From the NCBI GenBank assembly GCA_016217905.1, contig JACRFL010000013.1, positions 3,184-67,183 on the forward strand: a DNA stretch of 64,000 nucleotides, written 5' to 3'. Positions 1 to 64,000 of this stretch are shown here, one piece after another. The DNA comes from Candidatus Kaiserbacteria bacterium. Lineage in GTDB: Bacteria; Patescibacteriota; Minisyncoccia; Phycocordibacterales; Phycocordibacteraceae. A program made the translations under genes and the position numbers. How positions within the stretch are numbered: the first letter of the stretch is position 1; every line of letters starts with the position of its first letter. The notes beneath the pieces are model-generated. The model was not told the origin of the DNA. It worked only from the letters and a program-made list of their open reading frames with translations, and ran no database searches.

Positions 1-524
1 ACGCGAAAAAGATCTTGAGCGAGCTCGCGGGCTCCGGATTCACGATTGCCATTCTCACCGGCGACCGGAAGGAACACGCCGAAACGATGTTCGCCGGCCT
101 GTCGCTCGACATTCGCGCCGACTGCACGCCAGAAGGGAAATACCGTGTCGTCGAGGAAGCGCGGAAGCGCGGAGAGGTCATCGTCATGATCGGCGACGGA
201 CTCAACGACGCGCCCGCGCTCGCGAAAGCGGACATCGGCATCGTCTTCTCCGGCACCGAGAACAGCGCGTCAATCGAAGCGGCCGATGCCGCCATCCTCG
301 GGCACGATCTCCTGCTCATACAGGAGCTTTTCGCGCTCTCGAAACGCTCCGTGAGCATCGCGCGCGAAAGCGTTTACGCCGGCATCGGCCTCTCGACCGT
401 CGGCATGCTCGCCGCCGCGTTCGGTCTCATCGCACCGGTCGGAGGCGCCGTCATCCAAGAAGGCATCGACGTCATAGTCATCGTACACGCCCTGCGCGCG
501 GCATTCCGGCCGCGCGCGGCATAA
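1..524 (+). CDS. C-terminal fragment of a P-type (heavy-metal type) cation-transporting ATPase; 5' end lies outside the window
   Basis: Translation contains the P-type ATPase hinge motif MIGDGLNDAPALAKADIGI followed by two C-terminal hydrophobic helices. The ORF is open to the window edge. Confidence 0.75.
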   Translation, partial: AKKILSELAGSGFTIAILTGDRKEHAETMFAGLSLDIRADCTPEGKYRVVEEARKRGEVIVMIGDGLNDAPALAKADIGIVFSGTENSASIEAADAAILGHDLLLIQELFALSKRSVSIARESVYAGIGLSTVGMLAAAFGLIAPVGGAVIQEGIDVIVIVHALRAAFRPRAA

Positions 525-615
525 GCAAAAAGATGTTCTCGGCGGCGCGCCCTTACCAACATACGAAGGCCGCGCCGCGCCTTGACGCGTCCTGCGAATG
601 CTATTGTAGAAGCAC

Positions 616-1791
616 GTGACGGTTATGAGCGTACTTTTTTGGGTGAATATTATCGCACTTCTCTTTTCCTTCTTCGTCGTTGGAGCTGTTCTCGGCGCGC
701 TCTTCTCCAAGCCGATACGCGATAAGCTCGCCGGCCTCTTGCGCCTCAAGGAGCTTCGACGCTTCCTTCTTCTCGACCGGTCTCTCCGCAATCCAATCCT
801 CAAGCCCGGGACGCACCCGTGGACGGCCGAGGCGGTCATGAATCCGGCAGCGGCCATCCTCGACGGTCGCACATATCTCATATATCGCGCTATCGGCATA
901 GACGGCGTCTCGCGGCTCGGTCACGCGAGCAGTCCAGATGGCATCGCCTTCGACCGGCGCCTTCCCTATCCGGTCTACGTCGCGAGGAATCCGCACAATC
1001 CCGCGACGCATCTGCGACGCTATTCTCCCGTTTTGTATCCCTCGGGCGGCAGCTGGGGCGGGTGCGAAGACCCGCGCATGGTGGTCATTGAGGGGCGCGT
1101 GTACGTTACATTCAATATGTTCGAGAATTGGAAACTCCGCGTTGCGGCCATAGAAATGGACGTGGATGACTTTCTCGCCGAGCGCTTTACCGCCTGGGAG
1201 GGGCCGACCATACTCTCGCATAGCGACCGGGACAAGAACTGGGTGCTCTTCCCCGAGAAGATCGGCGGGCAGTTCGCCGTCCTTCACAGCATCATCGGCG
1301 ACGATGAATATCACGTACGCATCGAATACGTTGACGACCTCGCAACCCTGGCCACGCGGAAGTTCGCGAGCCCCGACCCGCAGAGGGTCCCCGATACGCC
1401 CGTTGCGTGGCACGTCCACACGCGAAGCGCCGGACCGCCGCCCCTCAAGACCGAGAGGGGGTGGCTCGTCCTCTATCACGCCAACGACGCGAAAGAGGGA
1501 CACCGCTATAAGCTCGGCTCGATGCTCTTAGACCTCACTGAACCGACCAGGGTGCTCTATCGCTCTGCGGCGCCCATTCTCTCTCCGGATGAGCCGTACG
1601 AGAACCACGGCAAGCCCGGCATCGTCTACGCCTGCGGCGCGACCGTCCAGGGCGGAAAACTCTTTGTATACTATGGCGGGGCGGACAAGGTCATCTGCGT
1701 CGCGACCGCGCCGCTTGACGCCTTTCTTGACGCGCTCGTCGCGGGCAGCCAGCCCTCGCTCGCAGCGATGACGCCTGCGCGAACTATATAA
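616..1791 (+). CDS. Membrane-anchored GH130-family glycoside phosphorylase/hydrolase (start GTG 616 or ATG 625)
   Basis: N-terminal TM helix. GH130 hallmarks present: NPAAAILDGRTYLIYRAIG, GCEDPRMVVIEG, LFPEKIGGQFAVLHS, C-terminal VYYGGADKVICVATA. Confidence 0.75.
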   Translation: MTVMSVLFWVNIIALLFSFFVVGAVLGALFSKPIRDKLAGLLRLKELRRFLLLDRSLRNPILKPGTHPWTAEAVMNPAAAILDGRTYLIYRAIGIDGVSRLGHASSPDGIAFDRRLPYPVYVARNPHNPATHLRRYSPVLYPSGGSWGGCEDPRMVVIEGRVYVTFNMFENWKLRVAAIEMDVDDFLAERFTAWEGPTILSHSDRDKNWVLFPEKIGGQFAVLHSIIGDDEYHVRIEYVDDLATLATRKFASPDPQRVPDTPVAWHVHTRSAGPPPLKTERGWLVLYHANDAKEGHRYKLGSMLLDLTEPTRVLYRSAAPILSPDEPYENHGKPGIVYACGATVQGGKLFVYYGGADKVICVATAPLDAFLDALVAGSQPSLAAMTPARTI

Positions 1792-1793
1792 CC

Positions 1794-3710
1794 ATGTTCG
1801 TCATCCGCCGAGAGCCGCATAACCCGATCCTCGCGCCGCAGCGCGAGCGCCCGTGGGAGGCGCGCGCCACCTATAACCCTTCCGCCGTGCGTACCGAGGA
1901 TGGCGTACGCCTTTTCTATCGCGCATTCGGGGATCCGGACGCTCTCCAGACGCCCATGGCGGGGCTCTCGACTATCGGCACCGCCTTTGCCGAAGACGGC
2001 GTCCATTTCCATTCACGACAGCAGGTCATCGCTCCTGAGGAGCAGTGGGACATATTCGGCTGCGAGGATCCGCGCGTCACGTTCTTTGAGGGACGCTGGT
2101 ACTGCTTTTATACCGCGCTCGGCGGCTACCCTTTCGGCCCCGACAACATCAAGATCGCGGTCGCTATCGGGGATACGCCCGACAACTTTACCGAACGGCA
2201 CCTCATTACTCCCTTTAATGCAAAAGCGGCGACCCTGTTCCCCGAACGCATCGATGGCGATATCGTGTTACTCCTCACCGCGCACACCGATTGGACGAGC
2301 GAGCACCCGCGGCCGACGATCGCCCTTGCGCGCGCGAAACGGATGGAAGATTTCTTTGATCCAGACTATTGGAATCGGTGGCACGCAATACTCGCCGATC
2401 ATGCACTTCCTGAAATGCGCCGCGGTGATGATGATCATGTTGAAGTCGGCGCTTCTCCCCTTCTCACGCCGCACGGCTGGCTGCTCATCTACTCGTATAT
2501 CCAAAATTACTACGACGAACGCAAACGCATCTTTTCGATCGAAGCGGCGCTCCTCGATCGCGACGATCCACAAAAACTCATTTCGCGTACCGAATCAATA
2601 CTCGTGCCGCAGGAATTTTATGAAGCGTATGGCCTCGTGCCGAACATTGTCTTCCCCACAAGCGCGACGGTCGGTGAAGGCGGCCTCCTCGATATCTGGT
2701 ACGGCGCGGCCGACACCGTCTGCGCGAAGGCGAGCGTGAAGCTTCACGATCTCATGCGCGCGCTTGACCCCGATCGGCCGGCGCGCACTTTCATCCGCGC
2801 GCCGCAGAACCCTATTCTCACGGCGAGGGGAAAAGGCTTTGAAAGCAGAGATGTGTTTAATGCCGCCGCCATCGACCTTAACGGCTCGGTCTACATTCTC
2901 TATCGCGCTATGGATCAGGCGGACACCTCGACCATCGGACTCGCCGTCTCGTCTGACGGCATCGCCATTGACGAACGCTTATCCGAGCCGATATACGTGC
3001 CGCGCGCTGATTTCGAAGCGAAGCGCGGAAATCCTGCGGGCAATTCCGGCTGCGAGGATCCGCGCATCGTGCGCATCGGCGACATGCTCCACATGACTTA
3101 CACCGCCTACGATGGCGTCCACTCGCCCGCCGGCGCGATCTCGTAGATAAGCGTGAGTGACTTTCTTGCACGCCGATGGCAAATGTGGAGCGCGCCGTTT
3201 TTGCTGACGCCCGACAATGTCGACGACAAAGACCTTGCGCTCCTGCCTGAAAAAATCGGCGCAAACTATCTTCTCTATCATCGCGTGAACAATCAAATCT
3301 GCGCCGATCTCCTACCCGACCTCGCCTCGGGCAAGCGGGTGAGCCGCTGTATCGAGGTGATTGGCCCCAGGCGCGGCATGTGGGACGGAGAGAAGGTCGG
3401 CAGTGCAGCCCCTCCCCTCAAGATCGGAGACAAATGGTTGATGATCTATCACGGCGTCTCGCGCCACGCCACCTACCGTCTCGGTGCCGCGCTGCTTGGA
3501 GCGAATGGTACGACGGTTCTTGCGCGCACCGCCGATCCGATCTTCGAACCGCTTGAAGACTATGAAAAGAGGGGCGAGATTGCGAACGTCGTCTTCTCCT
3601 GCGGCGCTGTCGTTCGCGACGATATGCTCTTTCTCTACTACGGCGCCGCCGACAAGGTCATCGGCGTCGCGACCGCGTCGCTCGCGCACATTCTCGATGC
3701 GCTTTCATAA
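1794..3710 (+). CDS. Tandem double-GH130-domain protein interrupted by an in-frame TAG at 3144-3146 (ORFs 1794-3146 and 3153-3710 are one reading frame)
   Basis: Domain A (1794 to about 2760) is a complete GH130 unit (GCEDPRVTFFEG ... IWYGAADTVCAKAS). Domain B starts near 2780 (NPILTARG ... GCEDPRIVRIG ... TYTAY) and continues in the same frame after the TAG (LLPEKIGANYLLYHR ... LFLYYGAADKVIGVATA). The TAG falls in a variable position when aligned to the upstream paralog. Confidence 0.6.
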
Positions 3711-4453
3711 TGCCACCACTCGTCATTTTCGACCTTGACGGCACGCTCGCGGAAAGCAAGCAACCGATCACGAGCGAGATGGGGATGCTCGTTGCGAAAT
3801 TGCTCGACGTGACGCAGGTCGCGGTCGTCTCTGGCGGCGCGCTTTCCCAATTTTTGAAGCAGGTGGTGGCGAAGCTCCCTCCGGATGCGCGCCTTGAACA
3901 TTTATATCTTCTCCCGACATCTGGCGCCGCGCTCTACGAGTGGCGAGGCGACGCGTGGAGCAAAATATACGAGGAGCGTCTCTCCGAAACGGAAAAAGAA
4001 ACCATCGAGACAGCGATACGTGCGGCGGCGAAGGAGACCGGATGTATCGACTTCTCGAAAAGTGCGTGGGGCGAGCGCATCGAATATCGCGGCGGGCAGG
4101 TGACGCTCTCCGCGCTCGGCCAGCAGGCGCCGCTCGACGAGAAAAAGGCCTGGGACCCCGACCACTCGAAACGTCATGCACTCCACGCCGTGCTGAAAGA
4201 ACGGCTGCCTAACTTTTCGGTGGGCATCGGCGGCGCCACGAGCATCGACATCACAAAACGCGGCGTCGATAAGGCATACGGCATTCGAAAACTCTGCGAA
4301 CGTCTCGGTATTCCGGAATCCGAGGTGCTCTATATCGGCGACGAGCTTGCCTCCGGCGGCAATGACGAGGCGGTCTACAAAACGAACGTGCGTGCGGAAA
4401 ACGTCGGCGGCCCGTCCGATACCGAACGCCTTATCAAAAGCATGGTGAAATAA
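3710..4453 (+). CDS. Eukaryotic-type phosphomannomutase (PMM/Sec53 family, HAD-IIB)
   Basis: FDLDGTL nucleophile motif at the N-terminus. PMM-like blocks IEYRGGQVTLSALGQ, SVGIGGATSIDITKRGVDKAYGI, YIGDELASGGNDEAVY. The start overlaps the GH130 stop (TAATG). Confidence 0.7.
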   Translation: MPPLVIFDLDGTLAESKQPITSEMGMLVAKLLDVTQVAVVSGGALSQFLKQVVAKLPPDARLEHLYLLPTSGAALYEWRGDAWSKIYEERLSETEKETIETAIRAAAKETGCIDFSKSAWGERIEYRGGQVTLSALGQQAPLDEKKAWDPDHSKRHALHAVLKERLPNFSVGIGGATSIDITKRGVDKAYGIRKLCERLGIPESEVLYIGDELASGGNDEAVYKTNVRAENVGGPSDTERLIKSMVK

Positions 4454-4484
4454 TAAATCGATTCGCTTCGCCGCGCGCCGGACA

Positions 4485-6152
4485 CTATTGCGAGCGCATG
4501 AGCCGCACGAGGCGGATGGTTTCGAAGGAGTGGCGGCCGCCAAGAGCGTGGAAAACGGGCGAGAGGCGGTCGCCGCCCTCCGCAAAAAGCGTTTCGTGAA
4601 TCTCCTCAAGCGCGCCCTCCGACACGAGGTGAGCGAAATCCGCGCGCACGAGACGGCCGAGCTCGGCGAGCTCTTCGAGGTGCTTTACAATAGTCGAAGC
4701 GACGAGTCCGCGCGCTTTCGCCGCATCCTTCAGATTTTTTGCATCTCGCACTGCCTGCAGGGTTTCCGCCAATCTTCCCGGCAACCCTGTTTGGTTTTTG
4801 CTTACACCTTTCCCCTTGCCGCTTACGTCTTCAACCGACGCCCCTCCCATCGCTTTGACAAACTTTTTCTGCAGTGCGAGTTTTTCCATCTCGGGCATGT
4901 CTGCGAATGCGTCCCGCGCCGCCTCTGAGGCGGCGCGAAAATCCCTGTCTTTCTCAAGTATTTCCGGATGCACTTCAAGCGCGCGCTCGTTGAGTCCGGT
5001 GAGGTACACCCCCGCAAGCCGCCGCACCCGGGAAAGCGCGACGTACCCCTGTCCGTATTCAAATGCCCTCGAGAGATCCATGATGGCAGCGTCCATGCTC
5101 ATCCCCTGGCTCTTGTGGACCGTCATTGCATAGGAAAGACGCAGCGGTATCTGCGAGATGCTCGCCTTCACCTTCCCCTGCTCTTCGAGTTGCCATTCCA
5201 TCGGCTCGGTGGTGATCTTCACGCCATCTTTCGTCTTTACGATCGGCATCCCGTCCGTATCCCAGCCGGTCACGACGCCGAGAGTCCCGTTGACAAACTT
5301 CCCCTGCGGCGAGTTCTTGGTGAACATTACTGCCGCTCCCTCTTTCAATTCCAACACTTCGGGCGAGAGGCATCCGCGCTTGAGCCCATCCACAAGCGAA
5401 TCCTTCCCCTTCGAGCTCATGCGGAATTTCTTCGCCGTGCCCGGGAGCTTTGCGAGCTCCTCCGCATTGATGCGATCCACGTCCGCGTTATGCGAGAAGA
5501 GCTTCGGCGCGTTCGCGGGAACCGCCGAAGGGTCGGTGTGGTGCCGCATCAACTCCTCGTAGTGCGCCTCCTCGACCTCTCCCGAGCGTATCGCGGAGAG
5601 TACGCCGAGGAATTCGGTGTCGTCTTGCCGGTATTGCTCGGTGAGATAGCAGACGATCGGGTTGAGCTCGCGCCAGAGCTTCGACGCGAACGCGAACGCG
5701 ACTTCGCGGCCTCTTGAGACCGGCGGAAGCTGGAAGAAATCTCCGACGAGAATGGCCGTGAGACCGCCGAATGGCTTGTCCGTGCGTCGCACTTCTCGAC
5801 AGACCGTATCCGCCATCTCAAATGTCGAAGAAGAGAGCATTGAGATCTCCTCGATGATGAGCATCTTTGCTTTCTGGATGCGCCGCGCGACATGCTCTTT
5901 ACTGGCGATGCGGTCGACATCCGCGCGCGAGAGCGACTCCGCGACGCCGATGCCGCTCCAGGAGTGGAGCGTCATGCCCGCGACATGCGTCGCGGCGATG
6001 CCGGTCGCGGCGGTTACCGACGGATCGATACCCGAGGCGCGCAGCCATGCGATGAACTCGTTTATCGTGTGCGTCTTCCCGCTCCCGGGGCTCCCGGTGA
6101 GGTACACGTTCGCGCCGGTCTTCAGTATCGTGAGCGCTTCAGCTTGAGTCAT
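4485..6152 (-). CDS. PIF1/RecD-family ATP-dependent DNA helicase
   Basis: Walker A GSPGSGKTHTI, PIF1/AAA_30-like core, UvrD_C_2-like C-terminal part with helix-hairpin-helix tail. Confidence 0.75.
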   Translation of the reverse strand: MTQAEALTILKTGANVYLTGSPGSGKTHTINEFIAWLRASGIDPSVTAATGIAATHVAGMTLHSWSGIGVAESLSRADVDRIASKEHVARRIQKAKMLIIEEISMLSSSTFEMADTVCREVRRTDKPFGGLTAILVGDFFQLPPVSRGREVAFAFASKLWRELNPIVCYLTEQYRQDDTEFLGVLSAIRSGEVEEAHYEELMRHHTDPSAVPANAPKLFSHNADVDRINAEELAKLPGTAKKFRMSSKGKDSLVDGLKRGCLSPEVLELKEGAAVMFTKNSPQGKFVNGTLGVVTGWDTDGMPIVKTKDGVKITTEPMEWQLEEQGKVKASISQIPLRLSYAMTVHKSQGMSMDAAIMDLSRAFEYGQGYVALSRVRRLAGVYLTGLNERALEVHPEILEKDRDFRAASEAARDAFADMPEMEKLALQKKFVKAMGGASVEDVSGKGKGVSKNQTGLPGRLAETLQAVRDAKNLKDAAKARGLVASTIVKHLEELAELGRLVRADFAHLVSEGALEEIHETLFAEGGDRLSPVFHALGGRHSFETIRLVRLMRSQ

Positions 6153-6181
6153 CCGAATACTCTACCAGATGCGCGCGGATT

Positions 6182-6721
6182 TCAACGAATGCCGGTGTCG
6201 CAGGAAATGTTTGCTGCGACGTACCCGGTCGGAGGGACGGAGACATCGACTGGCAAACAGCGCGGGAGCGCCTTACCGCCTGACGGGGCCAGCGTGTAGG
6301 AACCGGGAGGAAGCGAAAAGTTGAACGTGCCGCTTGCATCCGAATTCCCGATGATAAACGGCAATTCCGAACCGGCGCGGTACACCGTTATTGCCGCCGC
6401 GTACGGCTTGTCGGCGCACGTATGGTCGGGCGGTATACGAGCGACCGGGCAGGTCGGCCCGAGCATAACCGTCCCGCGTACGCCGGAATTGTAGGGTAAG
6501 ATACCGACTCCGCCCGTGGTGCTTGCGGCGTCTGCCGTGGGACACGGGGCGAATTCACAGTTGGGGCCGGTGCGGCCTACCGAGGAGCCGTCGGGGCAAA
6601 TTTTGGCCTCCTGTGTGCATGCCCGCGGGCCGGGCGCATTCGCCACGCGCGCACCGATTGCCCAAAGAGCAAGAAGAACCGCTATCGCGACGATGCCAAT
6701 AACGAGCGCATACTTCCTCAT
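6182..6721 (-). CDS. Secreted Cys-containing hypothetical protein
   Basis: N-terminal signal/TM segment (MRKYALVIGIVAIAVLLALWAIGA) followed by a Cys/Pro/Gly-rich mature part. No recognisable family. Confidence 0.5.
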   Translation of the reverse strand: MRKYALVIGIVAIAVLLALWAIGARVANAPGPRACTQEAKICPDGSSVGRTGPNCEFAPCPTADAASTTGGVGILPYNSGVRGTVMLGPTCPVARIPPDHTCADKPYAAAITVYRAGSELPFIIGNSDASGTFNFSLPPGSYTLAPSGGKALPRCLPVDVSVPPTGYVAANISCDTGIR

Positions 6722-7045
6722 ACCCTAAGCATAGCAGGTTATTTCTGTACCTGGTGTTCAGAACAAAATACATTGACATTGATAGCTCGACGTGTTTGAA
6801 TGTGCCTAACGTCGTTTGTTCATTTTCATTTTGCAGCAGGTTACGACGTTTCCTGCGGGCAAAGGAGAAAGCCATGGAATCAAGCACACATGCAAGACTC
6901 ATCGTACCGCAGGTATACCGACCACGTGCGGGTGAGCGAGATCTTCACCTGACGACCGTTGCAGTTACATAGGGCTGCCCTATGTATTTTCTATGTATTT
7001 CAAATTGTGCATGCTCTCATTTCCCGATTTTTGATGTCCTAGTTT

Positions 7046-7477
7046 CTACCAAGTTTCTTTTGTCCTAAGATACGTCCGCACGATTTTGACTAGAGAAACG
7101 ATGACGAGAATGATGTAGAGGATGCCGATGACAAGAGCATCGAACGCGCCCGATACTGCGCCGCTGATGCCTATGCCCCCGCCGCCGCCCGCGTTTTGTA
7201 AAAAGAGCGTCACCGCGATAATCACCGGCACCCACCACCGTGCGAATCTCCACCACGCCTGGAAGACTTCGTCTTTCAGGCGATACGTGATGAGGGAGAA
7301 AATGAGAATTGGCACTAAAGGGAACACCGAGACAGCAACAATTTCGTAAGAATCATTGCAAAAAAACCAATTTTTCTGATAACAAGACAGGATTTGGTTC
7401 AAGATAGCCGGAAGAAATAACAAAATGCTTCCAACTATTCCCAGAAACAATACATTCTTTTTTGTATTCATAATCAA
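7046..7477 (-). CDS. Small integral membrane protein (hypothetical), in low-GC island
   Basis: Four predicted TM helices and a Gly run (GGGGGIGISG). Local GC is visibly lower than surrounding genes. Confidence 0.5.
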   Translation of the reverse strand: MIMNTKKNVLFLGIVGSILLFLPAILNQILSCYQKNWFFCNDSYEIVAVSVFPLVPILIFSLITYRLKDEVFQAWWRFARWWVPVIIAVTLFLQNAGGGGGIGISGAVSGAFDALVIGILYIILVIVSLVKIVRTYLRTKETW

Positions 7478-7482
7478 AAAAA

Positions 7483-10224
7483 TTAATAATTCACCTCGAT
7501 CTTCCCCTTATTAGTCGTAAGATCGATGACAGCTAATCCCGGTAAGATTTTCTTGATCTCTCTTTCACTCTTATCTTCTTCGCTCTTTACCTCTTCCTCA
7601 ATCCTTGTCACGTTCTTCTTCGCATCGTAATGACCCTCGATCTTCAGAGTGCCCACTGTTGTTTTTTCTTCAAGCTCTTTAATGGCTTCGGTTTTGTCTG
7701 TGGACCACTCATATTTTAACATCGTCTTAGGGAGCAGTTCCGCAGATATGCCGCTGTATCGGAGCTCTTGGATTTCCAATTTGAGTTCGTGTTTTCCTTG
7801 ATTGAGTTTCTTGAAGACGATCTGCAGTGTGTTGCCGGCTTCGTCGGCAATGGTGGTGCTCGTGGCTGTTGTTAGGACAGTGGTACTGGAGAGATTATCA
7901 GTCCCGATAATCTTAAATTTTTGCGATGCCGGATCGAAAGTCAGGACTGCTTCCGGCGGTGTGATGTCGAACACAATCGTCTTTCCGATTTCCGACTTGA
8001 ACGAGAAGTCGGTCGTGCCATTCCCATCATAGTCGAGAAGAAGAGGTGAGGCGTTTTGGAGGGTGCCGTCGATAAATGTCATAGTCGCTTTGGTGCTTGT
8101 TGCAGACGGGATGGCGGAGAGGGTGCTTGAGGCGATAATGGTATTGCTCCCGTCTATTTCTTGCATATCAAGCGTGAATGAGCCTGTGGCGTAGCCGTCA
8201 AGGTTGAGGGTGAGAGGAGTGTTCTTGGGAACGGTGATCACTTGAACTTCGCCGTAGCGCTTAAAGCGGCCGCCGGGGATGGTGGAAGTGGCAGCATTAA
8301 CGACGTTGCCGAGGTTATCGGTGGCAGAGAGATTGAGAGGCGAGTGGAGAAGGAAGCGGAGACGTTTGTCGGCAACTGCGTCGGTGGCAGGTTGGGTGGT
8401 GAAAATAAATGCCAGTGGTGTTGTTGAGGTGGAATTGGTGAGAATGTTTTGAACCAGCGTGCGGAGTTCGGGGATTTCGAGGATGTCGGCGTGCTTGCGC
8501 GGGACATTTCCATTAAGCCACCATTTATTATAATCCTCCAAATTCACCCAGTACTTCCCCGCTGTCGAAGCAGTCGTTGTCCACAGTGCGCTCGGAACGA
8601 GTACCGTGCCATCTCCTTCCACAACCTCTTTGGGGCTGTAGGTGATTGCCGGAGAGACGGTGCAGGTGCGCACATCTGACATATCACTGCAATACGTTTT
8701 CCTCCCTTCCTGGTATTCAATCGTCGCAAGGGTATCCTCTCCCCACCCGGCGATTTCGTAGAGCTGCACTCCCTGCGGAGGCGCCCACGTATCAAGAGCA
8801 TTATGAACCGCTTCCGCTTTGGAAAGAAGTACCGCATTCCCTACACTCGGGTAGATGAGGTCGCTTGGTGATGATGAAGCGAGACGTCACGCGTCGGCAA
8901 TGAAGTTTTTAAGTTGCGCTCCGTCATGAATCGTACTGCCATAACGCGCGCGGAATGCGGCGAGAAAATCTGAATCATCAAACTTCACGACCGGATTATC
9001 GACATAGGTGAAATAGTTTGCCGACGGGAGAAGGTTGTACGCACTTGGCATATTTGCTGTAAGCGTGCGAGCGGTTTCGGGAGAAAGGAAAACAGAAAGC
9101 CAATCCTTGGGCAATCCCTGTTCGTATCCGTGAAGAATCGCGCTAATCGCTTGCGGCGTTCCCGCCTGCGGCACGGCAATAAAAATGATCTTGTCGATGA
9201 GTTTGGCGGCTTCCGTATCGACGAGCTTCTGGATAAGCGCTTTGGTCATGAGTCCGCCGTTACTGTGCGCGACGATGGTCACCTTGCCCGTCTTCGAGCT
9301 TTTAGCCAGTCGGCGGAGCTCTTGACTGATATAGGGCGACGAAGTCGCCCTAAGGTCGCCGGAATAGTAGATGCGGCCGTCGGGAATGGGAACGGGCACC
9401 ACCAGACTCGTGGTAACGACGTGCCCGGATCCATCGTAGGCGGTGATGGTAATTTTAATTGAGGCGGCGATACTGAGAGCGTTCGACGGACTGTCGTTAA
9501 GAATAAATGGCACACGAGTGAATGAGCCATCGACCGAGGAAGCGATCGCTGTTGTGAGCAAATTTTTGCCATAGTCAATTCCACCGCTGGAACCAAAAAT
9601 CGGATTCCCTAGTGCGTCCCATAACGTTTCCCTGATCTGATATATGGTTAAAACGCTACCGGTGCCGTCCGATAACCCGCTCAAATACATAACGTCGCCT
9701 TTTTGGGGCGGCACGACTGAGAATGAAATGTCAGTGAGCGAAATCGTCGGCGGAACGTTGTCGATTATTATCTTCGTGCTACCCGTGGCAACATTCCCCA
9801 CCGCGTCAGTGGCTATCACCGAGATGGTCTTAAGACCATCGGGAACATCCGCACCGATAGTTAGCGGCCAGAATTTAAAAAAATAATCCGGGTAATAATC
9901 GGCACCATTGATATAAAAATGATACGGATTATTTCCCCCCGATAAAGGCGTAGTGGTCGGGCTTAAGAAACCTATCTGTGAAAGATCGGCTGAGATGGTC
10001 GGTACCCCTTGCCAGCTTTGCACGTTAATTGTAATCTGCTGGTTCGCGTCACCCGCTTTAAGTGTGGTTTGATACATTCCGTATCCCAAAGTCGAAATCA
10101 TCGGCAGGTCTCCAATTCTGACTTGAGCCACGTACAGTGGTGAACTCGCCTGAACTAAGGACGGAAAAATAAAAAACACGAGCGAAAAGAAAAACGGCCA
10201 AAAAACTTGTGCACGGGTGTGCAT
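7483..10224 (-). CDS. Giant secreted alpha/beta-hydrolase (lipase/PGAP1-like) domain protein; ORFs 8887-10224 and 7483-8769 are joined in frame across a TGA at 8887-8889
   Basis: N-terminal signal peptide (MHTRAQVFWPFFFSLVFFIFPSLVQASS). Lipase-type nucleophile elbow VTIVAHSNGGLMTKAL. The frame is continuous from the TGA to the downstream ORF (…FIADA*RLASSSPSDLIYPSVGNAVLL…GVQLYEIAGW…) with no independent ATG or RBS for the second ORF. Atypically low GC. Confidence 0.55.
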
Positions 10225-10273
10225 CGTATCTAATGTAGCACCAATACTCGTGGAACGAGTATACTATGCACAT

Positions 10274-11965
10274 ATGACAAAAGACGAATTGAAAAACGCG
10301 CTTGCGGGTGTCCTGCAAGGGGAAGTATCGAATGATGCGGTGGCGCTTGAGAAAGCGAGCCGCGACACCTCCCTCTTCGAGCGAATGCCGAAGCTGGTAG
10401 TGTATCCAAAAGATGCCAAGGACGTGAGCGCGGCGGTGAGAGAGGTAGCCCGCGCCCGCTCCGCGGGCGCGGATGTATCGCTTGCGGCGCGCGCGGGCGG
10501 GACCGATATGTCGGGCGGCCCCTTGACCACTAGCATCGTGGTTTCCTTCACCAAACACATGAATCATGTACTCGAGGTTTCCTCCAACTTGGAGGCCCGG
10601 CCTCCAAGTGAAGGATATGCGGTGACGGAACCGGGGGTTTATTATAGGGATTTTGAAAAGGCGACGCTTGAAAAAGGCTTCATACTTCCCTCTTATCCCG
10701 CCAGCCGCGAGATAGCCGCCATGGGCGGCATCGTCGCGAACAATTCCGGCGGCGAGCGCACGCTCAAGTACGGCCAGACGGAGCGGTACGTCGAGGAACT
10801 GGAGGTCGTGCTCTCTGACGGTTCGCAAGTTACGTTCAAAGCGTTGACACCTGCGGAATTGGAGGAAAAAAAGAAACTTCAGACGCTTGAAGGCGCCATC
10901 TACCGCGAGATGGACGCGCTTATCACCGACAATGCCGGGCTCATCGAGGGGCGCCGGCCGCGCGTGTCGAAGAATTCCGCCGGCTACGCGCTCTGGAGCG
11001 TACTTGATGCGAAAACCGGCACCTTCAATCTCGCGAAGCTGATCTGCGGCTCCCAGGGGACGCTCGCCCTCTGGACGAAGGCGGAGCTCTCCCTCGTGAA
11101 GCCGAAAGGGCACCGCGCGATGCTCGTCGCCTTCCTCTACGACCTTTCCGACCTCCCCGAAATAGTAAAGCGCGTGCTCGCGCAGGGCCCGGAATCTTTC
11201 GAATCTTATGACGACCACACCTTCACGCTTGCGGTGAAATTCATTCCCGAGATGCTTTCGCAGATGGGCTTGTTTAAGGCCGCGCGGCTCGGCATCGACT
11301 TCATCAGCGAAGCGGCAATGGTCGCCACCGGCGGCGTGCCGAAGCTCATCTTGATGGCGGAATTCGCCGAGGACACTATCGAGGAAGCCGATCGGAAGGC
11401 GCTTCTCGCGAAGGAAGCGCTCGCCGACCTTCATCTTCATACCAAAATAGAGAAGGATGAGAAAGAGTCGGAGAAGTATTGGATCGTCCGACGCGAGAGC
11501 TTCTCGCTCCTGCGCAAGAACGTTCACGGGCTCCACACCGCGCCTTTCATCGACGATTTCGTCGTTCCGCCTTCGAGCTATCCCGACTTCCTGCCGAAAC
11601 TGAACGCGCTTCTCGAGGAATACTCATCGCACTTCATCTACACGATCGCGGGACACATCGGCAACGGCAACTTCCACATCATTCCGCTCATGGATCTCAC
11701 GAAGGAGGAGAACCGACAAGTCATCCTCGACCTTGCGCCCCGAGTCTACGAACTCGTCACCCGAGAGGGTGGCACGACGACCGGCGAGCACAACGACGGC
11801 ATCATCCGCACGCCGTACCTCAAGCTGGTTTTCGGCGCGGAAATGGTCGCGCTCTTCGAGCGGACGAAAAAAATCTTCGATCCTTTGAATATTTTCAACC
11901 CCGGGAAGAAAGTCGGCGGCACGTTTGCTGACATCGAGCGGGACATGATTAAGACGGCACCGTAA
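10274..11965 (+). CDS. FAD-linked oxidase (GlcD / D-lactate dehydrogenase-like, PCMH-type FAD-binding domain) carrying an in-frame palindromic insertion
   Basis: FAD-binding PCMH-type N-terminal domain and FAD-oxidase C-terminal domain (HGLHTAPFID, GEHNDGIIRTPYL). ATG at 10274 (MTKDELKNAL) is preferred over the tracker start 10217. Confidence 0.75.
   Translation: MTKDELKNALAGVLQGEVSNDAVALEKASRDTSLFERMPKLVVYPKDAKDVSAAVREVARARSAGADVSLAARAGGTDMSGGPLTTSIVVSFTKHMNHVLEVSSNLEARPPSEGYAVTEPGVYYRDFEKATLEKGFILPSYPASREIAAMGGIVANNSGGERTLKYGQTERYVEELEVVLSDGSQVTFKALTPAELEEKKKLQTLEGAIYREMDALITDNAGLIEGRRPRVSKNSAGYALWSVLDAKTGTFNLAKLICGSQGTLALWTKAELSLVKPKGHRAMLVAFLYDLSDLPEIVKRVLAQGPESFESYDDHTFTLAVKFIPEMLSQMGLFKAARLGIDFISEAAMVATGGVPKLILMAEFAEDTIEEADRKALLAKEALADLHLHTKIEKDEKESEKYWIVRRESFSLLRKNVHGLHTAPFIDDFVVPPSSYPDFLPKLNALLEEYSSHFIYTIAGHIGNGNFHIIPLMDLTKEENRQVILDLAPRVYELVTREGGTTTGEHNDGIIRTPYLKLVFGAEMVALFERTKKIFDPLNIFNPGKKVGGTFADIERDMIKTAP
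10584..10610. repeat. Palindromic element family A copy (CCAACTTGGAGGCCCGGCCTCCAAGTG), in frame inside the FAD-oxidase CDS
   Basis: Stem of 10 bp (ACTTGGAGGC / GCCTCCAAGT) with a 3-nt loop. Encodes SNLEARPPSE. The same sequence recurs at 38450 and 42379. Confidence 0.8.
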
Positions 11966-12010
11966 AAAAGGCGCCTCGCGCGAGGCGCCCTTGCGGAAAG
12001 GACCAGGAAA

Positions 12011-12430
12011 TCATCTGGCCCACTTCGCTAACTGGAGTTCGGCGGACAATCGCGCGCCGCGGTCGTTCCGGGCTGAGAAGGGCAGGTGCAGATGGTCGTA
12101 CCGCTCCCCAACATCGGCCACGATCGGCGGTCTATACACCCGCATATCGAACCAGTACTTGAACAATTCGCCGGTCGGCTGTGACTCGTCGATTTTGTCC
12201 AGCTCGCAATTTTCGCACGCGCCGGAGTTGATCGGAAACGGGCAATCCCGACACCCTGTTGGTTCAGCCGCAATGCCGCAGACTGTCGACTCGGTGTCTA
12301 GCTCGTTCGGGTCAGGCGCCGCGTCCGCGTGATGCGCGGGAAGACGTAGAGCGGCCCATCGGACGATTCCCTTCACTGCTTTGGCTCGAGCTGCAGCCTC
12401 TTCTTCTCTGAACGGTAAGTAACGAGGCAT
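12011..12430 (-). CDS. Hypothetical Cys-rich protein (possible zinc ribbon)
   Basis: ATG at 12430 preceded by AAAAGGGGAAATATC (RBS-like). Motifs CGIAAEPTGCRDC ... CENCELD. The tracker N-terminal extension was rejected. Confidence 0.5.
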   Translation of the reverse strand: MPRYLPFREEEAAARAKAVKGIVRWAALRLPAHHADAAPDPNELDTESTVCGIAAEPTGCRDCPFPINSGACENCELDKIDESQPTGELFKYWFDMRVYRPPIVADVGERYDHLHLPFSARNDRGARLSAELQLAKWAR

Positions 12431-12721
12431 GATATTTCCCCTTTTTTGCGAAAGTTTTTGAAAGATCAATCTCCTTGCCGGAAGTCGCACGCCGGAGGCG
12501 CTTGACTTATGGCACTTTTATACTACAACGTTTCCCGAATAACAGCAAGTGCTCTTTGGGGATAGCCGCCCCGCGGACGGCTTTGCCGTCCGCGGGAACT
12601 CTGCTATATTCCCTTGATGAAGCGCGCCCTCGCCGTCACTATCGTCGTCCTCTTGGCGCTTGGCATGCTCGGGATGTTCTTCCCCGCCCTCGTCTCCGGC
12701 AGACTCTGATTTTGTCCGGAG

Positions 12722-12964
12722 CTATTCCGGATCGCGTGAATAGCGAATCCAGGCGAGCCATGCAAGCAATCCCGCGAGAATCACGGAAAGCGGAATAACA
12801 ATGCATTCATTCCGGAAGATAAGCGCATAGGCGAGCGCGAGGAGGATGCCTCCGATGAGGAACAGCGCCCTCTTCAATCGGTACTCGCGAGGCGGCATAC
12901 TCTCCGCATAACCGCGCCATACGCTGATCAGCATCCATGCCACCAGGAGGCCGACGAGTACCAT
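12722..12964 (-). CDS. Small membrane protein (hypothetical)
   Basis: 80 aa, three hydrophobic helices. Confidence 0.45.
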   Translation of the reverse strand: MVLVGLLVAWMLISVWRGYAESMPPREYRLKRALFLIGGILLALAYALIFRNECIVIPLSVILAGLLAWLAWIRYSRDPE

Positions 12965-13146
12965 GAGCGGAATGAGAAGGCAATCGAACGATGCGGAGAA
13001 TTCGAAGAAACCGGGCGGCAGGCCAAGAAGTGCGGCGGCCGCGAGCGTGCCCCCCGCTTCTCCCGCGGTCTCCCCGCTTGAGGTCGCTTGCGCGCCCTTC
13101 GCGCCCCCTTCAGTCGGAGTCTGAAGCGCGACATTCCCCCCGCCTT

Positions 13147-14133
13147 CTATCGTTTTGCCGCCTCCGGAGGAAGACCCGGGAGCGGGCGTCGAACCGCCCC
13201 CACTGGACTGTTCGTCGAACCGCCTGCTTGCGCCAACAAGGGCACCGTGAACCGGCGCTCAACGCTTATCGTCGGCGGCGAGGCCCGAGAGATGACGCGG
13301 TATACGTACGTCTCTCCCGGCGTCAGACCGGTGAGTAAGAAAGAATGATTCGTTACTTTCGTCGTGTCTTCGGGAGTGGCGAACGGGTAGCCAAAATTCG
13401 GAGGTATCAGGACCAGAGCGTAGGGGCCGCCGGAGACCGGGCCATAGACGACCTGGCTGGTCGAGAGAAGATTTGTTTCCCACGTTATCGTGGCTAGTCC
13501 GGACTGGCCCACGTTCGATATGTCGAGGGCTTTTTCGTTGAATATGAAGAGACTGTTCCCAATCGATCCCCCGCCTCCTCCTCCGCCAGAACCAAGAATA
13601 GTCCCACCGCCCGGCGGCGTTCCACCTCCTCCGCCGCCTTCGCCTCCTACGACCGTGTTGCCGCAGCGGGTGGTACCCCCGTTGAACCCGACGCATACGT
13701 CGAAGCCGAGCGTCTTTCCTTGATACGAATTATCGCTTGAATCGATGAAGGAAACGTTGTACGTGAACGTCTTTGATTCTCCGTTTCCAATCGCACCGAG
13801 AGGGACTTCACCGGCGGTCGAGAGGAAATTCGCAAGAGAGTCGTCGAAGAGTGTTCCGCTGTTCCCGGTTATAGAGAGATGCAGAAGGGCGCTGAAGTTG
13901 CCGGCATCAAAAACATTAATGGCTTCGGTCAAGACGTTTTGTGTCGCGCCGGAATTATTGGTGACCGTAACGGTGCCGGCCGTCGAGTCGAGCGGAAGAA
14001 AATTCGATTTGTTGAACAGCGGATCCGGGACGAACTGGACGCCAAGCGGCGCCTGTGCCAAGGCAACGCCGGCGAAGCCCGTCAGAGAGAGGGCGACGAC
14101 CGGCAGTATCGAGATTTTAAGAAAGTTCTTCAT
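13147..14133 (-). CDS. Secreted Gly-rich protein with C-terminal FN3-like domain (true start at MKNFLK; tracker Arg-rich extension rejected)
   Basis: Signal peptide MKNFLKISILPVVALSLTGFAGVALAQA. Poly-Gly linkers GGEGGGGGGTPPGGGTILGSGGGGGGGS. C-terminal beta-sandwich-like block (ATITWETN ... LTPGETYVYRV). The start lies 4 nt after the stop of the upstream LTD gene. Confidence 0.65.
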   Translation of the reverse strand: MKNFLKISILPVVALSLTGFAGVALAQAPLGVQFVPDPLFNKSNFLPLDSTAGTVTVTNNSGATQNVLTEAINVFDAGNFSALLHLSITGNSGTLFDDSLANFLSTAGEVPLGAIGNGESKTFTYNVSFIDSSDNSYQGKTLGFDVCVGFNGGTTRCGNTVVGGEGGGGGGTPPGGGTILGSGGGGGGGSIGNSLFIFNEKALDISNVGQSGLATITWETNLLSTSQVVYGPVSGGPYALVLIPPNFGYPFATPEDTTKVTNHSFLLTGLTPGETYVYRVISRASPPTISVERRFTVPLLAQAGGSTNSPVGAVRRPLPGLPPEAAKR

Positions 14134-14137
14134 ACGT

Positions 14138-16135
14138 TTATTCGGCCGGGGTCGCCTCCGTCGGAGCGCTCTCGACAACTGCCGGAGCGCTCTCCGCCAC
14201 CACTGCCGCCGGCTCCGCTGGAGCGACTGCGGGCTCGGGGATGGCTGGCTCGACCGGCGTTTCCACGGCCGCTTCCGGCTCCGGAGAGAGAATGTCCTCT
14301 TCACGTGTGACGGCCGGCTCGACCGCCGCCGGCTGATCGGGAGCGGCCGTCTCCGCGGGAGCGGTCTCTTGAGACGTTCCCTCTGTCGAGATAGTCGTTT
14401 CAGACGCCACGATCTCGGTCTCCTCGGACGCACCTTCCTCGACCGGCAGCGGCGCCACGACGTTCTCCGGCCCGATGAAGAGGGGGAACGGATCATAGAT
14501 TCGGCCGCTCACGCTGCCAGAATTGAGCATCGGATTTTCCGGACCGATGGCGACGAGATGGATCCAGATGTAGCCGAGGAATCCGGACGGCACCGTCCAG
14601 GTAAACGCGCCGTCGTTTCCAGTAGTTTCGACTATCGTGTGCGTCGTGTCACCCAGACTTATTTTTCCGTCGTGGTTTACGTCCTTCACGTAGTAGATGC
14701 CGATGTCGAGGTCGCCGTCGGGGCCGTTGTTATTCGTCGCCGTCCACTTGATCTCGTAACTGTGCGTCCAGTACCACGTGTACGAGCCTCCCTCGTCCGG
14801 GTAGACGAGATCGATCGAAGGCGGCACGAGTTCTTTCCAATCGGAGGGCGCGTCGGTGTCGTAACCGGAAGGTACTCGAGCAAGGACGTTGCCCTCGGCG
14901 ACATTTGCCGCCCCGGGATCCCAGACGTTCGGATTGTAATTCGTCCATCCGGTGTCGGGGGTGCCCCAGTTCATCTGGTCGACGATAATCCTGTCGGGAC
15001 GTTTGAGGACAAGCATGTCGGCGTCGTTATCCAAACCGCCCCCGATTTTCGAATGTATGTTGATTTCGGTCACCTCGCTCGGCAGATACCAGTACGCGGG
15101 CAGGCCGCTCGAAACGGTCGTTGAGGTGGCGGTGGTTGACGTGGCAACGATGACCGCATATTTCTGCGCGGGAATGAGGAGTGTCGTCGGCAGGGTGTCA
15201 CACGAGGTGTTGTCGCAAATCTGCCATCCGGAAATATCCAAAGGCACGTTTGTCTGATTGTAGATCTCCACCCATTCGTTCGTACCCTCCGCACCGCGCT
15301 CCGGCGTTTTCACGTTGTAGTAGATCTTGTTGATCCGGAATCCCCACGAAGCGAGATGGTTTTTTACTTTTTCCGTATCGTTAAATCCGCCACCCTCGTA
15401 GCTCGGGTAGTCGTGCCGCGTTTGCCAGCCGTTGTAATCGATGTCGAAGTCGCAGGTGCGGTTTTGGAGATTGCTGGTCCCCGCCGTGTAGGCGAATTCC
15501 CACGGGTCGAGCGCGGTTGTCGTGGCGGTGAGGAGCCCCGTAAGAGGACCGTGATACATCTGGGTGCCCCCGCGCGTCGCGGTAACGTCAAGCCCCGAGC
15601 AGAAATCGGCATCGCCGGTAAAGTTGGTCGAGGTGGCGAAGTATTGAAACGGATTGCTCGCTTGCGGGTCGATCGCAACCGTCTTTTTCGTAACATCTCC
15701 GGGCGGCATCGACACGGCCGTACTCGTCGCCTGCCAGCCGGAAGTTGTCAGCGAGAAATCGACCGAACCCGCCCGGAAGGCATTCTCGGTCGAGCTCTCG
15801 ATATCGTTGTAGTATCCCCTTGTACTGCCGAGGCCGGTGATGCCGACGCTGTTAAGGCCGATCATGAGCGTGACGGCGAGCGCTTTAAGCGACAGCCGCG
15901 GCGTCGCCCTTATAAAAAACGGAGAGAGGACGCTCTTGCGCCTGTTCGCCCGCGCCGCGCGCGGCGCGCACGCGGCGCGCGGGCGCAGATCGAGCACATG
16001 CGCAGACGACGCGACGCGACGCGCCTTCCTCCTGGCGACCCTTCTCACCGGCACGGAAACACGCGCAGCGACAGTCGCTTTTTCTTTTTTCCGGGGAGTC
16101 TTCTTTATCGCTCCCGTTTTAATATGTACCGCCAT
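14138..16135 (-). CDS. Lamin-tail-domain (LTD) protein with SipW-cognate-like signal region and Pro/Glu/Ala-rich C-terminal tail (start uncertain: 16135 or internal MIGLNS)
   Basis: N-terminal K/R-rich segment then TM (LKALAVTLMIGLNSVGITGLG). This is followed by GYYNDIESSTENAFRAGSVDFSLT, resembling the TasA/camelysin SipW-cognate motif. LTD signature GTNEWVEIYNQTNVPLDISGWQI ... IPAQKYAVIVA. C-terminal low-complexity PEPEAAVETPVEPAIPEPAVAPAEPAAV. Confidence 0.65.
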   Translation of the reverse strand: MAVHIKTGAIKKTPRKKEKATVAARVSVPVRRVARRKARRVASSAHVLDLRPRAACAPRAARANRRKSVLSPFFIRATPRLSLKALAVTLMIGLNSVGITGLGSTRGYYNDIESSTENAFRAGSVDFSLTTSGWQATSTAVSMPPGDVTKKTVAIDPQASNPFQYFATSTNFTGDADFCSGLDVTATRGGTQMYHGPLTGLLTATTTALDPWEFAYTAGTSNLQNRTCDFDIDYNGWQTRHDYPSYEGGGFNDTEKVKNHLASWGFRINKIYYNVKTPERGAEGTNEWVEIYNQTNVPLDISGWQICDNTSCDTLPTTLLIPAQKYAVIVATSTTATSTTVSSGLPAYWYLPSEVTEINIHSKIGGGLDNDADMLVLKRPDRIIVDQMNWGTPDTGWTNYNPNVWDPGAANVAEGNVLARVPSGYDTDAPSDWKELVPPSIDLVYPDEGGSYTWYWTHSYEIKWTATNNNGPDGDLDIGIYYVKDVNHDGKISLGDTTHTIVETTGNDGAFTWTVPSGFLGYIWIHLVAIGPENPMLNSGSVSGRIYDPFPLFIGPENVVAPLPVEEGASEETEIVASETTISTEGTSQETAPAETAAPDQPAAVEPAVTREEDILSPEPEAAVETPVEPAIPEPAVAPAEPAAVVAESAPAVVESAPTEATPAE

Positions 16136-16158
16136 ATATCGGTGTGGAGGTCAGACCT

Positions 16159-16704
16159 TCATAGCGCGGCAGAATCACCGAGAGGATCTTCTCCTTTCGG
16201 CCGCTTCATCTTCCGCACCTCCCTCCGGATATTCTGCGCTTCGTCGAAGACGACGATGACAGCCGGCACGCCGATGAGAAGAACGAATCCGAACGGCTTT
16301 TTCGCGAAGTCGAGCAGGTAGCCGAGATACGGGACCGAGAAGAGCACCTTCCCGATTACCTCGCTTTGCCGCACCAGCTGCGGATCGGAATCTTCGTTCG
16401 CGTCTCCCTTCGTCGTGTAGTAGAAGACGCCGCCCCTCACCTCGTCAGAGACGATGCGATGGGTCGTCGGGACTTGCGTCTTCGTGTCCGGCCCGAACAT
16501 GATGACGTCTCCCACCGCGTACTTCCCGAGAGGCTTGACCACCGTGAGCGCGCCCGTCTTGATGGTCGGCTCCATTGAGCCCGACTGAACTATTTTCACC
16601 TCGATATTCCCCGGTATCGGCACCAGGCTCACCACGAGGAGCGCGCCAAGCGCAAGGACGGCGCCGACGAGGACGTAATATGCGGTTTTGAAGAGTGTGT
16701 GCAT
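16159..16704 (-). CDS. sipW: Signal peptidase I, SipW/archaeal-eukaryotic type (S26B)
   Basis: N-terminal TM then SGSMEPTIKTGALTVV catalytic-Ser block typical of SipW/Sec11-type peptidases. Sits between the TasA-like genes and the LTD gene. Confidence 0.8.
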   Translation of the reverse strand: MHTLFKTAYYVLVGAVLALGALLVVSLVPIPGNIEVKIVQSGSMEPTIKTGALTVVKPLGKYAVGDVIMFGPDTKTQVPTTHRIVSDEVRGGVFYYTTKGDANEDSDPQLVRQSEVIGKVLFSVPYLGYLLDFAKKPFGFVLLIGVPAVIVVFDEAQNIRREVRKMKRPKGEDPLGDSAAL

Positions 16705-16798
16705 GCGTGGCTCCGCTCGAGCCCCGGCTCTTCCGCGCCGCGAACATGCGGCGCGGAACCTGCCGATACTCGAGCGCTACTCGGTCAAGAGAGATCTC

Positions 16799-18127
16799 TT
16801 ATTCAGGAGTGTAGGGCGGACGACTCGCAATACTCGTGCACCTGAAGCCAGAGTTGCTCCTTGTTTGCTCTGCGTACGCCGTCAAAGACGCCGAGAATGA
16901 ATCCGACTGCGCAATGTTACCCATTCCAGAACCGTTGCAGCCGAATGCGCTGCCTGGAGTAGCGGTGAGCGTTCCTGCACACCATACAAGACCGATATTC
17001 TTGGTAGTGGTGGCGGTGAGGAATTGACCATTGCTGGGATCCATACTCATGATGCTGGTGAGCGATGAGAGCGGTCCGACGCCGCCGAGAGGAGTCTCGC
17101 CCACGTCATAGAGACCATTCCCGTTGGTATCTCCCCAGGTGAATACATTGAGGAAGTTGGATAACTCGCCTTTTCCAGTTGGATTACCAACCCCGTTCGC
17201 GTCACCCGCTGCTATTTCAGGAGCGAGTGGTTGTGCCGGGTTCTCTTGGTCATCTTTGTCGCCCACGATAAGGCATGAGTAGGCATCGTTGCTCGACACA
17301 TGAAGCGATATTTCATTTGTACCCCAGTCAGCCGGCTTTACATCTCCAAAGTTGAAGAATGTATCTCCTTGGCCAAGGTCCTTTTCCGTCCAAAGCCGGC
17401 AGACCTGCTGGAAGGCAGAATCTGCTTTACACTGCGCCGGATCACGATGAATATTCAGCTTGAAGAGAAGTCCAGCCGGATTCCCTGAAGAGCCTCCGCC
17501 GGCAGACATGTTACGAACAACTATGTCAAGCGTGTTCTGTCCGTTCACCATCGCTCCCATGAAGGCGGCCTCTTGAGCGCCAGTCAAGGAAACAGCCGGA
17601 TTATAGTTGAACTCGAGAGGGAGCTTATCGACAATAGTTGTTCCGTTGAGGATAATCTTGTACCCGTTGTCAGCCGCGAGAGCGAGATCTAAGTTCACGC
17701 TCACGACAGAGCCGTTCCACTGGAACTTGTTCTCGAATGTGTACTCTGCGTTATTGGTCGTATCGTTCAACGTTGTCGGATCAGTCGCCCAGATCCACTG
17801 CGCCGGAGCGAGAGCGGCTTCGCTCTGCCAGGCCGGATGTGGGCTGCTCACGTCAACAGCCGGAATGGGGAAAGGACCCTGATTTGAGGCTCCCGCGCTT
17901 GCTGCCACGACCTTTGTTGCTGTAGAGCTGTACACATTCACACTGCACGTCTCACAGTCTACGCCATTGTAGGTCTGCTTCGTGTGATCCACCTTGAGGT
18001 CAATGGAACCCGCGGTGAAGATGTTGCCCGTCGAGGTCTCGGTGTCAGCGTAGAACGCGATGGTCCCGCCGACCGCGAGAGCCGCGACGACCGCTATCGT
18101 CCCAGCGCTAAGAAGAATTTTATTCAT
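16799..18127 (-). CDS. TasA/camelysin (CalY)-family protein with SipW-cognate class signal peptide
   Basis: N-terminus MNKILLSAGTIAVVAALAVGGTIAFYADTETSTGNIFTAGSIDLKVD matches the TIGR04088-type SipW-cognate signal (GT.A.F.D.E.S.GN.FTAG..DL). Confidence 0.8.
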   Translation of the reverse strand: MNKILLSAGTIAVVAALAVGGTIAFYADTETSTGNIFTAGSIDLKVDHTKQTYNGVDCETCSVNVYSSTATKVVAASAGASNQGPFPIPAVDVSSPHPAWQSEAALAPAQWIWATDPTTLNDTTNNAEYTFENKFQWNGSVVSVNLDLALAADNGYKIILNGTTIVDKLPLEFNYNPAVSLTGAQEAAFMGAMVNGQNTLDIVVRNMSAGGGSSGNPAGLLFKLNIHRDPAQCKADSAFQQVCRLWTEKDLGQGDTFFNFGDVKPADWGTNEISLHVSSNDAYSCLIVGDKDDQENPAQPLAPEIAAGDANGVGNPTGKGELSNFLNVFTWGDTNGNGLYDVGETPLGGVGPLSSLTSIMSMDPSNGQFLTATTTKNIGLVWCAGTLTATPGSAFGCNGSGMGNIAQSDSFSASLTAYAEQTRSNSGFRCTSIASRPPYTPE

Positions 18128-18148
18128 GTTCTTTTGTTAGGCTGGTGA

Positions 18149-18973
18149 CTATGCCGACCTCGGTGAACAAAGGAATCCTGGATTGTTTCGAGATTGCACT
18201 GCACGGAAGCTCACATCAGCAGTCAAACTGTCGGTCTGCGTGATGTTGTTTACCTGGGAACCATTGCAGACGATACCTCCAGTTGAATTGGCCGGGGTTC
18301 TTGGGCTGGTCGTACCCATCCCATCCTGCTCAAGAGGAGCTGCCGAAATAGCGCCAAAACACCACGCCTTACCGATGAAGCGCTCTGAACCGCCCGGCAA
18401 TGGACCTCCTTCATCCGTCCAGATGTTCGTTTGAGAGTCAGCGAGGGCAACCGACGATGTCGCTGAGGCCGAGGCAAGCGTTCCCGAAGGGAGCGGCGTT
18501 TCGTTGTTCTCTAGAACATTGTCTCCGTCGTCAGCCCACCACATGAAGTTTACTGCCTGTGCCAATTCTCCGTTACCGGCACCATCTGATACATCACCAT
18601 CCTGCCTTTCCGGTTCCGTAATACCGTTATCATCGTTACTCGTCAGCTTTACGTCAGCACAAACGTAGGCATCGTTGTTGTTTACGTGGAGACTGATAGT
18701 GTCCTCCCCTCGATCGCCTGGCTTAAGATCAAGAAAATTAAAGAATTTCTCAATCGTCAAATCCTTTAATTCCCAAGTCGTGTCTTGATTCAGAACACCG
18801 TTATAATAACTTTCGTTATCAACCTTCAGATCAATCGCGCCGGCGGTGAAGGTGTTGCCGGTTGATGTCTCCGTGTCCGAGAAGAACGCCCCTGTCGCGC
18901 CTAAAGTGGCCGCAACGACGAACACAATCACTCCCAGACTCAAGAGAATCCTTTTGTTAAGAAGTGCTGTCAT
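18149..18973 (-). CDS. TasA/camelysin (CalY)-family protein with SipW-cognate class signal peptide (start at MTALLNKR, 18973)
   Basis: MTALLNKRILLSLGVIVFVVAATLGATGAFFSDTETSTGNTFTAGAIDLKVD. The same conserved signal block as the neighbouring paralog. The tracker start 19060 adds an Arg-rich extension that was rejected. Confidence 0.78.
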   Translation of the reverse strand: MTALLNKRILLSLGVIVFVVAATLGATGAFFSDTETSTGNTFTAGAIDLKVDNESYYNGVLNQDTTWELKDLTIEKFFNFLDLKPGDRGEDTISLHVNNNDAYVCADVKLTSNDDNGITEPERQDGDVSDGAGNGELAQAVNFMWWADDGDNVLENNETPLPSGTLASASATSSVALADSQTNIWTDEGGPLPGGSERFIGKAWCFGAISAAPLEQDGMGTTSPRTPANSTGGIVCNGSQVNNITQTDSLTADVSFRAVQSRNNPGFLCSPRSA

Positions 18974-19092
18974 AACGTATTCTTTGTTTACGCACCTTCT
19001 AAATAGGTGTCTGCAAACACGAATAGAGCGCGTTCGCACCCGCAGACGCCCCGTCTGCAACTGCCATAAGTAGATACCTCCCTAAGATCAAA

Positions 19093-19106
19093 GTCAACTT
19101 GTTGAC
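19093..19106. promoter_or_regulatory. Perfect 14-nt palindrome GTCAACTTGTTGAC in the divergent intergenic region between the TasA-like operon and the RRM gene (candidate operator)
   Basis: Seen directly. Shares the CAACTTG end-motif with palindromic family A. Confidence 0.35.
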
Positions 19107-19299
19107 AAGAACAAGAAATGCAATGCAATCATGGAGGCCGGACCTCCGCTAGAGACGGGCGACACTATCCCCACCCACACTTGCGCCTCCAGGACATTTC
19201 TGGCATACTGCGGGCACTCGCAGAGTATTCGAGCTTCGCTCGGCCGCTTGCGGCCGCAAGTGTTCAGTTTCGGCGAGGTTAACCGGTTAGACCCACCAC

Positions 19300-19650
19300 A
19301 TGGATAATCAGCAGTCAGTTCAGGGGAACAAGCTTTACGTAGGCGGAATCCCCTACCGCTCGACAGAAGACGATCTCAAGAAGACCTTTAGCGAGGCCGG
19401 CACGGTCGTCTCCGCGAGCATCATCAGCGACCGCATGACGGGCCGCTCGAGGGGCTTCGGCTTCGTCGAGATGGCTACCGAGGCGGAAGCGCAGGCGGCT
19501 ATCGACCGCTGGGACGGCAAGGAGATGGACGGGCGCACGCTCTCGGTCTCTTTCGCACGCCCGCAGGGCGATCGTCCCCCGCGCCGCGAAGGCGGCTTCG
19601 GCGGCGGCGATCGCGGAGGCAACGGCGGCTATGGCCGCGGCGGATATTAA
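19300..19650 (+). CDS. Glycine-rich RNA-binding protein with RRM domain
   Basis: RNP-2 LYVGGIP and RNP-1 RGFGFVEM. C-terminal RGG/GGY-rich tail. Confidence 0.85.
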   Translation: MDNQQSVQGNKLYVGGIPYRSTEDDLKKTFSEAGTVVSASIISDRMTGRSRGFGFVEMATEAEAQAAIDRWDGKEMDGRTLSVSFARPQGDRPPRREGGFGGGDRGGNGGYGRGGY

Positions 19651-19661
19651 TCCTTCTCGAC

Positions 19662-19697
19662 AAAACAAAAACGCCCCTCGCCGGGGCGTTCTTGTTT
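19662..19697 (+). terminator. Rho-independent terminator-like hairpin after the RRM gene
   Basis: AAAACAAAAACGCCCCTCGCCGGGGCGTTCTTGTTT: a 7-bp GC stem, 5-nt loop, T-rich tail. Confidence 0.6.
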
Positions 19698-19916
19698 ACC
19701 CCGTTCATCCTCTCGATGGGAATGAGCCTCGGTTTTATAGGTGGTCTTAGGTAGCGAACAATAGTTCGCATGTAACGGACCGGTAAAAGTGTTAAGGTTC
19801 TTCCCGCGTGAGAACGAACTCTCTATAGTCTCATCGATACATTTCAAATGTCAAGCAAAATCTGAGGAAAAAACAGTGCAGAAGCTGTGCATATCTCTGT
19901 ATACTACGTGCATATC

Positions 19917-20669
19917 ATGACTCGCGACGAGAAGTGGCTCTTGGAGGAAAAATATCATGGAAACGCGACAGTCGCATATGCGGCGGATGCGAAGCGGCTC
20001 GCCTCCGGCGAGCCGCTCGGCTATGTGATCGGCTGGCAGCCGTTTCTCGGCCTCAACATCTATCTCGATTCGCACCCTCTCATCCCCCGCCCCGAGACGG
20101 AGTGGTGGACGGAGCAACTTCTAACCAACTTGGAAGCGAAGCTTCCAATTGGAAGCTTCGCTTCCAAGTTTAAGTTCCTCGACCTGTGCGCCGGATCCGG
20201 TGCCATCGGCTGTGCCGCGCTCGCGAGACTGCCGGACGCCCGGGTATATTTCGGCGAGATCGATCCGGCGCATACCGCGACCATTGTGAAAAACATTCGA
20301 GAAAATAATCTCGACGAACCACGCGCGGACATCCTCACCGGTGATCTCTTCGGACCGTTCGCCGGTTTGCGCTTCGACGTCATCGCGGCGAACCCGCCCT
20401 ACGTTTCCGCAGGCCGCGCGCTCCCCTCAAGCGTCGCGGGCTACGAGCCGGCTACGGCCCTCTTCGCCGGAGAGGATGGCCTCGATATCATCCGCCGCAT
20501 CGCGAAAGAGCTTTCGAAATATCTTAAAGAGAGCGGTACCGCGTGGATCGAGTGCGACAGCGCGCACGCGGCAGCCGCGTGCGCGCTCTTCGCGGAGCAG
20601 GGATTCGACGCACAGATACGCACCGACCAATACGGCGACTCGCGCGTTCTCGTAGTATCATTCCCCTGA
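19917..20669 (+). CDS. prmC: Release-factor N5-glutamine methyltransferase (HemK/PrmC family) carrying an in-frame 44-nt perfect palindrome
   Basis: NPPY catalytic motif (IAANPPYV), SAM-binding LDLCAGSGAIG. Start MTRDEKW at 19917. Confidence 0.75.
   Translation: MTRDEKWLLEEKYHGNATVAYAADAKRLASGEPLGYVIGWQPFLGLNIYLDSHPLIPRPETEWWTEQLLTNLEAKLPIGSFASKFKFLDLCAGSGAIGCAALARLPDARVYFGEIDPAHTATIVKNIRENNLDEPRADILTGDLFGPFAGLRFDVIAANPPYVSAGRALPSSVAGYEPATALFAGEDGLDIIRRIAKELSKYLKESGTAWIECDSAHAAAACALFAEQGFDAQIRTDQYGDSRVLVVSFP
20127..20170. repeat. 44-nt perfect palindrome (AACTTGGAAGCGAAGCTTCCAA | TTGGAAGCTTCGCTTCCAAGTT) in frame inside prmC; variant of family A
   Basis: Perfect 22+22 inverted repeat. Encodes NLEAKLPIGSFASKF between the conserved EQLL and LDLCAGSG blocks, where E. 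coli PrmC has a shorter linker. Confidence 0.8.
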
Positions 20670-20950
20670 TGCCGGATCAACCGCTTCGACCGTTTGCGCC
20701 CCCGCCCGCCCTGTTCGACACGCTGCATGTGTCGGGGATTTCTTCCGACGCACTGGTGACGTGGGCTCTGTACGCGGTTTTCACATTCTGGGCGGTCTAC
20801 ACGCTCGTCGCCGTCTATCACTGGCTCAAATATTCGCACGCCTCGTGGATCGCCTTCCCCGCGATCGCGGCACACGTGTTCGTATCATTCGCGCTCATGC
20901 TCTATGCGCTCTCCGGCGCCGCGTTCCCGTTCACTTCCTATTTGCCATGA
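20669..20950 (+). CDS. Small membrane protein (hypothetical)
   Basis: ATG overlaps the prmC stop (TGATG). Two or three TM helices. Confidence 0.5.
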   Translation: MPDQPLRPFAPPPALFDTLHVSGISSDALVTWALYAVFTFWAVYTLVAVYHWLKYSHASWIAFPAIAAHVFVSFALMLYALSGAAFPFTSYLP

Positions 20951-21483
20951 AAGAATTCGAGCTTGAGCCGGGCGAACATGTCGTGCTCGAAACCCGCAAA
21001 CACTGGTTCCTCTTCTTAACTGAACTCCTGCCGTATTCCATCATCGCCCTCACTCCTTTCGCTCTCCCGAAGCTGCTTGTGCTCGCGCCGCCTCTGGTAC
21101 CGTATGCGACATTTTTCGACTACCACACGCCGTTTTCGCGCGCGGCGCTCGGCGTCTGGCTGCTCGTCGCGTGGACGAGCGCGTGGGGCGCCTTCACCCG
21201 CTACTTCCTCAACGCGTGGATACTCACCAACGAACGCATTGTGAACATCAAGCAGCGCAGATACTTCTCCCGCGGAGTCTCCAGTCTCTTTCTCTCGCGC
21301 GTGCAGGACGTGACGACAGATGTTACGGGTGTGCTCCCCTCGCTCCTCGGCCTCGGCGACATCAAGGTGCAAACCGCGTCGGAGGATGTCGAGTTCGTCA
21401 TGCGCGGCATCCCGCGCCCGGAGCAGATGCGCGACCTGATCCTTAAATACGTTCCCGAAGAACCCCAAAATACCGGCGTCTGA
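20947..21483 (+). CDS. Membrane protein with bacterial PH (bPH_2/YdbS-like) domain
   Basis: Start MKEFELEPGEHVVLETRKHWF (ATGA overlap with the upstream gene). Two TM helices then a bPH-like domain. Confidence 0.55.
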   Translation: MKEFELEPGEHVVLETRKHWFLFLTELLPYSIIALTPFALPKLLVLAPPLVPYATFFDYHTPFSRAALGVWLLVAWTSAWGAFTRYFLNAWILTNERIVNIKQRRYFSRGVSSLFLSRVQDVTTDVTGVLPSLLGLGDIKVQTASEDVEFVMRGIPRPEQMRDLILKYVPEEPQNTGV

Positions 21484-21498
21484 TATACTCAAACGTAT

Positions 21499-22734
21499 AT
21501 GGCTGAGCCGCTCTCAACCGACCCGTACAAGGGTGTCCGCGACTTCTACCCCGCCGAGTGGGAGAGGGTGGGCGCGATGTTCAGCGCAATTCGGGATACG
21601 CTTCGCGCCTGGGGATACGAAGAATACAACGCCTCCCCGCTTGAGCGCACCGAACTCTACGAGGCGAAGACGTCAGAAGAGATAGTGAACGAGCAGACCT
21701 ACACCTTCACCGACCGCGGCGGTCGAAGCGTGACGCTCCGCCCCGAGATGACTCCCACGCTTGCGCGCATGGTCGCCGCCAAACGCCGCGAACTCACCTT
21801 TCCGCTGCGTTGGTTTTCCATCGGCAACCGCTTCCGCTACGAGCGTCCGCAGAAAGGCCGCCTCCGCGAGTTCTACCAGGCGGACATCGACCTCGTCGGT
21901 CTTCCCGAGGGCGAGGCGGACATCGAAATCGTACAACTCGCCTCGGCGATACTCACTGCGTTTGGCGCTACAGAACGCGATTTTATTATTCGAGTTAACT
22001 CTCGCTCACTTCTAAACGCCGCGTGCGAAGCGGCTGGACTTACCGGCGACGCAGTCAGACAGTATCTGCGTCTTCTCGATAAGAGATCGAAAATGACTCC
22101 TGAGGCCTTCCGAGCTGCTTCAACCGCGATTACCGCAACCGATCCGCTCACGCTCATCGATTCAAAAAAAATGGATGCCTTTATCTTTACGCTCAAAGAG
22201 CGCGGCATCGGCAATATCGTCTTCGACGCCGGCATCACGCGCGGTTTTGACTATTACACCGGCATGATTTTTGAGGTATTCGATACGAATCCGACGAACC
22301 CGCGCTCGCTCTTCGGCGGCGGACGCTATGACGGCCTGGTCGCACTCTGGGGCGACGACGCCGTCCCGGCGGTCGGCTTCGCGCTCGGGGATGTTACGCT
22401 CGCCGACTTTCTTGAGACGCATTCGCTCCTACCGAAGTCAGACTTCGGTAGGCCGCAGGTGTATCTTGGCACGCCGACCGCCGGCGACATCCCCGCTGCA
22501 CAAGCATTCGCTGATACGCTGCGCAAAGAGGGCTTCCGCGTTTTCGTCAATCTCTCCGACCGCTCGCTCGGCGACCAAATAAAAGATGCCGTGAAGCGCG
22601 GCGTCCCGCTCTTCCTCGCGTATGGTGTCGACGAGGTTGCTCGCCAAACGGTCCGCATGAAGATACTCCGTACCGGCGAAGAAGCTGAACTCCCGGCGTC
22701 CGAGCTCCCCGCGCGGCTGCGCGCTGGGAGCTAG
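21499..22734 (+). CDS. hisS: Histidyl-tRNA synthetase
   Basis: Class-II aaRS motifs and HisRS-specific blocks (RPEMTPTLARMV, FRYERPQKGRLREFYQ, GGGRYDGL). Contains a 25-nt perfect palindrome in frame. Confidence 0.9.
   Translation: MAEPLSTDPYKGVRDFYPAEWERVGAMFSAIRDTLRAWGYEEYNASPLERTELYEAKTSEEIVNEQTYTFTDRGGRSVTLRPEMTPTLARMVAAKRRELTFPLRWFSIGNRFRYERPQKGRLREFYQADIDLVGLPEGEADIEIVQLASAILTAFGATERDFIIRVNSRSLLNAACEAAGLTGDAVRQYLRLLDKRSKMTPEAFRAASTAITATDPLTLIDSKKMDAFIFTLKERGIGNIVFDAGITRGFDYYTGMIFEVFDTNPTNPRSLFGGGRYDGLVALWGDDAVPAVGFALGDVTLADFLETHSLLPKSDFGRPQVYLGTPTAGDIPAAQAFADTLRKEGFRVFVNLSDRSLGDQIKDAVKRGVPLFLAYGVDEVARQTVRMKILRTGEEAELPASELPARLRAGS
22428..22452. repeat. Palindromic element family B copy (CCTACCGAAGTCAGACTTCGGTAGG) in frame inside hisS
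   Basis: Perfect 12-bp arms around a central A. Encodes LPKSDFGR. Confidence 0.8.
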
Positions 22735-22738
22735 CCCT

Positions 22739-23320
22739 ATGCGCGCGATCACTTTCGACATCGAGTCCATCTCCGATTCCATGGTGCGCGGGCGCATCGA
22801 TGTCACCGAACAGGAGCTCACCGTCGTCGCCATCCACGATTCGGAAACCGGCGAGTTTTCTTCATATTTCAAAGAAGACTTGCCGAGACTCTGGCCGGTA
22901 CTCGAGCGCGCCGATATGCTCATCGGTTTCAATTCCGATGCGTTTGATATTCCGCTCTTGAACCGCTACTACCCAGGCGATCTCTCCCCTATCCGCTCGC
23001 TTGACCTGCTCGCCGAAGTGCAAAAAGTCCTCGGCCGGCGCATCCGCCTCCAATCGCTCGCGGAAGCGACCTTGGGCAAAGGGAAAAAGGGCGACGGCCT
23101 TTTGGCCGGCGAGTGGTGGCGCGAGGGGAAGAAAGACAAGGTCGCGCAGTACTGCATCGAGGACGTCCGGCTGACGCGCGCTCTCTACGACCACGCGATG
23201 GCGCACGGCGTCCTCAAATACAAAGACCTGCGCGATATCCGCGACATCAAGCTCGACACGTCGCACTGGAACGGCGCCATTTCCGCGACCCCCACGATGA
23301 CTCATGCGCTCCCGCTATGA
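22739..23320 (+). CDS. DEDD-type 3'-5' exonuclease (RNase H-like superfamily, PolB-exo-like)
   Basis: Exo I FDIES, Exo II GFNSDAFDIPLL, Exo III YCIEDV. Confidence 0.6.
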   Translation: MRAITFDIESISDSMVRGRIDVTEQELTVVAIHDSETGEFSSYFKEDLPRLWPVLERADMLIGFNSDAFDIPLLNRYYPGDLSPIRSLDLLAEVQKVLGRRIRLQSLAEATLGKGKKGDGLLAGEWWREGKKDKVAQYCIEDVRLTRALYDHAMAHGVLKYKDLRDIRDIKLDTSHWNGAISATPTMTHALPL

Positions 23321-23988
23321 AATCCTCTCTTACAATTCCCCTCTCGATAATTCTTGGCGGCGTGATCGTTGCGATAGCAGTCTACGCTTCAATGCCCAAA
23401 AAAATCCAGACTGATTCGGGATCCGGTAACCCCGCCCTCGTACGGCCGGTAAGTGCAAGCGACCATATCCTCGGTAATCCCGCAGCGAAAGTCGTGATTG
23501 TCGAATATTCCGACTTCGACTGTGACTACTGCAAAAGTTTTCACGACACGCTACACCAGATTATCGCGAACGAGGGCGCGCGGGGCGACGTCGCGTGGGT
23601 CTTCCGCGAATTCCCTCTTTCTGAAATACACCCGAACGCGCTCTCCCACGCCCGCGCCGCCGAGTGCGCTGCGGCCGCCTCCGGCAATGACGCGTTCTGG
23701 AAATTTGCAAATGCGCTCTTCGCGAATCAGCCGGCTGACCCGAAGGACTACGGTATCATCGCCGCCGCGGCGGGCATCTCGGGCGACGCCTTCGCGGCCT
23801 GCTACGCGACCGCTTCAACGACGCTTGACGCGCGAATCGCTGCCGATCGCCGAAACGCGCTCGATGTCGGCGCGCAGGGCACCCCGTATTCGCTCCTCAT
23901 CACCGCCGACAAACCGCCTGTCGTTATCGACGGCGCCTATTCCTATGAGGCGGTAAAAGAACTCGTCGACCAAACACTTGGAAACTAG
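23318..23988 (+). CDS. DsbA-family thiol:disulfide oxidoreductase (membrane-anchored)
   Basis: Start MKSSLTIPLSIILGGVIVAIAVYA (TM), thioredoxin-fold CxxC FDCDYCKSFH. The tracker start 23113 was rejected. Confidence 0.7.
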
Positions 23989-24000
23989 AGTCGGCAGTTT

Positions 24001-24843
24001 TTACTCCTCCACCAACTTAAGCCGATAGATATCAAACGAATTGTCGCCTTCAAACATATCGGAGGGGTTGGGGAGATATTTTCTTTGTCTTGAAATTTCC
24101 TCGGTCGCATCGTTGATAAGACGATGAAAGACCGCGAAATCTTCTTCGCGCTCTTTGAAGTCTATTTCATATCGCCGCATCTGCGGAGAGCCATCGGCAT
24201 TCTTCGTCTTCTTGCATTCATACACGATGAAGCGCCGTACTGGCTTCCCGAACATAACACTTGCGGTGTAGTAGTTGAATATCGCCTGAATGATGAAAAG
24301 CGTCTTCGCCGCGCCCCTCTTCGTAAAGGACGCGACGAACTTGTGGTCCACGATGTCGACCGCGCCCTTTTGAATACGCGACTCTACCATCAGATCCGAA
24401 ACCGCCTTGATCGGGAGCGAGAGCCCTTCCACTTCTACCACTCCCCGCACTTCAACGCCAAGTACTTTATGCTTTGGCGGTCGCGCCAAATAATAACCAA
24501 TGGCCCGCGAATATTCCGTTTCCATCGCCTTCCGCTTCTCCCTCTTCGCGCTTCGCGTTGTTGCCGTTCCGAAATCAATCTCGAAGTCTCCGACGTCGCG
24601 CAGGTAATCGAGACCTTTTTGTATAGCACTATCTTTGGACACGCCCAAGTAGAAATGTTCGAGCGCTCGGTGAGCGGCACGTCCGACGACCGAAGCGGGT
24701 GTTGTCGGCGTGTCGTATATCTCTTCCACATAGCGCTTGTACCAGGCAAGCGGATTGCGCAGGAACGCCATCAAGCTTGAGTGGCTCCAGTGCTTGATGG
24801 GCGGTTTCGGTCTCCTTTTTGTCGCCTTTTTCTTTCCCCCCAT
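24001..24843 (-). CDS. PD-(D/E)XK nuclease superfamily protein (RecB/Cas4-like fold, no Fe-S cysteines)
   Basis: Catalytic block GAVDIVDHKFV (D ... DxK). N-terminal WSHSSLMAF is typical of this family. Confidence 0.55.
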   Translation of the reverse strand: MGGKKKATKRRPKPPIKHWSHSSLMAFLRNPLAWYKRYVEEIYDTPTTPASVVGRAAHRALEHFYLGVSKDSAIQKGLDYLRDVGDFEIDFGTATTRSAKREKRKAMETEYSRAIGYYLARPPKHKVLGVEVRGVVEVEGLSLPIKAVSDLMVESRIQKGAVDIVDHKFVASFTKRGAAKTLFIIQAIFNYYTASVMFGKPVRRFIVYECKKTKNADGSPQMRRYEIDFKEREEDFAVFHRLINDATEEISRQRKYLPNPSDMFEGDNSFDIYRLKLVEE

Positions 24844-24859
24844 AGGAGGAGTATACCTT

Positions 24860-26101
24860 CTAGTACGACTTCAGGTGCCGCGCGCTCTCGTGCGTACGAA
24901 TCTTCTCAAGCGCCTTCGCTTCAATTTGACGGATGCGCTCCCGAGTCACGCCGAATTCCCTCCCCACTTCTTCAAGCGTGTGGTAAATGCCGTCCATGAG
25001 GCCGTGACGCATCTCGAGGATCTTGCGCTCTTTGGGCGAAAGGTCGGAGAGGATGGCGCGTACTTGTTCCGCGAGGATGCGCTCCGAGGATTCCTGTATC
25101 GGGGACGGGATCTTGTCGTCGGGGATGAAGTCGCCCAAGGTCGACTTCTCGTCGTCGTCGGAGCCGACCGGATTCTCAAGCGAGAGGGTGTCCTGATTGA
25201 TTTTCTCTATCTGATATATCTTCTCCGGCTCCACCCCCATCTCCACCGCGATCTCCTCCGCCTGCGGGTCGCGACCGAGCACCTGGGCGAGGCGGCGCGA
25301 TACCTGCTTGTATTTGGCGATGGTCTCGACCATGTGGACGGGGATGCGGATGGTGCGCGACTGATCCGCGAGCGCGCGCGTAATCGCCTGGCGAATCCAC
25401 CACGTCGCGTACGTCGAGAACTTGTATCCTTTCTTCCAGTCGAATTTGTCCACCGCGCGGAAGAGGCCGAGGTTCCCCTCCTGGATGAGGTCGAGGAGAG
25501 TGAGGTCGGGACTGCGTCCGACGTATTTCTTCGCAATGGAGACCACGAGGCGAAGATTGCTCCTCGCGAGAATGTTGCGCGCTTCTGCGTCCCCCTTCTC
25601 GATGCGCTTGGCAAGCTCGCGCTCCTCAGCGGCGGTCAGGAGCGGATACTGCCCGATCTCGCGCAGGTAGATTTGAATGGAGTCGTAGCTCGTCGAGTGG
25701 CGATCTTTGATGTTGCGTGTGGCAAGGTACTCGTCTGCGGCGTCCTCAAGCATGCCGCCCTCGAGCACGTCAACGCCGGCCGCGGCGAAGCGCTCGTAGA
25801 GCGACTCGAGGAAGCTTACATCGTCCTCGATGTGCGGGAACGACTTGAGAATTTCGCTGTAGGTCACATAACCGCGCTCCTTTCCTTTCTCGATGAGCGA
25901 GTCCGCCGAGAGCGACTTCTGCACGTACGCTTTCGCCTTCGCGCCGCGCAGGGCGGCGTGGACGATTTGTTTCTTCGTACGCCTGGGCGCGACACGACGC
26001 TTCGCGACTTTTCTCTTCTTCGCGGGCGCGCGCCTCTTCGCGGCGCGCTTGAGTCCCATCCGAAACGTCCTTTTTTTCTTGCGTATGATTGATTTTGCCA
26101 T
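24860..26101 (-). CDS. rpoD: RNA polymerase sigma-70 factor
   Basis: Regions 2-4 ([13 protein letters not shown], helix-turn-helix [23 protein letters not shown]). Confidence 0.9.
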
Positions 26102-26122
26102 GTGAAAATGAATAGAGGGGAA

Positions 26123-27814
26123 CTATGCACCGAGTGCGGCGAGCCGCGCGGAAAGCTTTGCACACTGTTTTTGCATATCACCGACCAACAAGGCGTCTTC
26201 CGATGCCTCGGCCCTGCGTAGCGCCCTTACCGCTTCCTGATACGCCTCGCGGATAACCGCTTCTTCAAGGGCGCAAAGAAGCTCGTCTCCCGCCTTCTCG
26301 TCCGGATTTTCGCCGAATGTCTGTTCTGCATAGAACAGGGACGATTCCAAAAGCGCGATAGGCGGCAGTTCTTGAGCTTCGGTAATCCGACAATACTCCG
26401 ATGTGACGCGCTTCGCAAGCGGCGTATCGGGATAAGCCCGGATAACCGCAAGAAGTTGTTCCGAACGGATTTCCGATGCCGAACGGGCCGGCGGCGTTGT
26501 TTTTCGCATGCTCGCCGTATCCGTGTCGACCGTAAAATCTTTCGGCAAGCGTTTGAGCGATTCGCGCACGGCCTCGCCGGAGATCCCGAGCGCGCGGGCG
26601 GCCGCTTGTACGAAATGTTCGCGCTCCATCGGGCTCGGTATCGCGTTGATGAGCGGAAGCACGATGCTTTCGGCCAGCCGCAAGAACCGGTGAGGGTCGC
26701 GCTCCTGCTCGGCGAGAACGCCGAGAAAGAACTCTACGACCGGTTTAGCGGCGGCGACGCGCTTGCCGAATTCCGCCGCATCTTCGCTGATAAGGTCAGC
26801 CGGATCTTTTCCGAAAGGCAGTGCGACTGCCTTGACCCGAAGTCCCTGGCGAAGGGTCAGTTCGGCCGCGCGCGCCGTCGCTTTGAGTCCGGCGGGATCG
26901 GCGTCAAGAACAAGCATCACGTTCTCGCTGTAGCGCTTCATAAGACCCGCGTGACGGCCAGTGAGGGCCGTGCCCGAGAGAGCGATCGTGTTCTGGAAGC
27001 CCGCCTGGTGCGCCAAGATAACGTCTATCTGCCCTTCAACGAGCATCGCGAAGCCGCGCGTGCGAATGGCGTCTTTCGCCATATCCATACCGAACAATAC
27101 TTCGGACTTGTGGTAGAGCTCGGTCTCGGGGCTGTTGAGATACTTCGCCTGCTCGTCCGCGGAGAGCGCGCGGCCGGTGAAGCCGACCACGCGGCCGACG
27201 GCGTCGCGTATCGGGAACATCAGCCGATTGCGGAAGCGGTCGTAGTAGGTGCCCGGCTTCCCGTCGGCTTCTTTGATGAGTCCCGCGGCAAGCAATTCCT
27301 GCGTGGAGAATCCTTCCGCAGTCATCGCCTCAAGCAGCGCGCGCCATGCCTCCGGCGCATACCCGAGCCGCCAGGCGCGGATAGTTTCCTCCGTAAGACC
27401 GCGCCGCTTCGCATACGGAGCGGCGGGACTCTCGGCGAGCTTGCCCGCATACCATTCGCTCGCGCGATTCATCAGGGCGCGCAGACGCTCTTTCTTCGAT
27501 GTATCTTCTTTCCCGGCACTACCATATATGGTAGTGATTTGGACGCCAGCCTTCTCGGCAAGAATCTTGAGCGCGCCCTTGAAATCAACTCCTTCGATCT
27601 TTTCAATGAAAGAAAAACCGTCGCCGCCCTCCCCACAACCGAAGCAGTGCCACGTCCCGCGTTCGGAACTCACGTGAAAGGACGGCGTTTTCTCTTTATG
27701 GAACGGGCAGAGGCCGCGCATGGACTTTCCCGCCCGCGTGAGCTTCACATAGGGGTTGATAATCTCGACGATGGAGAGACGGTCTTTGATTTGGGCGACC
27801 GTGTCTTTCGCCAT
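26123..27814 (-). CDS. dnaG: DNA primase
   Basis: Zinc-binding CPFHKEKTPSF ... HCFGCG, TOPRIM domain (MLVEGQIDV, VLDADPAG). Confidence 0.9.
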   Translation of the reverse strand: MAKDTVAQIKDRLSIVEIINPYVKLTRAGKSMRGLCPFHKEKTPSFHVSSERGTWHCFGCGEGGDGFSFIEKIEGVDFKGALKILAEKAGVQITTIYGSAGKEDTSKKERLRALMNRASEWYAGKLAESPAAPYAKRRGLTEETIRAWRLGYAPEAWRALLEAMTAEGFSTQELLAAGLIKEADGKPGTYYDRFRNRLMFPIRDAVGRVVGFTGRALSADEQAKYLNSPETELYHKSEVLFGMDMAKDAIRTRGFAMLVEGQIDVILAHQAGFQNTIALSGTALTGRHAGLMKRYSENVMLVLDADPAGLKATARAAELTLRQGLRVKAVALPFGKDPADLISEDAAEFGKRVAAAKPVVEFFLGVLAEQERDPHRFLRLAESIVLPLINAIPSPMEREHFVQAAARALGISGEAVRESLKRLPKDFTVDTDTASMRKTTPPARSASEIRSEQLLAVIRAYPDTPLAKRVTSEYCRITEAQELPPIALLESSLFYAEQTFGENPDEKAGDELLCALEEAVIREAYQEAVRALRRAEASEDALLVGDMQKQCAKLSARLAALGA

Positions 27815-27817
27815 AGG

Positions 27818-30800
27818 TCAGAGCGCTCGCGGAGTGCGCGGGGCAAAGGATGTCGTGCGCGATTCGTAGGTCGGTGCCGGGCGCTCGGCCTGGAGCTTCT
27901 TGATGTACGCGAACTTCTTGCTGCCAGAGAAACCGGTCCCCGACGGTATGAGTCGGCCGAGAATGACGTTCTCTTTCAGTCCGCGCAAGCGATCCACCGA
28001 TCCGCGAAGCGCGGCATTGATAAGGATCTTCGTCGTCTGCTCAAAGGAGGCAGCCGAGAGGAACGAGCGGCGGGAAAGCGCGCTCTCCTTGATGCCAAGC
28101 ACGATCTCGTGCGCCGAGGGAGCCATCTTGCCCGCCTCCTCCATCTCCGCGACCGATTTCGCAAACTCCCAATCTTCCACGACGTCGCCGACCGAATAGT
28201 CGGTGTCGCCCGCATCCGTGATCTTCACGCGCGAGAACATCTGCTTCACGACGACCTCGAGGTGCTTTCGAGAGACGGGCGCGCCCTGGAGTTCGTATAT
28301 CTTGGACGCCTCCGTGATGATGTACTCCTGCACCGTCGCTCGGCCGGCGTGCTCGAAGAGGTCGTCGAGGTCAGCAGAACCGTCGGTGAGTATCCGGCCC
28401 TTTGTGACCGTATCGCCCTCCTTCACCAAAGGAACGCGCGGATACGGCGCGAGGTACTCGTACGCCGAACCGTCCTTCTTCCCTTGTCCGGCAAGCGGCG
28501 CCACGACGATGACCTTCTCGCGTCCCTCCTCTTTTATCTCGGTCACGATGCCGTCGGACTTGCTGATGACGGCCGGATTCTTCGGGGAGCGCTTCTCGAA
28601 TACCTCCTCGACGCGCGGAAGGCCGCTCGTGATATCGCCGCCGACCGATGCGACGCCGCCGGCATGGAAGGTGCGCATGGTAAGTTGCGTGCCCGGCTCG
28701 CCGATGGCCTGCGCCGCGATCGTGCCCACCGCCTCGCCGAGATCGACGAGCTCCTGGGTCGTGAGATCCATGCCGTAGCAGGTCTGGCAGACGCCGTAGC
28801 GCGTCTCGCACGACATCGCCGAGCGTGCGACGATCGACACGATCGAGGAAGCCGAAAGATCCTCGGCGTCAATCGCGGAGAGATAGTGCCCCTTCTTGAA
28901 AAGGGTCATGCCGTCTTCGCTCTTTGCGTCTTCGGCGAGGACGCGGCCGCGAAGCGCTTCGGCATAATTGATCTGGATGCCCGAAGCACTCACGCGATTG
29001 ATCTTCACGCCGCGCTTCGTGCCGCAGTCTTTCTCGGTTACGATGGAGTCCTGCGCCACGTCGAAGAGGCGGCGCGTGAGATATCCGGCTTTTGCGGTGC
29101 CGAGCGCGGTGTCGGTAAGGCCCTTCCGCGCGCCATGGGTGCTCATGAAGTACTCGATCGGATTCAACCCCTCGATCATCGACGAGGTGATCGGCACCTC
29201 GATGGTCTGGCCCGCGGTGTTCTGGATAAGACCCTTCATGCCCGCCATCTGGGTAAGGTTGCCGAGGGTACCGCGCGCTCCGCTTCGTACCATGTCGGCG
29301 ACGGAGCCCATCGGGTCGAGCTCGAGCGCGACCTGCTCCTCAACCGCCTGCTTGGATCCCTGCCAAATCTCGATGGCCATGCGACGCTTCTCTTCCTCGG
29401 AAAGAAGGCCGTTTTTATAATCCTCTTCTATCTTGGCGACCTTGGTGACCGCCTCCGCGACGATGCGCGCTTTCTCCTTCGGCACGGAAACGTCGTCGAT
29501 CGCCCACGAGATGCCCGAGCGCGTCGCGTAGTCGAAGCCGAAGCGCTTCACCTTGTTTACGATGTCCGGAACGGCGTCGAGGCCGTAGCGGGCGATGCAA
29601 TCGTTGACGATCCACGCGAGCGCTTTTTTGGTGATGGTCTCGTTGACGAACGGATAGTCGGCGGGTAGGACGGTGTTGAAGAGGAGCCGGCCGACCGTGG
29701 TCTCGAACGGACGGTTCTCGAATGCCGCGTACTTCTCCTTGCCGCTCATCGGAAGCACCCGGACCTTGGCTCGCAGATCGATGGCGCCGTATTCGGACGT
29801 GAGGATCGCCGCGTTCGGCGATGCGAAATACTCTCCTTCGCCCTTCGCGGCGTCGACCGCCTTCGTGAGCCAGTAGACGCCGAGAATGATGTCGAGTGGT
29901 TTCCCCGTGAGCACGATCATCTCGCCGGAACCCGGCTTGAGGATGTTCTTGTTCGCGCTCATGATATTTTTGGCTTCCCACTGCGCCTCCTCCGAAAGGG
30001 GCACGTGCACCGCCATCTGGTCGCCGTCGAAGTCCGCGTTGAACGCGTTGCAGACGAGCGGATGGAGCTGGATGGCGTCTCCTTCGATGAGCCGAGGACG
30101 GAACGCCTGGATGCCCTGGCGGTGCAGGGTCGGCGCGCGGTTGAGGAGCACGTGCTTCCCCTTGATGGCTTCTTCAAGAAGTTCCCACACTTCGGCAACG
30201 CCGTCCTCGATGAGGCGACCGGCGCCGCGAATGTTGAACGCGAGTTCGCGTTCGAGCAGACCCGCGATGACGAACGGGCGGAAAAGCTCGAGCGCCATGT
30301 GCTTCGGAAGACCGCACTCGTCGAGCTCGAGGTCCGGACCGACGACGATGACCGAGCGGCCGGAGTAGTCAACGCGCTTGCCGAGAAGATTCTGACGGAA
30401 GTATCCTTGCTTGCCCTTGAGGTAGTCGGCGAGCGACTTGAGCGGTCGGCGCTGCGCGAGCGTCATCGCGCCGGCGGAAGCGCCCCCCTTCCTCACGGAA
30501 TTGTCGAGGAGCGCATCGACCGCTTCCTGGAGAATGCGCTTCTCGTTCCGGAGGATGACCTCCGGCGCATGAATGTCGATGAGCTTCTTGAGGCGGTTGT
30601 TACGGTTGATGACGCGGCGATAGAGGTCGTTGACGTCGCTGGTCGCGTGGCGGCCGCCCTCAAGAGCGACCATGGGGCGAAGCGCCGGCGGGATGACCGG
30701 GATGCGCGTGAGGAACATCCACTCGGGCCGCACTCCGGAGGCGATGAGGCCAGCAATGAGCGAAAGGCGTTTTGCGAGCTTCTCGCGCTCGGCGGCGCCG

Positions 30801-31537
30801 GCGTGCTCGTAACGCGCCGCGAGAGTCTTCTCAAGCTCCGTGAGGTCAATCGAACGGAAAATATCATAAATAGCCTCGGCCCCAATCCTCGCTTCAAAGA
30901 GACCGCCGTACTTCACCGAGAAGCGGTGATACTCGAGCTCGTCGAGGACCTTGCCGACGACGACGCCTTCGATCTCGGATTTTGCGAGCGTCATCTTCTC
31001 CTTCAGAGCATCGCGATCTTTATCGCTTCCGAGCGACTTGTACTTCGACTTATACTCGCTCTCGAGCTCGGCGAGGAGGCGCTTCTTTTCCTCTTCGACG
31101 ACCTTCGTGACGATGTAGCCCGCGAAGTAGACGACCTTCTCGATATCGGCCGCGGAAGCACCGAGCAAGAGCGCCATACGCGAGGGCACCGAGCGGAGGA
31201 ACCAGATGTGCGCGACCGGCGTGCACAACTCGATGTGGCCCATGCGTTCGCGGCGCATGATGGAGCGGGTGATCTCGACGCCGCACTTGTCGCAGACGAT
31301 GCCCTTGTACCGGATGCCCTTGTATTTGCCGCAATAGCACTCGTAGTCCTTTTCCGGGCCGAATATCTTCTCGTCGAAGAGCCCGTGCTTCTCCGAACGC
31401 TGGGTGCGGTAGTTGATGGTCTCCGGCTTCGTCACTTCGCCCGAGGACCACGCGAGGATGCGCTCGGGCGAGGCGAGCGTGAGCCGAAGCGCGTTCCACG
31501 TATCGCGCGGAAGAAGTTTACGGGGGGTGAAGGACAT
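27818..31537 (-). CDS. rpoC: DNA-directed RNA polymerase beta' subunit
   Basis: Zn finger CYCGKYKGIRYKGIVCDKCG, catalytic NADFDGDQM. Confidence 0.95.
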   Translation of the reverse strand: MSFTPRKLLPRDTWNALRLTLASPERILAWSSGEVTKPETINYRTQRSEKHGLFDEKIFGPEKDYECYCGKYKGIRYKGIVCDKCGVEITRSIMRRERMGHIELCTPVAHIWFLRSVPSRMALLLGASAADIEKVVYFAGYIVTKVVEEEKKRLLAELESEYKSKYKSLGSDKDRDALKEKMTLAKSEIEGVVVGKVLDELEYHRFSVKYGGLFEARIGAEAIYDIFRSIDLTELEKTLAARYEHAGAAEREKLAKRLSLIAGLIASGVRPEWMFLTRIPVIPPALRPMVALEGGRHATSDVNDLYRRVINRNNRLKKLIDIHAPEVILRNEKRILQEAVDALLDNSVRKGGASAGAMTLAQRRPLKSLADYLKGKQGYFRQNLLGKRVDYSGRSVIVVGPDLELDECGLPKHMALELFRPFVIAGLLERELAFNIRGAGRLIEDGVAEVWELLEEAIKGKHVLLNRAPTLHRQGIQAFRPRLIEGDAIQLHPLVCNAFNADFDGDQMAVHVPLSEEAQWEAKNIMSANKNILKPGSGEMIVLTGKPLDIILGVYWLTKAVDAAKGEGEYFASPNAAILTSEYGAIDLRAKVRVLPMSGKEKYAAFENRPFETTVGRLLFNTVLPADYPFVNETITKKALAWIVNDCIARYGLDAVPDIVNKVKRFGFDYATRSGISWAIDDVSVPKEKARIVAEAVTKVAKIEEDYKNGLLSEEEKRRMAIEIWQGSKQAVEEQVALELDPMGSVADMVRSGARGTLGNLTQMAGMKGLIQNTAGQTIEVPITSSMIEGLNPIEYFMSTHGARKGLTDTALGTAKAGYLTRRLFDVAQDSIVTEKDCGTKRGVKINRVSASGIQINYAEALRGRVLAEDAKSEDGMTLFKKGHYLSAIDAEDLSASSIVSIVARSAMSCETRYGVCQTCYGMDLTTQELVDLGEAVGTIAAQAIGEPGTQLTMRTFHAGGVASVGGDITSGLPRVEEVFEKRSPKNPAVISKSDGIVTEIKEEGREKVIVVAPLAGQGKKDGSAYEYLAPYPRVPLVKEGDTVTKGRILTDGSADLDDLFEHAGRATVQEYIITEASKIYELQGAPVSRKHLEVVVKQMFSRVKITDAGDTDYSVGDVVEDWEFAKSVAEMEEAGKMAPSAHEIVLGIKESALSRRSFLSAASFEQTTKILINAALRGSVDRLRGLKENVILGRLIPSGTGFSGSKKFAYIKKLQAERPAPTYESRTTSFAPRTPRAL

Positions 31538-31577
31538 ATGCGTGATGTTTAAATTTTTAAATGTTTAAATATTCCAT

Positions 31578-34500
31578 TCACGCCTCCGGCTCCGACGGGA
31601 GCGAGAGCGGCTCGACATCAAGCGCGAGGCCGCGGATCTGGTTGGTGAGAACGGCGAAGGAAGCCGGGGTACCCGTATGACTGATCGGTTCGCTTTTGAC
31701 AATCGCATCGAAAGCGGCGGAACGCCCCTGGATGTCGTCCGACTTGATGGTGAGCATCTCGCGCAACGTGTACGCGGCGCCGTAGCCCAAGAGCGCCCAC
31801 ACCTCCATTTCGCCGAAGCGCTGGCCGCCGTTCTGCGCCTTGCCGCCAAGCGGCTGCTGAGTGATGAGCGAGTACGGGCCGATGGAACGCATGTGGATCT
31901 TGTCCTCCACCATGTGATGGAGCTTGAGAACGTACATGTAGCCGACCGCGATATCCTGCGCGAAGGCCTCGCCCGTGCGGCCGTCGTAGAGCCGCATCTT
32001 GCCACTCTTGTCGAATCCAGCGAGAGCGAGTTCTTCGCGGATCTCGTCAGCGGTCGCGCCCGCAAACGGCGGGACGACTGCCTGATACTGGAGCGTATGC
32101 GCCGCGAGCCCGAGATGCATCTCGAGAATCTGTCCGAGGTTCATGCGCGACGGGACGCCAAGCGGCGTGAGGATAATGTCGACCGGATTGCCGTCCTTGT
32201 CGTACGGCATGTCGGCAATCGGCAGCACGCGGCTGATAACGCCCTTGTTACCGTGACGTCCGGCAAGCTTGTCACCGACCGAAACATTGCGTACTTGCGC
32301 GACCGTCACGACGATCTTCTTAATGATACCCGTCTCGAGCTGATCGCCCTTCTCGCGGGAGAAAACACGCACGCCGATGACGCGGCCGCGCTTCCCGCCC
32401 TCCATCCGGAGCGACGTGTCCTTCACGTCCTTCGCCTTGTCGCCGAAAATGCTCCGGAGGAGGCGCTCTTCCGGCGTGAGCTGCGTCTCGCCCTTCGGCG
32501 TTACCTTGCCGACGAGGATGTCGCCCGGGCGCACCTCCGCGCCGATGCGGATCACGCCCTCTTCGTCGAGGTTCTTGAGCCGGAGTTCGCCGACGTTCGG
32601 GATGTCGTGCGTAGTCGTCTCGGGGCCGAGCTTCGTGTCGCGCACCACGCACTCGAAGTCTTCGATGTGTACGGTCGTGAACTTCGCCTCTTCGACGAGA
32701 CGTTCGGAGATGATGATGGCGTCTTCGTAGTTGGCGCCATTCCAGCTCATGAACGCGACGCGCACGTTCTGACCGAGCGCGAGCTGGCCCTGATCGGTCG
32801 AGGAGTTGTTCGCGAGCACGTCGCCCTTCTTCACCCTTTCGCCGAGAGCGACCGAGGGCCGCTGCATGAACGCAGAGTTCTGGTTGGTCTGGGTGAGTCC
32901 CTGGAGGCGGTACTCCTTCTTCTTCCCCTCCTTGTTTTCTACGACGATTTTGCGCGCATCGACGTATATGACTTCGCCGGATTCGCTTGCGAGCACGAGG
33001 CGGCCGGTCGAGCGCGCCGCGTGCGTCTCGATGCCGGTGGCGACAAGCGGCGCCTCGGGGATGAGGACCGGAGTCGCCTGCTTCTGCATGTTGGAACCCA
33101 TAAGCGCGCGGTTCGCGTCGTCATGGTCGACAAACGGAATCATCGATGTCGCAATGGAGAACATCTGGTAGGTTGAAGCATCCATGAGCGTGATCGAGTC
33201 GCGCGGAACGATGATCGGATTGCCCTTGTGGCGCGCCTCGACGAAGTCGGATGCTATTCTGCCGGAGTCATCGAGCTTGGTCGCGCCGTGCGCGATCATC
33301 TCAAGTTCCTCGTCAAGCGCGTTCAGATATACAACCTCATCGGTCACCTTTCCCCTCGAAACGCGGATGTAGGGCGTTTCAATGACGCCGAAATCGTTCG
33401 TGCGCGCGTGGGTCGCGAGCCGAAGGATAAGGCCGATGTTCTGCCCTTCCGGCGTATGGATGGGACAGAGGCGGCCGTAGTGAGAAGGATGCACATCGCG
33501 CACCTCGAAGCCGGCGCGCTCTCGGGTGAGGCCGCCAGGGCCGAGCGCGGAGAGCGTGCGCATGTTCTCGAGCTCGGCGAGGATGTTCTGCTGGTCCATG
33601 AACTGCGAGAGCTGGTTCGCGGTGAAGAACTCGTGCACGGAAGCGTGAAAGGGGCGCGGATTGACGAGCGCCATCGGGAGCGTGGTCTCGCTCTCAATCG
33701 TCGACATGCGATCCTGGATGTTGCGCTTCATGCGGCTCATGCCCACCCGCATGCGCGCCTGGAGAAGCTCGCCGACGAAGCGGACGCGGCGGAAGCCGAG
33801 GTGATCGATGTCGTCGGGACGTGCCGACAGATCCGCATTCAGCTTCGTGATCTCCGAAATGATGCGGACGAAGTCCGCGAGCGCGAGCGTGCGCCTCTCG
33901 AGCGCCTTCTCGGTCGTCGGCAAACCGAAACGTGCATTGAGACGATGGCGGCCGACCTTCCCGAGGTCGTAGCGTTCGGCGCTGAAGAGTGATTGCACAA
34001 AATTTTTCGCATTCTCTGGCGTCGCGAGGTCGCCGTCGCGCATGCGGCGGTGGATCTCGACGTACGCTTCCTCGACCGACTTCGCCTCGTCGTGGACTAG
34101 GGTCGCTTTTATCGCCGCGAGCGCGAGCGGATCGTTTGCGAAGTGCTTGGCTACCGCCTCGCCGACGACGCCGCCGAAGACGGTGAGTATCTGAGTGATG
34201 GGAAATTTGCGTTTCCGGTCGATCTTCATGAATATCGCGCCGTCGGCCTCCGAGTCGATCTCGATCCACACGCCCCGAAGCGGGATGATCTTCGAGCCGA
34301 AGTACTGCTTCCCGCGGATGAGCTCGGAGACGAAGAACGCGCCGAAGCTCCGGGCAAGCTGCGGGACGATGGCGCGCTCGACACCCGAGACGATGAAGGA
34401 GCCGTGCGGCGTCATGATCGGCATGTCGGTGAGGAAGATGTCCTGCGTCTTCTCCGAACCGAGCGTTTTATTCACGAGACGGACAGTCACCTTGATTGGC

Positions 34501-34754
34501 GCCTCGTACGTGCGCATATTTTCGCGCGCGAAGTCCTCGTCGTATTTGGACTCGCCGACTTCGAAATCTTCAAACCGCAACTCGAACTTCTTCCCCGAGT
34601 AATCGGTGATCGGTGAGAATTCCTTGAAAAGCTCGGTGAGACCGTCTTTGAGAAGCCAGTCGAACGAGCTGCGCTGGTGCCCCACGAGATCCGGGAATGG
34701 CACCTGCGGCGCCCGGAACGCGCCGAAAGTCTTCTGGACGATGTTTTTGCGCAT
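31578..34754 (-). CDS. rpoB: DNA-directed RNA polymerase beta subunit
   Basis: Conserved rifampicin-cluster and catalytic regions (GPGGLTRERAGFEVRDVHPSHYGRLCPIHTPEG). Confidence 0.95.
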   Translation of the reverse strand: MRKNIVQKTFGAFRAPQVPFPDLVGHQRSSFDWLLKDGLTELFKEFSPITDYSGKKFELRFEDFEVGESKYDEDFARENMRTYEAPIKVTVRLVNKTLGSEKTQDIFLTDMPIMTPHGSFIVSGVERAIVPQLARSFGAFFVSELIRGKQYFGSKIIPLRGVWIEIDSEADGAIFMKIDRKRKFPITQILTVFGGVVGEAVAKHFANDPLALAAIKATLVHDEAKSVEEAYVEIHRRMRDGDLATPENAKNFVQSLFSAERYDLGKVGRHRLNARFGLPTTEKALERRTLALADFVRIISEITKLNADLSARPDDIDHLGFRRVRFVGELLQARMRVGMSRMKRNIQDRMSTIESETTLPMALVNPRPFHASVHEFFTANQLSQFMDQQNILAELENMRTLSALGPGGLTRERAGFEVRDVHPSHYGRLCPIHTPEGQNIGLILRLATHARTNDFGVIETPYIRVSRGKVTDEVVYLNALDEELEMIAHGATKLDDSGRIASDFVEARHKGNPIIVPRDSITLMDASTYQMFSIATSMIPFVDHDDANRALMGSNMQKQATPVLIPEAPLVATGIETHAARSTGRLVLASESGEVIYVDARKIVVENKEGKKKEYRLQGLTQTNQNSAFMQRPSVALGERVKKGDVLANNSSTDQGQLALGQNVRVAFMSWNGANYEDAIIISERLVEEAKFTTVHIEDFECVVRDTKLGPETTTHDIPNVGELRLKNLDEEGVIRIGAEVRPGDILVGKVTPKGETQLTPEERLLRSIFGDKAKDVKDTSLRMEGGKRGRVIGVRVFSREKGDQLETGIIKKIVVTVAQVRNVSVGDKLAGRHGNKGVISRVLPIADMPYDKDGNPVDIILTPLGVPSRMNLGQILEMHLGLAAHTLQYQAVVPPFAGATADEIREELALAGFDKSGKMRLYDGRTGEAFAQDIAVGYMYVLKLHHMVEDKIHMRSIGPYSLITQQPLGGKAQNGGQRFGEMEVWALLGYGAAYTLREMLTIKSDDIQGRSAAFDAIVKSEPISHTGTPASFAVLTNQIRGLALDVEPLSLPSEPEA

Positions 34755-34953
34755 ATGGTGGTAACGTGAGGTGGTTAAAAAGGAAAACTATATACAAATG
34801 CGAACGCACGGAAATAAATCCGCTTGCGCTATCGCGTTTTTCTCCGGTTCCCGTATGAACTACCCAGCCCTCCATTCCATTACTCACTCGTATCTTGTAT
34901 GCTCACTGTATCAGCTCGCCTCTTTTCGCGCAAGAGGTGTTGGGGATAAGAAG

Positions 34954-35622
34954 CTAACGCTTCGTGCGCCACGCATCAATCTTGGCGTGGTGGCCGGTTC
35001 GGAGAACTTTGGGAACGCGATACTTCTTACCTTTGTATAAAATTGTCTCGGGGCGGGTGTAGACGGCCGATGAGGCGATACGACGCTCCTCCACGGAGGC
35101 GTCCTTGCCGAGGACGCCCGGCAGGCGGCGCGTGACCGCATCCACGATTGCGAGCGCCGGCACTTCCCCTCCGGTATACACCGCTTCGCCGACGGCAAAT
35201 TCTTTCACCGGCGCGAACGTCTTGAGGATCTTCTTCGCGCGCTCGTCGATGCCCTCGTAGCGGCCGCAGACAAGGACGACATCCGTGTACTTTGCAAGCG
35301 CGTCTGCATACTTATTTGTGAATTGCTTCCCGCTCGGACTAAACCATATAATTAGCGGCTTTTTCATGTAGGACGTACGACGTCCTACATTCTTTTTCAA
35401 AGCTTTTTCCACGGCTTTGACGACCGGGAGTGCGGTCATCACCATCCCGGGGCCGCCGCCATACGGACGTTCATCCACCTTGCCCCACTTGTTGTCGACG
35501 AAATCACGCGGGGTCTGATACGTTACAGAAATCTTCTTCTCCTTCCGCACGCGCCCGATAATCGACGCCGAAAGATACGCGTCGCACGCTTCTTCAAACA
35601 ATGTAATCAAATGGAATTTCAC
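34954..35622 (-). CDS. trmD: tRNA (guanine37-N1)-methyltransferase
   Basis: SPOUT/TrmD blocks ERPYGGGPGMVM. Confidence 0.9.
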   Translation of the reverse strand: MKFHLITLFEEACDAYLSASIIGRVRKEKKISVTYQTPRDFVDNKWGKVDERPYGGGPGMVMTALPVVKAVEKALKKNVGRRTSYMKKPLIIWFSPSGKQFTNKYADALAKYTDVVLVCGRYEGIDERAKKILKTFAPVKEFAVGEAVYTGGEVPALAIVDAVTRRLPGVLGKDASVEERRIASSAVYTRPETILYKGKKYRVPKVLRTGHHAKIDAWRTKR

Positions 35623-35624
35623 TT

Positions 35625-35924
35625 CTATAATTCTTCAACGACCTGATCCACGGTCTTGAACTCCTGTTCGCGCTTGCCACCGACCGGCTCGTTTATTTTG
35701 AGATTCACGCGCGCATTCCCTTTCATCCCGACGACCCGCAGAAGGATGCGAAGCGCCTCGGCGGTCTTGCCGCTCTTACCGATTATCTTGCCCATGTCCT
35801 CCGGGTGGACGGTGAGCGTGAGGAGGACGCCCATCTGATCAATGGTGCGCGTGATCTCGACCGCCTCGGGACGGTCGACGAGCGCCTTCACTGCGTATTC
35901 CAGAAATGCTTGGTCAGATTCCAT
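35625..35924 (-). CDS. KH-domain RNA-binding protein (YlqC/UPF0109 family)
   Basis: GKIIGKSGKTAEALR KH GxxG loop. Classical rpsP-KH-trmD neighbourhood. Confidence 0.8.
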   Translation of the reverse strand: MESDQAFLEYAVKALVDRPEAVEITRTIDQMGVLLTLTVHPEDMGKIIGKSGKTAEALRILLRVVGMKGNARVNLKINEPVGGKREQEFKTVDQVVEEL

Positions 35925-35968
35925 ACAGGGATATTTAGAATGGTAGCACCGCCCTGTGGGCGATGGGG

Positions 35969-36451
35969 TTACGCGGCCGGTGCCTCTTCGGCTGCCGGAG
36001 CTTCCGCGGGCGCAGCATCTTCTGCCGGAGCCGGTTCAGCTTCCACGGCGACTTCTGTCTCCGTCGACATAGGTGCTGCCTCTGCTGGAGCTTCGGCTGC
36101 GGCCTTTTCAGCGACCGCGGCGACCTTCGCGGCTTCCGCCGCCGCCGCTTCTGCGGCGATGACTTCTTCGCTCTTCTGCGGGGACTTGCGCGGGAGGACG
36201 TTCACCTTCTTCCCTCCGATGACGCCTTTATTGATAAGAAGATTGCGGATGGAGTCGGTTGGTTGGGCGCCCTTCGCGATCCACTCCTTCACGCTCTCTT
36301 CGTCGAACGTAAGTGCTTTGCTGCGCGGGTTGTAGGTACCGAGAAGTTCGACAATGTTGCCCGCTTTCGCCGCGCGCTCCTTCTCAAGGACGACAATGCG
36401 AAACGCCGGATCGTTGGTCCGGCCGATGCGCTGAAATCGAATCATCAACAT
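35969..36451 (-). CDS. rpsP: 30S ribosomal protein S16 with Ala/Glu-rich C-terminal extension
   Basis: MLMIRFQRIGRTNDPAFRIVV S16 N-terminus. Roughly 80-aa low-complexity tail. Confidence 0.85.
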   Translation of the reverse strand: MLMIRFQRIGRTNDPAFRIVVLEKERAAKAGNIVELLGTYNPRSKALTFDEESVKEWIAKGAQPTDSIRNLLINKGVIGGKKVNVLPRKSPQKSEEVIAAEAAAAEAAKVAAVAEKAAAEAPAEAAPMSTETEVAVEAEPAPAEDAAPAEAPAAEEAPAA

Positions 36452-36498
36452 AAGCGCGACTATAGCAGAAGCGCTGCAATATTGCTAGAGTACGAGAA

Positions 36499-38448
36499 AT
36501 GGCAGCGGAAACACTCTACGAGGGCCCGATAACGATGACCCGGAAAGGCATCGGCTTTTTCTCGGTTGGCGCCGATACGGAGGACCTGATTATCCCGCCG
36601 GAGTGGACCCATCACGCGCTTCACGGCGACATCGTGAAGGTCGCTCCGGCCGGCAGCTATCGCGACCCGAGGGGGATGATGCCGCCGAGAGAGGCCGGCA
36701 AGGTCGCCGAGATCGTCTCGCGCGCGCGCGAGACATTCGTCGGCACGCTAATCGAGGAAAACGACCTCACGATGATGGCGCCGGACTACAAGAAGATGCA
36801 TGTGCCGATTGTCATTAAGGACAGAGGCGATGCGCCGCTCGGCTATAAAGTCCTCGTGCGGCTCGCAAGCTGGGAGGCTGACAAAGAATATCCGCTCGGT
36901 ACTATCGAAGAAGTTATCGGCAAGGCTGGCGCGCATGAGACCGAGATGCGTGCACTCGCGCTTGGGCAGGGATTCTCGCCCGCCTTCCCTCCCGGTGTTG
37001 TCGCCGATGCGAAACATCTCGAGGAGCACGGACGCGCGCTGCTCGCCGAAGAGGCGAAAAATTCAAAGCGTCGCGACTTCAGAAACGTCAGCACCTGTAC
37101 CATCGACCCCTTCGACGCAAAAGACTTCGACGATGCGCTCTCCGTGCGGAAACTTCCTGACGGGAACATCGAAGTCGGCGTCCATATCGCCGATGTCTCT
37201 TTCTTCGTGAAGCCCGGTACCGCGCTCGACAAGGAGGCGGTGGAGCGCGCGACAAGCGTATACCTCGTCGACCGCACGATCCCGATGCTCCCCGAGATTC
37301 TCTCGACCAACCTCTGCTCGCTGAATCCGAACCAGGACCGCCTCGCCGTCTCTGCGGTCTTTACGCTCGATGAAGAGGCGAATATCAAGGATACCTGGTT
37401 CGGCGAGACGGTCATCCACTCCGACAAACGCTTTACGTATGAAAACGCTCAAGAGGTGCTCGACCGAGGCGAGGGCGATTTACACGCAGAGCTCTCGACA
37501 CTTCTCGAACTTTCCAAGAAGATCCGCGCGCGGCGCGCGGCGAAGGGCGCTATTGAATTTGATACCGCCGAGGTCAAGGTCGAGCTCGATGAGGCAGGTA
37601 AGCCGATCGCTATCCGTCTCAAAGAGCGCAAGGCGACGAACCTCCTCATCGAGGACTTTATGCTGCTCGCTAACGAAGCAGTGGCGAAGCATCTCTCTGC
37701 GCTCACGAAGAATGGCGGGCCGCACTTCTACTCGCTCTACCGTATTCACGATGTGCCGGACACCGACCGTATCGAAAATCTCGCGAACCTGCTTCGCTCC
37801 ATGGGCTACCACTTGAAAACGTCCGGCGGCGGCCAAGTCACCGGTGCCGAATTAAACAAACTTCTCGAATCGGTAAAGGGGAAGCCGGAAGAATATCTTG
37901 TAAAAACCGCGGCGCTGCGCTCGATGAGCAAGGCCGTCTACGCGACCCGCAACATCGGCCACTTCGGCCTCGCGTTCGACTACTACACGCACTTCACCTC
38001 CCCCATACGCCGCTACCCCGATCTCGTTGCCCATCGACTTATCAAGGCGCATGCAGGCGGCGCCCCGATAACGTCGGAAGAGATGCGGGAGTTTGATAAA
38101 CTCGCATTCCACGCCTCCGAGCGCGAGGTGGCCGCCGCCGACGCCGAGCGCGACTCGATCAAGATGAAGCAGGTGGAGTTTCTCGCCGAGCGCATCGGCG
38201 AAGAATTCGATGCCGTTATCTCTGGCGTCACCGATCGCGGCCTCTACGTCGAAGAACAGGCGACTCATGCCGACGGCATGGTCCGCATCAAAGACGTCGG
38301 CGACGATTATTTCGAATACGAAGAGAAGCAATATCGACTTGTCGGCCGCCGCACGAAGAAGGCGTACCGCCTCGGCGACCCCATCCGCGTGCGCCTCTCC
38401 GCCGCGCGCATCGCGGAAAAAGAACTGGACTTCGTTCCGGTCGTCTAA
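36499..38448 (+). CDS. rnr: RNase II/R-family 3'-5' exoribonuclease
   Basis: RNB catalytic domain and C-terminal S1 domain. Confidence 0.8.
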   Translation: MAAETLYEGPITMTRKGIGFFSVGADTEDLIIPPEWTHHALHGDIVKVAPAGSYRDPRGMMPPREAGKVAEIVSRARETFVGTLIEENDLTMMAPDYKKMHVPIVIKDRGDAPLGYKVLVRLASWEADKEYPLGTIEEVIGKAGAHETEMRALALGQGFSPAFPPGVVADAKHLEEHGRALLAEEAKNSKRRDFRNVSTCTIDPFDAKDFDDALSVRKLPDGNIEVGVHIADVSFFVKPGTALDKEAVERATSVYLVDRTIPMLPEILSTNLCSLNPNQDRLAVSAVFTLDEEANIKDTWFGETVIHSDKRFTYENAQEVLDRGEGDLHAELSTLLELSKKIRARRAAKGAIEFDTAEVKVELDEAGKPIAIRLKERKATNLLIEDFMLLANEAVAKHLSALTKNGGPHFYSLYRIHDVPDTDRIENLANLLRSMGYHLKTSGGGQVTGAELNKLLESVKGKPEEYLVKTAALRSMSKAVYATRNIGHFGLAFDYYTHFTSPIRRYPDLVAHRLIKAHAGGAPITSEEMREFDKLAFHASEREVAAADAERDSIKMKQVEFLAERIGEEFDAVISGVTDRGLYVEEQATHADGMVRIKDVGDDYFEYEEKQYRLVGRRTKKAYRLGDPIRVRLSAARIAEKELDFVPVV

Positions 38449-38449
38449 A

Positions 38450-38475
38450 ACAACTTGGAGGCCGGGCCTCCAAGT
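38450..38475. repeat. Palindromic family A copy (CAACTTGGAGGCCGGGCCTCCAAGTG) between convergent rnr and smc; probable bidirectional terminator
   Basis: Same element as at 10584 in opposite orientation (loop CGG vs CCG). Sits 2 nt after the rnr stop and 3 nt before the smc stop. Confidence 0.75.
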
Positions 38476-38477
38476 GC

Positions 38478-40688
38478 TTATTTTGCGACGGAGACCGCTT
38501 CGTCGAACTTCACCGAGAGGAGCTTGGAAACGCCGTCGCCGCCCATGGTAACGCCGTAGAGAACGCTCGTGCGGCTCATGGTTTCGCGATTGTGGGTGAT
38601 GACGATGAGTTGCGACTTCTGCGCGAGGTTCTCGATCATGTCGCCGTAGCGGCGGCTGTTCGCCTCGTCCAAGGCGGCATCGGTTTCATCGAGTATAAGA
38701 AATGGCGGCGGGTTCACCTGGCTCATCGCGAAGATGAGCGCGATCGAAGTGAGCGCGCGCTCGCCGCCCGAGAGCTGCATCAAGGAGCGCACCTTTTTCT
38801 TCGGCAGATTGACGGCTATTTCTATGCCGGGACGCTCTTCTTTCTCTGGTTCGTCGCTCGATTCTTCTTCACCATCTTCTAACTCTTCGGGTTCTTCCGG
38901 CTCTTCGAGCGTGAGCCGCGCGCCGCCGCCGCCGAACATAAGCGCGAAGTATTCGCCGAACGATGCGTTCACCTTGGTGAGCCCTTCGGAGAAATGCTTC
39001 GCGAGCTCTGTGTCAAGGTCGTGGATGAGCGAACCGAGACCTGCAGAGGACTTCGCAAGATCCTCAAGCTCGGTCGCAAGAAACGCTTCTCGCTCCGACA
39101 CCTCCTTGTGCTCCTGCCGGATCTCTTCGCCGGTACCACCCGCCTCCTCGAGGCGAATCTTGGTGCGCTCAAGGACGCGCTTACGATCTTCTTGCACTTT
39201 GCGCTCCCCATCGGGCAGTTGTGCAAGAGGCGCATACGAGATGGTCGCCGTGCCAGCGATGGCGAGCGCTTCTCCTTTGTCACGTTCAAGCGACTCGGCG
39301 AGGAGCGTGAGTTCGAACTCGCGCGCCTCGGCCTTGGCTATCTCGCCCTCCTCGCGCGCCTTCGTTTGTGCAAGGTCGAGGATGCGTCGCCTCACTTCGC
39401 GGCCGGTCTCTTCAAGCGCAAGCATCGCTTCGCGGGAGCGCGCACGCGCCGACTCGGCATTCTCGAGCGCCGCCGAGGCGGCCGCATATTTCTCGGCGAG
39501 CGCGCTTCGCTCCTGCTCAAGCTTCAGAGCGGCATTTTCCTCCTCGGAGAAATAGTCGTCTCGGGGCGCGCCGTGCCGGGAGAAGAAGAATCTGACCGCC
39601 GCAGCGATCGCGTCAAGCGCGGCGCGTAACGCCTCGACGCTCCCACCGGCGACGGTCTGAGCCTGCTTCTCGACCTCGTCGCGCAACGCTTCGAGCTCTT
39701 CGCGCGGCACCTTCGCGTACGGCTCACGTGCGACCGCAGAGGCGCGCCGCTTCACCTCCGCGAGCGCGCCCTCGACGCGGCCGATATCGCGCGAGAGCGA
39801 GGCGCGCGCACTCGAGTTCTCGACGACCTCCCGTTCCGCCCTCCGCAGCGCTTCGGCGCGCTGAACCGTCTCATGGTCTGCCGACTTTGGGTCTGCGACC
39901 CGATCGAGCTCGACGCTCACTACCGCAAGGCGTTCGGTCGCGTTTCGCTTCTCTCCAGCAACTTTTATTTTCTCTTGCGCAAGATAGGCGTCCTCGATTG
40001 CAAAGTACGTCTGCGCGAGTCCGACGAGCTCGACGCGGAGCGTATCGGCGCGCTCAAGCTTCTTCACCTGTCCTTCGAGGAATCGCAGATGCGGCGCGAG
40101 CTCGCGCCGCAACGAGTTGACCTGCGCAATATTCTCTTCGGTCTTTTCAAGTTTTTTCTCCGCCTCGCGTTTTTTAAATTCGTAAATCTTTAGTCCAAGC
40201 GCGTCCTCAAGTATCGCGCGGCGGTCGCGGGGAGAGGCGAGCAGTATCCTATCCGCCTCGCCCTGGGAAATGATGTGGTGCCCCGTCTCGCCGATGTTCG
40301 CGCCGGCCAAGAGCTCCTCTATGTCGCGCAGCCGCACGCGCGAGCCGTTAATGGAGTACTCGCTCGCTCCGTCGCGCAGCACGGCGCGCTCGATCGAGAC
40401 TTCGTCGAAGTCGATCTTGAACGTACGCCGGGAATTATCGAATACGATCGTCACAGCCGCGCGATTTGCCCTTGGGACTGTATGGGAACCGCCCCAGATG
40501 AGGTCCTCCGCACGCTTGCCGCGCATGCTCTTCATCGACTGCTCGCCGAGCGCGAAGCGGAACGCCTCGGCGACATTCGATTTGCCTGAGCCGTTCGGGC
40601 CGACGATCGCGGTCGTAGAATTGGAAAAATCCAAAACCGTCTTCTTGGCGAACGACTTAAACCCGACGATCTCCAATCGCTTCAGCAT
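38478..40688 (-). CDS. smc: SMC-family chromosome segregation ATPase (unusually short, 736 aa)
   Basis: N-terminal Walker A GPNGSGKSN. C-terminal signature/Walker B LSGGERALTSIALIFAM ... FLILDETDAALD. Long coiled-coil middle; no clear hinge seen. Confidence 0.7.
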   Translation of the reverse strand: MLKRLEIVGFKSFAKKTVLDFSNSTTAIVGPNGSGKSNVAEAFRFALGEQSMKSMRGKRAEDLIWGGSHTVPRANRAAVTIVFDNSRRTFKIDFDEVSIERAVLRDGASEYSINGSRVRLRDIEELLAGANIGETGHHIISQGEADRILLASPRDRRAILEDALGLKIYEFKKREAEKKLEKTEENIAQVNSLRRELAPHLRFLEGQVKKLERADTLRVELVGLAQTYFAIEDAYLAQEKIKVAGEKRNATERLAVVSVELDRVADPKSADHETVQRAEALRRAEREVVENSSARASLSRDIGRVEGALAEVKRRASAVAREPYAKVPREELEALRDEVEKQAQTVAGGSVEALRAALDAIAAAVRFFFSRHGAPRDDYFSEEENAALKLEQERSALAEKYAAASAALENAESARARSREAMLALEETGREVRRRILDLAQTKAREEGEIAKAEAREFELTLLAESLERDKGEALAIAGTATISYAPLAQLPDGERKVQEDRKRVLERTKIRLEEAGGTGEEIRQEHKEVSEREAFLATELEDLAKSSAGLGSLIHDLDTELAKHFSEGLTKVNASFGEYFALMFGGGGARLTLEEPEEPEELEDGEEESSDEPEKEERPGIEIAVNLPKKKVRSLMQLSGGERALTSIALIFAMSQVNPPPFLILDETDAALDEANSRRYGDMIENLAQKSQLIVITHNRETMSRTSVLYGVTMGGDGVSKLLSVKFDEAVSVAK

Positions 40689-40728
40689 TGTCTCTTTATT
40701 GTATCAAATGAAAAGAGTTGTTTTCTGC

Positions 40729-41418
40729 TTACCAACCCATCTTCTCGAGTGCGTTCTGAGCGGAAGATTGTTCGGCTTCTTGCTTAGAGTTCCCTTCTCC
40801 GCGGGCGATTTCGGAGGAGCCAATGAAGACGCCGACGGTGAAGCGCTTGTCGTGATCGGGCCCGACTTCAGAGAGAGTCTCGTAGGCAGGCGTGATGCCC
40901 CGCTTCTCCTGTGCGCTTTCCTGGAACCTGCTCTTCGCGTCTTGGTAGGAGCGCTTGGCGATAACCTCGTCGATTTTAATGTACACATTCCGCGCGATGA
41001 ATTGTTCGGCCGGCGCGTAGCCCTGATCCAAATAGATTGCGCCGATGACTGCTTCGAACGCATCCGCGAGGATCACATCGCGCGCGCGGCCGGTATCTTT
41101 CGCCTCACCCTTCGAGAGCAGCAAAAAATCATTGATGCCGAGCGCCTGCGCGCGCTCGGCCAAGGAGACGGTGTTTACGAGCGCGGCGCGATACGCCGTG
41201 AGCTCCCCTTCGGGCTTCTCGGGGAATTTTTTAAAAAGAAAATCAGTAGTGGCGAGCTCAAGCACCGCATCACCGAGAAACTCGAGCCGCTCGTTGTGAG
41301 ACCCCGTGTATTCGCGGTGCTCGTTGAGGTAGGAGCGGTGCGTCAGGGCCTCGATAAGAAGGTCGAGGCTGTTGAAGGAGAGACCGAGTCGTGCTGCGAA
41401 AACGTTGAAATCAGGCAT
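40729..41418 (-). CDS. rnc: Ribonuclease III
   Basis: RNase III signature ERLEFLGDAVLE plus C-terminal dsRBD. Start at MPDFNVF (41418). Confidence 0.88.
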   Translation of the reverse strand: MPDFNVFAARLGLSFNSLDLLIEALTHRSYLNEHREYTGSHNERLEFLGDAVLELATTDFLFKKFPEKPEGELTAYRAALVNTVSLAERAQALGINDFLLLSKGEAKDTGRARDVILADAFEAVIGAIYLDQGYAPAEQFIARNVYIKIDEVIAKRSYQDAKSRFQESAQEKRGITPAYETLSEVGPDHDKRFTVGVFIGSSEIARGEGNSKQEAEQSSAQNALEKMGW

Positions 41419-42328
41419 GAAGTTGCGTCTCACGTGCGGCGCCGGCGTGGTCGAGGAGTTTCTGGACGGCGACAGTGACGATGGGGAGCATATCATCGTA
41501 GAAATTGAGATCAATGATGTCCTGGAGCCGGAACCATTTCGCGTCGTCGAGCCCGCCGCTCTTCTTCAGCTGAAGCGGCTCGAAGTTGCTCGACGCGAGG
41601 AAGAACCAGACGTGCTTCCTGACCTTCCCTTTCTCCGGGTGCGAAGCGACGTATTCGTTCTCGCCGACCTGTGCGCCCACGGAAGCGGTGAGACCGAGTT
41701 CTTCCTTGATGACGCGCGCGACGCCCGTCTGCGGCGTCGCGTCCTCTTCGATGTGGCCCTTCGAGAGCGTCCAGTGGCCGAAGACGTCGTGCACGAGCGC
41801 GAGGTAATACTGTCCCTCGTGCTTGGCATACACGATGGCGCCGCCCATTTTCTCAAGCGGCAATTCTTCGCGCTTTACTTTCTTTCCTCCGTGCTCGTTC
41901 TTGCCGGGTTCGCCGAGCTCCTTGTAGACCGCGCCGAGGACTCCGTTAACGAACCGGCCGCTCGAGTCGCCGCCGAAGGTCTTCGCGAGCTCGATGGCTT
42001 CGTTGATAGCGACTTTTGCGGGTACCTGTGTGCGATCGGCGAAGAGGAGTTCGTGGAGCCCGAGGCGGAGGATGTTGCGGTCAATGGGTGCGATGCGCTC
42101 CAAAGGCCACTCGGGAGCGGCTTTTTCGATGACGAGATCGATGTCGCTTTTCTTGGTGAGGACGCCCGAGAGAAGGCCATTCATGAACGATTGGTCGACA
42201 TCGCCGCTGCCGAACTCCTCGACATTGCGCGCGAGGATCGCGAACGTGTCCTTCTCGGACGCATGCATGGTGTCCCACTCAAAGAGTGTTTGAAGGACAA
42301 TGGAACGCGCGAGGTGTCGATTCGCCAT
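41411..42328 (-). CDS. nusB: NusB antitermination factor fused to a C-terminal Nudix hydrolase domain (start at MANRHL, 42328; tracker TTG start rejected)
   Basis: NusB fold from the start to about residue 150 (IVLQTLFEWD ... RFVNGVLGAVYKE). This is followed by a Nudix-box-like GHIEEDATPQTGVARVIKEELGL and a Nudix C-terminal part. Confidence 0.65.
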   Translation of the reverse strand: MANRHLARSIVLQTLFEWDTMHASEKDTFAILARNVEEFGSGDVDQSFMNGLLSGVLTKKSDIDLVIEKAAPEWPLERIAPIDRNILRLGLHELLFADRTQVPAKVAINEAIELAKTFGGDSSGRFVNGVLGAVYKELGEPGKNEHGGKKVKREELPLEKMGGAIVYAKHEGQYYLALVHDVFGHWTLSKGHIEEDATPQTGVARVIKEELGLTASVGAQVGENEYVASHPEKGKVRKHVWFFLASSNFEPLQLKKSGGLDDAKWFRLQDIIDLNFYDDMLPIVTVAVQKLLDHAGAARETQLHA

Positions 42329-42378
42329 GTTAAAGATCTGTGCTCGTAGTATAGCAAACAACGCGGCCGCGTGGATTG

Positions 42379-42407
42379 CCAACTTGGAGGTCCGGCCTCC
42401 AAGTTGG
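42379..42407. repeat. Palindromic family A copy (CCAACTTGGAGGTCCGGCCTCCAAGTTGG) in the rpmF-nusB spacer; terminator/attenuator-like hairpin
   Basis: 12-bp perfect arms, 5-nt loop. Confidence 0.75.
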
Positions 42408-42408
42408 A

Positions 42409-42762
42409 TTATGCGCCGCCGCCGAAGCCGCTACGCGCCTTGGGGCGGCCGCCGGTCGCGAGCTTTCCGAAAATTCCTTTCGAGCTTTTTGCGTCGGCAT
42501 TCGCGTGCTCCTCGTGCGCGTGTTCATGAGCATGCTTTGCTTCGGGCGAGGTCGAAGGGCCTTTCACCTTTTCTTTTGAAACACGCGTCCCGCGGGCTGG
42601 TGCGATCTGCTTGCCGCGGTACATTCCCGTCGCTTCGTCGAGGCGGTGCGGGAGGCGTGCGTTGCCGCTCTCTTTATCATTCACGATATTCGTGTTCTTG
42701 AGCGCGTGGTGTGACCGGCGATTGCTGGTGTGGCCTCTGGTGTGGCGCATGCGAATTGACAT
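42409..42762 (-). CDS. rpmF: 50S ribosomal protein L32 with long His/Ala/Gly-rich C-terminal extension
   Basis: N-terminus [21 protein letters not shown] ... GMYRGKQI matches the L32 RRSHDAL ... GYYRGRK signature. About 60 extra C-terminal residues ([10 protein letters not shown]). Confidence 0.7.
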
Positions 42763-42839
42763 AGGCACCACCCTATCATGCCGCGGATAAAAAATCAAAA
42801 CGTCGCCTATAGGGCGACGTTTGCTAATCTGGGAGTCCG

Positions 42840-43133
42840 CTAAGTGGCGGCCTCGGTTTTCCTGCAGGCACAGGTCTGCGCCTCCGCAGCGGAAACTGCG
42901 GCGCGCTGAATCCCGCAACACACCGTAAACTTACTGATGCCCTTTCTGTCAATTGCCGTCGGGCCGATGCAGCCGACGCAATTCTTAAAACCGAAAGTTC
43001 TCAATGCATCGGGCGTTGGTTTGACCGTCCCATTTTCATTTATGTGGAACTCTTGTAGGCGGTCACGTTGGCCGCTAAGCGACCCTTCTTGTTGCAGCAT
43101 ATCTTCTCCTTGAAAGATCTCGTTCTTGCCCAA
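42840..43133 (-). CDS. Small Cys-rich hypothetical protein upstream of rpmF
   Basis: 97 aa with CVGC ... CC ... CAC. Positionally where DUF177/YceD is often found, but homology is not established. Confidence 0.4.
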
Positions 43134-43165
43134 CCCCCATGGCTGGACAAGCGACTACCATATCC

Positions 43166-43765
43166 TTATTCCCGAATGGAATCAAGATGCAGGAAGGAAC
43201 GGCGGTGGATAACGCAGGGGCCGTATTTTTCAAGTGCTTCGTAATGCGCGCGGGTACCGTAGCCCTTGTGCTTCTCAAAACCGTAGAGCGGGTACTCTGC
43301 CGACAGCCGGACCATGAGCCGGTCGCGGCTGACCTTCGCCGCAATAGAGGCGAGTGAGATAAGCGGAACGAGCTCGTCGCCGCCCACGATAGTTTCTTGC
43401 GCATATTCAGGCGGCGCCTTGAGTGCCCCGTCCAGCAGAATACGGAAGTCAGACTTCCGTACTTCTCCTACGAGAACACGTACGCCGCGGAAGAGCGCGC
43501 GACGCACGGCTGTTACGATTCCTTCCCTGTCGATTATTCCGGCGCTCTCGAACTCGACCGTAAAGCGCGCGTCGCCCAGGGCGACGCGCGCTTCGAGCAT
43601 CCGGTAAATCGCCTCCCTTTTCTTTTCTGAAAGTTTTTTCGAGTCCCTGACGCCCGGGAACTCGCCCGCCACATCGAACCCTTCCGGCATCGCGACCACG
43701 CCGACCGCCAAGGGTCCCGCCAAGGGTCCCCGCCCCGCTTCATCCACCCCGAGCAAGAATCGCAT
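43166..43765 (-). CDS. rnhB: Ribonuclease HII
   Basis: LGVDEAGRGPLAGPL catalytic N-terminus. Contains a family B palindrome in frame. Confidence 0.88.
   Translation of the reverse strand: MRFLLGVDEAGRGPLAGPLAVGVVAMPEGFDVAGEFPGVRDSKKLSEKKREAIYRMLEARVALGDARFTVEFESAGIIDREGIVTAVRRALFRGVRVLVGEVRKSDFRILLDGALKAPPEYAQETIVGGDELVPLISLASIAAKVSRDRLMVRLSAEYPLYGFEKHKGYGTRAHYEALEKYGPCVIHRRSFLHLDSIRE
43441..43461. repeat. Palindromic family B copy (TACGGAAGTCAGACTTCCGTA) in frame inside rnhB
   Basis: 10-bp arms. Encodes RKSDFR on the coding (minus) strand. Confidence 0.8.
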
Positions 43766-43785
43766 ACAGAAAGTATACTAGTCCC

Positions 43786-46700
43786 ATGGCCTCGCGCTTC
43801 ATCCACCTGCATACGCACAGCCACTACAGCTTTCTCCAGGCGTTACCGAAAGTTGACGAGCTGGTGGAGAAAGCGAAAAAGGAGGGCATGGATGCGCTCG
43901 CGCTCACCGACGCGGGTAACATGCACGGCGCGATAGAGTTCTACAAAGCGGCGAAAGCGGCCGGCGTAAAGCCCATTCTCGGAGTCGACGCGTATCTCGC
44001 TCCGCGCTCGCGGCACGACCGAGACCACGCCCTCGACGCGAAGCGCTCACGCCTCGTCCTTCTCGCAGAAAACAACGAAGGTTACGCGAACCTCCTCGCG
44101 CTTGTGACGAAGTCGTGGACGGAGGGGTTCTTCGAGCGTCCGCGCCTCGACAAGGAGCTTCTGCGCGAATATTCGCGCGGCATCATCGCGCTTCTGCCCT
44201 CGTTCGCGGGCGACATCGCGCAGTGTTTGCGCGCCGGAGACGCTGACGGCGCCGCAGCCGCGCTCGCCGAATTCAAAAATATCTTCGGCGCCGGGAACGT
44301 CTTTTTGGAAATTACGCACCATCCGAAAGTCGAGGGACATGAAGCGCTCATGCAAAAAATCGTTGCGCTCGGGCAGACGAGCGGTACGCCGCTCGTCGCC
44401 CAGCACGACGTGTACTATCTGGAGACCTCCGACCGCGAAGCGACCGAGATTATGCGCCGCATCCAGCACGGCGCACACGGCAGGAATGAGGACGAGGATT
44501 TCTCCTTTATTGGCGAAAAAGCCGCGGAGAAAATTTTTAAGGATACTCCCGACGCGATCGACAATTCGCGGAAGATCGCAGACCGCTGTTCCGTCTCTTT
44601 TGACCTCGGGAAATGGACCTTCCCCGCCGTGCCGGTGTCGCCCGGTTTTAAAAACCACGACGAAGAGCTCCGAGCGAAGGCGTACGCCGGCATCGCGACA
44701 CGGAAACTCGAAGAAACAAAAGAGGTTACCGACCGCATCGAATACGAATTGAATATCATTATCGGCAAAGATTTTGCGGTGTATTACCTCATCGTCGCGG
44801 ACCTGCTCGCGTTCGCGCGGCGCGAAGGCATCCTCACCACCACACGCGGGAGCGCTGCCGGAAGCCTCGTCGCGTATCTCATCGGCATCACGAACGTGAA
44901 TCCGCTTTTCTACAAGCTCCCCTTCGAACGGTTCCTCAATCCGGAGCGCCCGAAAGCGCCGGACATCGACATGGACATGGCCGACAACCGCCGCGACGAG
45001 ATGGTCGCGTACACGAAGCGGAAATACGGCGAAGACCACGTCGCACAGATAGGAACCTTCGGCACGATGATGGCGAGGGCGGCGGTGCGCGATGTCGCGC
45101 GCGCTCTCGGCCACGCCTATAGCGCCGGCGACCGCATCGCAAAGCTCATTCCGATGGGTTCTCAGGGTTTCCCGATGACCATCGACCGCGCGCTCGAGCT
45201 CGAGTCGGATCTGAAAGCGCTCTACGATGAGGACGACGAGTCGCGGGAAATACTCGACCTCGCAAAGCGCATTGAGGGCTGCGTGCGGCACGTGGGAGTG
45301 CATGCGGCGGGCGTCGTGGTCGCGCCGACCCCGCTTATCGAGTGGACGCCTATCCAGCCCGACCCGAAGGGTACCGGCAAGCTCATTACGCAATACGACA
45401 TGTACTCCATTACTGACGAGTACGGCGGTGTCGGGCTCCTGAAATTCGATTTCCTCGGCATCAAGAACCTTGCCATCCTCGCCGACGCGGTTGCACGCGT
45501 GAAAGAGACGCGCGGTATTGAGATCGATATCGAAAATGTTCCTATCGACGATGGTAAAACGTATCAGATGCTCGCTCGCGGTGAGACGGAGGGGACCTTC
45601 CAGCTAAACGGCTCCGGCATGACCCGCTGGCTGAAGGAGCTGTGCCCCACGACCATCCACGACATCAACGCGATGGTCGCGCTCTATCGCCCGGGGCCGA
45701 TGGAGACGATTCCGCAATACATTGAACGAAAGCACAATCCCAAGCTCGTCCGCTACGCGGACGAGCGCATGAAGGAGTATCTTGACTTCTCCTACGGCCT
45801 CCTCGTCTACCAAGATGACGTGCTCCTTACCGCCATCAAGCTCGCCGGCTATTCCTGGCTCGAGGCGGACCAGCTTCGCAAAGCGATGGGGAAAAAAATC
45901 CCGAAAGTCATGCAGGCGGAAAAACAGAAACTGACCCGGGGGTTCATCGGATACGGAAAACTTTCGGAGAGCATGGCGGAAAAACTCTGGAAGCTCATTG
46001 AGCCGTTCGCCGCGTACGGCTTCAACAAGGCACACGCAGCTTCATACGGCAAGGTCGCCTATCAAACGGCGTATATGAAAGCGAATTATCCGGTGGAGTA
46101 TCTCGCCGCACTCCTGACCGCCGACTCGGGCGACACCGACTCCATCGCCATTTTCGTCGCTGAAGCCAAGCGCATGGGTATCCCCGTATTTCCCCCGGAC
46201 GTGAACGAAAGCGGAACGGCATTTACCGTTGTCGGCGCGGATAGAGACGCGATCCGCTTCGGTTTGTCGTCCATTAAGAACTTCGGTGACGGCATCTCGG
46301 AGGCGATCATCGCCGAACGGAAGAAGCGCGGCCCTTTTGCTTCCCTCTCCGATTTCCTCTCTAGCGTCGGCTCGAGAAACCTGAACCGAAAATCGCTTGA
46401 GTCCTTGATCAAATGCGGAGCGCTTGACTCTCTAAACTCCTCACGCGACGGACGCGGCACCTTGCTCGACGGCATCGAAACCCTTCTCGCCTTTCATAAA
46501 GAGGCGACCGTGGTGGCGCCGCAAGATTCCCTTTTCGGCTCGCTCAACTTGGCGCCTTCGCTTACGCTTCCGGAAGGCAAGCCGACCTCGCTCTTTGACA
46601 AGCTCGCCTGGGAAAAGGAATTGCTCGGTATTTACGTAAGCGGCCACCCGCTTGATGCGCATGAAGCCATCGTCAAAAAATCTGCCTTTTCCGTTAAAAA

Positions 46701-46968
46701 AATAAAAGAAGAACCGCAGCCAGGAATGCTTCTCATCCTGCCCGTGCTCGTCTCAATCGTGCGCGCTCTTCTTACTAAGAGCGGCGAAAAGATGGCGTTC
46801 GTCACGATGGAAGACACCACAGACTCCATTGAAGCGGTCGTCTTCCCGAAACTTTTTAAAGAACATGCGGGCGTCATCGTGCCCGGAACATGTCTCCTTG
46901 TGAAAGGGAAAGTTTCGGTCCGAAACGGCGAACCCTCGCTCGCGATAGAAGAGCTCAAGCCGCTGTGA
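43786..46968 (+). CDS. dnaE: DNA polymerase III alpha subunit (compact, 1060 aa)
   Basis: PHP domain HLHTHSHYSF ... ALTDAGNMHG, polymerase core, OB-fold C-terminus. Confidence 0.92.
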   Translation: MASRFIHLHTHSHYSFLQALPKVDELVEKAKKEGMDALALTDAGNMHGAIEFYKAAKAAGVKPILGVDAYLAPRSRHDRDHALDAKRSRLVLLAENNEGYANLLALVTKSWTEGFFERPRLDKELLREYSRGIIALLPSFAGDIAQCLRAGDADGAAAALAEFKNIFGAGNVFLEITHHPKVEGHEALMQKIVALGQTSGTPLVAQHDVYYLETSDREATEIMRRIQHGAHGRNEDEDFSFIGEKAAEKIFKDTPDAIDNSRKIADRCSVSFDLGKWTFPAVPVSPGFKNHDEELRAKAYAGIATRKLEETKEVTDRIEYELNIIIGKDFAVYYLIVADLLAFARREGILTTTRGSAAGSLVAYLIGITNVNPLFYKLPFERFLNPERPKAPDIDMDMADNRRDEMVAYTKRKYGEDHVAQIGTFGTMMARAAVRDVARALGHAYSAGDRIAKLIPMGSQGFPMTIDRALELESDLKALYDEDDESREILDLAKRIEGCVRHVGVHAAGVVVAPTPLIEWTPIQPDPKGTGKLITQYDMYSITDEYGGVGLLKFDFLGIKNLAILADAVARVKETRGIEIDIENVPIDDGKTYQMLARGETEGTFQLNGSGMTRWLKELCPTTIHDINAMVALYRPGPMETIPQYIERKHNPKLVRYADERMKEYLDFSYGLLVYQDDVLLTAIKLAGYSWLEADQLRKAMGKKIPKVMQAEKQKLTRGFIGYGKLSESMAEKLWKLIEPFAAYGFNKAHAASYGKVAYQTAYMKANYPVEYLAALLTADSGDTDSIAIFVAEAKRMGIPVFPPDVNESGTAFTVVGADRDAIRFGLSSIKNFGDGISEAIIAERKKRGPFASLSDFLSSVGSRNLNRKSLESLIKCGALDSLNSSRDGRGTLLDGIETLLAFHKEATVVAPQDSLFGSLNLAPSLTLPEGKPTSLFDKLAWEKELLGIYVSGHPLDAHEAIVKKSAFSVKKIKEEPQPGMLLILPVLVSIVRALLTKSGEKMAFVTMEDTTDSIEAVVFPKLFKEHAGVIVPGTCLLVKGKVSVRNGEPSLAIEELKPL

Positions 46969-46982
46969 TATATTCCACAGAT

Positions 46983-48224
46983 ATGGATATGCCTGCGGAG
47001 AAAGAACGCGATCATAAGAAGCTCGGCAAAGAGCTTGACCTCTTCACCTTCTCGGACTCGGTCGGCAAAGGACTTCCTCTTTTCACCCCCAAGGGCTCGG
47101 TTGTTCGCCGCGAACTTGAACGTTTTATTGTTGACGAAGAGATTCGACGCGGCTACCTCCACGTGTACACGCCCGATATCGCGAAAATTGATTTGTATAA
47201 AAAAAGTGGTCACTATCCGCACTACAAGGATTCTATGTACGCGCCTATTGAAATAGACAAGGAACAATTTATGCTCCGTCCGATGACTTGTCCGCATCAC
47301 TTTGAACTCTACCTGCGCAAGCCGGTGAGCTATCGTGAGTTGCCGATGCGCATTGCCGAGCTCGCGAAACTGTATCGTTACGAACAGTCCGGCGAAATTA
47401 TGGGGCTGCAACGAGTTCGCACTTTCTGTCTGGCCGATGCACATATTATTTGCGCAAACGAAGAACAGGCCGTGGATGAAATCAGCGGGGCGCTTGACCT
47501 CATTGAATACGTCACTTCCGTATTCGATCTCGCGCTTGACGTGGATTACCGTTATCGCCTTTCGCTCGGCGATCGCGCGAACACAGAAAAATATTATGCA
47601 AATGACGACGGCTGGGAGAAAGCGGAGGACCTTCTGCGAAAGCTGATGCAAAAGCGCGGTTCAAAATTTGAAGAAGCGAAGGATGAGGCCGCCTTCTATG
47701 GACCGAAAATTGATATTCAAATGAAAAATGTGAACGGAAAAGAAGATACTGCCTTTACCGTGCAGTACGACTTTTGCATGCCGGAGCGATTTGACCTTTC
47801 ATACATCGGCGAGGATGGTGAAAAGCATCGTGCGTTTGTTGTGCATCGCTCCTCTATCGGTGCCATTGAACGTATTATGGCGTTCCTCATAGAGAAATAT
47901 GCGGGTGCCTTCCCGCTCTGGCTTGCGCCCGTGCAGGCCACAGTGTTGAGCGTGTCGGAGAAACATGCGGCGTATGCGCGGGAAGTCGCCAATGCGCTTA
48001 GGGCAGAGAACATCCGTGCGAACGTAGACGACACGAACGAATCGCTTGGGAAAAAGATACGCAACGCGAAGACGGAAAAAATTCCCTACTCGCTTGTCGT
48101 CGGCGATGCCGAAGTCGCCGCAAAGACAGTTTCGGTCGACAGCCGCGACCACGGAAAGCTCGGCGCGACTTCCCTGTCTGATTTCATTGCAAAAGCGGTT
48201 GAAGAAATAAGAGATCGAAAATAA
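46983..48224 (+). CDS. thrS: Threonyl-tRNA synthetase, catalytic plus anticodon-binding domains only (no N-terminal TGS/editing domains)
   Basis: Begins at the catalytic-core entry RDHKKLGKELDLF (about residue 240 of E. coli ThrRS). Class-II motifs. No upstream ORF encodes the editing domain. Confidence 0.8.
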   Translation: MDMPAEKERDHKKLGKELDLFTFSDSVGKGLPLFTPKGSVVRRELERFIVDEEIRRGYLHVYTPDIAKIDLYKKSGHYPHYKDSMYAPIEIDKEQFMLRPMTCPHHFELYLRKPVSYRELPMRIAELAKLYRYEQSGEIMGLQRVRTFCLADAHIICANEEQAVDEISGALDLIEYVTSVFDLALDVDYRYRLSLGDRANTEKYYANDDGWEKAEDLLRKLMQKRGSKFEEAKDEAAFYGPKIDIQMKNVNGKEDTAFTVQYDFCMPERFDLSYIGEDGEKHRAFVVHRSSIGAIERIMAFLIEKYAGAFPLWLAPVQATVLSVSEKHAAYAREVANALRAENIRANVDDTNESLGKKIRNAKTEKIPYSLVVGDAEVAAKTVSVDSRDHGKLGATSLSDFIAKAVEEIRDRK

Positions 48225-48239
48225 GGAAGTCTGACTTCC
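48225..48239. repeat. Palindromic family B copy (GGAAGTCTGACTTCC) immediately after the thrS stop; bidirectional terminator-like
   Basis: 7-bp arms, opposite orientation (central T). Confidence 0.6.
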
Positions 48240-48243
48240 CTAC

Positions 48244-51063
48244 TTAGGCGCCGAGGATCGCGAGCGCACGAGTAAGCGCGAGCTTCGCGCCCGTCACGCC
48301 CGTCGAGTAGCTGGAGTCGATAGCGGTTGTGAGGGAGGCAACGAGCTTCTCCAGAACCGGCGTCGAAAATCGGGCGGTCAAGCGTACGATTCCGGCATCG
48401 CAGGTAGTGCCGTCAATACGCGCGCGATACGCGTCGTCGATGAGGCAGACGATGCTTGAGAGAAGCTGCTCCGGCGCACCGGCACCCTGCACATGCCCCC
48501 GCAACCCAGCGAAGACCGCGGCACGGTCGCCCTCAAGCAGCGCGGCGGCAAAATCGCGAACGGATGCGGGTGCTGCAACTGCCGTCGCCGCCTCGCCGGT
48601 ATCGGCGGCAATCGGTTCGACGTTTTCATACACCGGCTCAACCCTTTCATATATCGGCTCTACTCGCGGCGCCGGTTCCCCTTTTTCTTCGACAGTTCGC
48701 GGAAGATGGTGCCGCGAAAGGCTCTTCACGATGTCATCAATCGAGAGCGCGCCGTCGTGCGCAAAAGACTTGAATCCGTGGTACGGCGAATACCCGCGCG
48801 GCGTCGCGGGCTCTGGCACAGGGAGAAGAGATTCGTTTTTCTCCGGAGGTTTCGGGTGCGGCGGAGCTACGGAAACGGCCCGCGTGGAAAGCGCAGTCGA
48901 AACGCGGGAAACGAAGCTGCGAATCGAGCGGTTCGCGAACGGCACCGCGCCGAAGAGCACGAGATACGCAAGCGCGAGCGCCCATCCGACAAGGGCGATC
49001 CAATACAGTACCGTGCCGACGGGTCCGAGCTCAAGGCCGGTGTACGGAATTTGAGAAAGATAGAGATACGCGAGCGGTTGCGCGTTCACGTGCGGAAGCG
49101 CCGCAAGCGTGATGGTCGGCGGAGGCGGGCCTCCTCCGCCACCACCGCCACCACCGCAGTTGCTGGTGCATCCGCCTCCGCCTCCGCCAGTCACAGAGAG
49201 CGCCGCGGTACAGGTGAGCGTCTGGCCGGTATTCGCCGTGAATACACCGGTGTACGTGTAGCTGCCTACGGCCGTCGGCGACACACTTGTCGAACTCGGT
49301 ATCGTCGTCGTCGCGCCGACACCGTTGTCTATAGACACGCTTTGTATTCCCGAGCCGCCCCACGAGAGCGTCGCCGAACTGCCAGAAACAATGCTGGTCG
49401 GACTGACGGCGAGAACGCACGACGGACCTCCGCCGCCGCCTCCGCCTGTGTTAACCGAGACCGTCGCGGTACAAGTCGCGGTTCCACCCGTCGGACTCAC
49501 CACTGTGCCGGTAAAGATAGTGTCCGCATTGATCGCGAGAGACATTATCGAACCGCCCACTGCGGGACTCACCGAGCCGATGCCCTGATTAATACTGAAA
49601 GTGTCGGCATTTGTGGCCGTCCACGTAAGCGATGCGCGATCGCCTCTATTCACTTTCACCGGAGAGGCGAGAAGCGTGCAGGTGGGTGCGGACGGAGGGG
49701 GTGGGGGTGGGGGTTTCGTCGTGACCGTCACCGTCGCCGCGCAAGTTGCCGAGCCGCCCGCGCCGGTGGCGGTGCCGGTGTACGTGGTGGTAAGGGTCGG
49801 CGAGACCGACTTCGAGCCGGACGCGACCGGCGCCACGGAGCCGATAGTGTGATTAATCGAGAACGATGCCGCATTCGCGGTCGTCCAAGAAAGTGTCGAA
49901 GGCGAGCCGGTCTGAATAGTCGTCGGCGATGCGACAAGGGTGCAGGTGGGAGCGGGAGGTGGGGGTGGGAGATGCGGGTATGTGCAGGTGATACCGGCCT
50001 GGCTCGTCGCAGCCGGGTTGTAGTTGGTGGCGGAGGGGTCCATACAGCCGTAAACGGGAGGGGGCGGGGGCGGTGTTGGGGTGACCGTAACGGTTGTCGA
50101 GCACGTTACAGAACCGCCCGCGCCGGTGGCGGTGCCGGTGTACGTGGTGGTAAGGGTCGGCGAGACCGACTTCGAGCCGGACGCGACCGGCGCCACGGAG
50201 CCGATAGTGTGGTCGATGGAAAATGCCGCAGCACTCGTCGTCGTCCATGAAAGCGTTAAAGAGGAGCCGACTTGGACGGTCGAAGGCGACGCCGAGAGTG
50301 CACAGGCAGGAGTGACAAGGGGCGGAGGAGCGCAACCCGGATCAGTCCCTATGTATTTATAGTTTCGCGGAGTCGAATCATCGTAGGCCCAGATCTGCCA
50401 GTTATTCCCGTTTAGATCATTACCGCCAGTACAGTAATTGGTCCAGATGGGCTCGACGACAACGGGAGCGACACATCCGTTCGCAATCGTTCCGTTTTCT
50501 ACAAACAGGTAGTTCGTCGGGGTGGAATTATCGTATGCCCATATTTGCCATGGGTGCAAAACGTCATTCGCTCCCGTACAGTAATTAGTCCACACGGGGG
50601 GCGGGGACGAGACTGCGATCTCAGCCGTACAGGTACCCTCCCCGCCCGGGCCCGAGACAGTCATCGTGTAGTTCGTCGTCGCTGTGACGGAGATTGTTCG
50701 AGAGCCGGAGTCAGCGGGCGAAACCGCTCCTACACCGTTGTCGATAGCTGCGCCCGTGGCCGTAGTCGTTGTCCACGAGAGCGTCGAGGAGCCGCCGCCG
50801 AAGGCGAGCGAAGCCGGGTTCGCGGAGAGCGCGCAGGTGGGTGCGGGCGGCCCGTCTAGACCGCCGCCGCCGCCGTCACCAGCGCCGCCTCCTCCCCCGC
50901 CCCCATCTCCGCCGCCACCTCCTCCACCGCCCCCATCTCCCTCGGCAAGCGCATGGAGAACGCCGAACGGAGACAACTCACCGTAGTGCTGCAGCACAAA
51001 GCCGCGCGAGAGCGCGAGTAGCATAAAAAGCAGTATCAGGGTGATCGAATATCGGAAAGGCAT
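48244..51063 (-). CDS. Giant cell-surface protein with tandem Ig-like repeats, poly-Gly/Pro linkers, a C-proximal IPYTG + TM + basic segment and a roughly 200-aa cytoplasmic tail
   Basis: Signal peptide MPFRYSITLILLFMLLALS. At least five repeats of about 75-90 aa (P.C.L.ASP..V..G...TLSWTT ... Y.GT.TG.GG. ..C). Two repeats share about 100 nt of identical DNA (49750-49850 vs 50110-50210). Sorting-signal-like SQIPYTGLELGPVG[TM]NRSIRS. Confidence 0.65.
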   Translation of the reverse strand: MPFRYSITLILLFMLLALSRGFVLQHYGELSPFGVLHALAEGDGGGGGGGGGDGGGGGGGAGDGGGGGLDGPPAPTCALSANPASLAFGGGSSTLSWTTTTATGAAIDNGVGAVSPADSGSRTISVTATTNYTMTVSGPGGEGTCTAEIAVSSPPPVWTNYCTGANDVLHPWQIWAYDNSTPTNYLFVENGTIANGCVAPVVVEPIWTNYCTGGNDLNGNNWQIWAYDDSTPRNYKYIGTDPGCAPPPLVTPACALSASPSTVQVGSSLTLSWTTTSAAAFSIDHTIGSVAPVASGSKSVSPTLTTTYTGTATGAGGSVTCSTTVTVTPTPPPPPPVYGCMDPSATNYNPAATSQAGITCTYPHLPPPPPAPTCTLVASPTTIQTGSPSTLSWTTANAASFSINHTIGSVAPVASGSKSVSPTLTTTYTGTATGAGGSATCAATVTVTTKPPPPPPPSAPTCTLLASPVKVNRGDRASLTWTATNADTFSINQGIGSVSPAVGGSIMSLAINADTIFTGTVVSPTGGTATCTATVSVNTGGGGGGGPSCVLAVSPTSIVSGSSATLSWGGSGIQSVSIDNGVGATTTIPSSTSVSPTAVGSYTYTGVFTANTGQTLTCTAALSVTGGGGGGCTSNCGGGGGGGGGPPPPTITLAALPHVNAQPLAYLYLSQIPYTGLELGPVGTVLYWIALVGWALALAYLVLFGAVPFANRSIRSFVSRVSTALSTRAVSVAPPHPKPPEKNESLLPVPEPATPRGYSPYHGFKSFAHDGALSIDDIVKSLSRHHLPRTVEEKGEPAPRVEPIYERVEPVYENVEPIAADTGEAATAVAAPASVRDFAAALLEGDRAAVFAGLRGHVQGAGAPEQLLSSIVCLIDDAYRARIDGTTCDAGIVRLTARFSTPVLEKLVASLTTAIDSSYSTGVTGAKLALTRALAILGA

Positions 51064-51163
51064 GCGTTAATTCCTATTTCCGAGACGCCTCATCGAGACG
51101 TGCCGGAAAAGGGATCCATCGGGAGATGCGCGAACGCACCTCCGATGGACACGAGCGCAGAGA

Positions 51164-52261
51164 TTATTCGATCCAGTGCTCGTTCATGATGCAATCCGGG
51201 ACCGGATTGCTGTCCCACTCGCCGAGCGTAGTGCCCGGCAAACGGTTGAAGAACCGGAGCTCGTGGAGCCCCGTTTGGTGATATCGAGGCGGCGATACGA
51301 CATCATCGTTTATCGATACAACCCGGATTGCATCCCAAGTCTCGAGCTGAGCTCGTGAAAACTGAAGCTCGTGGAGCCCCGTTATCGGGACATCGCCAAG
51401 GACGTGCTCCTCGGTTACCGCAGGCGCTTCGCCGCGAACCTCCGGTGTCATGATGAACGACACACGGAAGACCCTGGTGGTCGCACTGCGCGCGATTTCT
51501 CCGGCAGCGTAGGCCTTGCGGAACTGCCCGCCGTGCATCCGCGAGACATGCGATGCTCCGACGAATTTTTCTTCGAGCTCTTCTTTTGCCGCCGTGCGCT
51601 CGACCCCAGGAAGGTTGAATGCTTTGCGTTCCCAAACGTTCACCTTCAGGGTGTACACGTCCGGGCACGCCCCGAGTGGCTTGAGAACGGCAGGCACTAC
51701 CGGTTGTTCCGGAGAAGCCGTTGCCACCCAGCTGACGTTGAAGCACACGAATGGGAGGTACAGAACGTAAACCTTCCCTTCGTGCGCAAACGTCCACGAG
51801 AACGCCTTCGCCGCTTCGGCGACCGCGCCCTTGCGGTACGACCGGCCGTCGGGCGATTTGAGAACCGGCAATTCCCCCACCGTGACGTTGTTCATCACGT
51901 GCGGTTTGGGGCCGCCGCTCCACATCTGCTCGAGCCGCTGGTGCGGCGTAAGCCACACCTCGGTGCCGCCTTTGCAGGTGGCGCCGAGAGCGGCCTTGAA
52001 ATGCTCCTTGACCGGCGGCGGCATGTTAAAGCCGTCGATGGACTCAATAAGCACTTTCGCGCATGCTTCCTCTTTCGAAGAAGCAAACGGTGCGATGTTC
52101 CACCTGTCCCATTTCACTCCGGCCTCGGCTGCTCGCACCTCCGGGATGACCATTGTCGGAATGAATATGAGCAGCAAAAACGCTGCGAACAGGAGAAGCA
52201 CCTTGAAGGCGATTTCCCGCACTTTGATTTTCATAGCACTTCTCCTGCCTGTGCCGCGCAA
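51164..52261 (-). CDS. Secreted/membrane-anchored hypothetical protein
   Basis: N-terminal hydrophobic signal-anchor (AFKVLLLFAAFLLLIFIPTMVIP). No recognisable family. C-terminal NRLPGTT motif without a following TM. Confidence 0.5.
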   Translation of the reverse strand: MRGTGRRSAMKIKVREIAFKVLLLFAAFLLLIFIPTMVIPEVRAAEAGVKWDRWNIAPFASSKEEACAKVLIESIDGFNMPPPVKEHFKAALGATCKGGTEVWLTPHQRLEQMWSGGPKPHVMNNVTVGELPVLKSPDGRSYRKGAVAEAAKAFSWTFAHEGKVYVLYLPFVCFNVSWVATASPEQPVVPAVLKPLGACPDVYTLKVNVWERKAFNLPGVERTAAKEELEEKFVGASHVSRMHGGQFRKAYAAGEIARSATTRVFRVSFIMTPEVRGEAPAVTEEHVLGDVPITGLHELQFSRAQLETWDAIRVVSINDDVVSPPRYHQTGLHELRFFNRLPGTTLGEWDSNPVPDCIMNEHWIE

Positions 52262-52298
52262 GCGGCGATTGGTTGAAAGAACTTTTCTCTCCCTTACG

Positions 52299-52344
52299 GA
52301 GAGCCACGCGATTTCCGGCGTTAGCCGGAAATCGCGTGGCTCTC
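52299..52344. repeat. 21-bp perfect inverted repeat straddling the sortase stop codon (GAGAGCCACGCGATTTCCGGC gtta GCCGGAAATCGCGTGGCTCTC)
   Basis: Seen directly. The right arm encodes the last seven sortase residues (ESHAISG). No T-tract follows. Confidence 0.7.
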
Positions 52345-52998
52345 AACAAAGTCTGCGGTGACAACGAACCGGTCCGTTTTCTTCCCGAAGGAGTCGCAGG
52401 TCACAAGCGTAAGCACCTTCCCCCCTGTAGAAAGCGGAATGGCCGTGTTATCGTTCGCGCTTTCTTTCGCGACGCTTTGCACCCGGTACGTATACGCCGC
52501 GCCCGAAGCGTACACGATAATCGCGTCTCCGGCAACGAGCTTCTGGATGCCGTTGAAGGTCTTGTACGCTTGATTCTTGACGACCGGCAGGTAGCTCGAG
52601 TGCCCGAAGAGAACGACATTGCCCGTCTCTCCGAGCAGGGCCGATGTCGGGTAGCGCACCGCTCCCGACAGGAGCTCTCGGTCAAGCGCATCGATTGCGG
52701 TCGTTGTCGGGTTCACGACTGCCGCCGAAAGGCCGATGGCGGAAATTTCTATCTTCGTCGGCAATTCAGAAACGACCGGTGACGCCTGCGTTCTCCGCTC
52801 CGATGTCGCGCGCGAGACGGCCGGAGACGCGGAAACGGCACCGGTCGCACGCGCTTCCGGCAAAAGATCGAGCCTGCCGAGCACGGCGATGCTTCCGAGA
52901 AACAGTGCGGCGAAAAAACAAAGAAAGCTCCACTTCCGCGCGTACGCGCGCTCCGCGGCTTCGACAAGCCCCACGATAAAATCAATAAACTTCTGCAT
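52321..52998 (-). CDS. Sortase-family transpeptidase (membrane-anchored)
   Basis: N-terminal TM. Catalytic His (VVLFGHSSY), TLxTC cysteine motif (LTLVTCDSFG), conserved Arg (RFVVTADF). Confidence 0.7.
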   Translation of the reverse strand: MQKFIDFIVGLVEAAERAYARKWSFLCFFAALFLGSIAVLGRLDLLPEARATGAVSASPAVSRATSERRTQASPVVSELPTKIEISAIGLSAAVVNPTTTAIDALDRELLSGAVRYPTSALLGETGNVVLFGHSSYLPVVKNQAYKTFNGIQKLVAGDAIIVYASGAAYTYRVQSVAKESANDNTAIPLSTGGKVLTLVTCDSFGKKTDRFVVTADFVESHAISG

Positions 52999-53061
52999 AT
53001 CGTCTTATCAAGAAATACACCATTGTGTTACACCTGTCAAGCTTGACATAGAAAGTACATC

Positions 53062-53844
53062 ATGTTATGTATAACGCATCCTATGGACACACCGGACACC
53101 CATATGTCAGCCCGCCAGACGGCCACAAACGTCCTTGCGGTCGTCGGCTTCATCGCGATTATCGGCGCGAGCCTCTGGCTCGCCGCGTACTCGACGCGTT
53201 TCGTCCCCTCGGTGGCGGGGCGCATCGGCAGCGCGGCCGTGTACCTCGGCTCGATCTTCTCCTCTTCCGAGGAACCCGCTCTCTCGGTTGTCTCGACGCC
53301 AGCCGCGTCCTCGACAATCACTTTTGGTGAGGCGGTTTTAACCACGACTGATGAAATAACGCTTCCCGTAACGCCCCCAAAAGCGCCCGCCCCGACCCCG
53401 GGCGCAAAGACGAGCAACGTGTACTCGCTCGGCAGTGCAACGACGACCGCCCCCGCCGTGCAAGGGGGACTTCCTGATCTCATCGTAAACATCGATGCGA
53501 TCGGCTACCTCGCCACAACCTCGGCGGAATCCTTCATCGCCAGCTCGACCGTCCCCGTTCACAACCGCCCGGCGGTCGCGTTTACTATCAAAAACGTCGG
53601 TACGGGCGCGACCGGAACGTGGCGCTGGAGCGCATCCATCCCGACGCAAACTGCATATATATACCAGTCGCAGCCGCAGCAGTCGCTGAATCCAGGCGAC
53701 CGTATCGACTATACACTCGGCTTCGACCAGGCGAATAAGGGCGCTCAGACCATCTCCATTACCGCAAACTTCGACCGCGCTGTCGTCGAGTCGAACTCGA
53801 ACAATAACAGCGCTTCCGTAAACGTAACTATTCTCGGTTCCTAA
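53062..53844 (+). CDS. Secreted/membrane-anchored CARDB-domain protein (alternative start 53104)
   Basis: TM anchor. C-terminal CARDB-like beta-sandwich (DLIVNIDAIGY ... FTIKNVGTGATG ... ESNSNNNSASVNV). Confidence 0.55.
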   Translation: MLCITHPMDTPDTHMSARQTATNVLAVVGFIAIIGASLWLAAYSTRFVPSVAGRIGSAAVYLGSIFSSSEEPALSVVSTPAASSTITFGEAVLTTTDEITLPVTPPKAPAPTPGAKTSNVYSLGSATTTAPAVQGGLPDLIVNIDAIGYLATTSAESFIASSTVPVHNRPAVAFTIKNVGTGATGTWRWSASIPTQTAYIYQSQPQQSLNPGDRIDYTLGFDQANKGAQTISITANFDRAVVESNSNNNSASVNVTILGS

Positions 53845-55931
53845 ACGTCCAGATTCGCAAGTTTCGCATTGCTTTGGATGAAGGACTTGCGCGAGGCGAC
53901 GTCTGTACCCATGAGAATGTCGAAGATGCGGTCGGCCGCCTCGGCGTCGTCGATGGAAACCTGCTTTAACACGCGGCGCGTAGGATCCATCGTCGTCTCC
54001 CAGAGCTCGCTCGGATTCATTTCTCCGAGACCTTTGTAGCGCTGGATATTCACCTTCGTCGCCTTCTTCGTCGCGACGACTTCCCCTTCGGCCTCCTCGA
54101 GGGCTTCATCGCCCTCAAGCGGATTTTCCGAAATCTCCCCCGTGGCGGTACCGAGCTCTTTCAATACCGCCTCCTTCTCTTTATCCGAATACGCGTACGC
54201 GACGGATTTGCCTTTGACAATTTTATACAGAGGCGGTTGGGCGATGTAGACGAAACCGCCTTCGATAATCGGCCGGAAGTGGCGGTAGAGAAGCGTGAGA
54301 AGCAGCGTGCGGATGTGCGCGCCGTCGACGTCTGCATCGGTCGCGATGATGATCTTGTGGTAGCGCAGCTTGGAAATGTCGAAGACGTCCCCGATGGCGG
54401 TACCCATCGCGATGACAAGCGCGCGGATCTCGATAGAGGCGAGCATGCGGTCGATGCGCGCGCGCTCGACGTTGAGGATCTTCCCGCGCAAGGGAAGAAT
54501 GGCTTGCGTTCGACGGTCTCTGCCCTGCTTGCTCGAGCCGCCAGCCGAATCGCCCTCCACGATGAAGAGCTCGCCCTCCTCCGCGCTCTTAGTCTGGCAG
54601 TCGGCGAGCTTGCCGGGGAGCGTCATGCCCTCGAGAGCCCCCTTGCGCAGCACCGAATCCTTGGCCGCCTTCGCCGCCTTGCGCGCCTTCAGCGCCAGCA
54701 AGACTTTGTTGATGATGGCGCGCGCATCATCCGGGTTCTCCTCAAGAAACGCGCTTAGCGCCTCTCCAAAGACGGTCGAGACGGCGCCCTGCGCCTCGAC
54801 CGAGCCGAGCTTCGCCTTCGTCTGCCCCTCGAACTGAATCTCGGGAAGCTTGACCGAGATAACGGCGGTGATGCCCTCAAGCACGTCGTCGCCGGTGAAG
54901 TTTTCGTCCTTCTCTTTCAGGATGTTCGCGCTTCTGCCGTAGGTGTTGAGCGCGCGGGTGAGCGCCGTCTTGAAACCGGTGATGTGCGTGCCGCCCTCGC
55001 TGTTGTAGGTGTTGTTGGCGAAGGCGGCGATGCGCGAGGTTATATCATCGACATACTGAAGCGCGACTTCGACCTGTACATTGTCCTGCTCGCGCTCGAC
55101 GTAGAAAATGTTTTTGTGCACGGGCGTTTGGTGCTTGTTATAAAAGGCGACGAGCGACTTGAGACCCCCCTCAAAGTAGAATGTCATCGACGGAACGTTC
55201 AGCTTCTGCTCGCGAAGGAAGAGCGTATCCGTTTCAAACGCATCCTTCGCTGCGCGCGCGTCAATGAGCGCAATGCGGACGCCTTTCACCAGATACGCCT
55301 GCTGGCGCAGATGCGTAACGATCTTCTCCCAGCTCCATTCGACGCCTTCCTTGAAGATAGTCGCGTCCGGCTTGAAAAAGACGATTGTGCCGTGCTCTTT
55401 CGTCGTGCCAATCTTCTTCACTTTCGCGAGCGGCTTGCCGATCTTGTATTCCTGCATGTGCTGGCCGCCATCCTGGTGCACGACGACCTTCGTGTGTTCG
55501 GAGAGCGCGTTCACCACGGACGCGCCGACGCCGTGAAGGCCTCCCGAGATCTTGTATCCGCTCTCATCGCCGCCGAACTTCCCGCCGGCGTGGAGCGTCG
55601 TCATGATGGTCTCAAGCGCAGAGACCTTTGTTTTCGGATGGATGCCCACGGGAACGCCGCGGCCATTGTCGGCGACGCGCACGTAGCCGTCGGGCAAAAG
55701 CGCGACTTCAATGTCGCCCGCATACCCGCCCATCGCCTCGTCGCGCGCATTGTCGAAGATCTCCCACACGAGGTGGTGGAGACCGTCTGGCCCGGTCGTC
55801 CCGATATACATCCCCGGGCGCTTCCGCACCGGCTCGAGTCCCTCAAGGACGGTAATAGACGAGGCATCATACGCCTTCGCGGCGCCTTTGGCGCCGCGCT
55901 TTTCCCCGCCTTTTTGAGCCGTTTTCGCCAT
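53841..55931 (-). CDS. gyrB: DNA gyrase subunit B (type IIA topoisomerase ATPase subunit)
   Basis: GHKL ATPase (ITVLEGLEPVRKRPGMYIG), TOPRIM (LFIVEGDSAGGS), C-terminal domain. Confidence 0.85.
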   Translation of the reverse strand: MAKTAQKGGEKRGAKGAAKAYDASSITVLEGLEPVRKRPGMYIGTTGPDGLHHLVWEIFDNARDEAMGGYAGDIEVALLPDGYVRVADNGRGVPVGIHPKTKVSALETIMTTLHAGGKFGGDESGYKISGGLHGVGASVVNALSEHTKVVVHQDGGQHMQEYKIGKPLAKVKKIGTTKEHGTIVFFKPDATIFKEGVEWSWEKIVTHLRQQAYLVKGVRIALIDARAAKDAFETDTLFLREQKLNVPSMTFYFEGGLKSLVAFYNKHQTPVHKNIFYVEREQDNVQVEVALQYVDDITSRIAAFANNTYNSEGGTHITGFKTALTRALNTYGRSANILKEKDENFTGDDVLEGITAVISVKLPEIQFEGQTKAKLGSVEAQGAVSTVFGEALSAFLEENPDDARAIINKVLLALKARKAAKAAKDSVLRKGALEGMTLPGKLADCQTKSAEEGELFIVEGDSAGGSSKQGRDRRTQAILPLRGKILNVERARIDRMLASIEIRALVIAMGTAIGDVFDISKLRYHKIIIATDADVDGAHIRTLLLTLLYRHFRPIIEGGFVYIAQPPLYKIVKGKSVAYAYSDKEKEAVLKELGTATGEISENPLEGDEALEEAEGEVVATKKATKVNIQRYKGLGEMNPSELWETTMDPTRRVLKQVSIDDAEAADRIFDILMGTDVASRKSFIQSNAKLANLDV

Positions 55932-55991
55932 GTTTCTAATACTTTCATTCTATCACAAAACGCCCCTGTTTGCAGAGTGAAATAACGTCAG

Positions 55992-58543
<2,552 letters not shown>

Positions 58544-58579
58544 TCCAGAAATATAGCAGATTGTGGTACAGTGGCCACG

Positions 58580-59815
58580 ATGAGTCCCGAGGCGTTTGCA
58601 TATCCGTTTCTTTTCATCGCGATATTCTTCGAGTCGTTCATCCTTGTGACGTTCCTCTCGAAGCCCGCGCGCGCTGCGCGCGCGCGTACGCCAAATACGG
58701 AAACGCCCGCGGTCGCCGTCATCGTGCCTTGCTACAATGAGGCCGCGACGGTCGCCGGCACCTGCGAGTCGCTCCTCGCGCTTGACTATCCGAAGGAGAA
58801 GCTCGAGGTCATCCTCGTCGACGACGGTTCGACCGACGGAACCACGAAAGCGATGGCGCGCTTCCGGGGTCATCCGCAGATTCGCGTCATCCGCAAGGAA
58901 AACGGCGGGAAGCATACCGCGCTCAACGCCGGCATCGCCGCGACCTCTGCGGAAATCATCGGGTGTCTCGACGCCGATTCATTCGTCGAGCCGGACGCGC
59001 TCCGTGAGATCGTACCGTGCTTCGCGAATTCGCGCGTGGCGGCGGTCACCGCCGCCATGTCGGTGCATCGCCCGAAAAACCTGCTCCAGCACATGCAGAA
59101 CGCCGAATACACTTTCGGCATCACGCTCCGCCACACGCTCGCCTCGATCAACGGCCTCTACGTCACCCCAGGACCTTTCTCGTTTTATCGACACACCACG
59201 CTCAAGGAGATTGGAGACTTCCGGTACGGCCACCAGACCGAGGACATGGAGATGGCTCTCCGCATCCAGCGGGCGGGTTATGAGATCGAGAACGCGCCAC
59301 GCGCGCGCGCGTACACGAAATCGCCGAACACCATTGCGAAACTTCTCAAGCAGCGCACCCGCTGGACGACCGGATTCTTGAGGAACATTCTCGGAGAATA
59401 TCGCTGCCTCGTGGGGAATCGCGCCCACGGCGCTCTCGGTATGCTGGTGCTCCCTACCGCACTCATCGCCATCGGCGGCGGCATTCTTACTTTTTCTGCC
59501 ACGCTTTTCAATTTTGCCCGGCACGCTATGGCCGCAGCCGAGGTCCGCGCCGGCGTTCCGCTCTCCTATACGCTCCTGATGCGCGGCCCGTTCGATTGGT
59601 TCTATCTCCCCGTGAGTTTTTTCCTGCTGCTCGGCGCGACGATGCTTGTCGCCTCGTTTTCTTTGATCGTCACCGGCAAGCGCATTTCAAAAACGCCGGG
59701 TAACCTTGTGCTCGGCATCGTCTCATATGCGTTCCTCTACGGCCTCGTCGCGCCGCTGTGGCTCCTGCGCGCCACTACCGATGTCGCGCTCGGAAAGCGC
59801 CGCCAGTGGCGCTGA
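58580..59815 (+). CDS. GT2-family processive beta-glycosyltransferase (NodC/HasA/PgaC/cellulose-synthase-like), polytopic membrane protein
   Basis: VIVPCYNE, ILVDDGSTDGT, CLDADSF, QTEDMEM, KQRTRWTTG (QxxRW). Start MSPEAFAYPFLF at 58580; the tracker start 58151 was rejected because it overlaps pheS. Confidence 0.75.
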   Translation: MSPEAFAYPFLFIAIFFESFILVTFLSKPARAARARTPNTETPAVAVIVPCYNEAATVAGTCESLLALDYPKEKLEVILVDDGSTDGTTKAMARFRGHPQIRVIRKENGGKHTALNAGIAATSAEIIGCLDADSFVEPDALREIVPCFANSRVAAVTAAMSVHRPKNLLQHMQNAEYTFGITLRHTLASINGLYVTPGPFSFYRHTTLKEIGDFRYGHQTEDMEMALRIQRAGYEIENAPRARAYTKSPNTIAKLLKQRTRWTTGFLRNILGEYRCLVGNRAHGALGMLVLPTALIAIGGGILTFSATLFNFARHAMAAAEVRAGVPLSYTLLMRGPFDWFYLPVSFFLLLGATMLVASFSLIVTGKRISKTPGNLVLGIVSYAFLYGLVAPLWLLRATTDVALGKRRQWR

Positions 59816-59822
59816 TTCTCCC

Positions 59823-60491
59823 ATGTCGCTTCTCGCCAGAAACGCTCTCATAGCCCTTGTCATCACGATCGTGCTCATCGGTACGGTCGCCTATGCACTC
59901 AGCTACCTGAACAACGCCCGCATCGCCGAACTCGCCGCCATCGAGGATCAGCTCTCAATTGACACGCTCTCTCTCGATACGCAATTCTCCCTCCTTGAAG
60001 CGGCGCCGTGCGACAGCGCCGCTTCGTCGACCGCATTTACCGGAACGCTCGCTGACTTGGGCGACCGCCTCTCCTACGCCGAAAGCCAGCTCGGTACGGA
60101 CAACCCACAGGTGGTGCGGCTGAAGCAGCACTATTCCCTGCTCGAGATACGCGACTATCTCATTACCAAGAAACTCGCCGCCGCTTGCAAGACGAAACCC
60201 ATAACCGCGCTCTATTTCTACAGCAATGCCGGCGACTGCGCCGATTGCGACCGGGCTGGCTACGCGCTTTCTTATCTGCGCGACACGTACCCGAATCTGC
60301 GCGTCTATTCGTTCGACTACAATCTCGACCTTGGCGCTTTGGAAACGTTCATCGCGCTCGAGGGCGTGCGGCGGTCGTTGCCGGCTTTCGTCATTAACGA
60401 GAAACCGTTCTACGGCTTTACCTCGCTCGAAGAGCTTGAAAAACAATTCCCGAAAGGGGTGTTCGCAACGACAACCGGTTCCACGCTTTGA
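59823..60491 (+). CDS. Membrane-anchored hypothetical protein with CxxC (CADC) motif downstream of the GT2 synthase
   Basis: N-terminal TM (ALIALVITIVLIGTVAYAL). No family recognised. Confidence 0.45.
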   Translation: MSLLARNALIALVITIVLIGTVAYALSYLNNARIAELAAIEDQLSIDTLSLDTQFSLLEAAPCDSAASSTAFTGTLADLGDRLSYAESQLGTDNPQVVRLKQHYSLLEIRDYLITKKLAAACKTKPITALYFYSNAGDCADCDRAGYALSYLRDTYPNLRVYSFDYNLDLGALETFIALEGVRRSLPAFVINEKPFYGFTSLEELEKQFPKGVFATTTGSTL

Positions 60492-60569
60492 GTCTCAATT
60501 GTACTCCGCTAGAATCTAGTTTAGCAAAAATCTCGACCGACTTCGCACGCGCCGAGGCCGTATGCGCTT

Positions 60570-60607
60570 GCCCCAGAGCCCGCGCGTACTCGCGCGGGCT
60601 CTGGGGC
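60570..60607. terminator. 17-bp perfect hairpin (GCCCCAGAGCCCGCGCG tact CGCGCGGGCTCTGGGGC) between convergent genes
   Basis: Seen directly. Lies 5 nt from the stop of the minus-strand gene. No clear T-tract. Confidence 0.45.
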
Positions 60608-60611
60608 AGAA

Positions 60612-62324
60612 TCACGAATTCGAAATGTCTCGTATCTCTTTTGTAACCACTTCTTCTGCCTCTTCAAGTTTTTGCTCAAATTGTTCCAAAAATTCCGCTT
60701 CTTCGTCTGTCAGTTTTCTATTGACTTTCTTGAGCCGAGCCACATGTTTTTGAACGCCATCGCGAAGGACCTTAAACGCTCGTTCGGATGTTTTCTCCGC
60801 CTCCCGTGCTTCACGTCGCATACGCGATATGGTGCGGGGAATCCTAAACCAGAGGCGAGCTCCGATCCAAACAAGAGCGCCGAGTGCGAGCAATATTAGG
60901 ATTGCGACAGAAAGATATTTCAAAGTGAAACCAATAAGACCTGTCACAAACTCCGATCGAACGGTAATCGTAAGTGGGGATGTTTCTGCACTCTGTGCTC
61001 CTCGATCATCTTTCACGTGGAGGATTATGGTGTACACGCCGGGGTCAAGCCGTTTGGTGGCCACAAGCGCAAAGTCGCCCAAAGAGTTGCTTCGGGTAAA
61101 TTCCTCCGACATCAGTGAGTTACCTTCGCGGATGGAGACGATTACATCGGAATCGGGATAGGTCGTTCCCCTGACTTTCAGAATATCTCCCTCTTCTATC
61201 GCCTCCGGATAGTGGGTAATGACCGGAGCGTCGATGCCTTCAATCGTAAACTCTGCCGATCCGCTGCGAATGTTGCCGGCGTTGTCTATGGCCGATACAA
61301 AAAGAGTATAGGCACCGGGAATCTGTGACGGGAGAACATACGGATTGGATTCCGCAAGGGGAGCTGTCTTGACCGGCTTCGTATCACTTCCTATTTTGAT
61401 TTCGTAGTGACTTATCCCCGATTCGTTGTCTGTCGTGTTGAAGAAAACGACCGGCTGGGGTTCCAGCCCCTTGTTTCCGTGCGGGAAGGAGATAGAGAAT
61501 GGTTTCGGCGGAGTGGTATCAATATTCACGCGGTACCGCGAGACTGCGCTCCAGCCGGCAGAGGTGCGCGCTTGGAGCGAGAAGTAATAGGTACCATCCG
61601 GAAGCTCATCAATTTTCTTTTTTGAGATAGGCGGAATGTAGGAAACCGACGGATTGCCTACGGGAGATTTTCCAATGAGCGTGCGGACTTCAAGTGTACC
61701 CTCCGGCAACTTCCACGAAAATTCTGGCGTATTGTCTGCATACCATTTCCCCTGGTCCGGATGCGTGGCAGAGGTGATGCCGAGTGTGTTCCCGGTCGCG
61801 ACCGGGGGCGTTTCCGTTTGAGGCGCAAGAGGAGGCCTCTCTCCCGCGGCGGTGAGCGTAAAGACCGCCATCCGAAGCCCGTTTAAGATATTCATCCCTG
61901 TGCCATCGTTTGCCAGAACAGAGCCAGAGGAAAAGCTTAGATTCGCTTGCCCGGCACTCCGCGCGCGGAAGGTAATAGTAAGGATTTTCCCAGAGGCACC
62001 CGTATAGCCGGGGTTAAGCACGATACCTTCAAAAGAAACAGTGCCTTGGCTGTTCGAAAAAGACGGCTCCGCAGGCCAGAGAGAGAAAATTGACCCCTGT
62101 TTGGAAATAGAGACGACTTCAAACTTGTCCCACGGAAAAGACACGACGCCGGAAGCGGCATTCATCGCCTGATCGGAGCTCTCTACATTCACGTTTACAG
62201 AAAAGGTGCTGCCGACACTGTACGAACCAGACGGCGGCGAAAAATTGAGAGATGCCGCCTGCGCCGAAAACGGCGCAAGTACGAACAGTGCGAACACGAA
62301 CGTTATTTTATAAATCGTATCCAT
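60612..62324 (-). CDS. Surface protein with N-terminal cohesin-like domain, Ig-like region, C-proximal TM and cytoplasmic coiled-coil tail
   Basis: Signal peptide MDTIYKITFVFALFVLAPFSAQA. Cohesin-like beta-sandwich (ASLNFSPPSGSYSVGSTFSVNVNV ... KILTITFRARSAGQANLSF). TM TGLIGFTLKYLSVAILILLALGALVWIG. Charged tail. Confidence 0.55.
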   Translation of the reverse strand: MDTIYKITFVFALFVLAPFSAQAASLNFSPPSGSYSVGSTFSVNVNVESSDQAMNAASGVVSFPWDKFEVVSISKQGSIFSLWPAEPSFSNSQGTVSFEGIVLNPGYTGASGKILTITFRARSAGQANLSFSSGSVLANDGTGMNILNGLRMAVFTLTAAGERPPLAPQTETPPVATGNTLGITSATHPDQGKWYADNTPEFSWKLPEGTLEVRTLIGKSPVGNPSVSYIPPISKKKIDELPDGTYYFSLQARTSAGWSAVSRYRVNIDTTPPKPFSISFPHGNKGLEPQPVVFFNTTDNESGISHYEIKIGSDTKPVKTAPLAESNPYVLPSQIPGAYTLFVSAIDNAGNIRSGSAEFTIEGIDAPVITHYPEAIEEGDILKVRGTTYPDSDVIVSIREGNSLMSEEFTRSNSLGDFALVATKRLDPGVYTIILHVKDDRGAQSAETSPLTITVRSEFVTGLIGFTLKYLSVAILILLALGALVWIGARLWFRIPRTISRMRREAREAEKTSERAFKVLRDGVQKHVARLKKVNRKLTDEEAEFLEQFEQKLEEAEEVVTKEIRDISNS

Positions 62325-63172
62325 GTCCTTTTATAGAGAAGTGCAACGAGAACTAACACTATAAGTATAGCGAATAATCCTGACTTCTCCCACGGCGCGC
62401 GTGCATAGCGCGCCGGAACAACGGCAACTCGCTCATTTCCGGCGTGGTCTACCGCTTTCACATACACATCTCGGTTAAGGTCTCGATACTTTAGAAGATA
62501 GGGACTTTCTGCTTCTCTAAAGAATCCCCATCTACCTTCACGCACTTCATAATGGTCAATCCCCGAGGTTTTATCTTGAGTTGCGAAAACGAGAAAGTAT
62601 TTCCCGTCAAATAGGTTTGGGTCGCTTGAAATAGTCGGGTTAAAATCTTCCGGCAATTCCGTATCAATCAATGTCTCTTTACGCACATTGCTGTCTCCGT
62701 GTTTTATAGAAACGGCTGTATCACGAGTTGAGAGAACCGATTCTGTGCCTAGTCCATCATTTTTCAAAGCTTTTATATTTTGTAGCGCGACAGAAGCCAC
62801 TCCCGTATTTTTTGCCTCAAAAACTACGGAAAAGATATTGTTGTTCGCCCCGCTAAATCCTCCGGGAGTGATGCCGGAAAACAAGACGATACCCGGCGTG
62901 TCAACGCGGGGCTTCTCAACCCAGAAATTGATAACAGAATTACCATCGCGAATCTCTTTAACAGAAAGCAAATCCTGCGGAAATACCAGTCGCCCCTCAA
63001 TCGCATTTACAGACTCCTTCGAATGAAGGACTATATCTATCAAAAATTGCTCGCCAAAGTTAATTTCTGATTTATTCGCATCAAGGCGAATTTCCGCGGC
63101 GTATGCGCCATAGGGAACGCACGCGAGAAGCGCGAATGCAAAAAAGATGAGGGTTTTGTAAGAAAAAGTCAT
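62303..63172 (-). CDS. Surface protein with N-terminal cohesin-like domain and C-terminal TM anchor (start MTFSYK at 63172)
   Basis: Signal peptide MTFSYKTLIFFAFALLACVPYGAYA. Cohesin-like block (EIRLDANKSEINFGEQFLIDIVL ... NIFSVVFEAKNTGVASVAL). C-terminal TM LFAILIVLVLVALLY + KRTW. Confidence 0.55.
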   Translation of the reverse strand: MTFSYKTLIFFAFALLACVPYGAYAAEIRLDANKSEINFGEQFLIDIVLHSKESVNAIEGRLVFPQDLLSVKEIRDGNSVINFWVEKPRVDTPGIVLFSGITPGGFSGANNNIFSVVFEAKNTGVASVALQNIKALKNDGLGTESVLSTRDTAVSIKHGDSNVRKETLIDTELPEDFNPTISSDPNLFDGKYFLVFATQDKTSGIDHYEVREGRWGFFREAESPYLLKYRDLNRDVYVKAVDHAGNERVAVVPARYARAPWEKSGLFAILIVLVLVALLYKRTWIRFIK

Positions 63173-63173
63173 G

Positions 63174-64000
63174 TTAGCCAGTCCAGTTAAAAGCCATGAT
63201 ACTAAAATCGACCAGATCAACTTTGCCGTCGCCATTCAAATCGCTCGACGCAGGGGGGCTCGCGCGTTTATACCAATACGCCGCTACCGAGAAATCGACA
63301 AGGTTCACCCGACCATCCCCATTTGTATCTCCTTTCGCTACGACCTTCGGCAATTGAGCGAGCACATTTTTCGTGCCGACGGCAAAACCTATCACTTTGC
63401 TAAAAGAGCTAATTTCACCATTCAGGGCGACTTTTGATTTTGTATTATGTTGCCCCATTTCAAGCACCGAGGTATCAAAATTGAGTAAATATACTCCACC
63501 AGCATCAGACATTTTCTTCACAAAAAATTCTTCATTTGAATTAACGCTGATGGTGATTTCCGATGCGGGCGCACTCTGGCCGAAAATAGCGATATTGTCT
63601 CCCCGCCTCACTTCACCCTTGTCAACGGCGATAGTGGGTGCGATAAAGATACCGCTGATTTTGGTGGTCACGCCCGAAGTGATGAAAATTGGAAAAGTAA
63701 ACAAGCTGGAACGGATATTATTTTTATCTTCTCCATATACCGCAAATGTATAGTTGCCCGTTGAAAGACCGCTTATCGTGGCAGTAAAATTGCTGTCGGG
63801 ACCGGCAATAGTGGTCAGGGCGATCTGTCCATCCTTGAGAATACTAACTCGGCTCAAAGGATAGGCTCTCCCAGAGAAAACAACATTGGTATCAGGAATT
63901 GATGGTGAAGACGGAGCACCTCCACCGCCCCCTCCTCCACCACCACCGGAGGAACCGGACGTACATTGCGAAGTATTAAACGTACACGCGGACGTGCAAG
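63174..64000 (-). CDS. Dockerin-containing secreted protein; 5' end lies outside the window
   Basis: C-terminal tandem dockerin type-I repeats GDTNGDGRVNLVDFSVAAY ... DLNGDGKVDLVDFSIMAF. The upstream frame is open through 64000 (poly-Gly/Pro linker). Confidence 0.65.
   Translation of the reverse strand, partial: CTSACTFNTSQCTSGSSGGGGGGGGGGAPSSPSIPDTNVVFSGRAYPLSRVSILKDGQIALTTIAGPDSNFTATISGLSTGNYTFAVYGEDKNNIRSSLFTFPIFITSGVTTKISGIFIAPTIAVDKGEVRRGDNIAIFGQSAPASEITISVNSNEEFFVKKMSDAGGVYLLNFDTSVLEMGQHNTKSKVALNGEISSFSKVIGFAVGTKNVLAQLPKVVAKGDTNGDGRVNLVDFSVAAYWYKRASPPASSDLNGDGKVDLVDFSIMAFNWTG

Follow-up and report, generated by a model that had tools for sequence, protein, structure and literature searches.

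A cohesin–dockerin gene trio within a Pam-type pilus operon of Paceibacteria: a candidate membrane anchor for a surface fibre

Attachment to host cells is the way of life of CPR/Patescibacteria, yet little has been learned of how their surface fibres are built and anchored. The window analysed here, 64,000 nt of DNA from a small-genome Candidatus Kaiserbacteria, carries on its minus strand three coupled genes encoding one dockerin protein (D) and two cohesin proteins (a and B). An earlier note on this sequence had likened the locus to a minimal cellulosome-type scaffold with its cargo, and had preferred to read it as a general system for surface display or adhesion.

The three genes are transcribed in the order D, a, B. 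The window holds the 3′ part of gene D (63174..64000, minus strand; residues ~69–342 and the stop codon), with the reading frame open to the window end. Gene a (62303..63172, minus strand) encodes 289 aa from a start at 63172 that agrees with NCBI protein HY972_02820, and gene B (60612..62324, minus strand) encodes 570 aa. The dockerin gene, which the earlier note had placed last, is thus the first of the three. The 1-nt spacing it had described exists, but lies between the D stop codon (63174–63176) and the ATG of gene a at 63172, while genes a and B overlap by 22 nt. As had been predicted, the dockerin gene continues beyond the window: a public contig (L001), identical to the window where the two overlap, supplied the remainder of the operon, including the full-length D of 342 aa (L001 3023–4051). 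GC content at the trio is 0.47–0.54 against 0.57–0.62 in most of the window, in line with the lower GC reported for the locus. No intrinsic terminator was found 3′ of gene B and no tRNA genes in the window, and neither the three trio proteins nor the upstream protein C described below are covered by an NCBIfam family.

D is a secreted protein lacking an anchor of its own. Its signal peptide is followed by a Cys-rich repeat, a Gly linker, a pair of Ig-like domains (~63348–63890, minus strand; weak Big_6 and Y_Y_Y matches) and a C-terminal, type-I-like dockerin (residues 290–342; 63177..63335, minus strand). The Pfam model Dockerin_1 (PF00404) scores 30.9 bits on the window fragment and 30.4 bits on full-length D, above its cut-off of 22.9, which confirms the assignment. 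The module is a duplicated segment with two EF-hand-like calcium-binding loops, DTNGDGRVNLVD and DLNGDGKVDLVD, and the Asp/Asn pattern attributed to both is seen on alignment of 65 orthologues. Positions 1, 3, 5, 9 and 12 of loop 1 are D in 65, N in 60, D in 63, N in 62 and D in 65 sequences, respectively; loop 2 begins with D in 34 and mostly with R, H or K in the others, followed by N (59), D (64), D or N (61) and D (65). EF-hand and FG-GAP models also match these loops weakly. The Ig-like region is highly conserved across 66 orthologues and the dockerin is among the best-conserved parts of D, as expected of a fixed structural partner. Full-length D contains no catalytic domain, CBM or variable cargo module, so that the N-terminal catalytic module sought by extending the contig is absent, and D is the sole dockerin-bearing ORF in the window and 80 related loci. 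Scaffold-plus-cargo is therefore not borne out; judged from its sequence family, D appears to behave like a fixed structural subunit rather than variable cargo.

B consists of a signal peptide, a cohesin domain, Ig-like domains, a transmembrane (TM) segment and a charged cytoplasmic tail. Residues 34–140 match Pfam Cohesin (PF00963) with 31.7 bits (cut-off 24.1, E 2e-7), defining a domain at ~61875–62255 on the minus strand. Further along the same strand are the Ig-like domains (~60945–61787; Big_13, 41.4 bits), the hydrophobic TM segment (~residues 470–493; ~60846–60917) and the 77-aa, K/R/E-rich tail (60615–60845). The cohesin is the best-conserved part of B among 38 orthologues, and the 1237 homologues have lengths clustering near 570 aa. 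Protein a comprises a signal peptide, a cohesin (~62693–63100), an FnIII-like domain (~62408–62650) and a C-terminal TM helix (~62309–62395), all on the minus strand. Pfam gave no match to a itself, so the Pfam check for cohesins held for B only, although 10 of 74 members of the a family match Pfam Cohesin (E ≤ 0.01). BLASTP aligns a with B at 31% identity over 137 aa (E 5e-18) and hhalign joins the two families with a probability of 100% (E 1.9e-42), comparisons by which a is a paralogue of B.

Sequence searches of the PDB with the a family profile and with B returned insignificant matches only, among them cohesins 5aoz and 5m2s at E 0.5–0.8, and we therefore used fold comparison. An AF2 model of a (pLDDT 89.8) was compared with the PDB using Foldseek, and the top 50 matches were all cohesins. 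The best, 2w1n, is a Coh+FN3 double module (E 2.4e-11), and 2xdh superimposes with a TMt of 0.78 and an rmsd of 2.7 Å; as modelled, a has the nine-stranded beta-sandwich (jelly-roll) fold of cohesins. The claim of two signal-peptide proteins with cohesin domains and C-terminal TM anchors is therefore upheld, by Pfam for B and by paralogy and predicted fold for a. Each protein has one cohesin.

With genuine cohesin and dockerin modules, a membrane anchor on each cohesin protein and no glycoside hydrolases nearby, a non-cellulosomal surface role is the right class of function. A minimal cellulosome or other polysaccharide-degrading complex could draw on the presence of cohesin and dockerin modules and on nothing else. 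The cohesins are single, the one dockerin protein has neither catalytic domain nor CBM, and the flanking genes scanned or read directly yielded no glycoside hydrolase. The neighbours are pheS/pheT, a GT2 glycosyltransferase, gyrB, dnaE, an aminoacyl-tRNA synthetase, SMC and RNase R, in keeping with the earlier remark that cellulolytic enzymes are missing nearby, and the host is a small-genome Candidatus Kaiserbacteria. We regard this explanation as effectively refuted. Cellulosome anchoring scaffoldins of the SdbA, OlpB and ScaE type are attached by SLH domains or sortase and hold enzyme-loaded multi-cohesin scaffoldins. The trio would share with them the capture of a dockerin partner by a cell-bound cohesin, and D shares the duplicated Ca-loop/helix dockerin; in contrast, a and B are anchored by a C-terminal TM helix and carry a single cohesin each, and enzymes are missing. 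Non-cellulosomal cohesin–dockerin pairs, represented among the structural matches of a by the Clostridium perfringens GH84C Coh-FN3 module (2w1n) and the Archaeoglobus fulgidus cohesin (2xdh), resemble the trio in having no link to cellulose degradation, and 2w1n has the same cohesin and FnIII two-module layout as a. Cohesin and dockerin modules in C. perfringens belong to secreted toxins and glycoside hydrolases, which they bring together in enzyme complexes, whereas here the cohesins are on TM-anchored proteins, the lone dockerin partner is non-catalytic and the genes belong to a pilus operon.

Annotation of the extended contig shows that the trio makes up the 3′ half of an operon of six genes, the first of which are Pam-type pilin genes just outside the window. 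In order, they encode a pilin or tip adhesin, the major pilin (L001 918–1994) and proteins C, D, a and B; C and D abut with zero gap on L001, and all six genes have a GC content of 44–55%. The two upstream genes match NCBIfam NF058581 (‘Pam pilus system pilin subunit’) with 76.3 and 86.9 bits (cut-off 55), as do the C-termini of the giant first genes of related loci, above the cut-off in 6 of 7. TLTYVATANF forms the end of the pilins, which lack both an LPXTG motif and a TM segment there; the six operon genes include no sortase, and the operon has no usher. Absence of LPXTG and of a pilus sortase sets them apart from the sortase-dependent pili of Gram-positive bacteria.

Protein C (338 aa) is Sec-exported, with two predicted Ig/FnIII-like beta-sandwich domains and a C-terminal TM helix. 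In Foldseek comparison with the PDB it is matched best by RbmA, by WxLIP and by three chaperones of chaperone-usher systems, CfaA, CsuC and DraB; against WxLIP entries 9i1y and 9i25 the TMt is 0.46–0.48, and there is a faint Pfam WxLIP_PGBD match (E 0.1). Its N-terminal strand, LTVSPPRVEITG, is a candidate donor strand. WxL clusters of Firmicutes pair WxL proteins with membrane-anchored WxLIP, DUF916/DUF3324 (Protein Sci 2023, PMC10599100). Protein C shares the WxLIP fold resemblance and the C-terminal membrane anchor, but the operon has no WxL-domain proteins, and the partners of C are Pam-type pilins and the cohesin–dockerin trio.

The association of the trio with pilin genes was followed in two samples. 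Among 80 species-level loci retrieved with protein a, the order D, a, B is kept in ~95%: D is upstream of a in 62/64 and B downstream in 67/70, with C adjoining D in 39/61; a pilin lies upstream in 26/45, and an HMM adds 2 further cases. Reciprocally, 80 metagenome loci were retrieved with the pilin alone, a sample holding only close relatives of its subfamily. In these, C is found in 57/58, D in 39/43, a in 31/39 and B in 27/34, so that ~80–90% have the trio downstream in the same orientation, with the genes abutting. Co-occurrence is near-universal in both directions. One a-centred locus, L078, holds a second, divergent dockerin gene (cluster 14330–17289), again adjoining cohesin genes.

Conserved trio order and pilin-linked loci argue that the trio is neither a cellulosome nor a generic display scaffold. 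The preference for general surface display or adhesion was thus right as to a non-cellulosomal surface role, but not as to generic display, D being fixed and the trio lying within a pilus operon. A stand-alone version of it would have a and B present D as an adhesin to a host cell or substrate, the proximity of pilins reflecting only shared regulation of surface structures. The Ig-like and Cys-rich modules of D are typical of adhesins, and in some genomes (L022, L031) the trio directly follows trmD and neither a pilin nor a C gene lies close by, which means that it can exist, at least locally, without pilus genes; D in these two loci is ~100 aa longer at the N-terminus. Against this stand the pilin-centred loci, most of them with the trio immediately downstream and abutting, and a D protein that is single-copy, highly conserved in its Ig-like and dockerin parts and devoid of variable cargo. 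We consider stand-alone display unlikely, if still a serious competitor.

Quite improbable, in our judgement, is that the dockerin-like repeats are calcium-binding structural motifs only, which do not bind the neighbouring cohesins, leaving D, a and B as independent Ig-like envelope proteins. For many dockerin-like and cohesin-like modules outside cellulosomes, no partner is known to have been demonstrated, and the weak EF-hand and FG-GAP matches fall on the same loops. However, in 62/64 loci a dockerin gene adjoins cohesin genes, an arrangement repeated in the divergent L078 cluster, and conservation is highest in the cohesin of B and among the highest of D in its dockerin.

Our preferred interpretation, held with moderate confidence, is that the trio is a dedicated, non-enzymatic cohesin–dockerin module and an integral part of pilus operons of the Pam type (donor-strand, chaperone-assisted) in Paceibacteria (Parcubacteria), where it serves as a membrane-proximal platform or anchor. 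Its task is probably to attach a surface fibre, or the base of one, to the cell membrane and not to display enzymes. All operon products would be exported by Sec, and a and B would be held in the cytoplasmic membrane by their C-terminal helices with the N-terminal cohesins outside. D, which is anchorless, would be kept at the surface because its C-terminal calcium-binding dockerin docks with the cohesin of one or both of these proteins, a proposed interaction supported by the genomic coupling of cohesin gene to dockerin gene in 62/64 loci. The resulting D/a/B complex would form the platform or anchor of the fibre, with D perhaps an adaptor joining the last pilin to the membrane anchors. In this interpretation the complex would anchor the pilus or terminate it, and would not work alongside it.

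Descriptions of the Pam pilus date back no further than 2026; the system is that of Candidatus Mycosynbacter amalyticus (Troman et al. 2026, bioRxiv 10.64898/2026.03.03.709456), and is reported mainly from Saccharimonadia and Microgenomatia. The published operon comprises PamA/B/E/T, PamC/D and PamR; the reported folds are RbmA-like for PamR and PapD-like for PamC and PamD, and the anchoring step is a prediction-based model (Troman et al. 2026). Both systems have pilins with the Pam C-terminal domain, a CPR host, no usher and no sortase, and a Sec-exported protein with two Ig-like domains, a C-terminal TM helix and RbmA/PapD-type fold matches. Protein C would be a candidate counterpart of the membrane-anchored PamC/D chaperones and/or of PamR as terminator. 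The operon described here differs in belonging to Paceibacteria, in having one C-type gene only and in the added D–a–B trio; the PamT tip pilin equivalog (NF058579) also reaches only 39–42 bits, against a cut-off of 240. No cohesin or dockerin protein is described in the M. amalyticus operon, which has its own proposed anchor, PamR (Troman et al. 2026), an observation that speaks against an anchor role. Protein C itself could be the pilus anchor, leaving a different job to the trio.

More tentatively, and on balance doubtfully, a cohesin–dockerin joint may fasten a donor-strand-exchange pilus to the cytoplasmic membrane in Paceibacteria. The N-terminal strand of D (ITVEITATV), in which hydrophobic residues alternate, would fill the groove of the last pilin, the dockerin would plug into a and B, and B, through its cytoplasmic tail, would link the fibre with the inside of the cell. 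If true, this would be a new mode of pilus anchoring, in place of usher, sortase or PamR, and the first assigned cellular role of cohesin–dockerin modules in CPR bacteria. The searched literature, the Pam pilus preprint included, makes no mention of a link between such a trio and the Pam pilus.

A fixed module of one dockerin and two cohesin proteins in such operons, with >1000 homologue clusters in Paceibacteria, provides a candidate for the complex at the base or anchor of the fibre. With it, the known range of the Pam-type operon comes to include the largest CPR class, and the module would give cohesin–dockerin pairs a role unrelated to carbohydrate degradation. Annotation is now possible for widespread ‘hypothetical protein’ families of ~289, 342 and 570 aa, together with a fourth of ~330 aa.

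Family profiles compared by hhalign give no relationship of D to the pilins or to protein C, and a local pilin HMM matches the D family only through compositional bias. Two of four long-type D proteins match the N-terminal part of the PamT model weakly (E 1e-6 and 1e-4); these matches fall well short of the cut-off, overlap the signal peptide in part and serve as a lead only. The essential dockerin-domain protein SEML1_0315 of Southlakia (Cell 2023, PMC10633639) was set aside, being a lone 927-aa gene in a different context and not a member of this trio. Between D and B, hhalign detects a weak Ig-like resemblance (probability 57%).

Three co-directional minus-strand genes occupy 60612–64000 of the window and form a translationally coupled operon. 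Transcription begins with the gene for a secreted dockerin protein (D), whose 3′ part (63174–64000) is open to the window end and encodes the C-terminus ...GDTNGDGRVNLVDFSVAAYWYKRASPPASSDLNGDGKVDLVDFSIMAFNWTG. The ATG of the next gene, encoding a 289-aa protein (a), lies at 63172, one base past the D stop codon, and this gene overlaps by 22 nt the start of the third (60612–62324), which encodes a 570-aa protein (B). The earlier note had placed the dockerin gene last; the order of transcription is D, a, B. Proteins a and B, which carry secretion signals and provide the membrane anchors, have identical counterparts at NCBI, HY972_02820 and HY972_02815, both from a MAG of Candidatus Kaiserbacteria.

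B matched the Pfam families Cohesin (31.7 bits, cut-off 24.1) and Big_13 (41.4 bits), and the D fragment matched Dockerin_1 (30.9 bits, cut-off 22.9). Protein a had no Pfam match on its own sequence; Cohesin was matched by 10 of the 74 members of its family, with no other family recurring. Residues 1–137 of a share 31% identity with the cohesin region of B (E 5e-18), sequence comparison shows that the second domain is also common to both, and the two families matched in profile–profile comparison with a probability of 100% (E 1.9e-42). In an AF2 model of a, built on an alignment of 74 sequences (mean pLDDT 89.8), two beta-sandwich domains are followed by a C-terminal helix, and a Foldseek search of the PDB with this model gave a cohesin for each of the 50 best matches. 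The first of these, 2w1n (E 2.4e-11), comes from C. perfringens GH84C and is a double module of cohesin and FnIII, and the non-cellulosomal cohesin of A. fulgidus (2xdh) aligned with a TMt of 0.78. The earlier observation is thus confirmed, and so is the lower GC content of the locus (0.47–0.54, against about 0.57–0.62 over most of the window).

As anticipated, the dockerin gene continues past the window, and we recovered it complete from a public Logan contig (L001; L-numbers denote contigs or loci carrying related genes), which encodes the same proteins, is identical to the window across an 876-base overlap and reaches 3.2 kb beyond its end. Full-length D (342 aa) begins with a signal peptide and then has a Cys-rich repeat with faint DUF4215 and myxo_disulf_rpt matches, a poly-Gly linker, two Ig-like domains and the dockerin. 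It contains no catalytic or carbohydrate-binding module. Nor does D behave like the cargo envisaged earlier, since its Ig-like domains and dockerin, rather than being variable, are its most conserved parts across 66 orthologues. Those flanking genes that were covered by a scan or by direct reading are pheS/T, GT2, gyrB, dnaE, aminoacyl-tRNA synthetase, SMC and RNase R, in agreement with the noted lack of cellulolytic enzymes nearby. A cellulosome is therefore highly improbable and was excluded: enzymes, CBMs and multi-cohesin scaffoldins are all absent.

The Asp/Asn pattern of the dockerin holds up on alignment, with Ca-ligand positions nearly invariant in 65 orthologues (loop 1: D1 in 65/65, N3 in 60, D5 in 63, N9 in 62, D12 in 65); loop 2 resembles loop 1, but has D at position 1 in just 34. 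In all fetched loci and in the window, dockerins are carried by D-family proteins alone, and the only two cohesins in the window are those of a and B. The best-conserved region of B is its cohesin domain, while its cytoplasmic tail has conserved acidic and hydrophobic positions, and some loci encode two to four B-like paralogues but one D. L078 has, 3.5 kb downstream of its main trio (14330–17289, plus strand), a second dockerin-like gene (360 aa), far more divergent, and after it two genes with cohesin domains, an arrangement that looks like co-duplication of both partner types. Because of these features, the sequences fit a specific, fixed dockerin–cohesin partnership; that the cohesins and dockerin of the trio do not bind each other at all seems distinctly improbable.

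Upstream, D is abutted in L001 by the gene for a 338-aa membrane-anchored protein (C), preceded by genes for two further proteins, one of 358 aa and one incomplete with at least 270 aa. These two matched the NCBIfam family NF058581, “Pam pilus system pilin subunit”, with 86.9 and 76.3 bits (cut-off 55). The first pilin gene of the window’s own genome is incomplete, running off the end of L001. The Pam pilus is a CPR-specific pilus described in Ca. Mycosynbacter amalyticus in a 2026 preprint (Troman et al., 10.64898/2026.03.03.709456), which located Pam pilins mainly in Saccharimonadia and Microgenomatia. PamA, PamB and PamE assemble by donor-strand exchange, PamT is the tip pilin, PamC and PamD are PapD-like chaperones anchored by a C-terminal TM helix, and the RbmA-like PamR, with two FnIII domains and a TM helix, is the proposed fibre terminator and anchor (10.64898/2026.03.03.709456). 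In the model of C (pLDDT 82), two beta-sandwich domains lead into a long C-terminal helix. Its best PDB matches were RbmA, WxLIP of E. faecium and three chaperones of chaperone-usher systems (CfaA, CsuC and DraB), from which C is predicted to have a PamR-type or PamC/D-type architecture.

We scanned a genome collection with the 289-aa family. The 236 relatives were represented by 80 loci at species level, whose ORFs were labelled by iterative HMM. D lay immediately upstream of a in 62/64 loci, B downstream of a in 67/70, C next to D in 39/61 and a Pam-type pilin upstream in 26/45, with two more by HMM. Nearly all loci are named as Patescibacteria, Paceibacterota or Parcubacteria lineages (Kaiser-, Taylor-, Wolfe-, Nomura-, Zambryski-, Falkow-, Doudna- and Portnoybacteria), names being those of the records, some clearly wrong, with a few loci evidently mis-binned. 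A reciprocal scan of metagenomes used the pilin family alone, blind to the trio. Among the closest 80 of 242 relatives, counting only loci with enough downstream sequence, the pilin was followed by C in 57/58, D in 39/43, a in 31/39 and B in 27/34. The linkage to Pam-type pilins thus holds in both directions, and the operon normally has its six genes in the order pilin(s)-C-D-a-B. Trio loci without pilin genes exist, among them L022 and L031, where the housekeeping gene trmD directly precedes D; these favour the surface display or adhesion module of the earlier note, independent of pili, which we consider unlikely given the two-way linkage.

We regard it as somewhat probable that the trio is a cohesin–dockerin membrane complex working as part of a Pam-type pilus apparatus. 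A specific anchoring-adaptor model, which we rate as less likely than this general statement, is put forward tentatively. The anchorless D would stay at the membrane through a Ca-dependent contact between its dockerin and the cohesin of a, of B or of both, and the complex would form a membrane-proximal platform of the fibre. Mature D starts with an alternating hydrophobic strand, ITVEITATV, followed by PGCGDG, a pattern conserved among short-type D proteins; speculatively, D could be an adaptor whose strand acts as donor for the last pilin. The words “cohesin” and “dockerin” are both absent from the Pam preprint text (10.64898/2026.03.03.709456), and NCBI names some homologues “cohesin domain-containing protein”; given those names and the preprint, the domain calls are not new. 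We found in the searchable literature no link of cohesin–dockerin modules to CPR pili and no account of this six-gene operon in Paceibacteria.

Several loci depart from the usual gene forms. Where the trio has no pilin or C gene next to it, D is ~100 aa longer (L022 8586–9980, L031 8573–9919, L063 4054–5391, L077 8665–9990 and similar loci), with repeated S-x-N-F/Y motifs in its N-terminal domain, e.g. EYSSTNYKVLDPV...GGYGSS.NF.L...AGFLYFP. When four long-type proteins were compared with the PamT model, two gave weak matches to its N-terminal part that fell far short of the cut-off (E 1e-6 and 1e-4), and such proteins may carry their own pilin-like element. A short C (~200 aa), keeping only the first beta-sandwich domain and TM helix, lies just upstream of D in L015, L018, L027, L054, L064, L069 and L079, where mature D begins ...TATVKISVCGDG. 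Between normal C and D genes, L012 has a chimeric 319-aa ORF (7987–8946, plus strand), which either arose by recombination or is an artefact of assembly. It opens with ~150 residues resembling D, from the signal peptide through the Cys-rich repeat into the first Ig domain, and these are joined at STGNYT to the C-terminal half of C, including the TM helix. The first gene of pilin-centred operons is often giant (1,000–2,900 aa; e.g. L002 1–4915, L099 1216–9831, L117 1–6234), with a C-terminal Pam pilin domain above cut-off in 6/7 tested, L099 and L117 included; the products are probably tip adhesins.

The six-gene operon (window 60001–64000 plus L001 1–6646) has 44–55% GC against ~57–62% for the genome, and its proteins are unusually conserved between MAGs (identity up to 83–89%), which may be due to a constraint on composition or to horizontal spread that took place recently among Paceibacteria. 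Some contigs with this Patescibacteria-type operon are deposited under names such as Gammaproteobacteria, Nitrospira sp. and Methylomirabilis sp. (L007, L030, L041, L044, L049, L057, L068), and L036 (Peribacteraceae) and L037 (Paceibacterota), with equal gene sizes and identical D C-termini, seemingly carry one and the same operon; wrong binning or naming of MAG contigs is the probable cause. Near the trio in the window, a 261-aa ORF convergent with the B gene (59706–60491, plus strand) and minus-strand ORFs of 939 aa (48244–51063) and 365 aa (51164–52261) matched no Pfam family, and a 260-aa protein (53062–53844, plus strand) has a CARDB (cell-adhesion-related) domain.
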